In this document: one piece after another, positions 1-64,000 of the stretch | Numbering within the stretch: position 1 is the stretch's first letter | Layout: each line of letters begins with the position of its first letter | Assembly (NCBI GenBank): GCA_030753015.1 | Contig: JASMDC010000006.1 | Span: forward strand, 64,001-128,000 | DNA: 64,000 nucleotides | Direction: 5' to 3' | Origin: Candidatus Undinarchaeales archaeon | GTDB lineage: Archaea > SpSt-1190 > JASMDC01 | Notes under the pieces: generated by a model | Told to the model about the DNA's origin: nothing | The model's input: the letters and a program-made list of their open reading frames with translations, nothing else | Database searches by the model: none | Translations under genes and position numbers: made by a program

Positions 1-1
1 G

Positions 2-118
2 AAGGCGGTAGCAAAGAAGGCGGCGCCCAAGAAGAAGGCCTCCACCAAGAAAACCGCTACGAAGAAAGCGGTCTCTAAGAAGAAGGCTTCGAAGAAGAGG
101 ACCTCGAAGAAGAAGTAG
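2..118 (+). CDS. 3' end of a gene with a Lys/Ala-rich, histone H1-like C-terminal tail (partial)
   Basis: Frame 2 reads KAVAKKAAPKKKASTKKTATKKAVSKKKASKKRTSKKK, then TAG at 116-118; the gene starts before the window. Confidence 0.7.
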   Translation, partial: KAVAKKAAPKKKASTKKTATKKAVSKKKASKKRTSKKK

Positions 119-167
119 CTTCTTGTGGAGTGTTACGGTCAGGCCGTCCGATCCTTTTATTGGAACA

Positions 168-422
168 TCACTCGGACGCTTTCTTTTTCTTCTCGATCAT
201 CTTCATCATCTCTTCGTAGATCTCGTCCCCAACGCACTCCTTGGCGTACTTGCACCATTCGACACAGGACATAGAATCATTGTACACGGTGAATCCGCAC
301 TCCATGCAGTCCATCTTGGCGTCCGTAGTGAACAGTTCTATTTCCTCGCCACACTCAGGGCAGGTCTTTAAGATGATGGATGGGCGTCGTAGCTTCTCTG
401 CTCCAGGGCATTTGTCCAACAT
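168..422 (-). CDS. Small Cys-rich zinc-ribbon-like protein (84 aa)
   Basis: MLDKCPG...CPECG...CMECG...SCVEWCKYAKEC; ATG at 422 is preceded by a GGAGTGA RBS (the ORF-track start at 494 lies in AT-rich promoter DNA). Confidence 0.75.
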   Translation of the reverse strand: MLDKCPGAEKLRRPSIILKTCPECGEEIELFTTDAKMDCMECGFTVYNDSMSCVEWCKYAKECVGDEIYEEMMKMIEKKKKASE

Positions 423-485
423 GACTATCACTCCTTCGTGCACAGACCGTGTAAATAACATAAAACTTACATGGTTGTACAGCAA

Positions 486-503
486 ATATAACAATAGTTA
501 TAT
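486..503. promoter_or_regulatory. Perfect inverted repeat ATATAAC-N4-GTTATAT, candidate operator
   Basis: Read directly; lies in the AT-rich spacer upstream of the zinc-ribbon gene. Confidence 0.4.
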
Positions 504-543
504 CCCGTTGTTCAAATACTTGCCCTTTGTGTTTCTTCCGACC

Positions 544-1473
544 TCACGACTGGGAGAAGACCTCTCGTAGCACTTCGAGGTTGAGCCGACCGGCGCTGTA
601 AACCTTTCCTGCAGCAAGGTCGTTGACCGTGACCTTGGCAGGGGCGAAGATGTCGTGATCCATCTTGTAGAAGTCCTTCCCCGCCTCCTTGAACAACTGC
701 TCGAACCGCTTACCATAGCTCTTGGAGCCCGTGGAAACGACCTTGTCGGTGAGCTCCTGGCTGAAGCCGTCGATGAAGTACAGGTTGTCGCCCCCGTAGA
801 TGAGGGAGTCGTTCGTGGCCCCCATGGCAGCAAGCCCCTTGTACACGGGTGCTAGCGGGGATACGCCGAAGGCCGAGACGACCTTCCGCACGTCGAACTT
901 GAGCACGTCGAGCATCCGGAACGTGCCCATCTCGAGCGTCCGGCTCGCCAGCTGGACCGATGAGGTTATGCTGTCTGTCCGCGCCACGAGCATGTGGACA
1001 TCTCGTGGTTTGATACCACACTCCTCGGCGACCGTCCCCGCCACATCGTCACTCGGGAGCGAACTTGCTTCCAGGCAGAGCACAGCCACATCGTCGTCCT
1101 CGCGCTGACGGTCGATGACCTCGTACACGTCCTTGGGCTTGAGGGCCAGTGCCCTGGCCGGGCCCGAGCCCATACCGAAGAACTTACCCGCGACCACCTG
1201 CCATCCTGCCATCTGCGAGGCTATGGTGGCCGTCGTCGGGTGGTCGGTGCGAACCTCGACCACGGGGTACGTCAGGTCCTCCTCGTGTCTGGTTGACAGC
1301 TGAACCTCGGCGAGCCCCCCCATGGTGACCTTGGCGAACAGTAGCCCCGCCTGAACGCTCCCTTTCCATGTCACACCACAGTCGATTACCGTGGCGCCGC
1401 ATTCAAGTGTCTGGGTAGGGCACCTCTCCTTCAACTGCTCGACGAGCCCGAGGACGCTTTCGTTGAGTCCCAT
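544..1473 (-). CDS. mch: Methenyl-H4MPT cyclohydrolase
   Basis: GATVIDCGV, TDHP..A.IASQMAGW, MGSGPARALA, MGATND..IYGG, IFAPA motifs. Confidence 0.95.
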   Translation of the reverse strand: MGLNESVLGLVEQLKERCPTQTLECGATVIDCGVTWKGSVQAGLLFAKVTMGGLAEVQLSTRHEEDLTYPVVEVRTDHPTTATIASQMAGWQVVAGKFFGMGSGPARALALKPKDVYEVIDRQREDDDVAVLCLEASSLPSDDVAGTVAEECGIKPRDVHMLVARTDSITSSVQLASRTLEMGTFRMLDVLKFDVRKVVSAFGVSPLAPVYKGLAAMGATNDSLIYGGDNLYFIDGFSQELTDKVVSTGSKSYGKRFEQLFKEAGKDFYKMDHDIFAPAKVTVNDLAAGKVYSAGRLNLEVLREVFSQS

Positions 1474-1494
1474 TATGTGAACCTCCCTGGTCCG

Positions 1495-2304
1495 TCATCC
1501 AGTCCGAACGAACACCTCGCCCTTTCCTTTACCGGAGATATCTCCTTCGTACCTGGCGAAGAGAGCTCCGATTTGCTCCTCTGCGAGCGGTAATCCGTTG
1601 CCTTTCAGCTGCTGCAGGAGCTCCCCGACGTGAGAGGGGCGATCGGTCCCTTGGGGGATGAACGTGGGGAGTAGCTGCGGGGGGGTGAGGGCGATGATGG
1701 TGCCCCCATCCATAGCGGCACCGGCCCGCCCGCCAAGAGCACCGAGGCACACGATGGTGCCACCGGTCATGAGCGTCCCAGCGAAGGTCCCCAAGCTACC
1801 TGCGACGGCGATCGTACCGCCGCACATCAGCTCCCCGACCTCATCGCCTGCGTTTCCTTCGATGATGATACTGCCGCCCGCCATACCGGTCTTCGAGCCC
1901 CGGTAGCCGGCCCCGGCGAGGTTGCCAGTGTTGCCCTTGACATGAATGAGGCCGTCCTTCATCTCGGCGCCGAGCCAGTCCCCGACATCTCCGTGGACGA
2001 CGATTCTACCGCCGTCCATCTCTGTGCCGAGGTGCATCCCGGCGTTCCCGTGGATGGTGATGAGGCCGGTGGTCATCCGTGCTCCGATGTGCTTGACCGC
2101 GCTGACATCGCCCTCGATGACGATCTCGTCCTCCTCGCCTGATGGATCGATCTCGAACAGCTGGCTCAGCGGCTTCCGCTTGTTCCCCCACAGCACCTCG
2201 AGCTTTCCCAGCTCCTTCGCGGGCCGGGCGGCGAAGACATCGGGTGATATGCATTCTGCCTCGACTGGTATCGTGAACGCGACCTTTGGTCTGAGAACGA
2301 CCAT
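1495..2304 (-). CDS. fwdC: Formylmethanofuran dehydrogenase subunit C (copy 2)
   Basis: VEAECISPD, GXGXG beta-helix repeats, GYRGS..GM.GG, YEGD...KGKGE. Confidence 0.93.
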   Translation of the reverse strand: MVVLRPKVAFTIPVEAECISPDVFAARPAKELGKLEVLWGNKRKPLSQLFEIDPSGEEDEIVIEGDVSAVKHIGARMTTGLITIHGNAGMHLGTEMDGGRIVVHGDVGDWLGAEMKDGLIHVKGNTGNLAGAGYRGSKTGMAGGSIIIEGNAGDEVGELMCGGTIAVAGSLGTFAGTLMTGGTIVCLGALGGRAGAAMDGGTIIALTPPQLLPTFIPQGTDRPSHVGELLQQLKGNGLPLAEEQIGALFARYEGDISGKGKGEVFVRTG

Positions 2305-3924
2305 CTAGATCCCTCCGCACCGTACGGCTTCCCCACGCGGCAGGTACTCGGCCTGCACGGGGTAGTTTTCCAATGTCATCGTGTAGTACTTCGCGAACAC
2401 CTGACGGTCCTCGTCGGTGAGCTCTCCACCGGCGTCTATCCAGTAGGTCTTGCCCTCGGGTGTGGCGACCACCTCCCCGTTCTTCACGACGATCCTTCCG
2501 TCCTTGATCGTGTAGACCGTGCGTTTGAACGATCCCTCTATGTCGTCCTCCGAGAAACGGTAGATGGCCAGGTCGGCGTCGGCCCCGATACCGAGATGCC
2601 CCTTTCCCTTGAGCCCGAGCGTCTTGGCAGTGGCCGCTCGCGTGATCACAGCGATCTCATAGAGCGAGTACTCCCTATCGAGGCTCGCCAGTATCGCCCG
2701 AGCAGCCGCGGCCTTGTGGATCGTGCCAAGGGTGGTCTCTCGCTCCTTCTTGCTCATCAACCAAGAGATGATCTTCGGGTAGTGGTAGAATGGACCACCG
2801 TTGGGGTGGTCGGTTGTGAGGCTGACCTTCCACGGATCCGTGATCATGAGCGCGACCTCGAGCCCGATGGCCCATTGCACAGCGTTGACCGGGTTCCTCT
2901 CCAGGTACCGGTACGGGACGATGCCGGCCCCGGTCTCCATCTCTACGTCCGCGTTGATCCACTTGTTCCCTGTCAGCCGGTACAGGTGGTGCTGTGCGGG
3001 ACCGTCGGCGGTCATGGTGGTGGTCTCGTCGAACAGGACCTGTCCCATGTCACACGTCACGTGGTCACACCGGTTGATCAACTTCGCGATCTCGGCCATT
3101 CCGGAACCGAAGTCCTTCCATCCCTCGCCGGTGTATGCCTGGAACTGCAGGTGTGTGAGGTGGATCCTGTCCTTGACCGCGTTGATCGTCTCGATGGTGG
3201 TCTCGTAGTTACCGGGCATCCCCAGATTGTTGGCGTGCACGTGGATGGGGTGAGGAAGCCCCATCTCATCGTTCGCCCTGGCGAGGCCCGCAAGCACCTC
3301 CCGCGGTGTGACGTCGTAGTTGTCCACGGGATCGTCGAGGCTTTCCACGTCACGGCCCCACTTCCAGTTCTCCACGCCACCGGGATTCACAAGTTTCACC
3401 GCGTACCCCTTCGATGCACCCAGGAACCAGGCAATGGTGTTCTTGAGGTTCTCCCGATCCCCCTCCTTGATATAATGCATGACGAAGTGGTTATTTCCCA
3501 AGAGGGTGTAGGCGGCCTTGTCCAGGATGGGCGTGTCGTTCAGCTCCTCGTGCGTATGCCGGGCTGATAGCGGAGTGATCGCGGGCTCCATCACCGTCGT
3601 GTACCCCATGGTCGCGTAACGGTACCCCGTCACGTAGGTCGTCGGGATCGAGTACCCGGTCCCCGCGCGCGTGACCGCGGTCTTCGGTACCGGGTCCTTG
3701 CGATGGTCCTCCGGTCTGAACAACCGGCCAAGGTTCACCTTCCCTCCAGAGATGTGGGTGTGGATGTCAAGGCCGCCTGGAAAGACGATGAGACCCGTGG
3801 CATCGATGACTTTTCCCTTCGCCTCCTCGACGATCTTTCCGTCCTTGATGAAGATGTCCATCTTCTCCCCGTCGATCCCGTTCGCGGGATCGTACACGGT
3901 GCCGTTCTCTATGACCAGGCTCAT
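2305..3924 (-). CDS. fwdA: Formylmethanofuran dehydrogenase subunit A (copy 2)
   Basis: Amidohydrolase fold: DIHTH, GRLFRPEDH, KLVNPGG, HVHANNLG, TTDHPNGGPF. Confidence 0.96.
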   Translation of the reverse strand: MSLVIENGTVYDPANGIDGEKMDIFIKDGKIVEEAKGKVIDATGLIVFPGGLDIHTHISGGKVNLGRLFRPEDHRKDPVPKTAVTRAGTGYSIPTTYVTGYRYATMGYTTVMEPAITPLSARHTHEELNDTPILDKAAYTLLGNNHFVMHYIKEGDRENLKNTIAWFLGASKGYAVKLVNPGGVENWKWGRDVESLDDPVDNYDVTPREVLAGLARANDEMGLPHPIHVHANNLGMPGNYETTIETINAVKDRIHLTHLQFQAYTGEGWKDFGSGMAEIAKLINRCDHVTCDMGQVLFDETTTMTADGPAQHHLYRLTGNKWINADVEMETGAGIVPYRYLERNPVNAVQWAIGLEVALMITDPWKVSLTTDHPNGGPFYHYPKIISWLMSKKERETTLGTIHKAAAARAILASLDREYSLYEIAVITRAATAKTLGLKGKGHLGIGADADLAIYRFSEDDIEGSFKRTVYTIKDGRIVVKNGEVVATPEGKTYWIDAGGELTDEDRQVFAKYYTMTLENYPVQAEYLPRGEAVRCGGI

Positions 3925-5651
3925 GATCTCACCCTCTCGATAATTTTCTCAAGAACTACCTTATCGGGCAGCTGGTCGGACTCGACCACCTTTCTAAGCC
4001 TGATAGGGATGCCGTCCATCCTGTAGGCTGTACCCTCGCACTCGATGCCGGCGATCGCTGAGGGGATCAGGACATCGGCGATGGACGAGGTGAGGTTGTG
4101 CTTCGGATCGATGATGATGGTGGGGATGTTCGCCAGATGCTCGACCGCTTCCCGTGGGAAGTGGGCGGCTGGGTCCGAGGAGATGATCAAAGCGGCATCG
4201 CACTCCTTTCGTGTCAGCATGTCGACGGCCGAGAACTCTCCCGGATTGTACACAGGGTAGCCTCGTGAGAGGTTGACAGCGAAAGGATAGCCTGTGATCC
4301 ACGTCATGACCGTGTTGATCCCCGTCACATTGTAATGGCCTCGCATAGGGAGGATGGTGAACTTCGTATGGTCGTTCAGGTCCCTGACCAGGCGTAGCGC
4401 CGCGTTGACGTTCATGTGGCGGCCCGCGGACATGGTGAGCCCCAGGCCGAAGAAGATGATCCCGAACTTGCAGCTCTTCATCCGCTCGGCCAGCTCCTTG
4501 ATGGTGCTGGCCGGGACACCGCCAACGTCACCCACGTCGTGCCCCTTGAGCGTGGCACGCAATGCGGATAGCAGCTCGTAGTCCTGGCCCTGCCTGACCT
4601 TGATGAACTGGTCCGCCAGCCGGTATGTATACTTCCATCGGGAGTCCACCTGGGAGGTCTTGGTCTCACGCACGTCCACGTGGACGATGGTGCGGTCCTT
4701 CCTTCCTTCAGTGGTGAACATGCCCTCGGGCGTTCCGGAATATCGTGTGATATGCCTGATGTGGGCCTCGGCGGGATTACATCCCCAGTAGACCACGAGG
4801 TCCGCCCGGTTCCGCACCTCACCGAGAGTGCACTTCGACACCCCGACGTCCTGAGCGGCCATCACGGTCGGTCCGTGGCACACGGAGGACGTGTTGTCGA
4901 TGGTCGCCCCGAGCAGTTCTGCGAGCTCGATGGCGCGCCGCTGGGCGTCGGACTCGGTGGAACTGAGGCCGTAGATCAGAGGGAAGTCCGCGCTTTTCAG
5001 GATCTCGGCGGCCTTGTCCAAGGCCTCATCGAGGGGAACGTCCACGAGCTTCCCCTTCTTCCTCACAGCGGGCTTCGCCCGGTCACGGTCCCAGTTGACG
5101 AATCTGCTCCTCGCGATGTCGCACCCCACCTCCATGTCCCTGACCATTCCTTTGCACATCACGAGCTCCACGTCGTCGCACAGGCAGCCGCAGAAGGGGC
5201 AGACAACGTCGGTCATGATCGACCGCTCGTCCTCGGGGGGGAGTGGAGGGGGAGGCGTCTGGTCGGGCGCTTGGGCGATCTTCTCCTTAAAAGGGAGAAG
5301 GTCGTTGAGCGTGGTCGGTCCGTCCTCGGTCTTCGAAAGCTCGATCCACACACCCTTGAACCGCGGCATACCGGTACCCCCGGTGTCCCCGCCGATGAGG
5401 GCGTTGGCCCAAGGGCCTACTGGTATGAACACGTTGCCCCGGTCGAGCTGGCCTTTACTTGCCCGGACCACCACCGAACCTGATCCCGTGGTAATCTTGA
5501 CCGGAGCGTTCTCCGTGATACCCAGGTCATCCATGTCATCCCCGTTCATGAACGCCACGGCAACCTCCTCGTAGTACTCCGACGAGGTCTTTCCGACCTC
5601 GAGGGCAATACCCTGACCGACCGTCCTGCCCGTGTTCAACATGCATCTCAT
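3921..5651 (-). CDS. fwdDB: Fused formylmethanofuran dehydrogenase subunits D and B (FwdD::FwdB)
   Basis: N-terminal ~120 aa are FwdD (LNTGRTVGQG, GPWANAL, GTGMPRFKG); a Pro-rich linker follows; then FwdB (CPFCGCLCDD, SSVCHGP, WGCNP..AH.RH, PMRGHYNV, GTAYRMDG). Confidence 0.93.
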   Translation of the reverse strand: MRCMLNTGRTVGQGIALEVGKTSSEYYEEVAVAFMNGDDMDDLGITENAPVKITTGSGSVVVRASKGQLDRGNVFIPVGPWANALIGGDTGGTGMPRFKGVWIELSKTEDGPTTLNDLLPFKEKIAQAPDQTPPPPLPPEDERSIMTDVVCPFCGCLCDDVELVMCKGMVRDMEVGCDIARSRFVNWDRDRAKPAVRKKGKLVDVPLDEALDKAAEILKSADFPLIYGLSSTESDAQRRAIELAELLGATIDNTSSVCHGPTVMAAQDVGVSKCTLGEVRNRADLVVYWGCNPAEAHIRHITRYSGTPEGMFTTEGRKDRTIVHVDVRETKTSQVDSRWKYTYRLADQFIKVRQGQDYELLSALRATLKGHDVGDVGGVPASTIKELAERMKSCKFGIIFFGLGLTMSAGRHMNVNAALRLVRDLNDHTKFTILPMRGHYNVTGINTVMTWITGYPFAVNLSRGYPVYNPGEFSAVDMLTRKECDAALIISSDPAAHFPREAVEHLANIPTIIIDPKHNLTSSIADVLIPSAIAGIECEGTAYRMDGIPIRLRKVVESDQLPDKVVLEKIIERVRS

Positions 5652-8092
5652 CAGTCACCACCTCCTAGGGCTTTCTCGAAGGCTTTCTTCGTCTTGTCCA
5701 GTTCTTCCTTCGTCACGTTCTCGACGATGGTATGCATCTGTTCGATCGTGTCAGCGAACATCTGGCCCTCGGCGGCGGAGAACCATCCCAGGTGCAACCG
5801 GTTCTTGTCAAGACCCAGCTTATCCATCCTCTTCCAGAAGCGCTCCACACGCTTCTTGGCATAATGATTGGCGTCGATGTAGTGACAGTCGCCGATGTGG
5901 CAGCCCGAGACGAGCACCGTGGCGACCCCCCGTGCGAAGGCCCGCTCGATGAACTTCTTGGCCATCCTCCCCGAGCACATCATCCTGATTATGCGCACGC
6001 TGGTGGGGTACTGCATCCGGCTCACTCCCGCGAAGTCCGCTCCCGCATAGGAGCACCAGTTGCAGCAGAACGCCAGGATCTTCTTGTCGGCGTCCTCCGC
6101 GGTGGCCGCGTCGATCTGGGAGAAGATCTGCTCGTCGGTGAAGTGGCGCATGACCAAGGCGGCTGAGGGACATTCCGCTCCGCAGGTGCCGCACCCGTGG
6201 CACGCGGCCTCGATGATCGTAATCTTCTTAGTCTTCTTGTCGAAGGCGATGGCGTTGTAGGGGCAGACCTTGGCGCACAGGCCGCAACCTATGCACTTCT
6301 CGTCGATCAGCTTCGGCGTGATTGCCTCCACCTTCACCTTTCCCTTGGCCATGAGGATGCTCGCGCGGGCAGCCGCGGCGCTGGCCTGGGTCACACTGTC
6401 CTTGATGGCCTTGGGTGATTCTGCGGTCCCGGCGAAGAAGATACCGCCGGTGGGCGCGTCCACCGGCCGGAGCTGTGGGTGCGCTTCCATGAAGAATCCG
6501 TCCGCGGTCCGGGACAGGTTGAAGAGGCGCTGGATCTTGTCGGCGTCCTCCCCGGGCTTCAGACCGATGGACAGGATCACCATCCCTGTGTCGATCTGGT
6601 ACAACTCCTTTTGAAGGGTGTTCTCTCCGACTAGACGCAGGTCCCCTCCCTTGCGCTCGAAGATCTCGGCGGGTAGCCCGCGGATGAATATAACGCCCGC
6701 GGCCTTCGCCCGCCTGAAGAGGTCCTCGTATCCCTTGCCGAAGCACCGCATGTCCACGAAGAACACGTAGATCTTGGTGTCAGGCCAGTGCTCCTTGATG
6801 AGCAGGGCGTCCTTGATGGAGTTCATGCAGCATACGCTGCTGCAGTAGGGCAGGCCGCATTTCTCGGATCGCGAGCCCACGCACTGGACGAACGCCACCG
6901 ACTCCGGTATCGCCCGGTCGCTGGGCCGTATCAGATGACCTCCGGAAGGCCCGCCGGCGTTGATCAGGCGCTCGAACTCAAGCGATGTAAGGACGTTCGG
7001 GAACCGACCGTAGCCGTACATCTTCAGGGGAGAGGGATCGTACACATCCGCGCCGGTTGCGATGATGACGGTGCCCACATCGAGTTCGACCTTCTCGGGC
7101 TCCTGCCGGAGGTCGATCACCCCCGCACCCGAGGCCTTGCACACCCTCACGCATTCGTGGCACCGTATGCAGCTGTCCATGTCCACGATAAAGGTCGATG
7201 GCACTGCCTGGGCGAAGGGCGTGTAGATGGCCTTCCGCGGGGCGAAGCCTGTGTCGAACTTGTTGGGGACCTGGACCGGGCAAACCTTGGCGCAGTCCCC
7301 GCAGGCCTTGCACTCCTCCACGACGTACCGGGGCCTCTTCAGGACCGTCGCCGTGAAGTTCCCGATGTACCCTTTAACGTCAACGACCTCGCTGTTGGCC
7401 ATGAGCTCGATGTTCGGGTGTCGGCCCACGTCGGACATCACCGGCGCGAGGATGCAGATGGAGCAGTCCAGTGTGGGGAAGGTCTTGTCGATCTGGGCCA
7501 TCCTGCCCCCGATGCTGGGCTCCTTCTCCACGAGGTAGACCTTGTATCCTGTGTCAGCTAGGTCGAGAGCGGCCTGTAGCCCGGCGACCCCGCCACCGAC
7601 GATCAGGGTCTTCCTTATCACGGGGACCTCGAGCTCCACCTGGGGCCTGAGCAGGGATACCTTGGCCACCGCCATCCTGACCAGATCCTTGGCTTTCTGG
7701 GTGCCTTTCTCCTTCTCATATAGGTGGACCCAGCTGCAGTGGTCCCGAATGTTGGCCATCTCAAACAGGTATTTGTTCAACCCGGCCGCCTCACAGGCCT
7801 TTCGGAAGGTGGGCTCGTGGAGACGGGGGGTGCAGGATGCGACAACGACCCTGTTCAATTTTTCCTCCTTGATGTCGGTCCTGATTTCATCCTGCCCCGG
7901 GTCCGAGCAGCAGTACCTGTTGGTCTTCGCAACGACGACGTTCGGGAGCGTGGACGCGAACTTGGCGACGCCCTCAACGTCAACGGACCCGGCGATGTTC
8001 AGACCGCAGTGGCACACGAACACGCCCACTCGGATCTCGTTGTCATCACTGGAGGGTTCAGATGTCTTCTTGCTCGCTTTTCCTTTTGCCAC
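5651..8092 (-). CDS. hdrA: Heterodisulfide reductase subunit A with C-terminally fused MvhD (HdrA::MvhD)
   Basis: VFVCHCG.NIAG, NIRDHCSWVH, GGGVAG (FAD), DKTFPTLDC, LEFER, YCSSVCCM..IK, ferredoxin motifs, then MvhD motifs FCCNWCSY, MCSGR, GCHIGDCHY. Confidence 0.95.
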   Translation of the reverse strand: MAKGKASKKTSEPSSDDNEIRVGVFVCHCGLNIAGSVDVEGVAKFASTLPNVVVAKTNRYCCSDPGQDEIRTDIKEEKLNRVVVASCTPRLHEPTFRKACEAAGLNKYLFEMANIRDHCSWVHLYEKEKGTQKAKDLVRMAVAKVSLLRPQVELEVPVIRKTLIVGGGVAGLQAALDLADTGYKVYLVEKEPSIGGRMAQIDKTFPTLDCSICILAPVMSDVGRHPNIELMANSEVVDVKGYIGNFTATVLKRPRYVVEECKACGDCAKVCPVQVPNKFDTGFAPRKAIYTPFAQAVPSTFIVDMDSCIRCHECVRVCKASGAGVIDLRQEPEKVELDVGTVIIATGADVYDPSPLKMYGYGRFPNVLTSLEFERLINAGGPSGGHLIRPSDRAIPESVAFVQCVGSRSEKCGLPYCSSVCCMNSIKDALLIKEHWPDTKIYVFFVDMRCFGKGYEDLFRRAKAAGVIFIRGLPAEIFERKGGDLRLVGENTLQKELYQIDTGMVILSIGLKPGEDADKIQRLFNLSRTADGFFMEAHPQLRPVDAPTGGIFFAGTAESPKAIKDSVTQASAAAARASILMAKGKVKVEAITPKLIDEKCIGCGLCAKVCPYNAIAFDKKTKKITIIEAACHGCGTCGAECPSAALVMRHFTDEQIFSQIDAATAEDADKKILAFCCNWCSYAGADFAGVSRMQYPTSVRIIRMMCSGRMAKKFIERAFARGVATVLVSGCHIGDCHYIDANHYAKKRVERFWKRMDKLGLDKNRLHLGWFSAAEGQMFADTIEQMHTIVENVTKEELDKTKKAFEKALGGGD

Positions 8093-8097
8093 GGTCC

Positions 8098-9513
8098 TCA
8101 GCTCCCCTCCGTTCTGTCTGCGAGATACTTGTCGATCGACGTGGCAGCCCGCTTTCCGGCAATGATCGCCTCCATCGCCGAGGCGGGGCCCGACACCGCG
8201 TCCCCCCCGGCGAACACGATGGACCGGCTCGTCTCCATGCTGAACGGATCTGCGATGATTGTGCCCCTTCCAGCGAGCTTGAACGCTCTCAGGATCCCGG
8301 GATCCAATGTCATTCCGATAGCGACTATGATGGAATCAGCCTCCACGACGGACTCCGTACCGGACTCGACCTTCGGGCAGAAGAAACCCAAGGGGTCGAG
8401 CACCGAAAGGCACTTCAGGCTCTCCACACCCGTACATCGTCCGTTCGCCCCGATGATCCGCGTAGGCATCCTGGCGGGATGGAGGACAACACCCTCTTTA
8501 ACGGCCTCCTCGATCTCAGGCCCGAACGCAGGCATCTCCTGCCGTGATTCACCACAGACGATGTGTGCCTCCTTGGCACCGAGCCGCAATACGGTCCGGG
8601 CCGCGTCCATGGCCACATTACCGCCCCCGATGATCACAACCTTGTCCCCGAGATCGAACCGAGTGCCCGTCTTCGTTCCACTCAGGAAGCCGAGTACATC
8701 GAATACACCTTCCAGGTCCTCGCCAGCGATACCGATCCTCCTGCTCATGTGGAGACCGGTTGCGACGAACACCGCTTGGTAGCCCTCCTCTAGGAGGTCG
8801 TCGAGTTCGGGGGCCTTGGTACCGGTCCTGATGTCCACGCCCCGGTTCTCGATCCGCTGGATGTCGGCGTCGAGCGCCTTTGAGGGCAGCCTGAACTCGG
8901 GTATACACCTTCTCGGCATGCCTCCAGCCTCGGGTAGGCATTCGAACACCGTGACGGGATACCCTTTCCCGGCCAGTTCCCAAGCGGCCGTGAGCCCCGC
9001 AGGACCAGAACCGACGATGGCGATCCTCTCGTCATGGGTGATGGGGGGTGGTTCCTCCCCTTTGATCATGCGTTCATATTCGGTGATGAAGCTCTCGAGC
9101 GCTTCGGCGACCTGCGGTTTTTCCACGTGGCCGTGAAGGGGATTGAAGCAGATATAAGTGCATACCGCGGGCAGGGGCATTTCGTTCTTGATGATTTCCT
9201 GGGCCTCCTTGAACGCCTCAAGGTGTCCCCTCTCGGCCGCAGCGTCCTTCATCTGCAGGAGGAGCTCTGGCACCGCGAGTCCTTGGGGGCATCGCCGGTG
9301 ACACCGGTAGCACCAGGCGCACAGCCAGATGGCCGTACCATTCATGACCTTCTCAGGATCGAACGGGAGCCCTTGGAGAAGGCTCCGGGGATTGTAGTGA
9401 TGAGGGAGCAGCTCCATCATTGGGCAGCTCGCGGTGCAGACACCGCACTGGAAACAGAATTTCAGTTGATCAGTCTCCAGTAGCTCCTTTAGGATCTCGT
9501 CGTTCGTTCCCAT
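8098..9513 (-). CDS. HdrC-like 2x[4Fe-4S] domain fused to a GltD/NfnB-family FAD/NAD(P) oxidoreductase
   Basis: N-terminal CFQCGVCTASCP...NPR...IWLCAWCYRCHRRCPQG (HdrC signature); then GSGPAG, IPEFRLP, GGGNVAMDAAR, FAGGD. ATG at 9513 has a GAGGAG RBS. Confidence 0.88.
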   Translation of the reverse strand: MGTNDEILKELLETDQLKFCFQCGVCTASCPMMELLPHHYNPRSLLQGLPFDPEKVMNGTAIWLCAWCYRCHRRCPQGLAVPELLLQMKDAAAERGHLEAFKEAQEIIKNEMPLPAVCTYICFNPLHGHVEKPQVAEALESFITEYERMIKGEEPPPITHDERIAIVGSGPAGLTAAWELAGKGYPVTVFECLPEAGGMPRRCIPEFRLPSKALDADIQRIENRGVDIRTGTKAPELDDLLEEGYQAVFVATGLHMSRRIGIAGEDLEGVFDVLGFLSGTKTGTRFDLGDKVVIIGGGNVAMDAARTVLRLGAKEAHIVCGESRQEMPAFGPEIEEAVKEGVVLHPARMPTRIIGANGRCTGVESLKCLSVLDPLGFFCPKVESGTESVVEADSIIVAIGMTLDPGILRAFKLAGRGTIIADPFSMETSRSIVFAGGDAVSGPASAMEAIIAGKRAATSIDKYLADRTEGS

Positions 9514-9541
9514 CGTTACTCCTCGATACAGCTGTAGGGGA

Positions 9542-10318
9542 TCAATCCATGAGGAGGATGGTCCCCTTTCCGTTCTCAACGAGGTCCCCGGTGAACGTCT
9601 TAAAATCCCCGCTGAATCCCTCGCCCTCGATTTTGGGGTCCTTGATAGAGCCCCCTTCCTTGAATCCGAGCATGAGCTCTCCTTTCGAGACTACGATGGT
9701 CCCACCGGTCATCTGGGCACCGACGCGTGGGCCTGCTGTGCCCTCGATGACGATGAGCCCCTTCTTCATGTGGATGCCCGTGAACAGGTCAGTATCACCC
9801 TTGATGACGATCGTGCCACCGGCGAGCCTGCTGCCAACCTCGACACCTGCGTTCCCGTGTACTGTGATCCTGCCACCCTTCATGCCCGCTGACTCACCCC
9901 TGTAGGCCGCGCCCAGGTAGTCGGATGCGTTGCCCTTGATGACGAGCTCGCCACCGGACATGTCCATGCCACAGAACGCGTCGCAGTTTCCTTCCACCAC
10001 GATCCTGCCGCCCGACATCCGGTAGCCGCAGTACATACCGCCGTCCCCGTTCACCTGGACCTCGCCCTCAGCGAGGGCCTCGCCGATGCGCTTGAACTTG
10101 CTCAGATCGTCACCCTCGAGCACGATCAGTCGGCCTTTACCCTTCTCGTCCTCGATGGTCACATCGAAGAAGTCACTCAGTGTGCGTTCCTGGTTCCCCT
10201 CGTGGACGGCTACCTTCTTGATCTCAGCAAGGGTCATCCCGAAGAGCTGGTGGTTGACACCATCGGCCTCGACATTGATGTCGTCTACATTGTTCTTGGA
10301 CCGCAGGAGTATCTTCAT
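9542..10318 (-). CDS. fwdC: Formylmethanofuran dehydrogenase subunit C (copy 1)
   Basis: GXGXG repeats, GAAYRGE..GMKGG, FTGD...GKG. Confidence 0.93.
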   Translation of the reverse strand: MKILLRSKNNVDDINVEADGVNHQLFGMTLAEIKKVAVHEGNQERTLSDFFDVTIEDEKGKGRLIVLEGDDLSKFKRIGEALAEGEVQVNGDGGMYCGYRMSGGRIVVEGNCDAFCGMDMSGGELVIKGNASDYLGAAYRGESAGMKGGRITVHGNAGVEVGSRLAGGTIVIKGDTDLFTGIHMKKGLIVIEGTAGPRVGAQMTGGTIVVSKGELMLGFKEGGSIKDPKIEGEGFSGDFKTFTGDLVENGKGTILLMD

Positions 10319-11991
10319 TTCTTACACCTCTCCATGACCATCTCGCTCTCCCCGAGATAGTCCATCTGCACGGGGTAGTTATCGAGCGAAACGGAGTAGT
10401 ACCCTTCGAACCGCTTTCTCAGGTCCTTCTCGATGACGTCCGTCCGGGGTTTCGTGTCGATCCAGAGCGTCCTTCCCGTAACGGCATTGACGACCTTCCC
10501 GTCCTTGACCGCGAGTTGGCCGCCCTTGATGGTGTATGCACAGTGCCTGAAGGCACGTTCGATCGTTGCGCCGTCCTTCTCCTCGACACCGATGTCGTAC
10601 ACCGCAACGTCCGCATCGGCACCGATCCCCAGGTGCCCCTTGTTAGCGAGACCAAGGGTCTGTGCGGTGCCTCGTGTGATAAGACAGATATCGAAGAGGT
10701 CCAGTTCACGGTCCATGTCGGAGATGGCGGCCTTGCTCTTCACGGCATCGTGGAGCGTGGCTATGGTCTCGGCCCTGGCCTTCTTGGACATGAGCCATGC
10801 GATCATCTCCGCATAGCATGTGAAGGGGCCACCGTTCGGATGGTCCGTGCTCAGGTGTATCTTCGCAAGGTCCTTTAACGCAAGGACCATCTCGAGACCG
10901 ACGGCCCACTGGATCGCGTTCACGCTGACATCCTTCCGATACTCGTAGGGAACGACCCCAGTACCAGCCTCGAGCTCAACGTCGAAGTTTATCCATTTCT
11001 GCTTGCCGAGCTGGTGGAGATGGAACTCGAAGGGCCCGTCGGCCGTCATGGTCGTTGTGGGCTCGAAGCAGACGTTCCCCGTGTCGACCGTGATGTTCGG
11101 GGTCTTGTCGATCTTCTCGGCGAGCTCGACCCCCCTGGACTCGAACGTCCTCCAGGAGTCGCCACCGTACCCGTTGAACTGTAGGTGTGTGATGTGCAGG
11201 ACGGACCGTTCCTTGTTGGTGAGGCCTTTGACGGAGTCGATGGTCTCGAGCGCGGTCGTGTAGTTACCGGGGGTGCCGAGGTTGTTGCAGTGGAGGTGAA
11301 CCGCATGGGGGAGCCCGAGGCTCTCGTTGATGTCCACAAGACCCCGGATGATCTCCCGCGGCGTCACCTCGAAGTGCGTGCAGGGATCGTCAAGGCCGTC
11401 AACGTTCTTGCCCCACGCCCAGCTGGCCGTACCGCCAGGGTTCACGCATTTGATACCATAGCACTTGGTGGCCAAGAGCATCCATGCGACCCACTCCTTG
11501 CATCGATCGATGTCGCCGGCCTTGAGGTACTCGATGACCTGATGATTGTTGCCCAAGAGGAGGAGCCCGGTCTTGTCGAGCATCGGGATATCATGGAACT
11601 CTTCGTGGGTGTGCCTGGCCTTCAGAGGAGGGACCGCAGGCTCGATGACCGTTGTGTAGCCCATCTCGGAGTAGGTGTACCCGGTCAGAAACGTTGTGGG
11701 TACGGAGAAACCGGAGCCGGCCCGTGTGACGTTCGTTCTCGGGACGGTGCGCATCCGGCTGTCCTCTGGTCTGAAGAGCCGGCCGCTGTTCACCTTCGAG
11801 CCGGCGATATGCGCATGGATGTCGACGCCGCCCGGGAACACTACCTTCCCGGCCAGGTCAATGGTCTCGGCCTTTTTGCCGAGATCTTTCTCGGCGACCA
11901 TCTTCCCGTCCTTGATGAAGAGGTCCATCTTCTCGCCACGGATCCCGTTCTTGGGATCGAAGACGATACCGTTCTTGAGTATCAGTCCCAT
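10315..11991 (-). CDS. fwdA: Formylmethanofuran dehydrogenase subunit A (copy 1)
   Basis: DIHAHIAG, RPED, KCVNPGG, HLHCNNLG, STDHPNGGPF; the likely start is MGLILKNG at 11991. Confidence 0.96.
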   Translation of the reverse strand: MGLILKNGIVFDPKNGIRGEKMDLFIKDGKMVAEKDLGKKAETIDLAGKVVFPGGVDIHAHIAGSKVNSGRLFRPEDSRMRTVPRTNVTRAGSGFSVPTTFLTGYTYSEMGYTTVIEPAVPPLKARHTHEEFHDIPMLDKTGLLLLGNNHQVIEYLKAGDIDRCKEWVAWMLLATKCYGIKCVNPGGTASWAWGKNVDGLDDPCTHFEVTPREIIRGLVDINESLGLPHAVHLHCNNLGTPGNYTTALETIDSVKGLTNKERSVLHITHLQFNGYGGDSWRTFESRGVELAEKIDKTPNITVDTGNVCFEPTTTMTADGPFEFHLHQLGKQKWINFDVELEAGTGVVPYEYRKDVSVNAIQWAVGLEMVLALKDLAKIHLSTDHPNGGPFTCYAEMIAWLMSKKARAETIATLHDAVKSKAAISDMDRELDLFDICLITRGTAQTLGLANKGHLGIGADADVAVYDIGVEEKDGATIERAFRHCAYTIKGGQLAVKDGKVVNAVTGRTLWIDTKPRTDVIEKDLRKRFEGYYSVSLDNYPVQMDYLGESEMVMERCKK

Positions 11992-11992
11992 T

Positions 11993-13360
11993 CTACTTGC
12001 CCCCTCTTTTCTCCTTGACACGTTCAAGGATCTTCGCGACGATGTCCGTGTCCGACGGCACGTCACTATTGATGACCTTCTTCAGTCGTATGGGGACCCC
12101 GTCCATTCGGTAGGCCGTCCCCTCGGCCTCAACTCCGGTGACCGCGCATGGGAGGTAGACGTCGGCGAACTTGGACGTGATGGTCTCGTGAGGATCGATG
12201 ACGATGACCGGCATATTGCTGAACCGTCGTGCAGCCTCCTTCGGGAGGTGCGCGACCGGATCGGACGCGACGATGAACAGGCAGTCCGCATCGTCCCGCA
12301 TCAGCAGGTCCACCAGCGAGGTCTCTCCGGGATTGTATCTTGCATACCCCCTCGTGAGGTCCACGGCGAACGGGTAACCCGTCTGCCACGTGAACACCTC
12401 GGCGGCGCCCGTGACATTGTAATGGCCACGCATGGGGCGGATGACGACCTTCGTGTCCTTGTTGAGCTCGGCCCCAAGAGAGAGGATAGCGTCGATGTTC
12501 CGATGCCTGCCGCGTGTCATGGTCAGCCCGAGGCCGAAGAAGAACGCGCAGAACTTCGAGCGCTTGAGCCTCTGGGCGAGCTTCATGACCTTCTTCTTGA
12601 TGACGCCCGTGCCAGGTATCTCGTCCGGTAGCTCCTCCCCCTTCATAGCGAGCCTGAGCGCGTGGATCAGCTCGTAATCCGCGTTCGGATCAACCTTGAT
12701 GAACTGGGTGGCGACACTCGTGGACGCGGTCTCCCTGACGTCGACGACGACGACCTCCCGGTCCTGGCGTCCCTTCTCCCTGAAGGCGCCCCTGGGGTAG
12801 ACCGTGTACCTGCTCATGTGGCGCATGTGCGCCTCGGAGGGGTTGCACCCCCAGTAGATGATGAGGTCCGCATGGTTGAGGACCGTTCCCAGTGTGCAGG
12901 AGGAAATGCCCACGTCCTGGACGGCCAGGGTGGAGGGGCCATGGCAGACGGAAGAGGTCTGATCGATGACACCGCCGATCTCCTCCGCAAGGGCAATCCC
13001 TTCACGGGTAGCCTCCACCGAAGTGGATGCCCATCCGAAGAGCACCGGTTTCTTGGCAGCGAGGAGCAGATCGGCCGCCTTGTCGATGCACGCATCCAGC
13101 TTGGCCTCATTGAACGCGTCGTCAGGAGCCTTCTTGTCACCGCTCTTCTTCCTGAGCAGGTTCTTCCTCGTCGCCCCCTTGGTGATGGACTTCTTGAACT
13201 TGAAGTATCCGACCCCGCACGCGTGATAGATCTCGGCCTCGTCGTCCCCCGTCCTCTTGATATGGATGTCGTCGCAGAGGTTGCCGCAAAACGGGCACGT
13301 GACGTCCGTGACATCGGTGAGATCGGGCTTGATGTTCGTGAGTTTCTCTTCCTCGGCCAT
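11993..13360 (-). CDS. fwdB: Formylmethanofuran dehydrogenase subunit B (Mo/W-pterin catalytic subunit, Cys ligand)
   Basis: CPFCGNLCDD, SSVCHGP, WGCNP.EAHMRH, PMRGHYNV, GTAYRMDG; start MAEEEK at 13360. Confidence 0.95.
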   Translation of the reverse strand: MAEEEKLTNIKPDLTDVTDVTCPFCGNLCDDIHIKRTGDDEAEIYHACGVGYFKFKKSITKGATRKNLLRKKSGDKKAPDDAFNEAKLDACIDKAADLLLAAKKPVLFGWASTSVEATREGIALAEEIGGVIDQTSSVCHGPSTLAVQDVGISSCTLGTVLNHADLIIYWGCNPSEAHMRHMSRYTVYPRGAFREKGRQDREVVVVDVRETASTSVATQFIKVDPNADYELIHALRLAMKGEELPDEIPGTGVIKKKVMKLAQRLKRSKFCAFFFGLGLTMTRGRHRNIDAILSLGAELNKDTKVVIRPMRGHYNVTGAAEVFTWQTGYPFAVDLTRGYARYNPGETSLVDLLMRDDADCLFIVASDPVAHLPKEAARRFSNMPVIVIDPHETITSKFADVYLPCAVTGVEAEGTAYRMDGVPIRLKKVINSDVPSDTDIVAKILERVKEKRGGK

Positions 13361-13361
13361 C

Positions 13362-13772
13362 TCAAGCACCCCCGTACAGGTCGCCAAGTAGTTTGTCCAG
13401 GCTCGTGATCCCTTGTCCCATGGACGTGGACACCTCGGCCGGGATCCCCTTGTACGACGGCATCCCCGTGTGACTTGTGTCCGTCGGGATGAGCGCGTTC
13501 GCCCACGGGCCGAGCGGCACGGCGATGACGCCCGGTGAGTTCATGGTCGGTCGTACCCTGAGCTCCACGGAGCCCACCTTGGTAGTGACCTTCACGATAG
13601 CGTCCTCCTTCACGCGGAGCCGGTTCATGTCATCCTCGTCCATGAGGACAGTCGAGCATTCATCTCGGTACTCCTGGGTGAGCTTCCCCATTTCCAGAGC
13701 CTCGCCCTGTCTGGCGGTTCGTACCGTGACCAGGGTGCATTTGATCGGTGGTGCTAGGATGAGAAATCCCAT
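13362..13772 (-). CDS. fwdD: Formylmethanofuran dehydrogenase subunit D
   Basis: TVRTARQG, GPWANAL, TGMPSYKG. Confidence 0.93.
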   Translation of the reverse strand: MGFLILAPPIKCTLVTVRTARQGEALEMGKLTQEYRDECSTVLMDEDDMNRLRVKEDAIVKVTTKVGSVELRVRPTMNSPGVIAVPLGPWANALIPTDTSHTGMPSYKGIPAEVSTSMGQGITSLDKLLGDLYGGA

Positions 13773-13782
13773 ATCGATAACC

Positions 13783-14241
13783 TCAGATGAATTCGAACGC
13801 CTTCTTGGGGCATGCGTCTCCGCATACTCGGCACGTCTTTGTAGCCACCTCGCCTGAGACGCGGCGGCATTTCTCGAGCCTCACGATCTTGATGCGACCG
13901 TTGATGACCTTCAGAATGACCTCGTCGCTGTCGGGTCCCTTACCTCCGGCCGCCTTGGGATCGACCACGTTCACGGGACATGCCACGAGACAGTTGGCGC
14001 AGCCGTCGCAGAGCTCCTCGTGCACGATCAGGCCCGAGGCCTCGGCGCCCTTGATCGTCTCTAGAATCTCCAGGAGTTTCTCCCTGTTCTCCTGGAACTC
14101 CTCGGCCGTTACGGGAAGGCATTCCTCCAGCTTCGCCTCGTTCTTTAGGAGCGCCATTGCGAACGCCATGCACGATTTCTGCGGGCACTTCTCGCAGTTC
14201 GTTTTAGGCAGGAGATTGTAGAAATCCATTGCACGTACCAT
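13783..14241 (-). CDS. fwdG: FwdG-like ferredoxin with an extra N-terminal FeS domain
   Basis: LLPKTNCEKC...SCMAFA FeS domain, then CDGCANCLVACPVN...AGGKGP (FwdG signature) and CRVCGDACP. Confidence 0.8.
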   Translation of the reverse strand: MVRAMDFYNLLPKTNCEKCPQKSCMAFAMALLKNEAKLEECLPVTAEEFQENREKLLEILETIKGAEASGLIVHEELCDGCANCLVACPVNVVDPKAAGGKGPDSDEVILKVINGRIKIVRLEKCRRVSGEVATKTCRVCGDACPKKAFEFI

Positions 14242-14266
14242 TTGGTATCACCGTCCCATGTCCCGG

Positions 14267-15130
14267 TCAGAGCTCCCGGAGGAATATCTTCTCGGGCCCG
14301 AGCTTTCCACCATAGTTACCTGCTGAGAGGCGTTCGATACCTTCAGCGTTCGTAAGCACGTCCACGGCGCTCTTGAAGCCCTTCGTCAGGGTATCGAGGT
14401 CGACCGCGTTGAAGATGAACTCGTAGATGGCCACCACGCCCTCAGGCACCGTGGAGTCATCGATGTTACAACTGAGTGTGGGGCAGCACGTGTGGTTGGT
14501 GGAGGCCTTGAGGAACGTGTACGTGCAGGAGCCGACCTTAGATCCGGACGCGCAAATGCCGCCGGGGAAGGGGGCGATGATGCCCTCGGTCCCTTCGATC
14601 CCTTCGATCACCCGCTCGCACGAGGTAAGACCCTTCTCGACATCGTTGACCATGACCCAGAGGTTGCCTGAGTAGCCCTTGGTATATCCGAAATTCTCCT
14701 CGATCAGGAACTCGCCGCCCATGATCGGGATCGAGTAGAGCTTCCGGCCCCATCGCTCGACTGCCGTTCCATACCCGTCGCCGAAGCAGTTCATCATCTT
14801 GCCGATGGGGAATGGCTCCTCCGATTCGATGAGGTTGAAGCATGCGGTGGTAGGCGCGGTGAGGACGCATTGACCAATCCGCTCTAGGAGCTGGTCCTTC
14901 AATTTCTTCGCTGAGGGATTGGTGATCATCACCGAGTACCCGGGCCGGCCGTCGGGTCCTGACTCGACGAACGTGTCGATGCCAGCTTCAGCGTCGCAGA
15001 AGATGATGGATGTAGCGAAGCCCACGGAGGCCTGGGCAGCGATGCGTGCCCATCGTTCGTTCGCGGCCGTGATGAGGAACCGCCCGCACTTCGTGCTGAA
15101 TACCTCTGAGAATGTGTCCTCGATTTCCAT
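14267..15130 (-). CDS. ftr: Formylmethanofuran:H4MPT formyltransferase
   Basis: IEDTFSEVF, GFATSII.C.AEAG, PDGRPG, RIGQCVLT.PT, PFPGG..ASGSKVGS, AGNYGGKLG. Confidence 0.96.
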   Translation of the reverse strand: MEIEDTFSEVFSTKCGRFLITAANERWARIAAQASVGFATSIIFCDAEAGIDTFVESGPDGRPGYSVMITNPSAKKLKDQLLERIGQCVLTAPTTACFNLIESEEPFPIGKMMNCFGDGYGTAVERWGRKLYSIPIMGGEFLIEENFGYTKGYSGNLWVMVNDVEKGLTSCERVIEGIEGTEGIIAPFPGGICASGSKVGSCTYTFLKASTNHTCCPTLSCNIDDSTVPEGVVAIYEFIFNAVDLDTLTKGFKSAVDVLTNAEGIERLSAGNYGGKLGPEKIFLREL

Positions 15131-15131
15131 T

Positions 15132-15971
15132 TCAGTCCGCCCCCTCGAGCAGTCCCGACCGTTCGGTCACCGCACCGCTCTTGGAATGTGATGTCCTCAG
15201 CACGGTATCGTTGCCTTTCTCGATATCACGTGCCTCGTCGACAAGACGTGCGGCCGCGGCCAGCACCTCGTGAGCGGTACATGCCATCAGGACGTACTCC
15301 CGCTCGTCCTTGAGCTTGAAGCAGGCCTCGAAGTCTATCGCCGCCACGGTCTCGGCCATGCGATAGGCGGCCATTGCCTTGGCGAGCGCGTAGGGATTGC
15401 GGTAGTATCCAAGCCCGGCCACCGTGCGTGGTGTGATGACTATCCGGGGCAAATCGTCGGTCCCGAGCGTGCCGCTCTTGATCCGCTCGATTGCTCCATC
15501 TAGGAGCTCGACGATGTGTCGGACCACGCCCGTCCCGGAGAGGACGCGGATGATGTCGGCGTTGAACAGGGCCATTTCGGTGGGATCCAGGAACTCCCGC
15601 CGTGCTCCGATGAGGGGATCGCCCTTGATGAGGACGTACCCCAACCCTTCGGCCTCGAAGTCCTCCTTCGCGCGTGCTGCGGGCCCATCGCTGAACACGA
15701 TGCTCGGGATGCCGGCGTCGGCGAGGAGCTTCCGCACCTCCTTGGGGCCTGCGATGGCCGCGTTCGGGGTCGAGTAGAGAATCAGGTCCGGCTTGTCAGC
15801 GATGAGGGAAGCGGCCACGTCCCGTGCGCTCTCGGGATCCATCTTGGGTCCCGATGTGCGTGCGATGAATGCGAGGTCCTCCCGGTCCGCCCGCTCGTCC
15901 AGTACGAGGTCGATGAGCGGTGAGATGCCGATGTTGCCCGTTTTGATGATGCCGATCGTTACCCTTTCCAT
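15132..15971 (-). CDS. mtd: F420-dependent methylene-H4MPT dehydrogenase
   Basis: K.GNIG, LDERADREDL, SGPKM, DP.IGARREFLDPTEMA.FN, NPYA.AKA. Confidence 0.95.
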   Translation of the reverse strand: MERVTIGIIKTGNIGISPLIDLVLDERADREDLAFIARTSGPKMDPESARDVAASLIADKPDLILYSTPNAAIAGPKEVRKLLADAGIPSIVFSDGPAARAKEDFEAEGLGYVLIKGDPLIGARREFLDPTEMALFNADIIRVLSGTGVVRHIVELLDGAIERIKSGTLGTDDLPRIVITPRTVAGLGYYRNPYALAKAMAAYRMAETVAAIDFEACFKLKDEREYVLMACTAHEVLAAAARLVDEARDIEKGNDTVLRTSHSKSGAVTERSGLLEGAD

Positions 15972-17362
15972 ACAGAATCCTTCCATTCCCACTTGTTCTT
16001 GAGGAATCCTGCGATCTCAGACGAGTCCCGTCCTGCCACGAAGATTTCCCAGCCCGTTGTGTCCTCGAGGTCGCCCCGTAGCTGCGCGGCCAGGCCGGGG
16101 ATCAGCATCTTGCGGTGCTTGACCTTCTCCTCCACCTTGAAGTCGTCGATGAACTTTTTCACGTCGTCCGCGCTCATTGTGTTCGCTGCCACGGCCGTGT
16201 CCACGGCGAACCCGTTGGTATCGAGCACGATGAGCCATGCGGAGACCCCGGACCGCCGGAGGTCGCCCTCCACTGTGAAGTAGGTCAGGGAGAAGTTCAC
16301 CGTGAGGATGACGGGCGAGTGCTCGTCGGGGTTGCCGATCTCGTACAGCTCGGCCTTGACCGTTGGCTCTGTCCTCGGGTCCGTGTATATGTTCTGACGG
16401 AGCGTGAGGAGCGGGAGGACCGACCACGGCTCTACTGAGCTGAGCACGATCATGTCCACGAACCTGTCCAGGTGTGAGCTCGCAATGAGGGTCTCCATGA
16501 ACAAGGCCTGCACTGGGTCCTCCTCCGTGAGCCCCACGGCGCCCGGGATCGTGATGGTCGGATAGCCAAGCTCCTTGACACCGTTCTCGATGGCGGCCCT
16601 TCGCGCCTTTACTATCCGGTTGATCGAGTTCCCAAACGCTTTGCCGGTTATACCTGTTGCAGGGTCGAGCACAAGCCGCTCAAGACCGGCGGCTTCGGCC
16701 TTCCGTACAAGGGTTCCCAGCTTCGATAGGCTCTTCGAGTAGAGGACGAGGGTCGCATCGTACGTCTTGGCGAGGGAAACGAAAGCGTCGAAGTTCTTGG
16801 CCGTCGCGGTGTACATGACGGGGTTCTTCCCCTTGAGGACCTTGAGACCCTCCTCCATCATCTTCGGATCGACCGTGCAGAGCATGAACGGCTTGTCCGT
16901 CTCTTTCAAGGCGAGCTCGATGGCTTTCTTGAACTTGGCCGGATCGTCCGATGCGCACCGGATGGCGACCATGTCCAGGTTAAGCATGACCCCCAGTCGT
17001 TCTATTGAGAATGTGTTGACGAACGCGATACGCTCCTTGATCATCTTCTCATCCATGGTATCGGCGATGTCGACGGCGATGGCCGTCGGATTGAAGTACT
17101 TGAGCTCGTGCCGGTAGAGCACCTCCTCGCCGCCGATCGTGATGGTGGACGCACCACTGCCGATCGTGACCTCCTTGATGGGCGGGGTGAGGATGTCGAC
17201 GAGCACCAGCCGTTCCATGTCGGTCATGGTGCCGCAGCTCTCGGGGGTCTTCTCCCGCTGGATCAGCTTCAAGGCCAGGGCCATGCACGATTCCTCACCA
17301 CAGGCCTCGCAGTTCTTGCCGGGGAGGTACTTGTATATCATCATTGGTGTGAGTCTTGGCAT
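15959..17362 (-). CDS. cdhE: ACDS/CODH-ACS gamma subunit (corrinoid FeS protein, large)
   Basis: LPGKNCEACG..SCMA, GGEEVLYRHE, RQNIYTDP, T.NFSLTYF.V. Confidence 0.95.
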   Translation of the reverse strand: MPRLTPMMIYKYLPGKNCEACGEESCMALALKLIQREKTPESCGTMTDMERLVLVDILTPPIKEVTIGSGASTITIGGEEVLYRHELKYFNPTAIAVDIADTMDEKMIKERIAFVNTFSIERLGVMLNLDMVAIRCASDDPAKFKKAIELALKETDKPFMLCTVDPKMMEEGLKVLKGKNPVMYTATAKNFDAFVSLAKTYDATLVLYSKSLSKLGTLVRKAEAAGLERLVLDPATGITGKAFGNSINRIVKARRAAIENGVKELGYPTITIPGAVGLTEEDPVQALFMETLIASSHLDRFVDMIVLSSVEPWSVLPLLTLRQNIYTDPRTEPTVKAELYEIGNPDEHSPVILTVNFSLTYFTVEGDLRRSGVSAWLIVLDTNGFAVDTAVAANTMSADDVKKFIDDFKVEEKVKHRKMLIPGLAAQLRGDLEDTTGWEIFVAGRDSSEIAGFLKNKWEWKDSVWKG

Positions 17363-17366
17363 CCTT

Positions 17367-18587
17367 TCATACCCCCTTGATCCATTGCTCAGGTTTCATC
17401 GGCTTCGACTCGTCCTTCTCGATGAGGAGCTGCTCGGTGATCGATTGGAGGGCCTCGATCGCGCCGGGGTGTAGCATCATGAAGATGTCCGAACCGGAGA
17501 GCAATGCCATGAGCCCGGTTGTCGCCTCCCATAACGGGCCGCGGTAGAGCTTCTCGCCCCAAGCATCGTTCTTACGCCAGGCCTCCCTGGCGGCCCACGC
17601 ATTGGAGGTCCCCGAGAGGATCGGATAGTTCAGGTCCTTGTCGCCGCGGAACGACATCTGGCGGATCCGCTCCATGGTGGTGATGGTGTACTCCACACCG
17701 TAGCCCAGAGAACCTGTGAAGGTGTCCATGACGATGCTGTTCCTTGGAACCCCCGCGACGACCAATGCCCGGGTCAGGGTCTTCTGGGCGGCAGGGTCCA
17801 TAGTGGCCAGGGCGAGCACTGCGTGATTGTGCTCTATTACCGCCGGGGCGATCGTCTCGTAGTTATCGCTCAGCGCCGCTGACAGGAGCACCCGTTCTCC
17901 GGAGGCCGCTTCAGCGGCCTTCACCAGCACGGGCGGGTCCTTCTTCCGGTTCCCAGAACCCGAGATGATCATCGGGACCTTGATCTCCTTGAGCATATCC
18001 TCGATGAGCGCGGCGGAGTCCTCTGGTGAGGTATCCTTCCCGTTGATGGGATCGGTAGATATCAGATGGAGCGTGATCATCTTGGCATTGTAACGCTCGA
18101 TGGCCGTCTTCGCCCATTCCACGGGGCTGTCCATGACGCCATCGTAGTACATCCTCACTGCCTTGGGGAGACTGAGCTCCATGTCGAAGATGTCGAAGGA
18201 GAACACAGGGATGTTCGGGACATTCGCCTCGAATGTGTAGAATGGCATGGTCTTCTGGCCGCCGATGACGAGGCTGTAGTCCCGGGTTCCACCTTCCTCC
18301 TTCGTCGCACCAAGAGTGACCTCAAGGATGTCCTGCTTCCATTCGGCGATAGGTGCCTCGAACTTGAAGGGCCCGACCTTCTTGGGAAGGGCACCTGGCG
18401 CAGCGGCCATTCCCGGCGCCGCTCCGCCCATCATCTGGACAAGGACCTGCGTCAGGCTCGGAGTGAGCTCGAGCACGAGCTCGTCTGCCTCGATGGACAC
18501 GTTCTCCAGTTCGAGCCGCTTGACCGTGGACATAAGTTCAGCGATCGTTCCTGCTCCATTGTTTTTCTTCTTCTTCTCTTCTGCCAT
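17367..18587 (-). CDS. cdhD: ACDS delta subunit (corrinoid FeS protein, small)
   Basis: LGATKEEGGTR, GSGN..KDP, LGYGVEY, NAWAAREAW, RGPLWE, MMLHP. Confidence 0.95.
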   Translation of the reverse strand: MAEEKKKKNNGAGTIAELMSTVKRLELENVSIEADELVLELTPSLTQVLVQMMGGAAPGMAAAPGALPKKVGPFKFEAPIAEWKQDILEVTLGATKEEGGTRDYSLVIGGQKTMPFYTFEANVPNIPVFSFDIFDMELSLPKAVRMYYDGVMDSPVEWAKTAIERYNAKMITLHLISTDPINGKDTSPEDSAALIEDMLKEIKVPMIISGSGNRKKDPPVLVKAAEAASGERVLLSAALSDNYETIAPAVIEHNHAVLALATMDPAAQKTLTRALVVAGVPRNSIVMDTFTGSLGYGVEYTITTMERIRQMSFRGDKDLNYPILSGTSNAWAAREAWRKNDAWGEKLYRGPLWEATTGLMALLSGSDIFMMLHPGAIEALQSITEQLLIEKDESKPMKPEQWIKGV

Positions 18588-18603
18588 GGTGATCACTACC
18601 TTA

Positions 18604-19356
18604 TCATGAAAAGATACTACCGCACAGTTTCGTGACGGCCATAAAAGCGGGCGATTCTTCCTTGAGGGACGCTACGGGGCGGCCCTCCAGGTCGAGCTCG
18701 GTCACGTATTCGTCGAACGGGACGATAGCATCGATATCGAGGCCCATTTCCTGTGCTTTGGATAGGAATAAATCGGCCTGACCGTCCCGGATCTTGTTCC
18801 CGACGACGAAGAGCTTGCCGACATTGAGCTCTAGGTCATTGGACATCTTGCGGATCGAATAGGCGGTCTTGAGGGAGTTGAGGGATTGGTCGGTGACCAC
18901 TACCAATTTATCGACATCCCGGGTGGTAGTTCTACTTAGGTGCTCAAGTCCTGCCTCGGCATCGATTACCACGTGGTCATAGCTATCCTTCGCGCTGTCG
19001 ATGATGTTCCTCAGAAGATGGTTGACCGAGCAGTAGCACCCTCGCCCCTCCGGCCGGCCCATGATGAGCAGATCGCAGTTTGGTCCCTCGATGGTGATCT
19101 CGAAGATCTTGCCGTCCAGCCACTCACGCTTTGTAACGCTGGGGGCGAGCTTGTCCTTTTCAGCGAGCAACTGCTCACGGACATCTCCAATGGAACGCGA
19201 CATTTCGAGACCGAGGGAGAAGGCCAGGTTGGCGTCCGGGTCGGCATCGACCGCAAGGATGGATGCGTCAGGGAACGTCTTGCGAAGCTGTGTGACCAGT
19301 ACACTGGAGACAAACGTCTTGCCCGTACCGCCCTTGCCTGAGACTGCGATGATCAC
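18604..19356 (-). CDS. cooC: CooC/AcsF nickel-insertion ATPase
   Basis: SGKGGTGKT, DADPD.NL, GCYC, D.EAGLEHLSR. Confidence 0.93.
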   Translation of the reverse strand: MIIAVSGKGGTGKTFVSSVLVTQLRKTFPDASILAVDADPDANLAFSLGLEMSRSIGDVREQLLAEKDKLAPSVTKREWLDGKIFEITIEGPNCDLLIMGRPEGRGCYCSVNHLLRNIIDSAKDSYDHVVIDAEAGLEHLSRTTTRDVDKLVVVTDQSLNSLKTAYSIRKMSNDLELNVGKLFVVGNKIRDGQADLFLSKAQEMGLDIDAIVPFDEYVTELDLEGRPVASLKEESPAFMAVTKLCGSIFS

Positions 19357-19371
19357 GAACAGTCACCCGTC

Positions 19372-20799
19372 CTACTCCTTCGCCTTCTGGATGATGACCT
19401 TGTCAGCGTAGATCCTGGCGTTCTTGAAGGTGAACTTGAAGCCACCGCCGCCCGGAACGGTCATTGCCGGGAGCGTCATAGCGGGTGCACCTGCCGGGAC
19501 CTGCATGAGAGTAGCGGGAGATGCGGTCACTGGTACGATCTCGCTTGCTGCTGGAGCGGGTGCCTCGGCCGGAATCTCTTCTTCCACCGGTTTTGCCCAG
19601 GCCTGAGCGAGAGGGTGCCCCTTCTCCTCGAGGAACGATTTCAGCCCCTTGAGGTTCTTGACGTCCTCGGTAGCGATCTTGTCCTTGAACTCCTCAGGGA
19701 TGAAATCCACGATGGAGTCGAAAATCACCTTGGGCATCCAGGCGACCTTGGTCCAGCCGCCGTCCCCTTGGAGGAACTTCTTGGACCGGAAATACTCGAC
19801 TGCCGTCCCCAGGAATCCCTCGGTCTGCTCGCCGCCGCCGGTCTGTTCCGCCATCTGGGAGAACTTCAGACCGTTCACACAGGTCTCCATGTACTCCCTG
19901 TTGACGAGACCGACACCGTCGATCTCAGGGATGTAGAACACGATGGCCTCGAAGCAACCGCATGATGTGTGGGGCAGTCCGAACATGGAGTGGAGGTAGA
20001 TCTCCTTGGTAACTCCGCCCGACTTCTCGTCAACGGCCTCGTCCACACCGGAATATTGTCCCTTACCAGCGTCCAGTACCTCGCCCTTCTCGATCACGAA
20101 GTTGGGGCCTTCCGGATCGATCCGTGCGCTGGCACGTGCATCGAACCAGGAGATCGCGCCGCACAGGGCCATGCGCTCAGGGGTGATGACACAGATGTGG
20201 ATGGGTGCAAAGGACTGGCAGAGGATACAGCCATAGAACTCGTCCACCTCGTCGTCCGTCAGTGTCCGCGCCCGGGCATCACGTGCCTCGTAGATCTCGC
20301 GTGCGCTCTTGATCCTCGACTCGATATCCTTCTCGTCGGTGTAGATGAATGCCTCCATCTTCTCGATGAACTTGAACTCCTGCTTCATCAGCTGGATGGT
20401 GATCTTTCCGAGATGCTCTAGGGTGAGGCCTTTCTTCACGTCCTCCTTGTTGACCCTGATCCAGATATCGTAGCGCTGGTTCAGGTGCATCACGCCCTCG
20501 ACGTAATTGAAGAAGTCGTGGATCCTCCGCTCGAGCACCGGCTCCAGGTCCTTCTCCATCTTCTTGCCGGCGACGTGAAAGATGATCGCGATAGGGGCTC
20601 TCGAGCGAGCCTCGAAATCGGCCAGGCCCTTCCCGACGACGGTCACCTTCCCGTCCTTGACGTCTTTTGGCGCCTTCATCTGGACCAGCTCGAACTTGTT
20701 CGGTACCTTCGGGCCACCGAACTCGACATGCATCTGTTGTTGCCTGATCCGCTCTCCCTCGTGGACGATTCCCACTTCTACTGGTATGTCCTCGAACAT
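19372..20799 (-). CDS. cdhC: ACDS beta subunit (acetyl-CoA synthase)
   Basis: EGERIR, HLNQRYDIW, GCILCQSFAP.H.C, PHTSCGCFE. Confidence 0.96.
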   Translation of the reverse strand: MFEDIPVEVGIVHEGERIRQQQMHVEFGGPKVPNKFELVQMKAPKDVKDGKVTVVGKGLADFEARSRAPIAIIFHVAGKKMEKDLEPVLERRIHDFFNYVEGVMHLNQRYDIWIRVNKEDVKKGLTLEHLGKITIQLMKQEFKFIEKMEAFIYTDEKDIESRIKSAREIYEARDARARTLTDDEVDEFYGCILCQSFAPIHICVITPERMALCGAISWFDARASARIDPEGPNFVIEKGEVLDAGKGQYSGVDEAVDEKSGGVTKEIYLHSMFGLPHTSCGCFEAIVFYIPEIDGVGLVNREYMETCVNGLKFSQMAEQTGGGEQTEGFLGTAVEYFRSKKFLQGDGGWTKVAWMPKVIFDSIVDFIPEEFKDKIATEDVKNLKGLKSFLEEKGHPLAQAWAKPVEEEIPAEAPAPAASEIVPVTASPATLMQVPAGAPAMTLPAMTVPGGGGFKFTFKNARIYADKVIIQKAKE

Positions 20800-20802
20800 T
20801 CA

Positions 20803-21282
20803 TCATCCCTCCAAGATCGTGTCTATCATTTTCTTCCAGCTCTTTTCGCTCATGTTAGCGAGTGAATAGGTAGCATTTGGTTGGCCGAACCTTGAGAGGT
20901 TGACCGATATCTTCTTCGAGAAGTGCTTGAGGTGACTAAAGGCCGCCGATTTCATGTAGTACGGGAATCCGATGATGAACACCACTTCGACCTCGTCGTC
21001 GTCCTTGAACCGTGAGAGGTATGCGTAGAGGTTAGTTGTATATTCCGGCTCCTTCTTGGTGAGGTTCTTGAGGAGCTTGTACCCGCTCCCCACACCGATC
21101 AGCCTCATGTTCTTGCGCTTCACCGCCGTCTTCGCGAGCTTCCCAGCAAGGTCCGGATCGGTGTGCGCGCCCATGAGCACGAGGCACTTCTTCTTAAGCA
21201 GCGCAGCCGCGATCTTCTCGTTCAGCTGGCGAGCCCGCTTCGAGCCGGGGACGTTGCCGAGGTTCCACGCCTCCACCGACAT
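20803..21282 (-). CDS. cdhB: ACDS epsilon subunit
   Basis: Position between cdhA and cdhC; size; GFPYY..S..LKHF and QPNATYS motifs. Confidence 0.85.
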   Translation of the reverse strand: MSVEAWNLGNVPGSKRARQLNEKIAAALLKKKCLVLMGAHTDPDLAGKLAKTAVKRKNMRLIGVGSGYKLLKNLTKKEPEYTTNLYAYLSRFKDDDEVEVVFIIGFPYYMKSAAFSHLKHFSKKISVNLSRFGQPNATYSLANMSEKSWKKMIDTILEG

Positions 21283-23585
21283 CAGACCCTCACCTGCCTT
21301 TCCAGCAATGTCGGATCCACCGTCTTCTTCCGCTTCCAGCCCTTCTTCTTCAGTTCCTTGAGTAGCATTTCCCGGGAGGTGAGCGGGATGTCCTGTTCGG
21401 TGCGGATGAACTTATCGATGTCGTCCGGGAACCGGTCCAGGTACTTATGTGAGAGGTCGATGTAATGCGACAGCTTTATCTGGCGGCCCTTGGTGGTGTC
21501 GTTGGGCCGGATGCAGAGCTTGCAGGCCATGACGATGGTCTCCTCCACGGTCTCAGCGACGTAGAGGAGGTGCTCTGGGCACGGATCGATCTGGACCTGC
21601 TCGCCGTCCCGGGCGTTTAACACCGTCCACGCCTCGGGATCGTCCGCGTCCCCGAGCATCAGGCGTCGGTAGATGTTCCCCTGGGGCCCGACTATCACCG
21701 GAATCCCCATACGGTTCACGCCCGTGGCGATGGATGCCGCCTTCTGGGCATACGCACCCCAGGCAATGCCCACAGCGCCCAGTCGGTTGAGGATGTAGTC
21801 CGCGATCTCCTCGTAGTTTGCCCTGAGCTTCCGATGGGCGAAGATGGCCGCCACCTTAACAGCGGCCCCCAGGATGTGGGCGTTGGCCACGCATGAGCCC
21901 ACGTTGACCAGGCAACCCTTGTCGAAGTCGCCCGGATACCGCTCGAACAGGTCCGAGTAGATGGCGATGTCCATGGCGGTGCAGCCGGACACGGCCACGA
22001 TGTATCCCCTCTTGAGGAATTCCTCGGCGATGGTCGCGTTGACGCTGCCGCCCTCGTGGTTGGGGCATCCGACCATAGCAATGATCCCGGGGATCTCCCC
22101 GAATACGATGGGCTGCCCAACAGTCCGGATCTCAACATCCTGGATAGGGCCTCTGCCGACCCTCAGCTTGGATTTCTGGTTCGCGATCTTGTCCTTGGCG
22201 GCCGCCAGGACCATCTCGGTGATGGGCAGATCCTTATCGCAGGCGCTCTCGCACTTCCCACAGCCCATGCACTCGTCGAAGAACCTGCCGAGCTCCGATT
22301 CGTCCCCATCTGCGGCCTTCTTCATGGCCCCGGGGACGTCCTTGTTGAAGTGGCAGTTTCGCCGGCATAGCTGACACTGGGTGCAAGTGCTCGCCAGCTC
22401 GGCCAGGTTGAGCTTGAGGTAGGGGTTTTTCTTGGACTTTCGCTTCTTGAACATGTCTCGGGCCAGCTCCACGGCCACCTCGCCCACCTTGTCGAAGTCG
22501 GGGATGTACGCACCGGGGAACTCGCCGCCCTTCAGCTTGTCGATGATGACCGCAGGCTCCTCGTTGGTCATGTCCGGAAGCCCGGCAGTAGCCTTGTTCG
22601 ATGTCGTCAAGAGAGGGGTGTTGGTGGCCTTTGCGTGCTCCAGCACGTCGGTCCGGATGCACTGCTCGTCGACGACGATCACGTCGGCGACACCCATCTT
22701 GAGGAACCTCAGTTGCATGGAGAGGGGCCCTATGACCTTCGCCCGGTGGTCGTGCCGCGTGATGTCGTGTGAGGTGCAACATATCCCTGCCAGTTCAACC
22801 TTGTCGTACAGGTCATTCTTGTCCAGATAATCAGATACATCTGTACCGGACACCAGGTTGTGGCCGATGAGCAGGATGACGGGTTTGTCCGAGTCCACTA
22901 CTCCCATACCTATGTCCACCAGGGGTGTGTCACTCTCGCCTTTAGGCATGTCGAACCCGATGATCTGGATGATGTCCGCGACCTCCATGGCAAGGATGTC
23001 GATCATGCTCACGTGGAATGTCTTGGAGTTGAGGTCGATGTCATCGCCCTCATCGCCGGTGTGGGTGGATGCGAGGGCGTGGATGATCTCCGCCTCGCAG
23101 TAGTTGAGCACCTTCCTGAAGTCCCCGAACCTTCGCGGCTTGATGCCTGTAATGAGCCTGGTGAGCGGTGCCTCGATGGTGATCTGGCCGCCAAGGTCGA
23201 CCTTTGTATTGGCTCCCTCCCTCTCGATGAGCACCTCTAAGAGGTGGCGGGCGTGGGCTGCGTGGGCGGAGGCCCCGATGCAACAGGCAAGAAGTACGAT
23301 CCTTGCCTGTTGGGCATCGATCTTGATGCCGCATGCGCCCTTCTTCCCCATGAGATCGCACTTACCCATAGTGCACAGGTCGCAAATATCACTTGCGGGC
23401 ATGTAGAACGGCTTATACCTCTTCAGGAGCTTGTGATCCCATTCCCTGAGATCGGTAAGACCGGGGAACGGCGTGGGGCCTTCTTCCTCCTCCCAGTCTT
23501 CGACGACCTCGCCGATGTTGATTTGAAGTTTGCCGATATCCGTATCTAGGATATCTTTTGTGGAATCCGCTTCTTTCTCACCCAT
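21282..23585 (-). CDS. cdhA: ACDS alpha subunit (CO dehydrogenase)
   Basis: GPTPFP, CDLCTMGKC, IGHN, GICCT, DEQC, GSCV, two extra [4Fe-4S] motifs; start MGEKEA at 23585 after a GGAGGTG RBS. Confidence 0.96.
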   Translation of the reverse strand: MGEKEADSTKDILDTDIGKLQINIGEVVEDWEEEEGPTPFPGLTDLREWDHKLLKRYKPFYMPASDICDLCTMGKCDLMGKKGACGIKIDAQQARIVLLACCIGASAHAAHARHLLEVLIEREGANTKVDLGGQITIEAPLTRLITGIKPRRFGDFRKVLNYCEAEIIHALASTHTGDEGDDIDLNSKTFHVSMIDILAMEVADIIQIIGFDMPKGESDTPLVDIGMGVVDSDKPVILLIGHNLVSGTDVSDYLDKNDLYDKVELAGICCTSHDITRHDHRAKVIGPLSMQLRFLKMGVADVIVVDEQCIRTDVLEHAKATNTPLLTTSNKATAGLPDMTNEEPAVIIDKLKGGEFPGAYIPDFDKVGEVAVELARDMFKKRKSKKNPYLKLNLAELASTCTQCQLCRRNCHFNKDVPGAMKKAADGDESELGRFFDECMGCGKCESACDKDLPITEMVLAAAKDKIANQKSKLRVGRGPIQDVEIRTVGQPIVFGEIPGIIAMVGCPNHEGGSVNATIAEEFLKRGYIVAVSGCTAMDIAIYSDLFERYPGDFDKGCLVNVGSCVANAHILGAAVKVAAIFAHRKLRANYEEIADYILNRLGAVGIAWGAYAQKAASIATGVNRMGIPVIVGPQGNIYRRLMLGDADDPEAWTVLNARDGEQVQIDPCPEHLLYVAETVEETIVMACKLCIRPNDTTKGRQIKLSHYIDLSHKYLDRFPDDIDKFIRTEQDIPLTSREMLLKELKKKGWKRKKTVDPTLLERQVRV

Positions 23586-23652
23586 GCTGAGCGCACCTCC
23601 GTCCAGTGCCGGAAAAACACTCTCCCGGACACGTCGGGAGAAAGCCGAAACG

Positions 23653-23664
23653 TTAATATATATA
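23653..23664 (-). promoter_or_regulatory. Putative TATA box of the Wood-Ljungdahl operon
   Basis: TATATATATTAA on the - strand, about 70-80 nt upstream of the cdhA ATG, within GC-rich surroundings. Confidence 0.55.
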
Positions 23665-23915
23665 CCGTATGCGCAAGCTGTAATACACAAAGGTGGCTCT
23701 TACAAGGGTTCGCATAAATTGGCTCCTTTTATCATCGTAAGCTCACCGAGGTAAAACAATAACAAGTGCTTCACCTTATCGAGGATATACCTCAAAGTGA
23801 GAGGAGTTTCCGCATCGACAATGAGCGGCGGTCTTCGACCACTCTCGATTGGGTGCCCAAATCCACGAAGGTTTGGATGACCTCCCGAACACCCGATCGT
23901 CGGACTATCAGCTGA

Positions 23916-24926
23916 TTATTCGCTTCCTACGATCTGTCCCGCGATCTCCTGTACCTTGATCGCGTTGTCGATAGTGATGTCGGGCGTCTTGCCCTGGAGG
24001 ATGGACTGGACGAAGTGGGCGTCCGTCTGGCGGTGTCCCCACACCCTCGTGCCCCGCACCGAAAGGTCCCATTCCTGCCGCTCCGGCTCGGAGCCGTAGA
24101 GGATAATCTTATCGGTGTTGATGGCGTGGAGTACGTTCGTGTTGTCCCCGTACACCTCTAGCCGGCTGATGGCGGCTGCGGCGTTGGTGGTGGCCCCGTA
24201 GTGCAGATTGCCAACGATCCCGTTGGAGAGCTTGATCACGCCCATGGTGTTGTAACCGGTAATCCCGCCGGCTTCCTCGAGCTTGGGGTAGCTGGGTTTC
24301 CATGCCACGCTCTCGATCTCACAATCGAACATCCACCGGAACATGTCAAGCGACCATACCGAGAGGGTGAAGTCGGGATATCCGCCGCTCTTCTCTAGGT
24401 TCCAGGCCCAGGATCCAGGGGGCCACTGCTCTGCCAGTGCCGAAGCCGGGATGAACTCGCGGAAGTGGAGGGCGATGGGCTTGCCGATAGTTCCGGCCTT
24501 GATCATCTCCTTGATCTTGACGTAGATCGGTGCGAACCGGAAGTTGAGGTTGGGCATCAGGACGACCCCTGCTTCCTCGGCGGCCTTGCCAAGCTCCTTC
24601 GTCTGCTCGATGGTCGCGGCTACCGGCATCTCACAAAGGACGTGCTTCCCCTTCTTGATGGCCTGCATGGCCATGTTGTAATGGAGGGGTGTCGGGAGCG
24701 AGAGCACAACGGCCTCAACCTTTTCGTCCTCCAGGAGCTCATTATAATCCAGGTAGTACGGCACGTCGTACTTCTTCGCAAGGGGCTTCACCCGATCCTC
24801 TGCCAGATCGCAGAGGGCTATAAGATTCGAACCCTCGATCTTCTTGAAAGCGGGGACATGCGCCTGCCCCCCGACGAAACCTACGCCAACGACAGCGACT
24901 CCAACATTATCAGCCATAATATTCAC
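23916..24926 (-). CDS. Gfo/Idh/MocA family NAD(P)-dependent oxidoreductase
   Basis: VAVVGVGFVG, PTPLH, KHVLCEMP (canonical EKP), NFRFAP. Confidence 0.88.
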   Translation of the reverse strand: MNIMADNVGVAVVGVGFVGGQAHVPAFKKIEGSNLIALCDLAEDRVKPLAKKYDVPYYLDYNELLEDEKVEAVVLSLPTPLHYNMAMQAIKKGKHVLCEMPVAATIEQTKELGKAAEEAGVVLMPNLNFRFAPIYVKIKEMIKAGTIGKPIALHFREFIPASALAEQWPPGSWAWNLEKSGGYPDFTLSVWSLDMFRWMFDCEIESVAWKPSYPKLEEAGGITGYNTMGVIKLSNGIVGNLHYGATTNAAAAISRLEVYGDNTNVLHAINTDKIILYGSEPERQEWDLSVRGTRVWGHRQTDAHFVQSILQGKTPDITIDNAIKVQEIAGQIVGSE

Positions 24927-25029
24927 CCGATCACCTCTCCCCGAACCGTTGTCAATATTAAAAACCTAGCCCCTGCGCCGACTGCAAACGAAGCCGTCGG
25001 CCAGTGGTCCCGGAGAAGGCTCGGGCGTA

Positions 25030-25416
25030 TCATCCCTTAGGAAACATTTGCACGCTCTTTGCAATGCTCCTAGTCGTGATGATCCCCACGATGTCCCCGC
25101 CGTCCACGACGATGAGCCGCCTGATGTTCGACCGGCCCATGAGCGCGCTCGCCTCGCCGATTTCCCCATCCTTCTCGATGGTGATGAGGCGAGAGGACAT
25201 GACTTGGTGCACGTAGGTCGTGGTGGGATCGAGCCCGTACGCCACAACCTTACGCAGGATGTCACGCTCGGTGATGATACCAATGACCTCCCCGCTTTCC
25301 TCCACGAGGACGGACCCGCGTCTCTCCCTGTCCATGAGTTTTGCAGCCTGCGCCACCGTCTTGTGGTGGTCGATCTTCATCACGTCATGCATGATGTCCT
25401 TGACCGTTAGCGTCAT
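25030..25416 (-). CDS. CBS-pair protein
   Basis: VKDIM, GIITERD, IRRL.V, VGIIT. Confidence 0.9.
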   Translation of the reverse strand: MTLTVKDIMHDVMKIDHHKTVAQAAKLMDRERRGSVLVEESGEVIGIITERDILRKVVAYGLDPTTTYVHQVMSSRLITIEKDGEIGEASALMGRSNIRRLIVVDGGDIVGIITTRSIAKSVQMFPKG

Positions 25417-25438
25417 TTAGTTTCCACCTCGTCATAAC

Positions 25439-26068
25439 TCAGGCAGTCTTTGCCTTGATCTTCTTGAGCTGGACGAAGCTGGAGCGCTCCATTTCGTCGA
25501 GCTTCATCTTGATGTACCTCACCGTGGCCTCCAGCTTGGGAATGAGAACGTATTCCAGAGCGTTCACGCGCCGCCTCGTCCGCTCGATCTCGAGCGCGAG
25601 GACCTTGATGGACTTCTCGGACTCGCCCAGTTTCACGATGTCCTCGAGTACCTCCTCGAACCGCTTGGCCGCCTCGTCGACCTCCGACGTGGTGCCCGCG
25701 ATGGAGTAGCCTCGCTCGAGCCCAACATCCCCCACCTTGAGCCGGAAGGCCGGTGTCTTGACGTTCATCACGCCAGTGGTAGTTATGCTGAGCATGGCCC
25801 TCCTCCTGAGGAGGAGGGAGGCAACCTCCGTGCTCTCGGCTCCGCTCACAACCTGGGCGGCGATGAGGGCCTCGAAGGCCTCGGCCAGCCGCACCTCTGT
25901 CTTGGAGCGAAGCTTGCTCGTCCTCTGGACAATCTCCATGAACTGGCGTACCATGCCCTCGTTCTTCTCCTTCAGGAGCTTGTGGCCTTTCTTTGCGAGC
26001 TTGGTCTTCTTTTTTAGGTGGAGGAGCTCCATCCGTGTGGGGTTGACGTTGAGGATCTCCTGGGCCAC
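25439..26068 (-). CDS. atpD: A/V-type ATP synthase subunit D
   Basis: NPTRMEL, KGHKLLK, TRRRVNALE. Confidence 0.95.
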   Translation of the reverse strand: MAQEILNVNPTRMELLHLKKKTKLAKKGHKLLKEKNEGMVRQFMEIVQRTSKLRSKTEVRLAEAFEALIAAQVVSGAESTEVASLLLRRRAMLSITTTGVMNVKTPAFRLKVGDVGLERGYSIAGTTSEVDEAAKRFEEVLEDIVKLGESEKSIKVLALEIERTRRRVNALEYVLIPKLEATVRYIKMKLDEMERSSFVQLKKIKAKTA

Positions 26069-27481
26069 CTAGGATGACACCTCGGCTTCCGCCTTCTTGG
26101 GAAGGTACTTCTCGATGAACTCCTCATCGATGCGCTTGAGCTCCGACTTCGGCAAGTCCGAGAGGAGTTCCCACGAGATGCGAAGGGTGTCCTCGATAGT
26201 CCTGTGCTCGTGCCTCCCCTGGCCGATGAACCGCTCCTCGAAGTTGTCTGCGAAGTTGAGGTATTTCGCGTCGATGTCGCTGAGGGCGGCCTCGCCGATG
26301 ACGGCCACGAGCTCGCGCATGTCCCTGCCGCGAGCGTAAGCCGAGTAGAGTTGGTTTGACACCCCGTGGTGGTCGGCCCGCGTCTTGCCCTCGCCGATGC
26401 CCTTGGTCATGAGCCTTGAGAGGCACGGGAGGATGTCGATGGGCGGATACACACCACGTCGTACCATGTCCCTGCTGAGGACGATCTGACCCTCCGTGAT
26501 GTAGCCCGTGAGGTCGGGGATGGGATGGGTGATGTCATCCTCCGGCATGGAGAGGATAGGGAGCTGGGTGATGGATCCCTTCTTGCCGTAGATCTTGCCG
26601 GCGCGCTCGTAGAGGCTGGACAGGTCTGTGTACATGTAGCCGGGGTACCCGCGGCGTCCTGGGACCTCGTTGCGCGCAGCCGAGATCTCGCGCAGAGCCT
26701 CGCAGTAGTTCGTCATGTCGGTGAGGATGACGAGCACGTGCATCTCAAGCTCGAAGGCGAGGTACTCCGCGGCGGTTAGTGCCATGCGCGGCGTTGCGAT
26801 GCGCTCGATCGCCGGATGGTCCGCCAGGTTCATGAACACCACCGAGCGCTCGATGGCTCCTGTCTTGCGGAAGTCGGTGATGAAGAAGTTCATCTCCTCG
26901 AAGGTGATCCCCATAGCGCCGAACACCACCGCGAAGTCACCCGCCCCCTCCTCCAGCACTCGCGCCTGGCGGGCGATCTGGGCGGCGAGCTCGTTGTGCG
27001 GCAGCCCTGATCCGCTGAAGATGGGAAGCTTCTGGCCCCGCACGAGCGTGTTCATGAGGTCGATGGACGACACTCCAGTCTCGATGAAGTCGGCGGGGTA
27101 CTCCCGAGCCGTGGGATTGATAGGGTTTCCGATGATGTCCATCATCTTCTCGGGCACGATGGCCGGACCCTTGTCGATGGGCTTTCCCAGGCCGCTGAAC
27201 ACGCGCCCAAGGATGTCGGGGGACACGGCCAGCTCAACGGACTTCCCGGTGAACTTGAGCTTGGTATCCCCGATGTTGATACCGGAGGTTCCTTCGAACA
27301 CCTGGACCACGGCCGTGTTCCCGGACACCTCGAGCACCTGGCCGAGCCTCTGTTCGCCGCCAGAGAGCTCGATCTTGACGAGCTCGTTGTAGGCAACGTC
27401 ACGGACGTTCTCGACGATGACGAGGGGACCGGAGATCTCCGTCACACCCATGTACTCCCGAAGCTTGCTGATGTCACTCAC
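26069..27481 (-). CDS. atpB: A/V-type ATP synthase subunit B
   Basis: [44 protein letters not shown]; GTG start at 27481 after GGAGGTGA. Confidence 0.96.
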
Positions 27482-29258
27482 GCTTCTCACCTCCATACTT
27501 CTCGACGAGCGCAAGCACCTGATTCTGCATCTCGTCCTCGAGATTCTTTACGTGCGCCTCTATCTCCTCCTCCTTCACGAACTTGGTACGTGCGATGCGC
27601 TCGCGCACGGGGATGGCGAGGAGGTCAGCCAGGGGGATTCTCTCGGCCAGCACCCCGAGACCGGCGTTGTGCATCTTGAGGATAAGGCCCATGATGAGCA
27701 ACTGCTTCCTTCCCGAGGTGTAGGTGTCCACTTCGTGGAAGGCGTTCTGCTGGAGGAAGTCCTCGCGGATCGACCGCGTCGTCTCGAGCAGGAACCTGTC
27801 AGAGGGCCGGAGGGCATCGGGGCCCACGAGCTTCACGATCTCCTCGAGCTCCGCCTCCTTCTGGAGGAGCTTCATAGCCTCCTTTCGCAGCCCCTTCCAC
27901 TCGGCGGACACGTTGGTGCGCCACCACTCCTCGACGTCATCCAAATACAGGGAATAGCTCTGGAGCCAGTTGATGCTCGGGAAGTGCCTGCGGTCGGCAA
28001 GCTTAGCGTCCAGGGCCCAGAACACCTTTGTGATACGCAGCGTGTTCTGGGTCACCGGCTCCGAGAAGTCCCCTCCCGGCGGGGACACGGCCCCAACCAC
28101 GGTGAGGGACCCCTCCCGTTCGTCGGTCCCCAGGGTGATAACCCGACCTGCACGCTCGTAGAACGCGGCCACCTTGGATGCCAGGTAGGCGGGGTAGCCC
28201 TCCTCCCCGGGCATCTCCTCCAGCCGCCCCGATATCTCTCGGAGTGCCTCGGCCCACCGCGACGTAGAGTCGGCCATGAGACCTACCGAATAGCCCATGT
28301 CCCGGTAGTACTCCGCTAACGTGATACCCGTGTAGATGCTGGCCTCTCTTGCAGCCACCGGCATGTTGGACGTGTTGGCGATGAGCACGGTCCTGTCCAT
28401 GAGAGGCAGACCCGACTTGGGATCCTTGAGCTCGGGGAACTCGCGGAGCACGTCGGTCATCTCATTGCCGCGTTCTCCACAGCCGATGTAGACGATGATG
28501 TCCGTGTCAGCCCATTTCGCGAGCTGGTGCTGGGTAACGGTCTTACCGCTCCCGAACGGGCCCGGAATGCAGGCAGTGCCGCCCTTGGCGATGGGGAAGA
28601 ACGTGTCGAGTATACGCTGGCCGGTGATGAGCGGGATATGAGGTGCCAGCTTCTCCTTGTACGGCCGTCCACGGCGCACGGGCCACTTCTGGAGCATGTT
28701 GACCTGCCGTTCCCCCTCGGGGGTCTTGATGACCGCCATCACGTCCTCGACGACATACTCGCCCTTCTTGGTGACGGAGGCCACGCTTCCGTCCGCGTCA
28801 GAGGGCACGAGGATCTTGTGCTCGACCAGGGCGCTCTCCTGAACGACCCCGACCACGTCGCCCGCCTTCACGGTATCGCCCTTCTTCACCCGTGGCTCGA
28901 AGACCCACGTCTTCTTCCTGTCAAGTGGATCAGCCTCCACCCCCCTGATGATGAACTCGCCGGCCTTCTCCTTGATGACCTGCAGGGGTCGCTGGATACC
29001 GTCGAAGATCGCCCCCATGAGCCCGGGGCCGAGCTCCACGGAGAGCGGCATGCCCGTGCTCACCACGGGCTCACCGACGCTCAGACCCGAGGTCTCCTCG
29101 TAGACCTGGATGGTTGCCGCGGCACCTAAGAGGCCGATGACCTCGCCTATGAGGCCCTGTTTCCCGACCCGGACCACGTCGAACATCTTGACGCCCTTCA
29201 TTTCATCGGCATCGATGACCGGTCCTGCTACCTTAACGATCTTGCCTTCTATTGCCAT
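27474..29258 (-). CDS. atpA: A/V-type ATP synthase subunit A
   Basis: GPFGSGKT P-loop, [32 protein letters not shown]; no intein. Confidence 0.97.
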
Positions 29259-29260
29259 TG

Positions 29261-29611
29261 CTATCCACCTTCTTCATCCTTTGCCAGGATGTCAACACCC
29301 ACCGCCCTCTTGATAAGCACCCGCACCTCATCCATTGCCGTCCCCTGGCTTCCATGCTTGTCGGGCAGGGGGAGGACCACGGGAAGGAACTGCTCCTCCG
29401 TGATGGCTTGGATGGTCTTGATGAGCTTGGGGGCAAAGAACTCTGTGATTAGGATGAGCGCCACGTCATCGTCGCGGCGCAGTCTGAAGAGATGCTGCTC
29501 TGCCTCCTCCACGGTGTCGGCCTCGTACGCTCGGGTGACGCCTGCGAACCTGAAACCGATGACGGTATCACGGTCCCCTATGACAGCGATCTCGTAGCTA
29601 GACATAGACAT
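29261..29611 (-). CDS. atpF: A/V-type ATP synthase subunit F
   Basis: [17 protein letters not shown]...RAVGVDI. Confidence 0.93.
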
Positions 29612-30788
29612 CCCTCACGACACCGTGCAGCTTCTCCTTGTCCATGTTCTCGAACTTTGCGTGGAAGATCATTTTGAGTATGACAGCTTCTCGCTCCATC
29701 ATGAGCGCGTATGTGATGATGGGATCGGGTGAGAGGGTCCGAGAGAGCGTGCGCTCCCTGGCCCCTTGCAGGAGGGCATTGTCGCACGCCCGTTCGAAGG
29801 CGGAGACTGAGAGGTCACCCTTGCACGTTGAGGCGGCCTTGCTCGCTAGCTTGACGATATCCGGCTCGGAAAAGGCAGCACTTATCGCATCAGGGTGCTC
29901 CCCGAGCAGGTCGTGGAATCGCTCCACATGGATCGTGCCGCTCGGCATGAAGGCCTCCTTCGGGAGATCCTCCTGATGGTGGAGGTGTGCACGGACAAGT
30001 GTCTTGAGGTTCTGCACGTCCACAAGGCTCTTGAGGATGTTCCGGGCCAGGTCCGCTCGCCTCCCCATGCTCTCGGACAGCTTCGTGTTAAGGAGGGCGA
30101 AGAATGCCGTGTCCAAGGCATACGCCACATGCTGGGGATCGATCTCCACCTCTTTATCGCTCCCCCCGTGGCGGATGATGTACGGAGCGTATGTGGATAG
30201 GGGCCCCTCCTGGTCTGTCCCCGTTTTCTTGGCTGTAGTGATCGCCCCGAACGTCCTTTCCAGGCACGCCGCGTACCCTGTATCGCCCACCAACCCGGGA
30301 AGCGCGTCAAGCTCTTCGGCCTTGGCCATTGTCGCCAGCGACTCCTCAGAAAGGGTGCCTGCATAGGAGAGCGTCCGCTCGATATGGTCGGGTGGACGCC
30401 CCTGCAGCTTGCCGCGCACGACGGCGTGAAGATTGTGTAGGTCGTGGCGCGCCTGGAGGACGTCGACGAGCACGCGGTCCTCCTCCGGGAGGAGGGAACG
30501 CACCAAGACGTACGTGCGCAGGAGCGTCTTGTCAGCAGCGAGGTCGAAGTCGCGCCACTCACGCACTTGCCTCAGGTCCTGGCTATAGCTCGAGTCGCCA
30601 AGGGCCTTGAGCACCTCAAGGTGCGTTGACGTCTCTACCAACTCATCGATCCTGGCCTTCCGGAGGAGCCGGTTCTCAAGGGCTCGCACCCTCCCGAGGC
30701 CGTACGCGTACTTAGAATCCTCCATACCGTTGAGGCCCAGGTAGGTGAGGACGGCGCCGGACCCGAAGATGAAGGATTCAAGGAGCAT
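29598..30788 (-). CDS. atpC: A/V-type ATP synthase subunit C
   Basis: YAY..GRVRALE..LL, D..NL motifs; operon position. Confidence 0.88.
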   Translation of the reverse strand: MLLESFIFGSGAVLTYLGLNGMEDSKYAYGLGRVRALENRLLRKARIDELVETSTHLEVLKALGDSSYSQDLRQVREWRDFDLAADKTLLRTYVLVRSLLPEEDRVLVDVLQARHDLHNLHAVVRGKLQGRPPDHIERTLSYAGTLSEESLATMAKAEELDALPGLVGDTGYAACLERTFGAITTAKKTGTDQEGPLSTYAPYIIRHGGSDKEVEIDPQHVAYALDTAFFALLNTKLSESMGRRADLARNILKSLVDVQNLKTLVRAHLHHQEDLPKEAFMPSGTIHVERFHDLLGEHPDAISAAFSEPDIVKLASKAASTCKGDLSVSAFERACDNALLQGARERTLSRTLSPDPIITYALMMEREAVILKMIFHAKFENMDKEKLHGVVRDVYV

Positions 30789-30798
30789 TCACGATCAC

Positions 30799-31401
30799 CT
30801 ACGAGAACAGCTCTTTTGCGATCTTTGACCTCAACCCGTCCATGCGAAGCTCGAGCAACGCATCAAAGGACGCATTCACCTCGATCTCACCGCACCGGAG
30901 CACGATCCCGCCGATGATGGCTCGGCCCTCACGCGAGAGGGTGAGGTGCTTCGTCCCAAGGTCGTTCTCGACCTGCTTCAGATCATTATCTGAGAGCACG
31001 CCGTTCTTCCTGTCCCGTTCAGGGAGGATGACCTCGATATCGGGGCCCGGGAGGTCTTCTGCTCCCTTCCTAATCCACGAGAGCAGGAGACCTTTGTACT
31101 CCTTCCCCCTCGTGAACGCCTCGAGGTTCTCATGAACCCGCTCAATGGTCTCGAGGATGAGCTTATCCTTGGCCCTGAGCAGGTTGCGCTTGGGCTCCAT
31201 CGTGCCCACGGCGAGGATCTTCTGTTGCTCGATCCTGGCCTCGCGCTCGGCCTCCCGCATGATCCCCTCCCTTATATGCTCACCATCCGCCCTGGCACGG
31301 GCCAGGATATCGTCTGCCCTCGCCCGCGCCTGGGAGAGCTCCCGCTCAACATCCTTCTCCGCGTCAGCGAGGATCTTGCTACCTATCTCCTCTAAACCCA
31401 C
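30799..31401 (-). CDS. atpE: A/V-type ATP synthase subunit E
   Basis: GTG start (GLEEI..KIL), coiled coil, IIGG.VL...NASFD. Confidence 0.9.
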   Translation of the reverse strand: MGLEEIGSKILADAEKDVERELSQARARADDILARARADGEHIREGIMREAEREARIEQQKILAVGTMEPKRNLLRAKDKLILETIERVHENLEAFTRGKEYKGLLLSWIRKGAEDLPGPDIEVILPERDRKNGVLSDNDLKQVENDLGTKHLTLSREGRAIIGGIVLRCGEIEVNASFDALLELRMDGLRSKIAKELFS

Positions 31402-31426
31402 TGTGAGATCACCTTCTCTGCCCGTA

Positions 31427-31906
<480 letters not shown>

Positions 31907-31918
31907 TTATACACCTCT

Positions 31919-33964
31919 TTAAGCATTCAAACCACTCCCTTGGTTAATTCTGAGGTATTGAACCTCTTTCTTGAATGGGGAGAACCTGCGCCCTCCCCCC
32001 TCTAGGAACTTACCGAACCATTCAACGTAGTGAAGCCTCGCCGTGTGGATGAATCCCGAGAGGGCGCTGAGGATCACATTCACCAGGTGGCCGAAGATGA
32101 AGAGAGGGATGGCCACGATGAGACCCAGCGCTCCGAAAGAGGTCACTACCATCACGGAGAGTGAGTCCACCACGTTGGCGATGACCGCCGAAGCCAGCCC
32201 TAGGGCGAGGATCCTTGTGTACGACAGGACGTCCCCCAGGTACCCAACGAGGCCATAGAGACCAATCAGGCCCACACCAAGCCGTTGGATGGGATTCTTG
32301 AAATTCCTACCGAAGAAGAGGACGACGATGATGACGCCCAAGCCGATGAGGGTCTTGGACACAATCAGGTACTCCTTGCCGATGGTGCCCGCGTCGATGA
32401 GAGCGTAGGCAACGATCCCTGTGAGGAGCATGAGCCATGGAAGGTCGTCCATGAGCGCGTCGGGCCACCTCCCCATCCGGATGTTCTTGTAGGCTGCGAA
32501 CAGGATACCGGACATGAGGTGGATGATTCCAAAAGCGATGGTGAGGTACAGGAACTTCATGGGTTCAGCGAGGGGATCGAAGAGGGAGAAGCGCGAGAGG
32601 ATGGGTATGTACAGGCTCGGGTACTCCTTGGGACTCGTGAAGATGTTCCCCAGCCAGCTCCCTCCCACGAGAGCGCCGGCCACGATGCCGAAGAAACCGC
32701 CGGCCATGAGGACATACATGAGCTTTCGTGCAGCCCCGGTGAGCCCCTTGATGAAGATGAAGTATGAGGAGAGGAGGATGAGGATGATGCCATAGCCTGC
32801 GTCCGTGAGGCAGAAGCCGAAGAAGACGGCAAAGAATGGCATGATGAGGGGGGTGGGGTCCACCTCCCGATAGGAGGGGAGCCCGTACAGCTCCTGCACA
32901 AGCTCGAAGGGCGAGACCCGATCATCGTTATCCAGGATCACAGGGACGCTGTCCTCCGGGTCGGGATCAACCGCCTTCACCTCAACCTTCCCATCCGCGA
33001 CCTCGTCGAGCACAGTCCGAATCCTCGGGACATCATCAGCCTTCGCCCACCCCGTGATGACAAAGAGGTTCGTGCTTTGTGCAAGGTTCCGCTCGACATC
33101 AAGGCCCTGTTTCTGGAGGGACAGGGCGTCGAAGAGCATCTGGAGCTTCGGCTTGGACGACGCGACCCTTTCAAGGAACGAACCCTCCGCCTTCTTGATG
33201 TTATCCTTCAGGTCCCGGATCTCTGTGCCCAGCCGTTCAGCGACCTCGGAAGGGGTGCCCTTTGCGTGGGGGAGGCGTGCTTCCTTGGCGAAGCGGTTGA
33301 GCACATCCCTGGCCTGCTCGTCGGCCGACTTGTGATACACTACCAAGAAGAGTCTTTCCGCTCCCTTTGTGCCAAGGTCCTCCGTGTGAACCGCCCCCCC
33401 TGTCTCCTCTGCTACGGTCCGAAGACCCTGGTGGAGGGGTTCTACGTTGTTCTGGAGGCATGTTATCAGGAGCACCCGTGTATGGGGTGTGTCCGTGAGG
33501 TGGTCAAGCCGGAGCTGGAGGGCCTCGAAGCCCTTGAGCTGTTCGAGCATCTGCTCTCTGCGGCCGATCTCCTCTCGAAGGTACGAGAGCCTGCCCTCAA
33601 CCTCCCGTGCCTCGACCTCGGCAGCGGCGATGATGTTCTCCCCTGACGGGACCACTTGAGCGAACTCGTCTTGATCGACGTCGAGGAACGTCTTGATACC
33701 GATGAGCGAGTCGATGAACGGCGTCTGAGCAGGAGGCTCGTATCGCTTGAACAGGCCGAGGAGGCTTCTCACCCTGGAGAGCTTGGTCTCGACATCGTCC
33801 GCTTCCTCTGGGATGACACCAAAGGAGATGTGCTCGCTCTCCTCGTCGTCGGTGCTGCGGATAGCCTCGACGTGAAGCAGGCCGAGATCGTGGAGTGCCG
33901 AGATGATCGGCTCCTTGACCTCTCTAACCGAGAGGATGGTGAGCTTCTTGATTAGGGTGATCAT
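31919..33964 (-). CDS. atpI: A/V-type ATP synthase subunit I (a)
   Basis: P.Y.EVDPT, FFGF...DAGYG, DVLSYTRILALG, H..RLHYVEWFGKF. Confidence 0.95.
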   Translation of the reverse strand: MITLIKKLTILSVREVKEPIISALHDLGLLHVEAIRSTDDEESEHISFGVIPEEADDVETKLSRVRSLLGLFKRYEPPAQTPFIDSLIGIKTFLDVDQDEFAQVVPSGENIIAAAEVEAREVEGRLSYLREEIGRREQMLEQLKGFEALQLRLDHLTDTPHTRVLLITCLQNNVEPLHQGLRTVAEETGGAVHTEDLGTKGAERLFLVVYHKSADEQARDVLNRFAKEARLPHAKGTPSEVAERLGTEIRDLKDNIKKAEGSFLERVASSKPKLQMLFDALSLQKQGLDVERNLAQSTNLFVITGWAKADDVPRIRTVLDEVADGKVEVKAVDPDPEDSVPVILDNDDRVSPFELVQELYGLPSYREVDPTPLIMPFFAVFFGFCLTDAGYGIILILLSSYFIFIKGLTGAARKLMYVLMAGGFFGIVAGALVGGSWLGNIFTSPKEYPSLYIPILSRFSLFDPLAEPMKFLYLTIAFGIIHLMSGILFAAYKNIRMGRWPDALMDDLPWLMLLTGIVAYALIDAGTIGKEYLIVSKTLIGLGVIIVVLFFGRNFKNPIQRLGVGLIGLYGLVGYLGDVLSYTRILALGLASAVIANVVDSLSVMVVTSFGALGLIVAIPLFIFGHLVNVILSALSGFIHTARLHYVEWFGKFLEGGGRRFSPFKKEVQYLRINQGSGLNA

Positions 33965-33979
33965 GGTCTACCCATTCCT

Positions 33980-34309
33980 CTAGAAACGTCGTTCTTCAGT
34001 ATCGAGAATCCCCTCTGCAATCTCTTTGGCCACAGCGTCGATGCGCACCGACGCCTTCTTCTGGAGGGCCTTCACTGCGGTCTTGCCCTTGCTGAGCGCA
34101 ACCTTCTGCTTGGCCAGGGCATCCTCTTTCAGAGTGCTCAGGAGCTCACCGGCCTCCTTCTCCGCGTCCCGCTTGGCCTTCTCGAGAATATGTGTGGACT
34201 CCTTCTCGGTAGCCGCGACGATGTCCCTGGCCTGGGAGGTTCCGTCATCAACGGTCTTTTTCGCCTTGGTCTCGATCTCACGAACCACACCGAGAATGTC
34301 CTTGGTCAA
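33980..34309 (-). CDS. atpH: A-type ATP synthase subunit H/G
   Basis: About 109-aa Ala/Lys/Glu coiled coil at the head of the operon; probable TTG start at 34309. Confidence 0.75.
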   Translation of the reverse strand: MTKDILGVVREIETKAKKTVDDGTSQARDIVAATEKESTHILEKAKRDAEKEAGELLSTLKEDALAKQKVALSKGKTAVKALQKKASVRIDAVAKEIAEGILDTEERRF

Positions 34310-34344
34310 GGGGGTACAACTCCAAGGGCTCCCCAGAGGAATAA

Positions 34345-34352
34345 TTTTATAA
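34345..34352 (-). promoter_or_regulatory. Putative TATA box of the atp operon
   Basis: TTATAAAA on the - strand, about 36 nt upstream of the proposed atpH start. Confidence 0.55.
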
Positions 34353-34445
34353 CACTTGTGGTAGCGACCCACGCACCCCCCTAGCCAGAATGAAATAGAC
34401 AATCACAGCCACGTTCTGAACCGCCTCCATCAAGGCGGTAACGAG

Positions 34446-34649
34446 ATGACTTCAGAACTCCGTCCGCTCCGTTCCGAGGACAAGCACTTGAAGGCGGAGA
34501 TCGTTCGACAAGCGGCTCAATTTGAGGACGAGAGAGCACAGCTCAAGGCAGAGATGGCCCAACAGGCGGACCACTTCAAGTCGGAACTGGACCATGCTCA
34601 TCAACGTCTATCCGAGGCCGAGGCGCTCATCGCCAAGCTCACCGAGTAA
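34446..34649 (+). CDS. Small coiled-coil hypothetical protein (possibly a gene remnant)
   Basis: 67 aa with an internal 18-aa repeat (LKAEIVRQAAQF / LKAEMAQQADHF). Confidence 0.45.
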   Translation: MTSELRPLRSEDKHLKAEIVRQAAQFEDERAQLKAEMAQQADHFKSELDHAHQRLSEAEALIAKLTE

Positions 34650-34654
34650 CTATT

Positions 34655-34684
34655 GTACTTCAGGCTTACGTACTTCAGGCTTAC
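34655..34684. repeat. Perfect 15-bp tandem duplication GTACTTCAGGCTTAC x2
   Basis: Read directly at 34655-34669 and 34670-34684. Confidence 0.9.
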
Positions 34685-34895
34685 CGGGATCACGTGATGC
34701 ACCTCCACTTCACGCACAACGGCTATACTATAATGGGTGTTCCGCCAGGATGAGATGAACATATAGATCGCTACTTGGGCGAGATTCCCCCTCATCCTGT
34801 CCGTGCTACTTTGTGCTATGGCAACACACAGGCCGCCCCCACCTACATGGTTTTAAGGCGAGGGTTGTTTGAAAGGATGCTCGCGGGGCACCATC

Positions 34896-36179
34896 ATGGC
34901 ACACAAGAATGACCTGTTCACGAATGTCATCGAACAGATTGACAAGGCAAACAGAATCCTGAAACTGGAAGCCGGTATCGTAGAGATCCTCAAACAGCCC
35001 CAGCGAGAGCTCATCGTATCCCTCCCGATCAAGATGGACGATGGCCGTGTACGGGTGTTCGAGGGATTCCGTGTCCAGCATAACTACGCTCGTGGTCCCA
35101 CAAAAGGTGGAATCCGTTACCACTCCGAGTTGAGCCTGGACGATGTCCGAGCGCTGGCCGCCTGGATGACATGGAAGTGCGCCGTGGTCAACATCCCCTA
35201 CGGTGGCGCCATGGGCGGGGTGATCTGCGATCCTAGTACCATGACATCTAGGGAGCTCGAGCGCCTCACGCGGCGGTACGCCTATATGATCCTTCCCCTC
35301 ATCGGTCCAGAGAAGGACATCCCCGCTCCCGACGTATCGACGAACGCTCAGACCATGGCATGGTTCATGGACACGTTCTCCATGTTCCAGGGCTACTCCG
35401 TACCGGGAGTCGTGACTGGCAAACCGGTTTCTTTGGGCGGCTCGAAGGGGCGAACCGAGTCCACGGGCAACGGACTGATGTTCGTCGCCCGAGAGGCACT
35501 CAAGCATAAGGGGATATCCATGGATAGCGCATCCTGTGCCGTCCAGGGATTCGGGAACGTGGGCAGCCACGCCGCTCTGTTCATGCACCAGAAGGGATCG
35601 AAGGTAGTGGCAATCTCCGACCTGTCGGGCGGTATCTTCAATCCCGATGGCATCGACCTACCTGCAGCCTTCGACTACGTTAAGACTGGCAAGAGTGGTC
35701 TCATCAAAGGCTTCGAGAAGCTCCAGAATGGATGCACTTTTGTGAAAGGAGCGGCCGCTGCGACCAAGCAGCTCCTTGAATTGCCTGTGGACGTACTCAT
35801 CCCCGCGGCTTTGGAACACCAAATCACTGGTGAGAATGCGGACCGTATCAAGGCCAAGGTCATCGTAGAGGGTGCCGATGGCCCGACCACTTCCGAGGCG
35901 GATGAGATCCTGTTCAAGAAGGGCGTGTTCGTGGTGCCCGATATACTAGCCAACGCTGGCGGGGTGACAGTGTCGTATTTCGAGTGGGTGCAAGACCTTC
36001 AGGCCCACTTCTGGAGCGAGCATGAGGTCAGGGTGAAGCTGCGAGATGTCATGGTTGCGGCCTTTGAGAACGTCCTTGAACTCTCGAAGAAGCATGATGT
36101 CGATATGCGCACCGCAGCCTCCTGTATCGCCCTCAAACGTGTCGCTGACGCCATCACCATGCGCGGTATATTCCCTTGA
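34896..36179 (+). CDS. Glu/Leu/Phe/Val dehydrogenase family protein (GDH-like) with the catalytic Lys replaced by Met
   Basis: GPTKGGIRY, MTWKCA, GGAMGG (canonical GGAKGG), DIPAPD, VTGKP, GFGNVG, EGADGPT (canonical EGANGPT), NAGGVTVSYFEW. Confidence 0.92.
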   Translation: MAHKNDLFTNVIEQIDKANRILKLEAGIVEILKQPQRELIVSLPIKMDDGRVRVFEGFRVQHNYARGPTKGGIRYHSELSLDDVRALAAWMTWKCAVVNIPYGGAMGGVICDPSTMTSRELERLTRRYAYMILPLIGPEKDIPAPDVSTNAQTMAWFMDTFSMFQGYSVPGVVTGKPVSLGGSKGRTESTGNGLMFVAREALKHKGISMDSASCAVQGFGNVGSHAALFMHQKGSKVVAISDLSGGIFNPDGIDLPAAFDYVKTGKSGLIKGFEKLQNGCTFVKGAAAATKQLLELPVDVLIPAALEHQITGENADRIKAKVIVEGADGPTTSEADEILFKKGVFVVPDILANAGGVTVSYFEWVQDLQAHFWSEHEVRVKLRDVMVAAFENVLELSKKHDVDMRTAASCIALKRVADAITMRGIFP

Positions 36180-36419
36180 AAAACCCTCCGTGTCAGCATA
36201 CTCCGCCTTCACGAAGATTTGTGTGCAATCGGGCATCCCCTACGGAGGAACTGATTCCCCAGCAGAGGTTCTCCTGCAAAGAGGATACTCCTTTCGACTC
36301 TTGAATCCCTCCTCGCCGCTTAAGCGGGAGGGACGAAAAGTTATTGTTAAACAAATAGGGATTATATTTAGTAAATCACTCGCGACGGGCAGACGGGTAT
36401 GCGATAGCATGACGCGGGT

Positions 36420-36453
36420 TATGTCGTGACATACCTTCGGGAAGGTTTATATA
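36420..36453 (+). promoter_or_regulatory. Two adjacent 14-bp palindromes abutting a TATA box upstream of the second GDH
   Basis: TATGTC-GT-GACATA (36420-33), ACCTTC-GG-GAAGGT (36433-46), TTTATATA (36446-53). Confidence 0.5.
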
Positions 36454-36542
36454 TTAACTCTTAATAAGCACGCGCGGTCATGGGTCGTCATTCGTGGCCG
36501 GAGAATGGAATAGCAGACGTAGAGGGTATATGTTAAATATAG

Positions 36543-37880
<1,338 letters not shown>

Positions 37881-37894
37881 ACCAGCCCTGAGGT

Positions 37895-37935
37895 TGGGGG
37901 GTCGGCGCGGACCGGCCCCCCTTCTTCCTCTTCGC
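37895..37935 (+). terminator. GC-rich hairpin followed by a pyrimidine tract after gdhA
   Basis: GGGGGGTCGG-CGCGGA-CCGGCCCCCC then TTCTTCCTCTTC. Confidence 0.45.
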
Positions 37936-38027
37936 ACCGTGACGCAGGTGGGGGAAGAGCCCGCTCCATGAGAGGATATCCTTTTACATACGATGCCACG
38001 ATTACGTCACGTGAGGAGGGATAACTG

Positions 38028-38513
38028 ATGAATCCCGATGAAACCGATATTGTCAAACAAGTCGAAAAGATCGTCGAGGAGCACGGCCCATACACGAAGT
38101 CCCTCATACCCATCCTGCAGGACATACAGGAGGAATACGGGTACGTGCCCGGCGTGGCGATCGCGACCATCGCCGGGCGGCTCGGCATCTCCGGGGACGT
38201 GATCTACGGTGTGACCACGTTCTACTCTCAGTTCAGGTTCAACAGCCCCGGCAGGCACCATATCAAGGCATGCCTGGGCACTGCCTGCCACGTGCGGCGG
38301 GGATCCATGCTCCTTGAGGCAATCGAGCGTCGCCTGGGGATATCCCACGGTGAGACAACGCCGGACGGCCTCTTCAGCCTTGAGAAGGTGGCGTGCCTGG
38401 GGTGCTGCGCCCTGGCCCCGGTGATCGTGGTCGACGATCAGGTGTTCGGTACCTGCACTCCCGCGAAGGTTGATGGCATCCTGTCCCGCTACGAGGGCGA
38501 GGAGAGTGCGTGA
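38028..38513 (+). CDS. NuoE/HydC (BfuC)-like [2Fe-2S] subunit
   Basis: LIPILQDIQEEYGY, TFYSQF, CLGTACHV, CLGCCALAP. Confidence 0.93.
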   Translation: MNPDETDIVKQVEKIVEEHGPYTKSLIPILQDIQEEYGYVPGVAIATIAGRLGISGDVIYGVTTFYSQFRFNSPGRHHIKACLGTACHVRRGSMLLEAIERRLGISHGETTPDGLFSLEKVACLGCCALAPVIVVDDQVFGTCTPAKVDGILSRYEGEESA

Positions 38514-38514
38514 C

Positions 38515-40431
38515 ATGGGCTTCGATGCCGTCCGAAAGAGGGCGAAGGCCTCGTGGGACGGGCTCGTCAGCAGCTCCATTCCCGTGATATACTTCGGCGC
38601 GGCCTCCTGCGGGAGGGCGGCAGGAGTGATGGCCGTCAAGGAGGCCGCGGTCAGGTATCTTGACCGTACGGACACCGATGCCAGGCTCGTCGACGTGGGC
38701 TGCATCGGCCCCTGCTGCTACGAGCCGCTTGTGTACGTCCAGAAGCCGGGGAGGCCGCCCATCTGCTACTCCAACATGGACCCTGATGGGATAGAGACTC
38801 TCCTGGAGGGCTACCTTGCGAGTGACGATCCGATGGGGGATATGGCACTGGGCGTGCTGGGGGACGAGGCCGTGGACGGCATCCCGCCGCTCTTTGAACA
38901 CCCCATGCTGGCACCCCAGGTGCGGCTCGTGCTGCGCAACTGCGGTATCATAGATCCCACCGAGATCGACCACAGTATCGCCCATGGTGGGTACGAGGGA
39001 ATACGAAAGGCCCTGTCCATGACGCCCGAGGAGGTCATCGAGGAAGTGAAGGCCTCCGGGCTCCGCGGGAGGGGCGGCGCAGGATTCTCCACGGGTACCA
39101 AGTGGGCGTTCTGCAGGGACGCCGAGGGTGAGCCTAAGTACTTGATATGCAACGCGGACGAGGGCGATCCGGGGGCGTTCATGAACCGCTCGCTACTGGA
39201 GGGCGACCCCCACACCGTGCTGGAGGGGATGCTCATCGCAGGCTATGCAATCGGGTGCCGTCACGGTTACGTCTACATCAGGGCTGAGTACCCCCTCGCA
39301 ATCGAGCGCCTGATCCACGCCATCGAGCAGATGAGGGCGCACGGCCTGCTCGGCGAGAACATCATGGGCTCGGACTTCTGCTTCGACATCGAGATCAAGA
39401 AGGGGGCCGGCGCGTTTGTGTGCGGCGAGGAGACCGCGCTCATGGCTTCCATCGAGGGGAAGAGGGGCATGCCTAGGACAAGACCCCCGTTCCCGGCGAC
39501 CTCGGGTGTGTGGGGTAAGCCCACGAACATCAACAACGTGGAGACCCTCGGGAGCCTCGCGAACATCATCCGGATGGGAGCAGAGGAGTACGCAATGCAG
39601 GGATCCGACACGGCCAGGGGGACGAAGACCTTCTCCCTGGTGGGCAAGGTGAAGAGGACGGGGCTGATCGAGGTCCCCCTCGGCACCCCGGTGAAGGAGA
39701 TCCTCTTCGGGATCGGTGGTGGCATCGAAAACGACCGGCAGTTCAAGGCGGTGCAGACCGGTGGGCCCTCTGGGGGCTGCATCCCGCGGTCGAAGCTGGA
39801 TCTCCCCGTAGACTACGAGTCCCTCCAGGAGGCAGGCGCCATCATGGGCTCGGGTGGGATGATCGTCATGGACGATGAGACCTGCATGGTGGACGTGGCC
39901 CATTACTTCCTATCCTTCACCCAAGCCGAGTCCTGCGGCAAGTGCGCACCGTGCCGCATCGGCACGAAGCGGATGCTGGACATCCTGGGAAAGATCAAGG
40001 ACGGGAACGGAGAGATGGGGGACCTTGATGAGCTCGAATCCCTCTCCTGGACCATCCAGAACGGCTCCCTCTGCGCGCTGGGGCAGACCGCCCCCAATCC
40101 CGTCCTGACCACCCTGCGCTATTTCAGGGACGAGTTCGAGGAGCACATACGCGAGGGGCGCTGCCGTGCCCGCGTGTGTAAGCCGCTCATCCGCTACGAG
40201 ATAGTGGAAGAGCGCTGCATCGGGTGCGGGGCCTGCCAGAAGCGGTGCCCTGTAGATGCTATCTTGGAGACCAGCCGACCGGTCACGAAGGGCAAGGGCA
40301 AGACAAGGGCCATCGATCCCAAGCTCTGCGTCCGCTGCGGCATCTGCCTTTCCGTGTGCCCGCCGAGCGCGGACGCCGTCGAGAAGTTCTCGCCCGCCAC
40401 CGCAGAGGTGGCCGGGGGTGGCGGCCGATGA
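38515..40431 (+). CDS. NuoF/HydB (BfuB)-like FMN/NADH subunit with N-terminal thioredoxin-like and C-terminal 2x[4Fe-4S] domains
   Basis: GCIGPC, SGLRGRGGAGF, CNADEGDPGAFM, GAGAFVCGEET, GGPSGG, ESCGKC.PCR, CIGCGACQKRCP, CVRCGICLSVCP. Confidence 0.93.
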   Translation: MGFDAVRKRAKASWDGLVSSSIPVIYFGAASCGRAAGVMAVKEAAVRYLDRTDTDARLVDVGCIGPCCYEPLVYVQKPGRPPICYSNMDPDGIETLLEGYLASDDPMGDMALGVLGDEAVDGIPPLFEHPMLAPQVRLVLRNCGIIDPTEIDHSIAHGGYEGIRKALSMTPEEVIEEVKASGLRGRGGAGFSTGTKWAFCRDAEGEPKYLICNADEGDPGAFMNRSLLEGDPHTVLEGMLIAGYAIGCRHGYVYIRAEYPLAIERLIHAIEQMRAHGLLGENIMGSDFCFDIEIKKGAGAFVCGEETALMASIEGKRGMPRTRPPFPATSGVWGKPTNINNVETLGSLANIIRMGAEEYAMQGSDTARGTKTFSLVGKVKRTGLIEVPLGTPVKEILFGIGGGIENDRQFKAVQTGGPSGGCIPRSKLDLPVDYESLQEAGAIMGSGGMIVMDDETCMVDVAHYFLSFTQAESCGKCAPCRIGTKRMLDILGKIKDGNGEMGDLDELESLSWTIQNGSLCALGQTAPNPVLTTLRYFRDEFEEHIREGRCRARVCKPLIRYEIVEERCIGCGACQKRCPVDAILETSRPVTKGKGKTRAIDPKLCVRCGICLSVCPPSADAVEKFSPATAEVAGGGGR

Positions 40432-42725
40432 GGATCACCATCGACGGAGCGGAGGTGCCCTTTACGGAGGGCCAGACCATCCTCGAGGCAGCCCGCGATG
40501 GCGGCATCTACATCCCTACTTTGTGCGCCCACGAGGGGCTCCCGCCCCTCGGTGCGTGCCGCCTCTGCGTGGTGAAGGTGGAGGGCATGCGGGGGTTCCC
40601 GCCCGCGTGCAGTATCCCTGCCGCAGACGGGATGGTAGTTCATAGTGAAGCTGAGGAGGTCATGCGGCTCCGCCGGAACGTCCTGGCGCTCATCCTGATC
40701 GAGCACCCCCACGCCTGCCTCGTGTGCGGCGAACGCGAGGAGTGCGAGAAGCTTCGGGGCGATCCGGAGAAGGCGGGGAGAGTCACTGGTTGCTCAACCT
40801 GCCCCAAGCGGCCAACCTGTGAGATACTCGAGGTCGCCGATTACCTGGGGATGGCCGACACCGGCATCCCCATGGTGTACAAGGGACTACCGGTGGAGCG
40901 TGACGACCCGTTCCTCGACAGGGACTACAACCTGTGCATCCTGTGCGGCCGGTGCGTTCGCATGTGCCAGGATGTGCAGGGCGTGGGCGCCATCGCCTTC
41001 ACCCACCGCGGGAATTCAACGAAGGTCGGAACCTTGTTCGGGCGTCCCCACCTCCTCGGGCCCTGCCGCTTCTGCGGCGCCTGCATCGACGTATGTCCCA
41101 CCGGCGCCCTGTCGGCACGGGGGAGCAAATGGCACGGCGAACCCGACGCGACCACCGCGTCGACCTGCGCCTTCTGCTCCCTTGGATGCCCAGTGGTGCT
41201 CGAGGTGAAGTGGGACAGGGTTATGGCGGCCGTACCTGGCAAGCAACGGGGCAGCGGACACGCGTGCGCATGCGTCTACGGCAGGTTCTGCATCCCCGCT
41301 GTGGTCAACGCCTCCAACCGGCTGCGCTACCCACGGATCAGAAAGGACGGCACACTCGCACCAGTATCCTGGGACGAGGCGTTCCACTACGTCGCGGATG
41401 CTTTTGAGGGCGTCTCACCAGCGGAGACGGGCTTCCTGATATCCCCTCATGTCACGAGCGAATCCGCCTGGCTGATCCGGAGGCTCGCCCGGGATGTGGT
41501 GGGCACCAGCAACATCGATGTACTGTCTTCCTTCGGACGGGCCGTGATGCGCTTTGCTGCCGACGTTGGCGATGGAGCATCGGCCTGGGCTGGCCTGGAC
41601 GACGTGGAACGCGCCGACTGGCTGCTCCTTGTGAAGGATGACGTTGTCTACAGTCATCCGGCCCTTGCAGCAGCGGTCAACTGCGCCCGCGAGCGTGGTG
41701 CCACGGTCATACTCGTGGACGACGGTGAGAACGACCTGGCGACGTCGGCGGACCTTAAGGTGCTCATCGAGCCTGGCTCGTTGAGGGCCGTGCTCGCAGC
41801 CGTTGCGAAGGGGCTCCTCGTGGAGCATGGGGACGCTGTGATCGAGGGCATCGAGGCCCTCAGCACATCCCTGGAAGGATCTACCCACGAGGGGGCCGCG
41901 AAGCTTGCCGGCATATCCGTGGAATGCCTGGGTGACATTACCAAGACCCTGCACTCATCTCGAACGGGCGTCATCGTCGTCGGTCCGCGCATCCTGGACG
42001 ACCCGGAGCCGGACCAGGTGCTCGCCGCTATCCGCGACCTGCTGGTGCTTCGCGGTGTTGAGCGGGGCTTCATGCCGCTGGTGGAAGAGGGCAACCTCAG
42101 GGGAGCGTACGAGGCTGGCGGCTTCCTGGACACGAGTGAGGGAGACAAGGACGTGATGGACGCACTGCGCCGCGGCGATGTGAAGGTCCTCGTCGCCGGC
42201 GAGGGCTCGATCCCTCCCGACGACATCCCCGAGGGGACGTTCCTTGTGATATCGGAGCCACATCCCTCTGTGCTGGACGACCGGGCCGATGTTATCTTCC
42301 CCTCGGCCGTCTTCACCGAGGAGGACGGGCACTTCACCTCGCTCGACGGCCGAGAACGGAAGCTTGCAAAGGCTGCAGATCCACCTGGCATGGCCATGCC
42401 CGATTGGATGATCACCGCGGGGCTGGCGCGGGTCATGGGAGCCTGCGGATTCGAGCATGGCTCCAGTGAGGAGGTCCACCGGGAGATGGCGAAGGCCATC
42501 TCCCTGTTCCCGGGGAAGGAACGACCTTCCTTCCCATCCCGTAGGGAGCTGCTCCCCATCGCGGATACGTGCTCGCTCCATCTGGGCGAGCACGCGAGGG
42601 CGACGATGCGCTACCGGGGCACGGCCCTGCACGAGCTCGTGGGGGACCTGCGCATCTACCTCGAGGCCAGGGGGCGTATCCCAATGAAGGACTCAGAGGG
42701 ATCCGAGAAGGAGGGAACACGATGA
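40428..42725 (+). CDS. NuoG/FdhA (BfuA)-like FeS subunit with a degenerate molybdopterin domain
   Basis: IPTLC..GACRLC..PAC, HPHACLVC, CILCGRCVRMC, CRFCGACIDVCP, TCAFCSLGC; GTSNIDVLSSF where FDHs have GTNNID.CAR.C/U; no C-terminal pterin-binding barrel and no H-cluster motifs. Confidence 0.85.
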   Translation: MRITIDGAEVPFTEGQTILEAARDGGIYIPTLCAHEGLPPLGACRLCVVKVEGMRGFPPACSIPAADGMVVHSEAEEVMRLRRNVLALILIEHPHACLVCGEREECEKLRGDPEKAGRVTGCSTCPKRPTCEILEVADYLGMADTGIPMVYKGLPVERDDPFLDRDYNLCILCGRCVRMCQDVQGVGAIAFTHRGNSTKVGTLFGRPHLLGPCRFCGACIDVCPTGALSARGSKWHGEPDATTASTCAFCSLGCPVVLEVKWDRVMAAVPGKQRGSGHACACVYGRFCIPAVVNASNRLRYPRIRKDGTLAPVSWDEAFHYVADAFEGVSPAETGFLISPHVTSESAWLIRRLARDVVGTSNIDVLSSFGRAVMRFAADVGDGASAWAGLDDVERADWLLLVKDDVVYSHPALAAAVNCARERGATVILVDDGENDLATSADLKVLIEPGSLRAVLAAVAKGLLVEHGDAVIEGIEALSTSLEGSTHEGAAKLAGISVECLGDITKTLHSSRTGVIVVGPRILDDPEPDQVLAAIRDLLVLRGVERGFMPLVEEGNLRGAYEAGGFLDTSEGDKDVMDALRRGDVKVLVAGEGSIPPDDIPEGTFLVISEPHPSVLDDRADVIFPSAVFTEEDGHFTSLDGRERKLAKAADPPGMAMPDWMITAGLARVMGACGFEHGSSEEVHREMAKAISLFPGKERPSFPSRRELLPIADTCSLHLGEHARATMRYRGTALHELVGDLRIYLEARGRIPMKDSEGSEKEGTR

Positions 42726-43582
42726 GCTACCGTATAGTCCACAAGGAGGAAGTGGTTCCCAATGTCCACAAGCTGGTGATTGAGGACCCGCGCATCGCCC
42801 GGACCGCACAGCCCGGACAGTTCGTGTTGCTCATGCCCACCGAGGAGGGTGAACGCACACCCATCACCCTCTCCGACTGGGACGTGGAAAGGGGCACTAT
42901 AACGCTCTACGTGCTGGAATTTGGCATCACATCCATGAAGCTTGCGAATATGACGGAGGGCGACACCGTGTTCAGCCTCGCCGGCCCACTCGGCCTACCA
43001 ACACGGGTGGAGCAATTCGGCACGGTGCTCCTGGGGGGCGGGTGCTACGGCATCGGCGGCATACTCCCTGTCGCCAGGGCCATGAAGGAGGCCGGGAACC
43101 ACGTAGTGGTGATAATAGAGGCCCGTAGCAACTTCCTGCTCTATAACAAGGAGGAGCTAGGCTCCGTTGCGGACGAGCTCCATGTCACGACAACGGACGG
43201 TTCCGAGGGGACGAAGGGTCACAACTGGGACCTGATAGGAGAGCTCCTCGACGAGGGCCGGACCTTCGACCGGGCCTACTTCGTGGGCTGCACCCGCATG
43301 CTGATGAGATGCGCTGAGGCAACCCGGCCAGCCGGGATCCCCACCGGTGTAGCGCTCAATGCCATCATGGTGGACGGTACCGGGATGTGCGGCTGCTGTC
43401 GGGTCACCGTGGGCGGGAAGACGAGGTTCGTGTGTGTGGACGGTCCTGAAATGGATGGACACGAGGTGGATTGGGAGGAGCTGTTCAACCGCAAGTGCTC
43501 CTACCGGGGAGACGAGGCGCGCGCCTACCAGACCCACACGTGTCGAGTGACCGGTGCTCGTGTGAAGGGGAGTGATTCTTGA
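42722..43582 (+). CDS. nfnA: NfnA/SudB-like subunit (FAD, NAD, [2Fe-2S])
   Basis: PGQFV, GERTPIT, GPLG.P, TTDGS.G, MVDGTGMCGCCRV...CVDGPE. Confidence 0.92.
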   Translation: MSYRIVHKEEVVPNVHKLVIEDPRIARTAQPGQFVLLMPTEEGERTPITLSDWDVERGTITLYVLEFGITSMKLANMTEGDTVFSLAGPLGLPTRVEQFGTVLLGGGCYGIGGILPVARAMKEAGNHVVVIIEARSNFLLYNKEELGSVADELHVTTTDGSEGTKGHNWDLIGELLDEGRTFDRAYFVGCTRMLMRCAEATRPAGIPTGVALNAIMVDGTGMCGCCRVTVGGKTRFVCVDGPEMDGHEVDWEELFNRKCSYRGDEARAYQTHTCRVTGARVKGSDS

Positions 43583-45012
43583 TGGTGAAGCCGGGAGAGA
43601 GGGACCGTGTGAAGATGCCGGAGCAACTGCCCGAGGTGCGTGCCCGTAACTTCGAGGAGGTGCCCTTGGGCCTCACCGCAGAGCTGGCCGTCGCGGAGGC
43701 GGAGCGTTGCCTCAACTGCAAGAAACCGTTCTGCGTGGATGGATGCCCGGTGAGCGTCAAGATCCCCGAGTTCATCTCCCTGATAAGTGAGGGCAGGTTC
43801 GCCGAGGCCGCACGGAAGGTGAAGGAGACCAACGCGCTCCCCGCTGTGTGCGGACGGGTGTGCCCCCAGGAGGTCCAGTGCGAAGCAAGGTGCGTGCTCG
43901 GCAAGAAGTACGAGCCCGTGGCCATCGGCTACTTGGAGCGCTTTGTCGCCGACCACGAGCGCGAGAATGATCTGATCGAACTGGCGGAGCGCGCCCCCTC
44001 CACTGGGAAGAAGGTAGCGGTCATCGGCGCAGGCCCCTCCGGGCTCACTGTGGCAGGGGATCTCATCAAGCTCGGGCACGACGTGGTGATATTCGAGGCG
44101 CTCCACAAGCCCGGCGGCGTCCTCACCTACGGCATCCCCGAGTTCCGCCTCCCCATGCGCGTCATCGAGGCCGAGGTCGCCAACCTGCTGGAGCAGGGCG
44201 TGAGTCTGGAGATGGACTCGGTCATCGGCAAGGTGCGGACCGTGCGCGAGCTGATGGAGGAGGATGGATTCGACACCGTGTTCATTGGTGTGGGCGCAGG
44301 CCTGCCGCGCTTCATGGGCGTGCCCGGTGAGAACCTCAACGGTATCTACTCGTCCAATGAGTACCTCACGCGCTCGAACCTCATGAACGCCTTCCGCTTC
44401 CCCGAGTACGACACACCCGTGGAGCGGGCGAGGAAGGCAGTGGTCATCGGCGGCGGCAATGTTGCCATGGACTCGGTGCGCACGGCACTACGCCTGGGAG
44501 CAAAGGATGCCATCATCGCCTATCGCCGCGCCCGGGAGCAGCTGCCGGCCCGGACGGAGGAGATCCACCACGCCGAGCAGGAGGGCGTGCGGTTCCACTT
44601 CCTGACGGCCCCCATCCGCTTCATCGGCGATGACCGCGGATTCGTGAAGGCAATGGAGTGCATCTGCATGGAGCTGGGCGAGCCCGACGCCAGCGGCAGG
44701 AGACGGCCGGTTCCTATAGAGGGCTCCAACTTCATCATGGAGGCGGACCTTGTGGTAATCGCCGTCGGTACGAACTCCAATCCTCTGCTCACCTCCACCA
44801 TGCCGGAGCTGGAGCTGAACAAATGGGGCAACATAGTCACCAACGAGGACGGCGCCACCAACATCGAAGGTGTGTACGCCGGTGGCGACATCGTCACGGG
44901 CAGCGCCACGGTGATCGAGGCCATGGGTGCGGGGCGCCGCGCCGCGAGGGCGATGCACGAGTACATGACTGAAGGACGGTGGAAGGTGGAGAGGAAAGAG
45001 AGCGAGAAATGA
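43582..45012 (+). CDS. nfnB: NfnB/SudA (GltD-like) NADP-dependent subunit
   Basis: R..NFEEV, EAERCLNC..PFCVDGCPV, CGRVCPQE.QCE, GAGPSG, YGIPEFRLP, GGGNVAMD, YRR. Confidence 0.94.
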   Translation: MVKPGERDRVKMPEQLPEVRARNFEEVPLGLTAELAVAEAERCLNCKKPFCVDGCPVSVKIPEFISLISEGRFAEAARKVKETNALPAVCGRVCPQEVQCEARCVLGKKYEPVAIGYLERFVADHERENDLIELAERAPSTGKKVAVIGAGPSGLTVAGDLIKLGHDVVIFEALHKPGGVLTYGIPEFRLPMRVIEAEVANLLEQGVSLEMDSVIGKVRTVRELMEEDGFDTVFIGVGAGLPRFMGVPGENLNGIYSSNEYLTRSNLMNAFRFPEYDTPVERARKAVVIGGGNVAMDSVRTALRLGAKDAIIAYRRAREQLPARTEEIHHAEQEGVRFHFLTAPIRFIGDDRGFVKAMECICMELGEPDASGRRRPVPIEGSNFIMEADLVVIAVGTNSNPLLTSTMPELELNKWGNIVTNEDGATNIEGVYAGGDIVTGSATVIEAMGAGRRAARAMHEYMTEGRWKVERKESEK

Positions 45013-45054
45013 GGGTATGCTCCCCCCTCACCGACACCCTCGGAAATTGACGGT

Positions 45055-45068
45055 CGAAAACATATAAA
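45055..45068 (+). promoter_or_regulatory. BRE/TATA-like promoter of the PEP/pyruvate-binding protein gene
   Basis: CGAAAA-CATATAAA, about 27 nt before the ATG at 45095, which suggests a nearly leaderless transcript. Confidence 0.55.
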
Positions 45069-45094
45069 GGCAGTATCTCTAAGAGAGTCCACGG

Positions 45095-47398
45095 ATGGCC
45101 GCCCGGAAGAACTATCTGCTCAAACGCATCCTCAATGACCGGAAGTTCATCGAGTACGCCCTCCAGTGGGAAGGCCTGGGTCTCTCGTATGTGCGCTACA
45201 AGCAGATGGGGCCGGCAGTGCACCCCGATGAGAAGAAGATCCTGCTCGAGAACATCGCACGGCTTGTGATCACCAGTGACGAGGCTCACGTGTCCTACAT
45301 CGCGAACCTCTTCGATTATGATGACCTCATCAAGATCGAGGAACGCATCTTCGGAAAGGGCAAGATCGGCGGGAAGAGTACGGGGATGCTGCTCGCTTTC
45401 AACGCCCTGCACAGGCACAGGGAGCATCTGGGATTCGAGGTCAGGATCCCAGACTCATGGTACTTGGGCAGCAACATGGACACCGAGTTCCTGACCTTGA
45501 ACGGCTTGCAACGGTTCGAGAATGCCAAGTGGCAGGAAAGCATCCAGTTGGATAACTACAATGAGTTCATGGAGCTGTTACCCGAGACCCGTCTCCCTCA
45601 GAAGATCCTCAAGAAACTACGCTCCCTGCTCCGAGAGACCCACGGTACACCCCTGATCCTCCGCTCCTCGTCGCTCCTCGAGGACAGCCATGGAACCCCC
45701 TTTCCTGGGATGTATGAAAGCTACTTCATCCCGAACTGTTATTCTTTGACAGAGAACCTGAGGATGACGGTCGACGCTGTCAAGAACATCTACTCATCGA
45801 TCTTCAAACCTGACTGCTTCAACTACCGGAAGAAGAAAGGCCTATTGCAGGAATATGAGGCCATGGCCATACTGATACAGAAGGTCGTGGGGGGAAGGTA
45901 CACGAGCCCCGAGGGCAAGGAGTATTTCTCCCCGCTCTTCTCCGGGGTTGGATTCTCGCAGAACTGCTATCCCTGGTCGAAGGAGGTACGTCAAGGCGAT
46001 GGTGTCGTGCGGCTTGCCCTGGGTCTCGGCACTGCTGTGGTCTCCCTTCCAGAGGAAGCGGAGGAGGCCGGTGTGTTCGTATGCGATCTCTCAACGTTCA
46101 GGACCCCCGCCCCCGAGGAACAGCTCAAGTCCTCCCAGAGGCTCGTCCATGCGGTGGACCTCCAAGAGACGGATATCAAAAAGACCATCAAACACCTCCC
46201 CATAAAGGACGTCGTGGCGTACAATGGTCTGTCGAGCCTTGGAGAGGGCCAGAACGGGGTCGAGGCGATCATCAGTATTCAGGAGGACTCGGGCAGTCTC
46301 GCACGGGCCTCAGGATACAACCTTCAAAAGGGATTCCCGTTCATCACCTTCCACTCCATCGAGAAGAAGTGGGGGCCGAGACTGAGAGAGGTCGTGAAGA
46401 TAATCGAGTTCGCCTATGCAAAGAACGAGATGCACACGTTCCTCGACGAGTCGAAATGGACGCTCGTCGGGACGATCATCGGCGACTGCCCAGGGGACAT
46501 CCGGGAGAGGCTCAAGGCGGATGACCTGTCCGATCCATTCGGGAGCATGATCGAAGCCGCTCAATTATCCTCCGAGATGAAGGAGAACCTGCACTACGTG
46601 GTCGAGGCCAAGAGGCTATTGGAGAACCTTTCCGATTATCCATCATTCAAATCAGCCCTAGGATCGCTGTCCAATAAGGATCTGAAGGAGAGGCTCGGCC
46701 AGATAATAAGAAGGCACGCCATCGACATCGAATTCTCGGTCGTGGGCGACATACTCTACATATTACAATGCCGCCCCCTGAGCTTATACGAAGAGACAGG
46801 ACTGGACGAGAGCATGCACGCCATCCCACCCGAGAGGAGGTTCATCGACGTGAAGGCGGTGTGTCCCACGGCACAACTGGACATCACACGTGTGATCTAT
46901 GTGGATGATGAGAAGTACATCCACATGTCACAACAACAAAAATACGCGGTCCGGGACAAGCTGAGCGAACTGAACAACTCGATGGGCGAGTCCATTGACC
47001 AGAAGGGAACCTCACACGAGGGGGATTTCATGTTCCTCCTTCCTGGGAGGGTGGGATCCTCCCATCCGGAGCTTGGTATCCCCGTGAAGTACAAAGATAT
47101 TAACAACGCCCGGATACTGGTGGAGTATCCGCTCGGGCTGCAAAAGCCGGAGTTCTCCTACGGCTCGCATTTCTATCTGAGGTTGGTAGGTGACGGGATC
47201 TACACCTTTGGAATCCAGGAAGGTGACCTGTTCCGAAGGGAGCTGATCGAGATGAATGCCGTGCAGAGGTTCTTTGACGGGGCCATTATCGTCTCGAGAC
47301 TCCCCCTCGGTGTGTACATGTCCGGAGTGGAGAGAAGGGTCGTATGTGAGATGATGGAGGGCGGAGAGTACGGACCCGAAGTGCTGCTCGAGATGTGA
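45095..47398 (+). CDS. PEP/pyruvate-binding (PPDK_N, ATP-grasp) domain protein
   Basis: IGGKSTG, LRSSSLLEDS, FPGMYES, MAILIQKVVG, GLGT, DIEFS, ILQCRP; C-terminal PGRVGS..LGIPV and GSHF. Confidence 0.85.
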   Translation: MAARKNYLLKRILNDRKFIEYALQWEGLGLSYVRYKQMGPAVHPDEKKILLENIARLVITSDEAHVSYIANLFDYDDLIKIEERIFGKGKIGGKSTGMLLAFNALHRHREHLGFEVRIPDSWYLGSNMDTEFLTLNGLQRFENAKWQESIQLDNYNEFMELLPETRLPQKILKKLRSLLRETHGTPLILRSSSLLEDSHGTPFPGMYESYFIPNCYSLTENLRMTVDAVKNIYSSIFKPDCFNYRKKKGLLQEYEAMAILIQKVVGGRYTSPEGKEYFSPLFSGVGFSQNCYPWSKEVRQGDGVVRLALGLGTAVVSLPEEAEEAGVFVCDLSTFRTPAPEEQLKSSQRLVHAVDLQETDIKKTIKHLPIKDVVAYNGLSSLGEGQNGVEAIISIQEDSGSLARASGYNLQKGFPFITFHSIEKKWGPRLREVVKIIEFAYAKNEMHTFLDESKWTLVGTIIGDCPGDIRERLKADDLSDPFGSMIEAAQLSSEMKENLHYVVEAKRLLENLSDYPSFKSALGSLSNKDLKERLGQIIRRHAIDIEFSVVGDILYILQCRPLSLYEETGLDESMHAIPPERRFIDVKAVCPTAQLDITRVIYVDDEKYIHMSQQQKYAVRDKLSELNNSMGESIDQKGTSHEGDFMFLLPGRVGSSHPELGIPVKYKDINNARILVEYPLGLQKPEFSYGSHFYLRLVGDGIYTFGIQEGDLFRRELIEMNAVQRFFDGAIIVSRLPLGVYMSGVERRVVCEMMEGGEYGPEVLLEM

Positions 47399-47776
47399 TG
47401 CTGGAACACCTTCCGCAAGACAGTATCATCTCGGGCCCGCCCGTACTGGGCTCAAATAATGAGAGTATCGTATGCCTTCCCGCTCATGAAGGGGGGAGGG
47501 AGGGGCTCGATGGCCAGGCATGGTCCACAGCGGTAACATCATCGTGAAAGCGATCCTCGCGTCTGGACGTGCCTCTAGGGCGATCCGCGGGCGGCTGTCG
47601 TCGGCCACCTAGCTCAGACGGACCTGGCAGCGAGCGTGGGCGCCCCGGCACGCGCCCGCCCCGCCAAGTGATAAATGTCTTGCGCTCGGAACGGATGGCG
47701 CAGGGGCCGTCCGGTCCCTTGAAGGAAGGATGCCCATGATGCGACCCGGACCAGTCCTTTGGGAGGGAGCACATCG

Positions 47777-49336
47777 ATGAGCACTATTGCTTCGTTCCCT
47801 CTTGCGACCGGTGCGCCAGTGGTCTGTTTCGTGGTCGGATCCCTCCTCCTGCTCGCCCTTGTGCGGTGCCGACGCTATATCGCCGACGACCTCCGCTCGA
47901 GCTCCCGACGCATCAGGATCGCAGTGCTCTGCGCTCTTGGCCTGTTCGTGTACCTCGTCACCTTCCAGGTAGGCCAATTCCATCGTGAGATCATCGACGA
48001 GTACTGGTTCGTGGAGTGGGCCCGGAACCTCACCCTCGGTGAGGGATTCGTGGACTGTTGGTATGTAGGGCTGGACGAGATGGTCTGTCGTCCCCTGACG
48101 GACATGCCCGCCTGGCCGACGGCGATCGCAACCGTTTCCGCCCTGACAGGTGTAGGGAGCTGGACGGCCATCCGACTTTCTATCTTCTGTGGGCTGGCTG
48201 CTGTCGTCCTCACGTTTCTTGTAGGACGGGCGCTCTTCGGAGACCTGGCTGGGCTCGTCGCCGCCGCCTTTCTGGCCGTGAATCCTGTCCACCTGATATG
48301 GAGCGCCACCGCTGCCAGCAACGCCTTCGCTCTGGCCCTCGTACTCCTTGCCGTGTACCTCGCCCTCCTATACATGCGCTCGCACGAACCATGGCTCTTG
48401 GCCGCATGCACGTTGGCCCTCTGCATCAGTCTCCTCTCCCGGGTTGAATATGCTCTATTCATCGTTCCCTTGGTAATGCTTCTCCGCGCGGAAGGCGCAT
48501 GGCCTCCACGACGCCACTGGCGGTATGCCATCCTCCCCCTTGCCCTCGTGGCCCTCGTCTACCTACCCATGGTGAGAATGATGGCCGGTCATCCTAAGAA
48601 CGTGGTGTACACGGGCGATCTGCTGTGGAACCAATCGATCCAGTACCTGTTCAAGGTGGCAATCGGATTCTACATACCCCTCCCGGCCGTGATCCTCGTC
48701 CTGTCGGCCCTCCTCTTGGTTGGCAAGGCCGAACGGCGTTCGGTGCTAGCCCTTGGTGCATGGTTCCTCGTATTCTTCCTATTCTACAACACCTGGCTCT
48801 CCGAAGGTCAGGATCGTCTCTTCCTCCTCACGCTTGTCCCCCTCTTCCTCCTGGCGGGCCTTGGTGTGCAGTCACTGAGGGGCCGTATTGGGATTCACGA
48901 GTTGGTGACGCTGGCGGTCTGTCTCCTTTTCGCTATCGGTCCCCTAGACACTCTTTCCCGAGGCGAGGAGGGCCCAGGCTCATTGTCATGGAACGCTCTC
49001 GCCACGCGACTTGTTAATGATTGGCCCTTCGATGGTGACTGCTATATTGTCACCGCGGATCCCTCGCTCTATATGGCCACAGGCGTAGCCAGGGCGGTCC
49101 CAGCCCGGGCCGTACTGGACGATCCTACCTTGGTGCGTAGACTGGTCGACTCGGGAGTATGTGTGCGCCTAGCGCGTAACGTCGGGAGTTCGGACGAAAC
49201 CGAAATGGCGCTGTTGACATCCACGCTTCAAGGGCAGGGGTATTCACTCATCGAGATGGAAGCGATCGGTGTACCCGGAGCGAACATGACCCTCTACGCG
49301 CCTCTTGCGGGACGCGTACGCTCTCTATCCGTGTGA
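47777..49336 (+). CDS. Multi-pass GT-C (ArnT/PMT-like) glycosyltransferase
   Basis: About 12 hydrophobic segments; loop IDEYWF..WARN; R..S..G, GL.AA.FLA.NP motifs. Confidence 0.7.
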   Translation: MSTIASFPLATGAPVVCFVVGSLLLLALVRCRRYIADDLRSSSRRIRIAVLCALGLFVYLVTFQVGQFHREIIDEYWFVEWARNLTLGEGFVDCWYVGLDEMVCRPLTDMPAWPTAIATVSALTGVGSWTAIRLSIFCGLAAVVLTFLVGRALFGDLAGLVAAAFLAVNPVHLIWSATAASNAFALALVLLAVYLALLYMRSHEPWLLAACTLALCISLLSRVEYALFIVPLVMLLRAEGAWPPRRHWRYAILPLALVALVYLPMVRMMAGHPKNVVYTGDLLWNQSIQYLFKVAIGFYIPLPAVILVLSALLLVGKAERRSVLALGAWFLVFFLFYNTWLSEGQDRLFLLTLVPLFLLAGLGVQSLRGRIGIHELVTLAVCLLFAIGPLDTLSRGEEGPGSLSWNALATRLVNDWPFDGDCYIVTADPSLYMATGVARAVPARAVLDDPTLVRRLVDSGVCVRLARNVGSSDETEMALLTSTLQGQGYSLIEMEAIGVPGANMTLYAPLAGRVRSLSV

Positions 49337-49379
49337 CGGGGGCGTCCTACTTGGGCCCGATCCCGACCTTAACTTCCGT

Positions 49380-51092
49380 TCACGAAGAGGATGCTAGGTA
49401 CGGCCCGATGGCCAGGAAATCGATGGCTCCCTCCGTAAAGGTGCGTACGGCACCGGCAGGATCGTACACCATGGGTGCCTCATGGAGGTTGAAGCTGGTA
49501 TTGATCAGGACGGGCAGGCCCGTGTTCTCCTCGTAGAGCCCGAGCAGTCGATGGAGCCGGGGCGTGGTTTTTGCTGACACGATCTGGGGCCGTGCCGTGC
49601 CATCAACGTGTACGGCACCAGGGCAGTGCTTGCGCATCCATGGAGTGCAGTTCAAGGTGATGGTCATTGTGGTCGCCGGGAGCTCGGCACCGGTGATGTC
49701 GCCGAAGCATTGCTCGACCCGCTCCTCGAGCACGAGCGGGGCGAAGGGCATGAACTCTGTGCGATTGAGGCGATCGTTGAGCCAATCGAGCACGGCCTCG
49801 TCGGTTGCGTGGACCAGGATGCTTCGGTTCCCGAGCGCCCGTGGCCCCCATTCAGCTCGACCATGGAACCGCCCAACCACCTTCCCCTCAGCTAGGAGCT
49901 TTGCCACCTCTGCCTCCAGGTCCGCAGGACGATTGTATGGGACATGGGCACCTTCGAGAGCCGACCGCACCTCGTTGTCAGTGAACCCTCTCCCCAGGTA
50001 GAGGTCGTCCAGGGGCGCTGACGCGGGACGGGCACAGGCGAGGGCAGCTCCTACGGCAAGCCCTCCGTCGCCCATGTGTGGGTGTACGAACACCGAGTCC
50101 ACGCCCTCAAGCTCCCAGAGCCGCTGGTTGAGCCGCACATTAGCGAACACTCCGCCAGCCAGTGCGAGATGGGACAGGCCCGTCCGCCCGACCCATTGGG
50201 CTACTAGCTCGGTCATCCGCTCCTCGATGTGGTGCTGTACCCATGCGGCCACATCCTCACGGTGATAACCAGCGAACATGCGCTCGAGCTCGGGCACCCC
50301 GGCCCATCCCCATCGTCCCAAATAGGTACCGGAGTCCGTGAAGGGGAAGGGGACGTCAACAGCTTTCCAGTCACCTTGTGCGGAGAGGCCCAGGATCTTG
50401 CCCTCGTGGCGGTGGGGGAGGAAGCCGAGCCATTGGGTTATCGCGGAATAGAACATACCAAAGGAGTCGATCCCTTTCATGGCATCGAGCCGTTCGATAC
50501 GACCGTCGGCGCAGCGGTTCACTGTCAGCGAGTACCCGTCCCCCAGGCCGTCGGCGGTGATACCCAGGACGGGATCATGCCCCGACAGGAAATAGGCCCC
50601 TGCGATATGGGCCACGTGGTGATCTATGGGGACGAGGGGCCGGTCCCTGATCGGTCGGGGAAGGTCCTTGCGCATCAAAGCAGGGACCGTGCGGGCGAGG
50701 AGACCCCCGCCCCATGATCCGGGATCGATGATGTTGAGCCCAAAACGGTCCTGGACGAAGTCGGACAGGAAGGGGACGAGCCCTCCTGAACTTGAGGCGC
50801 GGACATCGCCCTCCATGGCCTGGAACCGGCGGACCAGGCGTGCGTAAGGGGGAGGGGTGAGGATGCCACCGACAGCGATAACGTCCACATCGGAGTAGGT
50901 GAGCTCCGATATATCGAGCACCTCGTCGAGCGACCGCTTGGGGAATCCTCCCTGCAGCTTCTTTTGTGTGAGACGCTCCTCGTTGACGGCTGCCAGAATG
51001 GTCCCGTCCTTTACAATACAGGCGCCGCAGTCGTTCTGACTGTCCACCAGTCCGAGTACGACTCCCTTGCGCCAAGAGGATTCAGAGCCCAT
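49380..51092 (-). CDS. NodU/CmcH-family carbamoyltransferase
   Basis: NEERL, HHVAH, DGLGD, EGKILGL, LAGGVFANV.LN, GD.GLA.GAA, EWGPRALGNRS, FMPFAP, HVDGTARPQ, NTSFN; start uncertain (51092 or 51113). Confidence 0.92.
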   Translation of the reverse strand: MGSESSWRKGVVLGLVDSQNDCGACIVKDGTILAAVNEERLTQKKLQGGFPKRSLDEVLDISELTYSDVDVIAVGGILTPPPYARLVRRFQAMEGDVRASSSGGLVPFLSDFVQDRFGLNIIDPGSWGGGLLARTVPALMRKDLPRPIRDRPLVPIDHHVAHIAGAYFLSGHDPVLGITADGLGDGYSLTVNRCADGRIERLDAMKGIDSFGMFYSAITQWLGFLPHRHEGKILGLSAQGDWKAVDVPFPFTDSGTYLGRWGWAGVPELERMFAGYHREDVAAWVQHHIEERMTELVAQWVGRTGLSHLALAGGVFANVRLNQRLWELEGVDSVFVHPHMGDGGLAVGAALACARPASAPLDDLYLGRGFTDNEVRSALEGAHVPYNRPADLEAEVAKLLAEGKVVGRFHGRAEWGPRALGNRSILVHATDEAVLDWLNDRLNRTEFMPFAPLVLEERVEQCFGDITGAELPATTMTITLNCTPWMRKHCPGAVHVDGTARPQIVSAKTTPRLHRLLGLYEENTGLPVLINTSFNLHEAPMVYDPAGAVRTFTEGAIDFLAIGPYLASSS

Positions 51093-51207
51093 GTTCTGAT
51101 CGCAATCCAGCAATCAAGTGATAAAAGAGTTGCGTTCATGGTCACCCAGGGTACGTGACCTGGACCGATATGCTATCTTCGATCCCGGGATGATTCCGTT
51201 TGGATCG

Positions 51208-52020
51208 TTACTCCTTGGTCTTCACTTCTTCGACCACGACCTCGCGCATGGGACGGCCGGTGCCGCCTCTGAACACGTTCAGCATCTCGGCGAATATGGC
51301 CACTGTGATCTCATAGGGCGACTCGGCGCCAACGTCCAGACCAATGGGGGCACGGACCTTCGCTATGGCCTCCTCGGAGACACCATCCCTACGCAGGCGC
51401 TTGAGCGCAGTGCGCGCCTTGTTCCTGCTCCCGATCATCCCGATGTACCCTGCATCGGACTCTACGGCGGTCCTGAGGCAGGTAAAGTCGTGGGCATGCC
51501 CGTGGGTGACGATCACGACAGCGCACATGGGATCCAGGGGTATGGTCGGGACCGTCTCGGTGTATGGGCCGCAGAAGAGCCGCTCGGCCTGGGGGAACCG
51601 CTCCTCGTTGCAGAAATCGGGTCTATCATCGGCCACCCATACGGGGATGCCCATCTTGTCTCCCATGTCCGCGAGCGCCGCCCCGATGTGGCCGCCGCCG
51701 CAGATGACAAGCCTGATGACAGGGCCGTGCGTTTCGATGAACACCGTAACCTTACCGCCGCACACCATTCCCTGCTTTGAGAGGTCGACGTCTATCGTTT
51801 CCGTGACCCGATGCTTCATCAGATGCTTGGCCTTGCCGTGCACGTACTTCTCAACCGCGCCACCGCCGATGCTCCCGACGATGGAACCGTCAGCGCGCAC
51901 GATCATCTTGCTGCCGATGTGACGGGGGCTGGAGCCCTCCGATGCTGTGATGGTGGCTACAGCGAACACCTCTCCCGCATCAGCCAGACGGCTCATCTCA
52001 GCGAGCAGCTTGTCGACCAT
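51208..52020 (-). CDS. XdhC/CoxI family molybdenum-cofactor chaperone
   Basis: GSSPR..GSKM, GSIGGG, CGG, GGGHIG, DDR, YIGMIGS..K, PIGLD..AESP.EI. Confidence 0.92.
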   Translation of the reverse strand: MVDKLLAEMSRLADAGEVFAVATITASEGSSPRHIGSKMIVRADGSIVGSIGGGAVEKYVHGKAKHLMKHRVTETIDVDLSKQGMVCGGKVTVFIETHGPVIRLVICGGGHIGAALADMGDKMGIPVWVADDRPDFCNEERFPQAERLFCGPYTETVPTIPLDPMCAVVIVTHGHAHDFTCLRTAVESDAGYIGMIGSRNKARTALKRLRRDGVSEEAIAKVRAPIGLDVGAESPYEITVAIFAEMLNVFRGGTGRPMREVVVEEVKTKE

Positions 52021-52093
52021 GTCATTCGTCCATATTCAATTCTTTTTTTATCTTCGTCCCTATCGGGCCTGCCTGTTTTCGCACGGACGTCCT

Positions 52094-53113
52094 CTAATCA
52101 TTGAGGGATCGCAGGACCTCGCCGGGAGGGAACACGCCCTGCTCGGTGATGATTGCAGTTATCAGTCGTGCGGGTGTGATATCGAAAGCGTAGTTATAAG
52201 CGCGGGCGCCGGGCGGTGCGATGGGAGTCCCCAGTACCGCGAGCACCTCATTCTCATCGCGCTCCTCGATGACTATGTCTTCTGCTGAGGCCGTTTCCGG
52301 ATCGATGGTGGATGTGGGGGCCGCCACGTAGAATGGGATGCCGTTATCCTGGGCCGCAAGGGCGACCATATAGGTCCCTACCTTATTGGCAACATCGCCG
52401 TTGGCTGCGATGCGGTCGGCGCCCACCACGACCTTCTGGACCATCCCGCGACGCATGAGAAGGCCGGAGGCCCCGTCCGGGATGAGCCTGGCCGGGATCC
52501 CGTCCTCCATGAGCTCGAACATCGTGAGCCGGGCACCCTGGAGCCGGGGCCGGGTCTCGTCGGCGACCACTTTGATGCGCTTCCCCGCCTCGATCGCTGC
52601 CCGGATGACCCCCAGGGCCGTACCGTACCCTCCAGTGGCCAGTGCGCCAGCGTTGCAGTGGGTGAGCACGGTATCCCCGTCCTCAAGCAGGGCGGAGCCA
52701 TGGTGTCCCAGAGCGCGGTTGCGGGCGATGTCCTCTTCGAGGAGACGCTGCGCCTCCGCCAGGGCTCGTACCGCGACCTCCTCGTCGGGGACGTTGCGGA
52801 CCGCGTTCTCTACTCGCTGCACACCCCAGGCGAGGTTGATCGCAGTAGGGCGTGTTCGCAGAAGGCGTTCTCGTGCGCAGGCGAGGGCCTTGCGGGGCTC
52901 GTCCTCGCGAGCTGCCAAGGCCATACTGAATGCTGCAGCGACACCGATAGCAGGCGCCCCACGCACGGCCATACCCTCGATGGCGCAAGCGAGCTCCTCG
53001 ACGGTCTTACATTTGAGCGTGCAACGCTCGAAAGGGAGCAGTCGTTGGTCGATAAGTTCGATAGAGTCATCTGCCCAGCGAACGGTGAACACATGCTCGT
53101 GGACAGCATTCAA
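52094..53113 (-). CDS. mtnA: Methylthioribose-1-phosphate isomerase (eIF2B-alpha family)
   Basis: DQRLLP, VRGAPAIG, RPTAINL, THCNAGALAT..YGTALG, ETRPRLQG, GADRIA.NGD.ANKVG. Confidence 0.93.
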   Translation of the reverse strand: MNAVHEHVFTVRWADDSIELIDQRLLPFERCTLKCKTVEELACAIEGMAVRGAPAIGVAAAFSMALAAREDEPRKALACARERLLRTRPTAINLAWGVQRVENAVRNVPDEEVAVRALAEAQRLLEEDIARNRALGHHGSALLEDGDTVLTHCNAGALATGGYGTALGVIRAAIEAGKRIKVVADETRPRLQGARLTMFELMEDGIPARLIPDGASGLLMRRGMVQKVVVGADRIAANGDVANKVGTYMVALAAQDNGIPFYVAAPTSTIDPETASAEDIVIEERDENEVLAVLGTPIAPPGARAYNYAFDITPARLITAIITEQGVFPPGEVLRSLND

Positions 53114-53429
53114 CGTTAAAAATCGTTCGCTGGCGCCTGAGGGGAAGTGTCAGCGGCGCTAGAACAGGGAAGCGAACTCCCCATAATCGGGCTCGTTAGC
53201 CGGCCCGTGGACCTCGGGTAGCTGGGCGAGGTCCATGCCCTCCCGAAGTTCCTCTGATAGGATTACGTCAACGTGCATTCCATACCCCGAGGTTGGGGGT
53301 TTTGTTTCCCCTTTAAAAAAATATCGTAAAAATGCCCCCAAACGGGAGTCTTACCCGGAGGAACGGAGGGTCTGGGCACCTTGTGCGATACCCTTATTAA
53401 TCATGGCTGTCGATTGACCGAGGGCAGTT

Positions 53430-53993
53430 ATGGGAGAGGTCGTCGCGTTCGTGGAGCTGATGGGGAACTACAACTCCCTCCGCGAGACCGTGGACCTCCT
53501 CAAGGAGCAGGAGCACTGTGCTGCGGTGCTCGCGGTCACCGGACCGTACGACTACCTTGTTGAAGTGCGGTGTCAGAGCATCTGGCAGCTGACCAAGGTG
53601 CTCGACCGCCTCACGAACTTCCCCTGGGTCACCCGCTCCCGGTCCTCGGTGGTAAAGGAGGTCGTGAAGGAGCCGTCGGACTTTACGTTCATCGAGCCCT
53701 CGGATGCTGACCAGAAGCAGATGCTCAAGTCCCATCTCATCGCCACCGTGTCGATCAATGTCCGGACAGGGATGACCAAGCCCCTCGCATCACGGCTCAA
53801 GAAAGTACCACAGGTCGCTCGGGCGTACGTGGTCACCGGGGAGCACGACCTCTTGGCATCCATCGACTGCGGGTCCATGCTGGACTTCGCCGAGTTCCTT
53901 GACACGGTGCACGAGTACGAGTACGTCAAGTCCACGAACACGGCCTTCATGGTCCGGGCCGGCCGGATGTTGCAGCCGAGCGACACGTCCTGA
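53430..53993 (+). CDS. Tandem Lrp/AsnC ligand-binding (RAM) domains without an HTH
   Basis: Two repeats, VTGPYDYLVEV...RSRSSVV and VTGEHDLLASI...STNTAF. Confidence 0.8.
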   Translation: MGEVVAFVELMGNYNSLRETVDLLKEQEHCAAVLAVTGPYDYLVEVRCQSIWQLTKVLDRLTNFPWVTRSRSSVVKEVVKEPSDFTFIEPSDADQKQMLKSHLIATVSINVRTGMTKPLASRLKKVPQVARAYVVTGEHDLLASIDCGSMLDFAEFLDTVHEYEYVKSTNTAFMVRAGRMLQPSDTS

Positions 53994-54013
53994 GGGCGCA
54001 ACGGGGGGAGACC

Positions 54014-54967
54014 ATGTCCCCGCGAATCCGTGACATAGCGACAGTTATCCTGTGCCTGTTCCTCTGCGGATGCTTCTCCTCGGTCCCTGAGGATACTCCG
54101 TCGCCCGCGGACGGGACGTTCATGGTCGGAGGACATACCTACAGGTTCGTCCAGGGAACCCTCGTCCAGGATGACCGCGACAATGACAGTATCGCTGTGG
54201 TCGGTGTGGCATGCGATCTGCACGGGAACGGGACCACCGCAACTGCCCTGGCGGCCCGATTCAAGGACGCTGGTGTTGACATCGTGCTGGTGTGCGGCGA
54301 TATCTGTGATCATTACCGTGATCCGGGACCGGACGACGCGGAGATGGAACGGGTGCTTGCGCCCTTCCTAGCGACCAGCATGCTCGTGCTGACCATCCCC
54401 GGGAACCACGAGCAGATCCCTGTGTACGACGCGGTCATGACCCGCATGGCGACAGCGAATCCGAACCTCGTGAACATGCTCACTGTACCCGTGGCTAAGT
54501 TGGATGACATTTCCATCGTGGCGCTGGGCGGGTACCACGACCAGCGCTTCATCCCGGCCAGCGGTCGCCTTCTGGGGGACGAGGACTACACAGTGGCGGT
54601 GCGTCGGACCACGGGCCTTCCCCTGCCTCGGCTCTTCCTCACTCATGGGCCTCCCCGGTCAGCGCGGGAGGGTGGCGTCGACCAAGTCACCGGCGGTTCC
54701 CATGTTGGCGACCCGCGTCTCAATGAAGTGTTCGAGCAGGGCGGGTTCAACGTTCACGTGTTCGGTCATATCCATGAAGCGGGCGGACGGGCAGAAACGC
54801 CAGAGGGCGATCCTGTCCCCCCGGACACTCCGGTGGCGCGGCTCCTGCTCAACGCGGCACCGGGCTCCCCCTGGACCCTCCTTGATGGCTCGCACACACC
54901 TGGCCAGGCGATGATCGTACGGATGGGGAACAGCACGACATCGTACCGAATCATCAGCGCGTCCTGA
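54014..54967 (+). CDS. Calcineurin-like metallophosphoesterase, probable lipoprotein
   Basis: Signal peptide with lipobox-like LCGC; DLHG, GD, PGNHE, THGPP, FGHIHE. Confidence 0.88.
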   Translation: MSPRIRDIATVILCLFLCGCFSSVPEDTPSPADGTFMVGGHTYRFVQGTLVQDDRDNDSIAVVGVACDLHGNGTTATALAARFKDAGVDIVLVCGDICDHYRDPGPDDAEMERVLAPFLATSMLVLTIPGNHEQIPVYDAVMTRMATANPNLVNMLTVPVAKLDDISIVALGGYHDQRFIPASGRLLGDEDYTVAVRRTTGLPLPRLFLTHGPPRSAREGGVDQVTGGSHVGDPRLNEVFEQGGFNVHVFGHIHEAGGRAETPEGDPVPPDTPVARLLLNAAPGSPWTLLDGSHTPGQAMIVRMGNSTTSYRIISAS

Positions 54968-55078
54968 TCCGGGATCCGCCGGAGCGCCCAAACGGAGTGA
55001 ACTACCCCTCTCCAAGTAAAGGGGCTTCCCGCCGTAACAAAAAAAGAGTTAAAAGCTTGATGACGCGTCATCGACCAA

Positions 55079-56329
55079 ATGGTGCTCCCCATCCCTCGTC
55101 AAGGCGTGAGCATGACCCTTGCCGAGGCTGTGCGGGCGGTGACCTCGATCCCATTCTCCTCCTTTATGGAGGGCGAAGCGTTGGCGCGCTTCGAGGAGGC
55201 CTTCGCCCGGTACCTTCACGCGGAGCATGCCGTGGCAGTGGCCTCGGGCAGGTACGCCTTTCAGTTGGTGATGGATGCTATCGGGTTCACACGGAAGGAC
55301 GAGGTCATCTTCCCGTCCCTCACCATCCCGGTCATGCCCAACGTAGCTATGTGGTCTGCCGCCGTGCGGTTCGCTGACGTATCGCTGGAGAACTATACGC
55401 TCGATCCAACAGCAGCAGCTGACGCGGTCACACCGAGGACGAGGGCGATCGTCCCCACACATCTTTATGGGTGTCCGTGCGATATGGGGTCGCTGGGTGA
55501 CCTGGCCGAGGACCGCGGTCTCGTGATGATCGAGGACTGTGCCCATGCCACGGGTGCACTGTACAAGGGTCGCCAGGTCGGTACCCAAGGAGTGGCTTCA
55601 ATATTCTCCATGGCGACCGGCAAGACCCCCATGGCCTTTGGTGGTGGCATTATCACCACGGACGACGGCGCGATCGATCATGCCGTGCGCGAGGCAGTAG
55701 CAAAGGAAGTGCGACCTTCGAGAACACGGACCACCAAGGCGGTGCTCAAGGACACTGCTGTCTGGGCCCTTACTCGCCAACCCCTGTTCAGCCTGTCAGT
55801 GTTCCCTGCCCTGGCCCTCTCCTCCGCCCTGGGGTCGCTCTCGGGCTCTGCGGCAACCGATCCCTTCGCCGAGGAGGAGCGTCGGCTCGAGACACTGCCC
55901 GCCGGTTCCCGTGGCAATCTCACCAATGTACAGGCCGTCAAGGGCCTTAGCGGGCTTGACCACCTCGATGAGGAGCTGTCCCGGCGCCGGGCGAACGCCC
56001 ACGCGCTAGACCGCGAGCTCGCCGACATACCTGCGCTCACTCTCCCTGGGGCACCCCGGAACGCTGAGCACGCATACCATGGGTACTGCAGCCGTGTCAA
56101 GGACCGAGCCGGTTTCATGAAGCGTATGCTCCGACGCGGCGTGGACACGCGGGCGACCCCCATGATGGCATGTGGATCCCTGTCGATGTTCGGTGGCGCC
56201 ACGGGAAGGTGCCCGACGGCCGAGGTGTTGGCTCGGGAGCTGGTCCACCTGCCCGTTCACCCGCCGCTGGGCAAGCCTGAGATGGCCGCCGTTGCCCGGG
56301 CCGCCCGGTACGTGACGGAAGGCCGCTGA
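55079..56329 (+). CDS. DegT/DnrJ/EryC1/StrS PLP-dependent sugar aminotransferase
   Basis: FEEAFA, ASGR.A, THLYG, EDCAHA.G, FS...GK (Schiff-base Lys), GGG. Confidence 0.9.
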   Translation: MVLPIPRQGVSMTLAEAVRAVTSIPFSSFMEGEALARFEEAFARYLHAEHAVAVASGRYAFQLVMDAIGFTRKDEVIFPSLTIPVMPNVAMWSAAVRFADVSLENYTLDPTAAADAVTPRTRAIVPTHLYGCPCDMGSLGDLAEDRGLVMIEDCAHATGALYKGRQVGTQGVASIFSMATGKTPMAFGGGIITTDDGAIDHAVREAVAKEVRPSRTRTTKAVLKDTAVWALTRQPLFSLSVFPALALSSALGSLSGSAATDPFAEEERRLETLPAGSRGNLTNVQAVKGLSGLDHLDEELSRRRANAHALDRELADIPALTLPGAPRNAEHAYHGYCSRVKDRAGFMKRMLRRGVDTRATPMMACGSLSMFGGATGRCPTAEVLARELVHLPVHPPLGKPEMAAVARAARYVTEGR

Positions 56330-57559
56330 TCACTCCTCTTCGCGGAAGAGGTGCTCCTCGCCTGCCAGGATGCTGGCCGCGCGCTCGCCCTCCAGCTCCG
56401 CCTTGGTCTTCTCGGTATTGGAGCCGCTGTAGATGGCGCCGATGTTGCCGGCAATGCCCATGTACTGGCCCAGCCCGAAGATGAGCGAGGACGCTGTGGC
56501 GACGGTGCCGCCGGCGATACCCAGAGCAATCGCCTTGAATGCGCCGCCGATGGACATCTTGCGCTTCTTGGTAAAGGAGCTGACACCGTAGGACACGAGC
56601 CCCAGCCCGCCGAACTGTACGCCATTGCGGACGTACTGGCCATACTCACCAAGGAGCTCGAGGCTCTCTGCGTCCTCGGGGGCCACCTCGATACGGGCTT
56701 GGGCGATGGCCTCACGGATCTCGTCCATGTGGGCGCCAGGGTTCTTCAGGGCCTCGGTTATGTCAGGCAGCTTCTCATGATCGTATAGGAGTAGCTTGCC
56801 CATGGAGTCGTAGTCCTTGATGTTGCCCGTGATCGCCAGGGCATCGCTGAGCTGGCTGAACGGGTGCCCTGCATCGAAGGAATGGATGTAGTTCTCGGAG
56901 TAGGGCCCGATGTAGTTGTTGGTCGGGTCGACGATGAGATACTGTACGCCCTCTTCGGTCTGGACGGGGACCTCGGCCCAGGCATGGCCCACGCCGCGAG
57001 ATATGCCCGTGCGGATGACGGCAGGTATGCCCTGCTCCCGGGCGATAGCTGTGAAGAGGTTGGCGTGCTCGGCGCACACACCGGTGCCGTCCTGGAATGT
57101 CTCGGCGGCGGTCTCGGGGACGTTGACGTCGTAGATCCCCAAATAGTAGCCGTTCATACCGATGTGCTCCTTGACGTACTCGGAGTCGGCCACGATGGTC
57201 TCGAGCACGGTGTCCTCCTCGAGCTGGGCGGCCACATCCTCCATCTCATCGGTGACCGCAAGATAACCGGTGGTCTCGGTGAGCTCCGCGTAACCGCTGG
57301 TGTCCACGACACTGTCGAGTTCCTCCCAAGAATCCTCCTCCTTGAGCGAGGTGTAGTCGAAGCCCTTCTCCTCCACCTTCTGCTCGGACACCTCGGGATC
57401 CCGGTCCAGGAGCGCGGTGAGCGCGTACCCGGCAGCGAAGAGCCCGCCGAGCAGCATGACCTTGCTCACGTCACCGTTGTTCAAATCATCATTGATGACG
57501 TACCCGTCCGCACCCTCGGCAGCGGCGGAACCGTCGCTCTCAAGATCATATCCGACCAT
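56330..57559 (-). CDS. Acidic membrane-associated transglutaminase-like protein
   Basis: GVCAEHANLF.A.AR..GIPA, HAWAEV, DPT (Cys-His-Asp triad); N-terminal TM and C-terminal Gly-rich hydrophobic helices. Confidence 0.8.
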   Translation of the reverse strand: MVGYDLESDGSAAAEGADGYVINDDLNNGDVSKVMLLGGLFAAGYALTALLDRDPEVSEQKVEEKGFDYTSLKEEDSWEELDSVVDTSGYAELTETTGYLAVTDEMEDVAAQLEEDTVLETIVADSEYVKEHIGMNGYYLGIYDVNVPETAAETFQDGTGVCAEHANLFTAIAREQGIPAVIRTGISRGVGHAWAEVPVQTEEGVQYLIVDPTNNYIGPYSENYIHSFDAGHPFSQLSDALAITGNIKDYDSMGKLLLYDHEKLPDITEALKNPGAHMDEIREAIAQARIEVAPEDAESLELLGEYGQYVRNGVQFGGLGLVSYGVSSFTKKRKMSIGGAFKAIALGIAGGTVATASSLIFGLGQYMGIAGNIGAIYSGSNTEKTKAELEGERAASILAGEEHLFREEE

Positions 57560-57684
57560 TGATACCTACACCTGTCGCGGCGAGCCCTCCCCGCAGGTTA
57601 AAAATCTTTCGGCGGGGCTAAATCGTGCGTTAGCGTGCCACGCAGGAAATCATTATAAGGTTTGGCGGCGGGTCGAGACTTGCG

Positions 57685-58725
57685 ATGTTCAAGCACCGGA
57701 CGCCGAGCCTCAAAGTGCGCAAGGCCATGTCCGTGGCCGCCGTGGGCCTCGGTAAGGACTACACCTCCTCCAAGGGCGCTGGCGCGACAAAGGAGCTTGT
57801 TGCCAAGGTCTCGCGGATGACTGGGAAGGCCCATGTCCGCCCTGTGTCGAGCGGTAACGGTGCCATCTTCGCGGCGCTCTTCGTTGCCCCGGGCCCCGTG
57901 ATGCTGCCCGATACCGGTGGCTGGATCGCGTTCCGAACCCATCCCAAGGTGCTGGGGCTGGCCACCCACGCACTCGAGACCGACGCGGGTTACATCGACC
58001 TCGACCTCCTGAAAAAGCACCTGGACATGAAGAACCCAAAGACCCTCCTCTATAGCGCGTCCTCAGGGTTCCTTGCGGAGAACGACGGTCGCCACATCGC
58101 CGACCTCTGCCGTGACAAGGGGGTCCGGACCATCGAGGACATCACAGGCGTGCTCGGGAGAAAGGACGCTGGACGGCATGCCGATGTTGTTGTTTGTTCC
58201 ACCGGTCCCGCCACCGTGGCCAACCTCCTCTCCGGAGGGTTCATCGCCGCTGACAGCGAGGAGCTCCTGGAGACGGCAAAGTTCGCTCTCTCCCTGGCCG
58301 CGCCCGATCCAGTGACCATCGCGGGGATGGTCGCCGCTCTGGACGAGGCGCCTCGAATCTATCAGGATCTGGTGGAGACGGCCGACCAGCTCAAGAGCGA
58401 TCTTGAGGGGTACAGCCAACTCGTGCATCCGCGGCGACGAGGTATCGGTGTCGGCCTTGATCTGAGCGAGGGTGTGCTCTCCCCCGAGTGGGTGTACAAG
58501 CGCTCTCTGGAGCTCGGCCTCCTCACAGAACTGCGCTCACCGCTCATGCTCAAGGGCCCGCGGTACGATCGACTCGACGTGCCGAGCGTCACCATCGAGC
58601 TTAAAAAGGTTGACATCGCGTACTACGAACGGGAGGCGCTGATCGGCCGCCTTGTCGAGGCCGTCGATGCCCTCCTCAGACCACAGGCCTCCGTAGCTCA
58701 GCTGGTCAGAGCGGCTGATTCGTAA
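57685..58725 (+). CDS. PLP-dependent fold-type I-like protein of unknown function
   Basis: VSSGNGAIFAAL, PDTGGW, IEDITG, VCSTG....N..SGGFI; the 3' end overlaps the tRNA. Confidence 0.65.
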   Translation: MFKHRTPSLKVRKAMSVAAVGLGKDYTSSKGAGATKELVAKVSRMTGKAHVRPVSSGNGAIFAALFVAPGPVMLPDTGGWIAFRTHPKVLGLATHALETDAGYIDLDLLKKHLDMKNPKTLLYSASSGFLAENDGRHIADLCRDKGVRTIEDITGVLGRKDAGRHADVVVCSTGPATVANLLSGGFIAADSEELLETAKFALSLAAPDPVTIAGMVAALDEAPRIYQDLVETADQLKSDLEGYSQLVHPRRRGIGVGLDLSEGVLSPEWVYKRSLELGLLTELRSPLMLKGPRYDRLDVPSVTIELKKVDIAYYEREALIGRLVEAVDALLRPQASVAQLVRAADS

Positions 58726-58760
58726 TCAGCAGGTCGCGCGTTCGAATCGCGTCGGGGGCT
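58687..58760 (+). tRNA. tRNA-Thr (anticodon CGT), no intron, CCA not encoded
   Basis: Acceptor GCCTCCG/CGGGGGC, D-arm GCTC..GAGC, anticodon arm GCTGA-TTCGTAA-TCAGC, T-arm GCGCG-TTCGAAT-CGCGT; followed by TTTCTTT. Confidence 0.96.
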
Positions 58761-58869
58761 TTCTTTATGACCACCTAAGCAGAGCTCAGCATACCTGTAT
58801 ACGGTCTCCAGCGGACAAACCGTTATAAGCCACGATTCGCTGTAAGGAAGTCTCTGACGGGGATGAGGG

Positions 58870-59700
58870 ATGAGCGGGATGTACGCGGAGTTTGAGAACG
58901 CGGGGGCCACCTTTACCGGCGACGTGTTCGAACCGGACATGCCCAACGGCCACGGCGTGGTCCTCTGTCATGGTTTAGGTACCAACCGTAACGAGCTGTA
59001 CGACGTAGCAGAAGCGCTCCGGGACGAGGGCTTCGTGGTGCTCGCGTACGACGAGCGAGCCCATGGCCAGTCAGAGGGTATCTTCCACCTGGACACCATG
59101 GTCGACGACGTCCACGCGGCCCGCAGGTATCTTGAGAACGCATATGACGTTGACCGGATCGGTATGTTCGGCCATAGCCTCGGTGGCTACCTCGCTGCCA
59201 GGGCCGCAGCCGAGCGGGATGGATTCGATGCAGTGGTGACCTGGGCCGCTGCAATTTCACCCCGGGAGGTGCTGAAGGAGACCCAGCCCTGGTTCGACGT
59301 GATTGACGCATGGGTGGACACCGTCGGCCGCCACCTCCACTACTCATCCAGCTACAAGGAGCTGCGCATCGACGATATGGGCGACTATCTGGCCAACCTC
59401 TACGACCGTGATCAGGTCCGAACGGACGACTCGGTGAAGGCTCTTGGCGACGTTCCCTATACTCTAATCCAGGGCGATGCTGACAAGGTGGTCTCGATGC
59501 ACCACGCAAAGGCCATCGCGGCTGCCGCGGACACCGAGCTCGTCGTTGTCCCCGACTGCGGCCACTCCTGTCTCCCCACTCACTCGGAACCACCCTTCTA
59601 CCTTCCGGAGCCCGACCGTCCTGAGGCCCGGCGGGAGGTCATTGCAACGGTGGTGGGCCGGTTCCAGCGGTACCTCGTGGACGCGCCGGGCACCCGATAA
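58870..59700 (+). CDS. Alpha/beta hydrolase
   Basis: LCHGLG, AHGQSEG, GHSLGG nucleophile elbow, QGDADKVV, CGH. Confidence 0.9.
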   Translation: MSGMYAEFENAGATFTGDVFEPDMPNGHGVVLCHGLGTNRNELYDVAEALRDEGFVVLAYDERAHGQSEGIFHLDTMVDDVHAARRYLENAYDVDRIGMFGHSLGGYLAARAAAERDGFDAVVTWAAAISPREVLKETQPWFDVIDAWVDTVGRHLHYSSSYKELRIDDMGDYLANLYDRDQVRTDDSVKALGDVPYTLIQGDADKVVSMHHAKAIAAAADTELVVVPDCGHSCLPTHSEPPFYLPEPDRPEARREVIATVVGRFQRYLVDAPGTR

Positions 59701-59742
59701 TCCAAAGGGTTTTAATCCTGCTCGACCGTAAAGGAGACCACG

Positions 59743-59982
59743 ATGGCTGACGGAATGATCTCCATCGCTCTCCGGGCCGTGGGCACGCTCACCCGGTTAG
59801 TCAAACCACCCATGCACCGTGAGGTCCCTCTCGGTACCACCGTGCGCGAACTGGCACACTTGAACGGCGTGGAGGACGGCATGGTGATGCTCGTGTTCGT
59901 CAACAAGGCGAAGACGACCTTCGATCGTGTGCTTGAGGACGGGGACGAGGTCGTGCTCTACCCTATCGTCGCCGGTGGTTAG
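59743..59982 (+). CDS. MoaD/ThiS (SAMP-like) ubiquitin-fold sulfur carrier
   Basis: VFVN...LEDGDEV.LYP.VAGG with C-terminal Gly-Gly. Confidence 0.9.
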   Translation: MADGMISIALRAVGTLTRLVKPPMHREVPLGTTVRELAHLNGVEDGMVMLVFVNKAKTTFDRVLEDGDEVVLYPIVAGG

Positions 59983-60149
59983 CCTTTCTTACAGCAGACC
60001 GGGCACTTCGGGTCCCGCTCTACGGTCATGACTTCCCCGGTGAGCGATGTCGGATCCTGGTCGAACAGCTTGTTGTAGTGTGGTTCCCCCGCACTGGTGA
60101 GGACCTTAACGACCTCCGCACCCTGTGACCGTGGCACAGGGCGCACCAT
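59979..60149 (-). pseudogene. C-terminal remnant of a ThiF/MoeB/UbaA (E1-like) enzyme
   Basis: Manual translation: MVRPVPRSQGAEVVKVLTSAGEPHYNKLFDQDPTSLTGEVMTVERDPKCPVCCKKG*; an in-frame TGA lies 5 codons upstream; the adenylation domain is absent. Confidence 0.7.
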
Positions 60150-60211
60150 CACGTTTTTAAATCAGCCTCCGTACCCCGCCCCCTGCCACAGGACGGGAAC
60201 GGGTCATTGCC

Positions 60212-61267
60212 ATGGAAGGTAAGATGCGAGCTGTCATGAAGGTCCGGCCGGAGTACGATGGGACCGAGATCGTAGAAGTTGACATTCCCAAACCGGGCCC
60301 TACTGAGGTGCTCATCCGGAACAAGTGCGTGTCGATCTGCGGTACTGACGTCCATATATTCGATTGGGACCCGTGGGCACAGGGCCGGATCAAGACCCCG
60401 CTCATCTACGGGCACGAGTTCGCCGGTGAGATCGTCGAGGTGGGTTCTGCGGTCACCAGCGTAAAGGTGGGCGACCAGGTTTCCGGCGAGTGCCACATCG
60501 TGGACAACCGGTGCGAGATGTGTCAGTCAGGTCGGGCCCACATCTGTGACAACGTGGAAATATTCGGTGTGGACCGCACTGGTATCTTCGCAGAGTACTG
60601 CTGCATACCGGCATTCAACGTGTGGGTCAACGATCCCACGCTCCCCCCCGAATTCTGCTCCGTGCAGGACCCTCTGGGAAATGCCGTGCACACGGTCTTC
60701 TCCACGAACGTATCGGGACAATCTGTGGCGATCCTGGGAGCTGGCCCCATCGGGCTCATGGCCACTGCCGTGTGCAAGGTCTGCGGTGCCTCGGAGATCT
60801 ACGTCGTCGAGGGGAACAACAAGTACCGGGCCAAGCTCGCCAGGAAGGTGGGCGCCTACAAGACCTTCCTCGCCTCTGAACAGGATGTAGAGAAGGAGAT
60901 CCTCGAACGTACCAATGGTGCGGGTGTCGATGTCGTGCTGGAGATGTCGGGCAACGCCCATGCGTTCAACACGGGCCTGCGGATCCTCAAGAAGGGAGGT
61001 CACTTCGCGATCCTCGGAGTGTACAAGGAACCGATCCCGATCGACATCACCGACATGGTGGTATTCAAGGGCATCACGATGGTGGGTATCACAGGCCGCC
61101 ACATGTTCAAGACCTGGCAGATCACCAAGAACCTCCTCAACATCCCCTCGCTCTGCGAGGACCTGTCCACCATCATCACCCACAACATGCCCTTCGAGGA
61201 CTTCAAGAAGGGTATGGAGATCATGCGCTCCGGGCAGAGCGGTAAGGTAGTGCTGTCCCTGGAGTGA
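60212..61267 (+). CDS. tdh: L-threonine 3-dehydrogenase
   Basis: SICGTDVHI..WD.WA, GHEF.G, DPLGNAVHT, GAGPIG, LEMSG, GITGR.MF.TW; adjacent to kbl. Confidence 0.94.
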   Translation: MEGKMRAVMKVRPEYDGTEIVEVDIPKPGPTEVLIRNKCVSICGTDVHIFDWDPWAQGRIKTPLIYGHEFAGEIVEVGSAVTSVKVGDQVSGECHIVDNRCEMCQSGRAHICDNVEIFGVDRTGIFAEYCCIPAFNVWVNDPTLPPEFCSVQDPLGNAVHTVFSTNVSGQSVAILGAGPIGLMATAVCKVCGASEIYVVEGNNKYRAKLARKVGAYKTFLASEQDVEKEILERTNGAGVDVVLEMSGNAHAFNTGLRILKKGGHFAILGVYKEPIPIDITDMVVFKGITMVGITGRHMFKTWQITKNLLNIPSLCEDLSTIITHNMPFEDFKKGMEIMRSGQSGKVVLSLE

Positions 61268-61305
61268 ATCACCGTCACGGTCACAACGACATGGAGGGAG
61301 GAGAC

Positions 61306-62487
61306 ATGCGCGACTCTAAGGCATTCCTGAAACAGGAGTATGAACGACTGGTCAACGAGAACCTCGACTGGCATCTCAAGGTGCTTGAGGGGCCGAGCAC
61401 CCCCCGGTGCACCATCGATGGCCGTGATGTCATCATGCTCTGCTCTAACAACTACCTCAACCTCTCCAACCACCCGAAGATAAAGCAGGCGGCCATTGAC
61501 GCCATCAAGAGCCACGGGGCCGGTTCGGGGTCCGTGCGGGCCATCGCCGGGAACATGGACATCCACGAGGTACTGGAGGCGCACCTGGCCCGGTTGAAGG
61601 ACGTCGAGGCAGCCCTGGTGTACCAGACCGGGTTCGCGGCCAATGCAGGTCTCGTCCCCCAGCTCGTGGGGGCCGGCGACATCATCATCTCCGATGAGCT
61701 CAACCATGGCAGCATCATCGACGGCGTCCGTCTCTCCAAGGCCGACAAGGGCGTGTACGCCCACAACGACATGGCCGACCTGGAGCGGGTGCTGAATGAC
61801 GCTGACAAGGACTTCAAGCGCATCCTAATCATCACCGACGGTGTGTTCTCCATGGACGGCGACATCGCTCCCTTGGACAAGATCGTCAAGCTTGCCGAGG
61901 AGTTCGGCGCCATGACATACGTTGACGACGCCCATGGTGAGGGTGTCATCGGCGATGGCGGTCGCGGTATCGTCTCTCATTTCGGTCTAGAGGGGCGAGT
62001 CGACGTGGAGATGGGGACCTTCTCAAAGGCGTTCGGTGTAGTCGGTGGCTATGTTTCGGGCACCCAGGACCTGAAGAACTTCGCCCTGAACAAGTCGCGC
62101 ACATGGCTGCTCTCCGGCTCGCATCCGCCGGCCGTCGCGGCCGCCTGCAACGCTGCCATCTCCGTGCTGGAGGACGAGCCACAGCACCACAAGACCTTGT
62201 GGGAGAACATCCGCTACTTCAAGGCACAGCTCGAGTCCATGGGTTTCGACTGCGGCCACTCGGACACGGCCATCACACCGGTAATCGTGGGCGAGTCGAA
62301 GAACGCCAAGGCCCTGTCCGACGCCATCATCGCCGACGGCGTGTTCGCCCTCCCCATCCTGTTCCCCATGGTGGCAAAGGACAAAGCACGCATCCGCACA
62401 ATGATGAACGCCGGGCACACCCGTGAGGACCTAGACACCGCGCTCGAGGTCCTGGAGCGCAACGGGAAGAAGCTGGGCCTCATCTGA
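61306..62487 (+). CDS. kbl: 2-amino-3-ketobutyrate CoA ligase (glycine C-acetyltransferase)
   Basis: CSNNYL, SDELNHGSIIDG, TDGVFSMDG, DDAHG, GTFSKA; start MRDSK after GGAGG. Confidence 0.93.
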   Translation: MRDSKAFLKQEYERLVNENLDWHLKVLEGPSTPRCTIDGRDVIMLCSNNYLNLSNHPKIKQAAIDAIKSHGAGSGSVRAIAGNMDIHEVLEAHLARLKDVEAALVYQTGFAANAGLVPQLVGAGDIIISDELNHGSIIDGVRLSKADKGVYAHNDMADLERVLNDADKDFKRILIITDGVFSMDGDIAPLDKIVKLAEEFGAMTYVDDAHGEGVIGDGGRGIVSHFGLEGRVDVEMGTFSKAFGVVGGYVSGTQDLKNFALNKSRTWLLSGSHPPAVAAACNAAISVLEDEPQHHKTLWENIRYFKAQLESMGFDCGHSDTAITPVIVGESKNAKALSDAIIADGVFALPILFPMVAKDKARIRTMMNAGHTREDLDTALEVLERNGKKLGLI

Positions 62488-62509
62488 AGATTAACGGAGG
62501 CCCGCTATC

Positions 62510-63652
62510 GTGGAACCCAGGCGCATCGGGTTCGTGATGAATCCCATTGCCGGTATGGGTGGACGCGTGGCGCTCAAGGGCACCGATGGTGTGGTGGACG
62601 AAGCCCGGGCTCGGGGTGCTGAGCCCGTGGCGCCCGGCAAGGCCCGGGAGACGATGGACGCCTTAGTGCAGCTCGCCGAGAACAAGCCCCTGGCCATCGA
62701 GTGGGTGACCAGTGCAGGGGCGATGGGCGCTGACGCTCTCTCGGTCCTTCCAGATGCACGGATCGAGGTTATCCACGAGCATGCTGACGCCACCTCCGCC
62801 GTGGACACGACGGCGGCCGTCCGGGCTTTCCTGGAGCGCGGGATCGAGCTCGTCGTGTTCTGCGGTGGCGATGGCACGGCCCGTGACATAGTATCCGTGA
62901 CAGGGACATCGGTCCCAGTGCTCGGGATCCCCTCGGGCGTGAAGATGTACTCGGGTGTGTTCGGTATACATCCTGCAAGCTGTGCACAGGTCATCTGGGA
63001 TTTTCTCCACGGCCAGGTGGGGATGGCTGATGCAGAGGTACTGGACCTGGACGAGGACGCGTTCCGGAACGACCGGGTCGAGGTCCGGCTCCATGCTGCT
63101 GCCAGGACGCTCGCAGAGCCCACTTACATCCAGTCAGGGAAGATGGGGTTCGAACGCGTTGATGAGGATGAACTCAAGGACGAGATGGCGATGACGGTCG
63201 TGTTCGAGATGAAACGGAATCCGGACACCCTCTACATACTCGGCTCGGGCTCAACCGTGGAGGCAGTGGGCAGACGCCTCGGGCTCGGGCTCACGGTATT
63301 GGGCATCGATGTCGTCCTGGACCGGAAGATCATTGCTAAGGACGCGGATGAGAAGACCCTCCTGAACATCCTCGAGGAGCATGCTGACCGGCCCCGCTGC
63401 CTTGTGCTCACACCTATCGGCGCCCAGGGATTCATCCTTGGCAGGGGGAACCAGCAGCTCTCACCACAGGTGGTCCATACGATAGGCATGGACAGTATAT
63501 TGATACTAGCAACGGCCTCGAAGCTGGCGAAGACGCCCGTCCTCCGCGTGGACACCGGCGATCCCGGTCTGGACCGGGAGTTCACCAAGAAGGGCTATCT
63601 TCGGGTGACGGTCGGGTTCAACACTGTCCGGATGGTGAAGGTGGAGGGCTAG
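62510..63652 (+). CDS. ATP-NAD kinase-like family protein
   Basis: NPIAGMGG..ALKGTDG, GGDGTARD, GVKMYSGVF, QGFILGRGNQQLS. Confidence 0.85.
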   Translation: MEPRRIGFVMNPIAGMGGRVALKGTDGVVDEARARGAEPVAPGKARETMDALVQLAENKPLAIEWVTSAGAMGADALSVLPDARIEVIHEHADATSAVDTTAAVRAFLERGIELVVFCGGDGTARDIVSVTGTSVPVLGIPSGVKMYSGVFGIHPASCAQVIWDFLHGQVGMADAEVLDLDEDAFRNDRVEVRLHAAARTLAEPTYIQSGKMGFERVDEDELKDEMAMTVVFEMKRNPDTLYILGSGSTVEAVGRRLGLGLTVLGIDVVLDRKIIAKDADEKTLLNILEEHADRPRCLVLTPIGAQGFILGRGNQQLSPQVVHTIGMDSILILATASKLAKTPVLRVDTGDPGLDREFTKKGYLRVTVGFNTVRMVKVEG

Positions 63653-64000
63653 ACCCCCTCCAACACCCGATACACCTCGCCCGCTCGCTCCCGCAGCCGC
63701 GACAGCGCATCGTCGACCGATCGTCCCTTGGCAAGGACCGTGCACACGGGCTCGCCTTGTTCGAGCGGCGTTCCGGGTGCCGGGCGGTCGGACACGTCCG
63801 ACAGCTTCGGTGCGGCGCCGTCCGCTCTGGCGTACACGATCGCTTTCCCCCAGACCTCGGTCCCGGGACGCGGCAGCTCGTCGGGCAGGCGTCCCCGACA
63901 CGCCTCGACGTGGAGACGACCGATGGAAACGTCGAGGGCGCGGTCGAGCGTATCGACCGTAGACTGGGTGCGGGGATTGACCTCGAACACGACCACTGAG
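63649..64000 (-). CDS. C-terminal part of an ATP-grasp protein (partial)
   Basis: VFEVNPR.Q, GKAIVYA, D.P..GT....GEPVCTV; resembles ATP-grasp proteins associated with H4MPT/methanofuran-dependent C1 gene sets. Confidence 0.75.
   Translation of the reverse strand, partial: SVVVFEVNPRTQSTVDTLDRALDVSIGRLHVEACRGRLPDELPRPGTEVWGKAIVYARADGAAPKLSDVSDRPAPGTPLEQGEPVCTVLAKGRSVDDALSRLRERAGEVYRVLEGV

What the first reader, a model, noticed from the sequence alone, without database searches (positions are those of the whole stretch)
5651..9513. HdrB-less Hdr module with an HdrC::NAD(P)H-oxidoreductase fusion inserted between two fwd operons
Seen: a two-gene unit co-oriented with and tightly packed between fwdC1 (28-nt gap) and fwdD::B (1-nt overlap). 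Gene 1 has an HdrC-type 2x[4Fe-4S] N-terminus fused to a GltD/NfnB-like flavoprotein; the first GltD cluster is replaced by HdrC, the second is degenerate (CTYIC only), and the NADP-type YRR is replaced by CGES. Gene 2 is HdrA::MvhD and keeps the LEFER Glu and the Lys after CSxxCC. The window has no hdrB, mvhAG, fdh or fwdF. Known: in methanogens HdrA bifurcates electrons from MvhD to HdrC-HdrB (CoM-S-S-CoB) and to Fwd. Inference: the heterodisulfide arm may be replaced by a pyridine-nucleotide site reached through HdrC. That would give a heterodisulfide-independent bifurcating/confurcating complex linking NAD(P)(H) directly to Fwd in a non-methanogenic Wood-Ljungdahl archaeon.
Basis: partly seen in the sequence, partly recalled or inferred. 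Interest (0 to 1): 0.85.

Follow-up and report, generated by a model that had tools for sequence, protein, structure and literature searches.

The report
HdrA partnered with HdrC-NfnB fusion protein
Two tightly linked genes next to the CO2-reducing formylmethanofuran dehydrogenase encode an electron-splitting flavoprotein (HdrA) and a partner that seems to replace its usual disulfide-reducing subunits with an NAD(P)H-binding flavoprotein, a pairing that recurs in many uncultured archaea and appears undescribed.

Summary
Gene 1 (8098-9513, minus strand) is an HdrC-like 2x[4Fe-4S] domain fused to an NfnB/GltD-type FAD/NAD(P)H flavoprotein. Gene 2 (5651-8092) is an HdrA2-type HdrA with a fused MvhD. 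Both are packed between fwdC1 and fwdD::B.

The pair is not a local oddity. In 80 related loci, mostly Bathyarchaeia, HdrA::MvhD lies directly downstream of the gene-1 homologue in 75 and divergently upstream in 3. Downstream of hdrA comes a 2-oxoacid:ferredoxin oxidoreductase (45 of 57 loci with enough sequence), a polyferredoxin (9) or Fwd (3).

The Fwd-linked form occurs in this genus and in one other lineage. The two genomes of that lineage have no CCG (HdrB/HdrD) domain and no second HdrA.

A co-fold places the HdrC-like domain on HdrA's Cys404-Cys422 loop (score 0.62, best control 0.00). That pass may be memory of solved HdrABC.

The window's own genome does carry three hdrB-like loci, one of them an orphan hdrCB pair. 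The third redox partner and the direction of electron flow are unknown.

Verdict: a new variant of HdrA-based complexes, probably NAD(P)(H)-linked and HdrB-independent. Seven literature searches found no description of it.

The parts
8098..9513 (-). Gene 1, 471 aa: an HdrC-like 2x[4Fe-4S] domain fused to an NfnB/GltD-type FAD/NAD(P)H flavoprotein
   Evidence: Pfam and NCBIfam. PDB sequence searches. The AF2 model (pLDDT 78.2) aligns over model residues 19-468 to NfnABC, NfnI-L and NfnB at Z 30-31. Family alignment A1.
9166..9513 (-). HdrC-like domain of gene 1 (residues 1-116), with two CxxCxxCxxxCP motifs (C20/23/26/30 and C65/68/71/75)
   Evidence: All eight Cys and both Pro are invariant in 20 of 20 sequences. 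Best PDB hits are HdrC chains. Residues 15-44 and 74-78 form the predicted interface with HdrA.
9061..9165 (-). Linker (residues 117-151) holding the relic of the GltD proximal-cluster motif (C118xxxC122)
   Evidence: Aligns to NfnB 'AVCGRVCPQEVQCESRC' but lacks the later Cys. Only C122 is invariant in A1.
8098..9060 (-). Flavoprotein part (residues 152-471): GSGPAGL FAD fold, GGGNVAMD second Rossmann fold, and VCGES where NfnB has YRR
   Evidence: Pyr_redox_2 100 bits. Alignments to 9bov_A, 9n5u_A, 8oh5_C and 4ylf_B. The motif is kept in the same-genus genome.
5651..8092 (-). Gene 2, 813 aa: HdrA2-type (type Ia) HdrA with C-terminal MvhD
   Evidence: NF040770 1210.7 bits, above the 1100 cut-off. 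5odc_A 802.7 bits and 5odc_D 142.8 bits. Mean column identity 80% across 16 homologues.
5717..6079 (-). MvhD ([2Fe-2S]) domain of gene 2 (residues 672-792)
   Evidence: Pfam FlpD 153.7 bits. PDB MvhD chains.
3921..5651 (-). fwdD::B fusion (set 2). Its start overlaps the hdrA stop by 1 nt.
   Evidence: TIGR03129 567.2 bits, above the cut-off. FwdD NF042908 106.5 bits, below its 175 cut-off. The motifs 'CPFCGCLC' and 'SSVCHGP' are present. Junction read.
2305..3924 (-). fwdA (set 2)
   Evidence: TIGR03121 796.7 bits.
1495..2304 (-). fwdC (set 2)
   Evidence: TIGR03122 260.1 bits.
544..1473 (-). mch (methenyl-H4MPT cyclohydrolase)
   Evidence: Pfam MCH 351 bits.
9542..13772 (-). fwd set 1: fwdD 13362-13772, fwdB 11993-13387, fwdA 10315-12066, fwdC 9542-10318. 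This set is absent at this place in the sister-lineage loci.
   Evidence: NCBIfam. L084 and L106 go mtd-ftr-gene1 directly.
13783..14241 (-). 152-aa Fe-S protein (FeS + Fer4 domains) ahead of fwdD1
   Evidence: Pfam FeS 43.9 bits and Fer4_7. RnfB/CdhE-like N-terminus in NCBIfam.
14267..15992 (-). ftr (14267-15130) and mtd (15132-15992), upstream members of the conserved cluster
   Evidence: Pfam FTR, FTR_C and MTD. The same two genes precede gene 1 in L084.

Best explanation
The two genes encode a dedicated two-subunit redox module.

Subunits:
- Subunit A is a type Ia (HdrA2-like) HdrA. It keeps the flavin-site Glu and Lys of bifurcating HdrA and carries a fused MvhD [2Fe-2S] domain.
- Subunit B is a chimera. 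An HdrC-like domain with two [4Fe-4S] clusters sits where an NfnB/GltD flavoprotein normally has its own Fe-S domain. It is followed by the FAD and NAD(P)H-binding folds.

Proposed mechanism:
- The HdrC-like domain docks on HdrA where HdrC docks in methanogen HdrABC.
- The branch that ends at HdrB and CoM-S-S-CoB in methanogens therefore ends here at a second flavin and a pyridine nucleotide.
- The other side of HdrA exchanges low-potential electrons with the enzyme encoded just downstream. That enzyme is formylmethanofuran dehydrogenase here, and a 2-oxoacid:ferredoxin oxidoreductase or a polyferredoxin in Bathyarchaeia.

What rests on what:
- Shown: domain make-up, conserved gene pairing, the nature of the downstream partners, and genomes that hold the pair without any HdrB-type protein.
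- Predicted: the docking site.
- Inferred: that NAD(P)+/NAD(P)H takes the place of the heterodisulfide, that the complex bifurcates or confurcates, and which way electrons flow.
- Unknown: the third substrate (what feeds or drains the MvhD domain or the HdrA flavin).
For: Domain make-up:
- Gene 1 is Fer4_8/Fer4_17 plus Pyr_redox_2. HdrC TIGR03290 gives E 1.8e-17, and Fer4_20 is below its cut-off.
- The 5 best PDB hits of residues 1-163 are all HdrC.
- The flavoprotein part hits NfnABC, Stn and NfnB at E 1e-70 to 6e-56, and the fold agrees at Z 30-31.
- HdrA passes the HdrA2 model cut-off. E374 and K427 equal E356 and K409 and are invariant in 16 of 16 sequences.

Gene pairing:
- 468 stretches in species-representative genomes encode a relative, and the best 80 were kept.
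- HdrA::MvhD lies directly downstream on the same strand in 75 of 80. The script counted 72; L116, L126 and L130, whose starts overlap, were added.
- It lies divergently upstream in 3 of 80 and is missing in 2 of 80. In L087 the contig ends 58 nt after gene 1. L103 has 3.7 kb downstream without HdrA.

Downstream partner:
- Of 57 loci with at least 1.5 kb left after hdrA, 45 have OFOR, 9 a polyferredoxin, 3 Fwd and 0 anything else.

HdrB-free genomes:
- G042 and G043 carry gene1-hdrA-fwdD::B-A-C. They have 0 CCG matches and a single HdrA homologue.

Co-fold:
- HdrA (813 aa) was folded with gene-1 residues 1-160. The median ipSAE is 0.62 (runs 0.66, 0.57, 0.62) and the best of 3 controls is 0.00.
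- That mark was reached by 58 of 80 solved complexes and 2 of 110 mismatched pairs.
- The runs agree in at least 98% of contacts, and the partner pLDDT is at least 71.
- The interface is HdrA 358, 404-415, 446-447, 472-476 and 488-497 against gene 1 residues 15-44 and 74-78.

Other:
- The only ORFs with a CxxCxxCxxxC-type motif in 1-14400 are gene 1, hdrA and the 152-aa ORF before fwdD1; no polyferredoxin ORF was found there.
- The three Fwd-linked HdrA form one clade with SH-aLRT 100.
- Contigs from 3 RNA libraries of 2 studies, at least 99% alike, lie on both genes and both fwd sets. This is weak, because DNA carry-over is not excluded.
Against: - The window's own genome has three hdrB-like loci, including an orphan hdrC-like/hdrB-like pair on C29 with no HdrA beside it. 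In Methanosarcina acetivorans HdrA2 works with unlinked HdrB2C2 (PMC6085437, passages read).
- The co-fold pass may be memory of solved HdrABC structures. It used my own alignments, only the N-terminal 160 residues of gene 1 were folded with HdrA, and no cofactors were modelled.
- The N-terminal Fe-S loops of the single-chain model are poorly defined, with pLDDT below 50 at residues 1-25 and 70-81. Whether the HdrC-like clusters are within electron-transfer distance of the gene-1 FAD is therefore open, since the GltD proximal-cluster motif is degenerate.
- Only two substrates are evident, so bifurcation is not demonstrated.
- NAD(P)+ at about -320 mV is a poor high-potential acceptor (own knowledge).
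- No Mvh-type hydrogenase was seen in the three hydrogenase loci of G043 that I scanned (G042's were not scanned), and none in G000. The donor at MvhD is unidentified.
- Completeness of G042 and G043 is not given.
Confidence: 0.6

Rival explanations
1. HdrA2B2C2-type reading. This HdrA works, as in Methanosarcina acetivorans, with an unlinked HdrBC (here the orphan pair on contig C29) and still reduces a disulfide. Gene 1 is then an added NAD(P)H entry or exit module rather than a replacement of HdrBC.
For: - The HdrA passes the HdrA2 model.
- An orphan hdrC-like (263 aa, Fer4_8/17) and hdrB-like (277 aa, 2 CCG) pair lies on C29, with further Fe-S proteins and no HdrA nearby.
- Hdr2A is often not co-localised with Hdr2BC (PMC6085437, passages read).
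Against: - G042 and G043 have the same cluster but no CCG domain at all and no other HdrA.
- The HdrC-like domain of gene 1 is predicted to take the HdrC site. That would exclude a second HdrC on the same protomer.
- The gene1-hdrA pairing is near-universal in the family: 78 of 80 loci.
Confidence: 0.15
2. Non-bifurcating wire. The module simply passes electrons between a low-potential enzyme (Fwd, OFOR) and NAD(P)+. This would make an NAD(P)+-reducing formyl-MFR or 2-oxoacid dehydrogenase, comparable in logic to pyruvate:NADP+ oxidoreductase (recalled), with HdrA acting as a multi-cluster conduit.
For: - Only two substrates are evident from the conserved genes. The partner is always OFOR, a polyferredoxin or Fwd (57 of 57 loci).
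- No third redox enzyme is conserved in the neighbourhood.
- Downhill flow from about -500 mV to -320 mV needs no coupling (own knowledge).
Against: - HdrA keeps the Glu/Lys pair tied to bifurcation, invariant in 16 of 16. It also keeps the MvhD domain, which serves as a third port in solved complexes.
- HdrA is conserved at about 70% identity between lineages whose aEF-2 is 44-54% identical. That is costly for a mere wire.
Confidence: 0.2
3. Gene 1 is an independent NfnB/SudA/GltD-like enzyme that merely lies beside hdrA, with no physical link to HdrA.
For: Sources name homologues 'NADPH-dependent glutamate synthase beta subunit-like oxidoreductase'. A canonical NfnAB pair exists in the same window.
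Against: - Adjacency to HdrA::MvhD holds in 78 of 80 loci across distant lineages.
- No NfnA-like or GltB-like partner is encoded beside it.
- The N-terminus is HdrC-type, not Fer4_20.
- The co-fold passes against controls.
Confidence: 0.03

Closest known systems
MvhADG-HdrABC and Fdh-Hdr-Fmd/Fwd supercomplexes of methanogens (PDB 5odc, 7bkb, 8rvu, 9sfi)
   Same: - The HdrA core aligns over 645 residues to 5odc_A at 802.7 bits.
- The MvhD module is the same.
- The subunit next to HdrA is HdrC-type with two clusters.
- hdr and fwd genes are linked, as in Methanocella and in the purified Hdr-Fwd complexes (PMC12054007, passages read).
   Different: - No HdrB lies beside it, and none at all was found in the sister-lineage genomes.
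- The HdrC-like domain is fused to an NAD(P)H flavoprotein.
- MvhD is fused to HdrA.
- There is no FwdF/G polyferredoxin.
- There is no Mvh or Fdh input module at the locus.
HdrA2B2C2 of Methanosarcina acetivorans (type Ia HdrA; F420H2-dependent)
   Same: It scores above the curated HdrA2 cut-off and has the HdrA::MvhD fusion. In 9 of 57 loci a polyferredoxin follows, as reported beside HdrA2 (PMC9012536 and PMC6085437, passages read).
   Different: The partner encoded beside it is the HdrC::NfnB chimera, not a separately encoded HdrB2C2. F420 dependence is untested.
Type III HdrA / HdrA-NfnB insertions (ANME-1 HdrA9-11, Bathyarchaeota A10)
   Same: A GltD/NfnB-like NAD(P)H flavoprotein is combined with HdrA (PMC12054007 and PMC9012536, passages read). 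I saw the same fused form in G149 (1252 aa) and in 6 bacterial loci: L011, L012, L026, L031, L033 and L035.
   Different: In type III the GltD domain, with a Fer4_20 part of 83 bits, is inserted inside HdrA's inserted ferredoxin domain. Here it is a separate polypeptide with an HdrC-like head, predicted to dock at the HdrC site. That is a different arm of HdrA.
NfnAB / NfnI / Xfn and the GltD-like domain of Bfu-type NfnABC and StnABC
   Same: The FAD and NAD(P)H folds match at Z 29-31 over about 370 residues and 34-37% identity. An Fe-S domain precedes the flavin domain.
   Different: - There is no NfnA-type partner.
- The N-terminal domain is HdrC-type.
- The proximal-cluster motif is reduced to CxxxC.
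- In this genus the YRR of the NADPH site is CGE.
Other HdrC-like domains fused to a different output module (HdrD = HdrC::HdrB; QmoC = HdrC-like::membrane cytochrome b), recalled and not tested here
   Same: The design principle is the same: an HdrC-type dicluster domain couples an HdrA-like flavoprotein to an alternative output.
   Different: The output here is a soluble NAD(P)H flavoprotein. No sequence comparison with these proteins was made here.

Membership tests
HdrA, type Ia / HdrA2 | Score above the curated NCBIfam HdrA2 cut-off | tested here: met
   NF040770 scores 1210.7 bits against a cut-off of 1100.
HdrA, type Ia / HdrA2 | Flavin-site Glu and Lys (E356/K409 of the M. thermolithotrophicus enzyme) | tested here: met
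   The gap-free alignment block has an offset of 18, so E374 and K427 correspond. Both are invariant in 16 of 16 sequences. The residue names come from PMC12054007 (passages read).
HdrA, type Ia / HdrA2 | C-terminal MvhD fusion | tested here: met
   FlpD 153.7 bits at residues 672-792. 5odc_D 142.8 bits.
HdrA, type Ia / HdrA2 | Works with HdrB2C2 and oxidises F420H2 | not testable with these tools
   No HdrBC lies at the locus. An orphan hdrCB exists on C29. No activity data exist.
HdrC | Two CxxCxxCxxxCP motifs in a helical dicluster domain | tested here: met
   C20/23/26/30-P31 and C65/68/71/75-P76 are invariant in 20 of 20 sequences. The best PDB hits are HdrC chains.
HdrC | Reaches the curated equivalog score | tested here: not met
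   TIGR03290 scores 63.7 bits against a cut-off of 160. NF041890 scores 53.8 against 270. It is an HdrC-like domain, not an HdrC orthologue.
HdrC | Encoded with, and bound to, HdrB | tested here: not met
   No CCG protein is in the window. None was found in G042 or G043.
NfnB / GltD small-subunit family | FAD and NAD(P)H Rossmann folds of the Pyr_redox_2 type | tested here: met
   Pyr_redox_2 100 bits. 4ylf_B E 5.7e-56. Z 30.3.
NfnB / GltD small-subunit family | Fer4_20 N-terminal domain with two clusters | tested here: not met
   Fer4_20 scores 21.3 bits against a cut-off of 25.8. The window's canonical paralogue scores 147.3 bits.
NfnB / GltD small-subunit family | Partner NfnA/GltB encoded beside it | tested here: not met
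   The neighbours are fwdC1 and hdrA. No such partner is among the conserved neighbour clusters.
NfnB / GltD small-subunit family | Arg pair (YRR) after the second Rossmann strand, taken as the NADPH 2'-phosphate site (its role is recalled) | tested here: not met
   The window and G001 have VCGES. Of 74 family members, 65 keep YR(R), 3 have C-x-E-type motifs and 6 were not matched by my pattern.
Type III HdrA (GltD inserted in HdrA) | GltD domain inside the HdrA polypeptide | tested here: not met
   These are two separate ORFs with a stop codon and a 5-nt gap.
Formylmethanofuran dehydrogenase (Fwd/Fmd) | Subunits A, B, C above curated cut-offs, plus subunit D | tested here: met
   TIGR03121, TIGR03129 and TIGR03122 are above their cut-offs for both sets. 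The FwdD model is matched but below its cut-off: 106.5 and 86.4 bits against 175.
Formylmethanofuran dehydrogenase (Fwd/Fmd) | Redox-active FwdB (N-terminal Cys cluster motif, active-site Cys-His) | tested here: inconclusive
   'CPFCGxLC' and 'SSVCHGP' are present in both FwdB. Their assignment as cluster and metal ligands is recalled, not computed.
Formylmethanofuran dehydrogenase (Fwd/Fmd) | FwdF/FwdG polyferredoxin conduit | tested here: not met
   In 1-14400 the only ORFs with a CxxCxxCxxxC-type motif are gene 1, hdrA and the 152-aa ORF before fwdD1.

The most novel reading that the evidence does not exclude
This is a heterodisulfide-free HdrA bifurcase. NAD(P)+ is bound by the HdrC::NfnB chimera and takes the place of CoM-S-S-CoB as the 'easy' acceptor. 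A CO2-fixing enzyme wired to HdrA (Fwd here, pyruvate/2-oxoacid synthase in Bathyarchaeia) takes the low-potential electron. A still unidentified mid-potential donor (F420H2 at the HdrA2 flavin, or a module docking on MvhD) supplies the pair. It would be an Nfn-like balance built on HdrA. It would explain how Mcr-less, and in one lineage HdrB-less, Wood-Ljungdahl archaea reach the potential of formyl-methanofuran or pyruvate synthesis.
Probability: 0.3. Interest if true: 0.85.

Novelty: new variant of a known kind. Interest (0 to 1): 0.68.

Why it matters
HdrA is one of four known bifurcating flavoprotein types (PMC5861303, abstract and passages read). In archaea its role outside methane metabolism is an open puzzle, often noted as 'Hdr without a known heterodisulfide' (PMC10667645 and PMC11291895, passages read).

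This module offers a concrete, testable answer for part of that puzzle. It is a dedicated subunit that swaps the disulfide site for a pyridine-nucleotide site. It is conserved with enzymes that work at ferredoxin potential.

It occurs in 13 of 151 sampled genomes of the class that holds G041 (NCBI-labelled Bathyarchaeota). It also occurs in two further lineages, where it sits inside the H4MPT Wood-Ljungdahl gene cluster. If it bifurcates, it changes energy budgets drawn for archaeal acetogenesis and carbon fixation.

The pair is small (two genes) and its partners are defined, so it is suited to heterologous expression and cryo-EM.

Tried and rejected
Ideas tested and dropped:
- Rosetta-stone fusion. 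A 1265-aa frame in G149 looked like gene1::hdrA. It proved to be a type III HdrA with GltD inserted inside HdrA. It is not the same topology.
- Bacterial relatives as separate subunits. Of 70 loci (L009-L078), 6 showed HdrA, HdrC-like or MvhD hits, and in all 6 the GltD part lies inside HdrA. The other 64 showed no HdrA, HdrC-like or MvhD hit, and their gene-1 matches mostly begin after residue 43.
- H2 as the donor through Mvh. G000 has no NiFe large subunit. The three hydrogenase loci of G043 are Hox-like with a GltD-type diaphorase, 3b-like and group 4, with none next to an mvhD. G001 does have two. So absence in G000 may be a species difference or an assembly gap.
- Fwd as the general partner. 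Among the 80 closest fwdD::B loci, only 3 carry gene1 and hdrA upstream: L162 and L163, on the same contigs as L084 and L106, and L170 from the same genus.
- Prevalence at E <= 1e-100. That gave 104 of 151 genomes, but it is not selective, because most hits start at profile position 50 or later and are generic GltD or fused forms. I therefore counted only hits starting at position 25 or earlier. That is 14 genomes, or 13 after removing G149.
- Co-transcription. No RNA-library contig bridges a gene junction, so nothing can be said.

Limits:
- A third conserved redox enzyme in the neighbourhood was not found.
- No geometry (cluster-to-flavin distances) could be measured, because the tools return no coordinates.
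- The VIA structural alignment and the HMMER alignment disagree on which gene-1 Cys motif matches NfnB's first motif. I left this open.
- Completeness of G042 and G043 is not given.

Literature:
- Seven searches found no paper describing a separate HdrC-like::GltD/NfnB subunit beside HdrA.
- Appel et al. 2021 (BBA Bioenergetics) is not held and may cover it.
- Supplementary tables of PMC12054007 (gene clusters of type Ia HdrA) were not seen and may bear on it.

Full report
**1. What is there**

The window is contig C84:64001-128000 of a 3.85-Mb, 117-contig genome (98.9% complete, 5% contamination). GC content is about 0.57-0.65.

On the minus strand lies one long run of C1 genes, in this order:
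- CODH/ACS genes: cdhA 21282-23690, cdhC 19372-20799, and a CdhD-family gene with an N-terminal FeS domain at 15959-17362
- mtd (15132-15992)
- ftr (14267-15130)
- a 152-aa Fe-S protein (13783-14241)
- fwdD, fwdB, fwdA, fwdC (13772 down to 9542)
- gene 1 (8098-9513)
- gene 2 (5651-8092)
- fwdD::B, fwdA, fwdC (5651 down to 1495)
- mch (544-1473)

There is a 28-nt gap with a GAGGAG box before gene 1. There is a 5-nt gap before hdrA. The hdrA stop and the fwdD::B start overlap by 1 nt (TGATG).

**2. Gene 1**

Pfam gives Fer4_8 and Fer4_17 at the N-terminus and Pyr_redox_2 over the rest. Fer4_20, the Fe-S domain of GltD, NfnB and DPD, reaches only 21.3 bits against a 25.8 cut-off.

NCBIfam finds HdrC (TIGR03290, E 1.8e-17). 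This is far below the equivalog cut-off, so gene 1 has an HdrC-like domain and is not an HdrC orthologue.

Against solved structures, residues 1-163 hit only true HdrC chains in the first five places (5odc_C, E 7.8e-17). FrdB and SdhB follow at E about 1e-3.

Residues from about 100 onward hit the GltD-like parts of Bfu-type NfnABC and Stn (E about 1e-70) and NfnB (E 5.7e-56).

A canonical NfnB paralogue in the same window (43579-45012, beside an NfnA-like gene) scores 147 bits on Fer4_20. The contrast is therefore real.

In an alignment of 20 family members, both CxxCxxCxxxCP motifs are invariant. Of the GltD proximal-cluster motif, only a CxxxC (or CxxC) remains.

The AF2 model (pLDDT 78.2, pTM 0.83; the N-terminal loops are poor) superposes on NfnABC, NfnI-L and NfnB at Z 30-31, from model residue 19-30 onward. 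The HdrC-like domain therefore occupies the place of the usual Fe-S domain.

Where NfnB has YRR, the window has CGE. The same-genus genome keeps this. In contrast, 65 of 74 family members have YR(R), including the two other Fwd-linked ones. That these Arg bind the 2'-phosphate of NADPH is my recollection, so I write NAD(P)H throughout.

**3. Gene 2**

It passes NCBI's HdrA2 model (1210.7 bits against a 1100 cut-off).

It aligns over 645 residues with M. thermolithotrophicus HdrA (802.7 bits), and its tail aligns with MvhD.

Glu374 and Lys427 correspond to E356 and K409, the residues tied to the bifurcating flavin in PMC12054007 (passages read). Both are invariant in 16 homologues, and the mean column identity of that alignment is 80%.

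**4. The pair is a conserved module**

A profile-guided scan of species-representative genomes found 468 stretches encoding a relative. The best 80 were kept. They are mostly Bathyarchaeia, plus one Atabeyarchaeia (Asgard) genome, one genome labelled Hadarchaeota and one labelled Thermococci.

| Position of HdrA::MvhD relative to the gene-1 homologue | Loci (of 80) |
|---|---|
| Directly downstream, same strand | 75 |
| Divergently upstream | 3 |
| Not seen | 2 |

The script counted 72 downstream; three more (L116, L126, L130) have overlapping starts and were added. Of the two loci without HdrA, one contig ends 58 nt after gene 1, and the other has 3.7 kb downstream without HdrA.

| Gene following hdrA | Loci (of 57 with at least 1.5 kb left) |
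|---|---|
| Four-subunit 2-oxoacid:ferredoxin oxidoreductase | 45 |
| Polyferredoxin | 9 |
| fwdD::B-A-C | 3 |
| Anything else | 0 |

No other redox enzyme is conserved nearby.

In an even sample of 151 genomes of G041's class, full-length family members occur in 13.

**5. The Fwd-linked form**

Only the window's genus (G000, G001) and two other genomes (G042, G043) have gene1-hdrA-fwdD::B-A-C. The other two genomes have mtd and ftr directly upstream of gene 1. In this genus, therefore, it is the first fwd set plus the 152-aa Fe-S protein that is extra.

G042 and G043 are close kin (aEF-2 83% identical) despite different NCBI labels. They are far from G000 (52-54%). That makes two independent lineages.

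The three HdrA that could be included in the tree form a clade (SH-aLRT 100) among Bathyarchaeia sequences. The tree has a midpoint root, and the window's branch is long.

Most telling, G042 (4.0 Mb) and G043 (3.2 Mb) have no CCG-domain match at all, although that family is found in 12 of 14 control genomes. They also have a single HdrA homologue, the one in this cluster. In that lineage the HdrA cannot work with an HdrB.

The window's own genome does have hdrCBA on C50, hdrCBA(A)-mvhD plus an FrhB-like gene on C62, and an orphan hdrC-like/hdrB-like pair on C29.

**6. Docking**

A co-fold of HdrA::MvhD (813 aa, 16-row alignment) with gene-1 residues 1-160 (20-row alignment) gave these results:
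- Median score 0.62 (runs 0.66, 0.57, 0.62), against 0.00 for the best of 3 controls.
- That mark was reached by 58 of 80 solved complexes and 2 of 110 mismatched pairs.
- The runs agree in at least 98% of contacts, and the partner pLDDT is at least 71.

The first Cys motif of gene 1 plus C75/P76 touches HdrA residues 404-415, 446-447, 472-476 and 488-497. That is the loop carrying Cys404, 417, 421 and 422. From memory, this is the cluster between FAD and HdrC in 5odc; I could not check coordinates.

Because HdrABC structures are solved, this pass shows likeness and may be memory.

**7. How it most likely works**

The HdrC-like head plugs into HdrA. Electrons then pass from the HdrA flavin through the Cys404-422 cluster and two HdrC-like clusters to the gene-1 flavin and NAD(P)+/NAD(P)H.

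HdrA's other ports (the inserted ferredoxin domain and MvhD) serve the downstream enzyme. Within 1-14400 the only ORFs with a ferredoxin-type Cys motif are gene 1, hdrA and the 152-aa protein ahead of fwdD1, and none is a polyferredoxin. Both FwdB keep 'CPFCGxLC' and 'SSVCHGP'.

What remains open:
- Which port faces Fwd.
- The third substrate.
- The direction of flow.
- Whether the degenerate proximal motif leaves too long a gap to the gene-1 flavin.

On energetics (own knowledge), NAD(P)+ is a weak 'high-potential' acceptor. An Nfn-like balance with a donor near -380 to -420 mV is conceivable. A plain downhill wire from Fwd or OFOR to NAD(P)+ is the main rival. No Mvh-type hydrogenase was found in G000 or G043.

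**8. Relation to what is known**

GltD/NfnB domains inserted inside HdrA (type III; ANME-1, Bathyarchaeota) are described (PMC12054007 and PMC9012536, passages read). I saw the same form in G149 and in six bacterial loci.

The present form differs in two ways. It is a separate subunit, and its head is HdrC-like, which points to a different arm of HdrA.

Seven searches found no description of it. One likely review is not held, and supplements were closed.

Near-identical DNA occurs in public runs of 12 studies labelled marine or seawater. Short contigs from three RNA libraries lie on both genes and both fwd sets, but none bridges a junction, and DNA carry-over is possible.

**9. Verdict**

- I file the module as a new variant of HdrA-based complexes, with interest 0.68.

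Noticed in passing
window 38470-45012 (+): A four-gene run: a NuoF-like protein (FMN and NADH_4Fe-4S domains, 653 aa), a NuoG/Fdh-like molybdopterin protein (833 aa; Fdh-alpha model 143.7 bits against a 666 cut-off; no Molydop_binding hit), an NfnA-like protein (337 aa) and a canonical NfnB (Fer4_20 147 bits). It resembles the diaphorase part of the Hox-like hydrogenase locus seen in G043 (L249), but no hydrogenase subunits follow. A PPDK-like gene comes next.
   Followed up: partly
whole genome G000 compared with its relatives: The genome (3.85 Mb) and its one congener (3.6 Mb) are filed in the same class as genomes of 0.6-1.2 Mb. The congener's record is labelled Undinarchaeota. A large, Wood-Ljungdahl-bearing, mcrA-less member of a small-genome group is odd, and its placement may be unsafe.
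   Followed up: no
G000 compared with G001:C13:69237-105029: The same-genus genome has two NiFe hydrogenase large-subunit genes and a second mvhD beside its hdr cluster. G000 shows no NiFe large subunit and only one free mvhD.
   Followed up: partly
G000:C29:112144-117215 (L242): An orphan hdrC-like + hdrB-like pair is followed by two proteins without a Pfam hit, a second small HdrC-like protein, a polyferredoxin and a Fer4_5 protein. No HdrA is nearby.
   Followed up: partly
G000:C62:81375-86775: The order is hdrC, hdrB, a split or doubled hdrA, mvhD, then an FrhB/FdhB-like gene. This arrangement resembles F420-linked Hdr clusters described for other archaea (PMC10667645, passages read).
   Followed up: no
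L084/L106 and L100 compared with the window: HdrA::MvhD is 67-76% identical between lineages whose aEF-2 is only 44-54% identical, while gene 1 is 43-51% identical. This points either to lateral spread of the module or to very strong constraint on HdrA.
   Followed up: partly
G042 and G043 (genomes of L106 and L084): The two records carry different phylum-level labels (Hadarchaeota and Thermococci), but their aEF-2 is 83% identical. Both genomes are large (4.0 and 3.2 Mb). The labels look unreliable.
   Followed up: partly
window 3921-5651 and loci L162-L164, L178, L181, L187, L196, L199: The fwdD::B fusion in one frame is shared with a few other lineages, including Methanothrix-labelled loci. 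Most close relatives show FwdD and FwdB as two separate matches.
   Followed up: no
window 400-14400: The stretch is held at 57-100% of sampled words by 16 DNA runs, and at least in part by runs of 12 studies labelled marine or seawater metagenome. The organism seems widespread in such samples.
   Followed up: partly
L090, L098, L109, L112, L117, L118, L137, L146, L152: In one well-supported Bathyarchaeia sub-clade (including Ca. Bathyarchaeum-labelled records) the pair is followed by a polyferredoxin of about 320 aa instead of OFOR. This echoes the HdrA2-polyferredoxin neighbourhood reported in Methanosarcina.
   Followed up: partly
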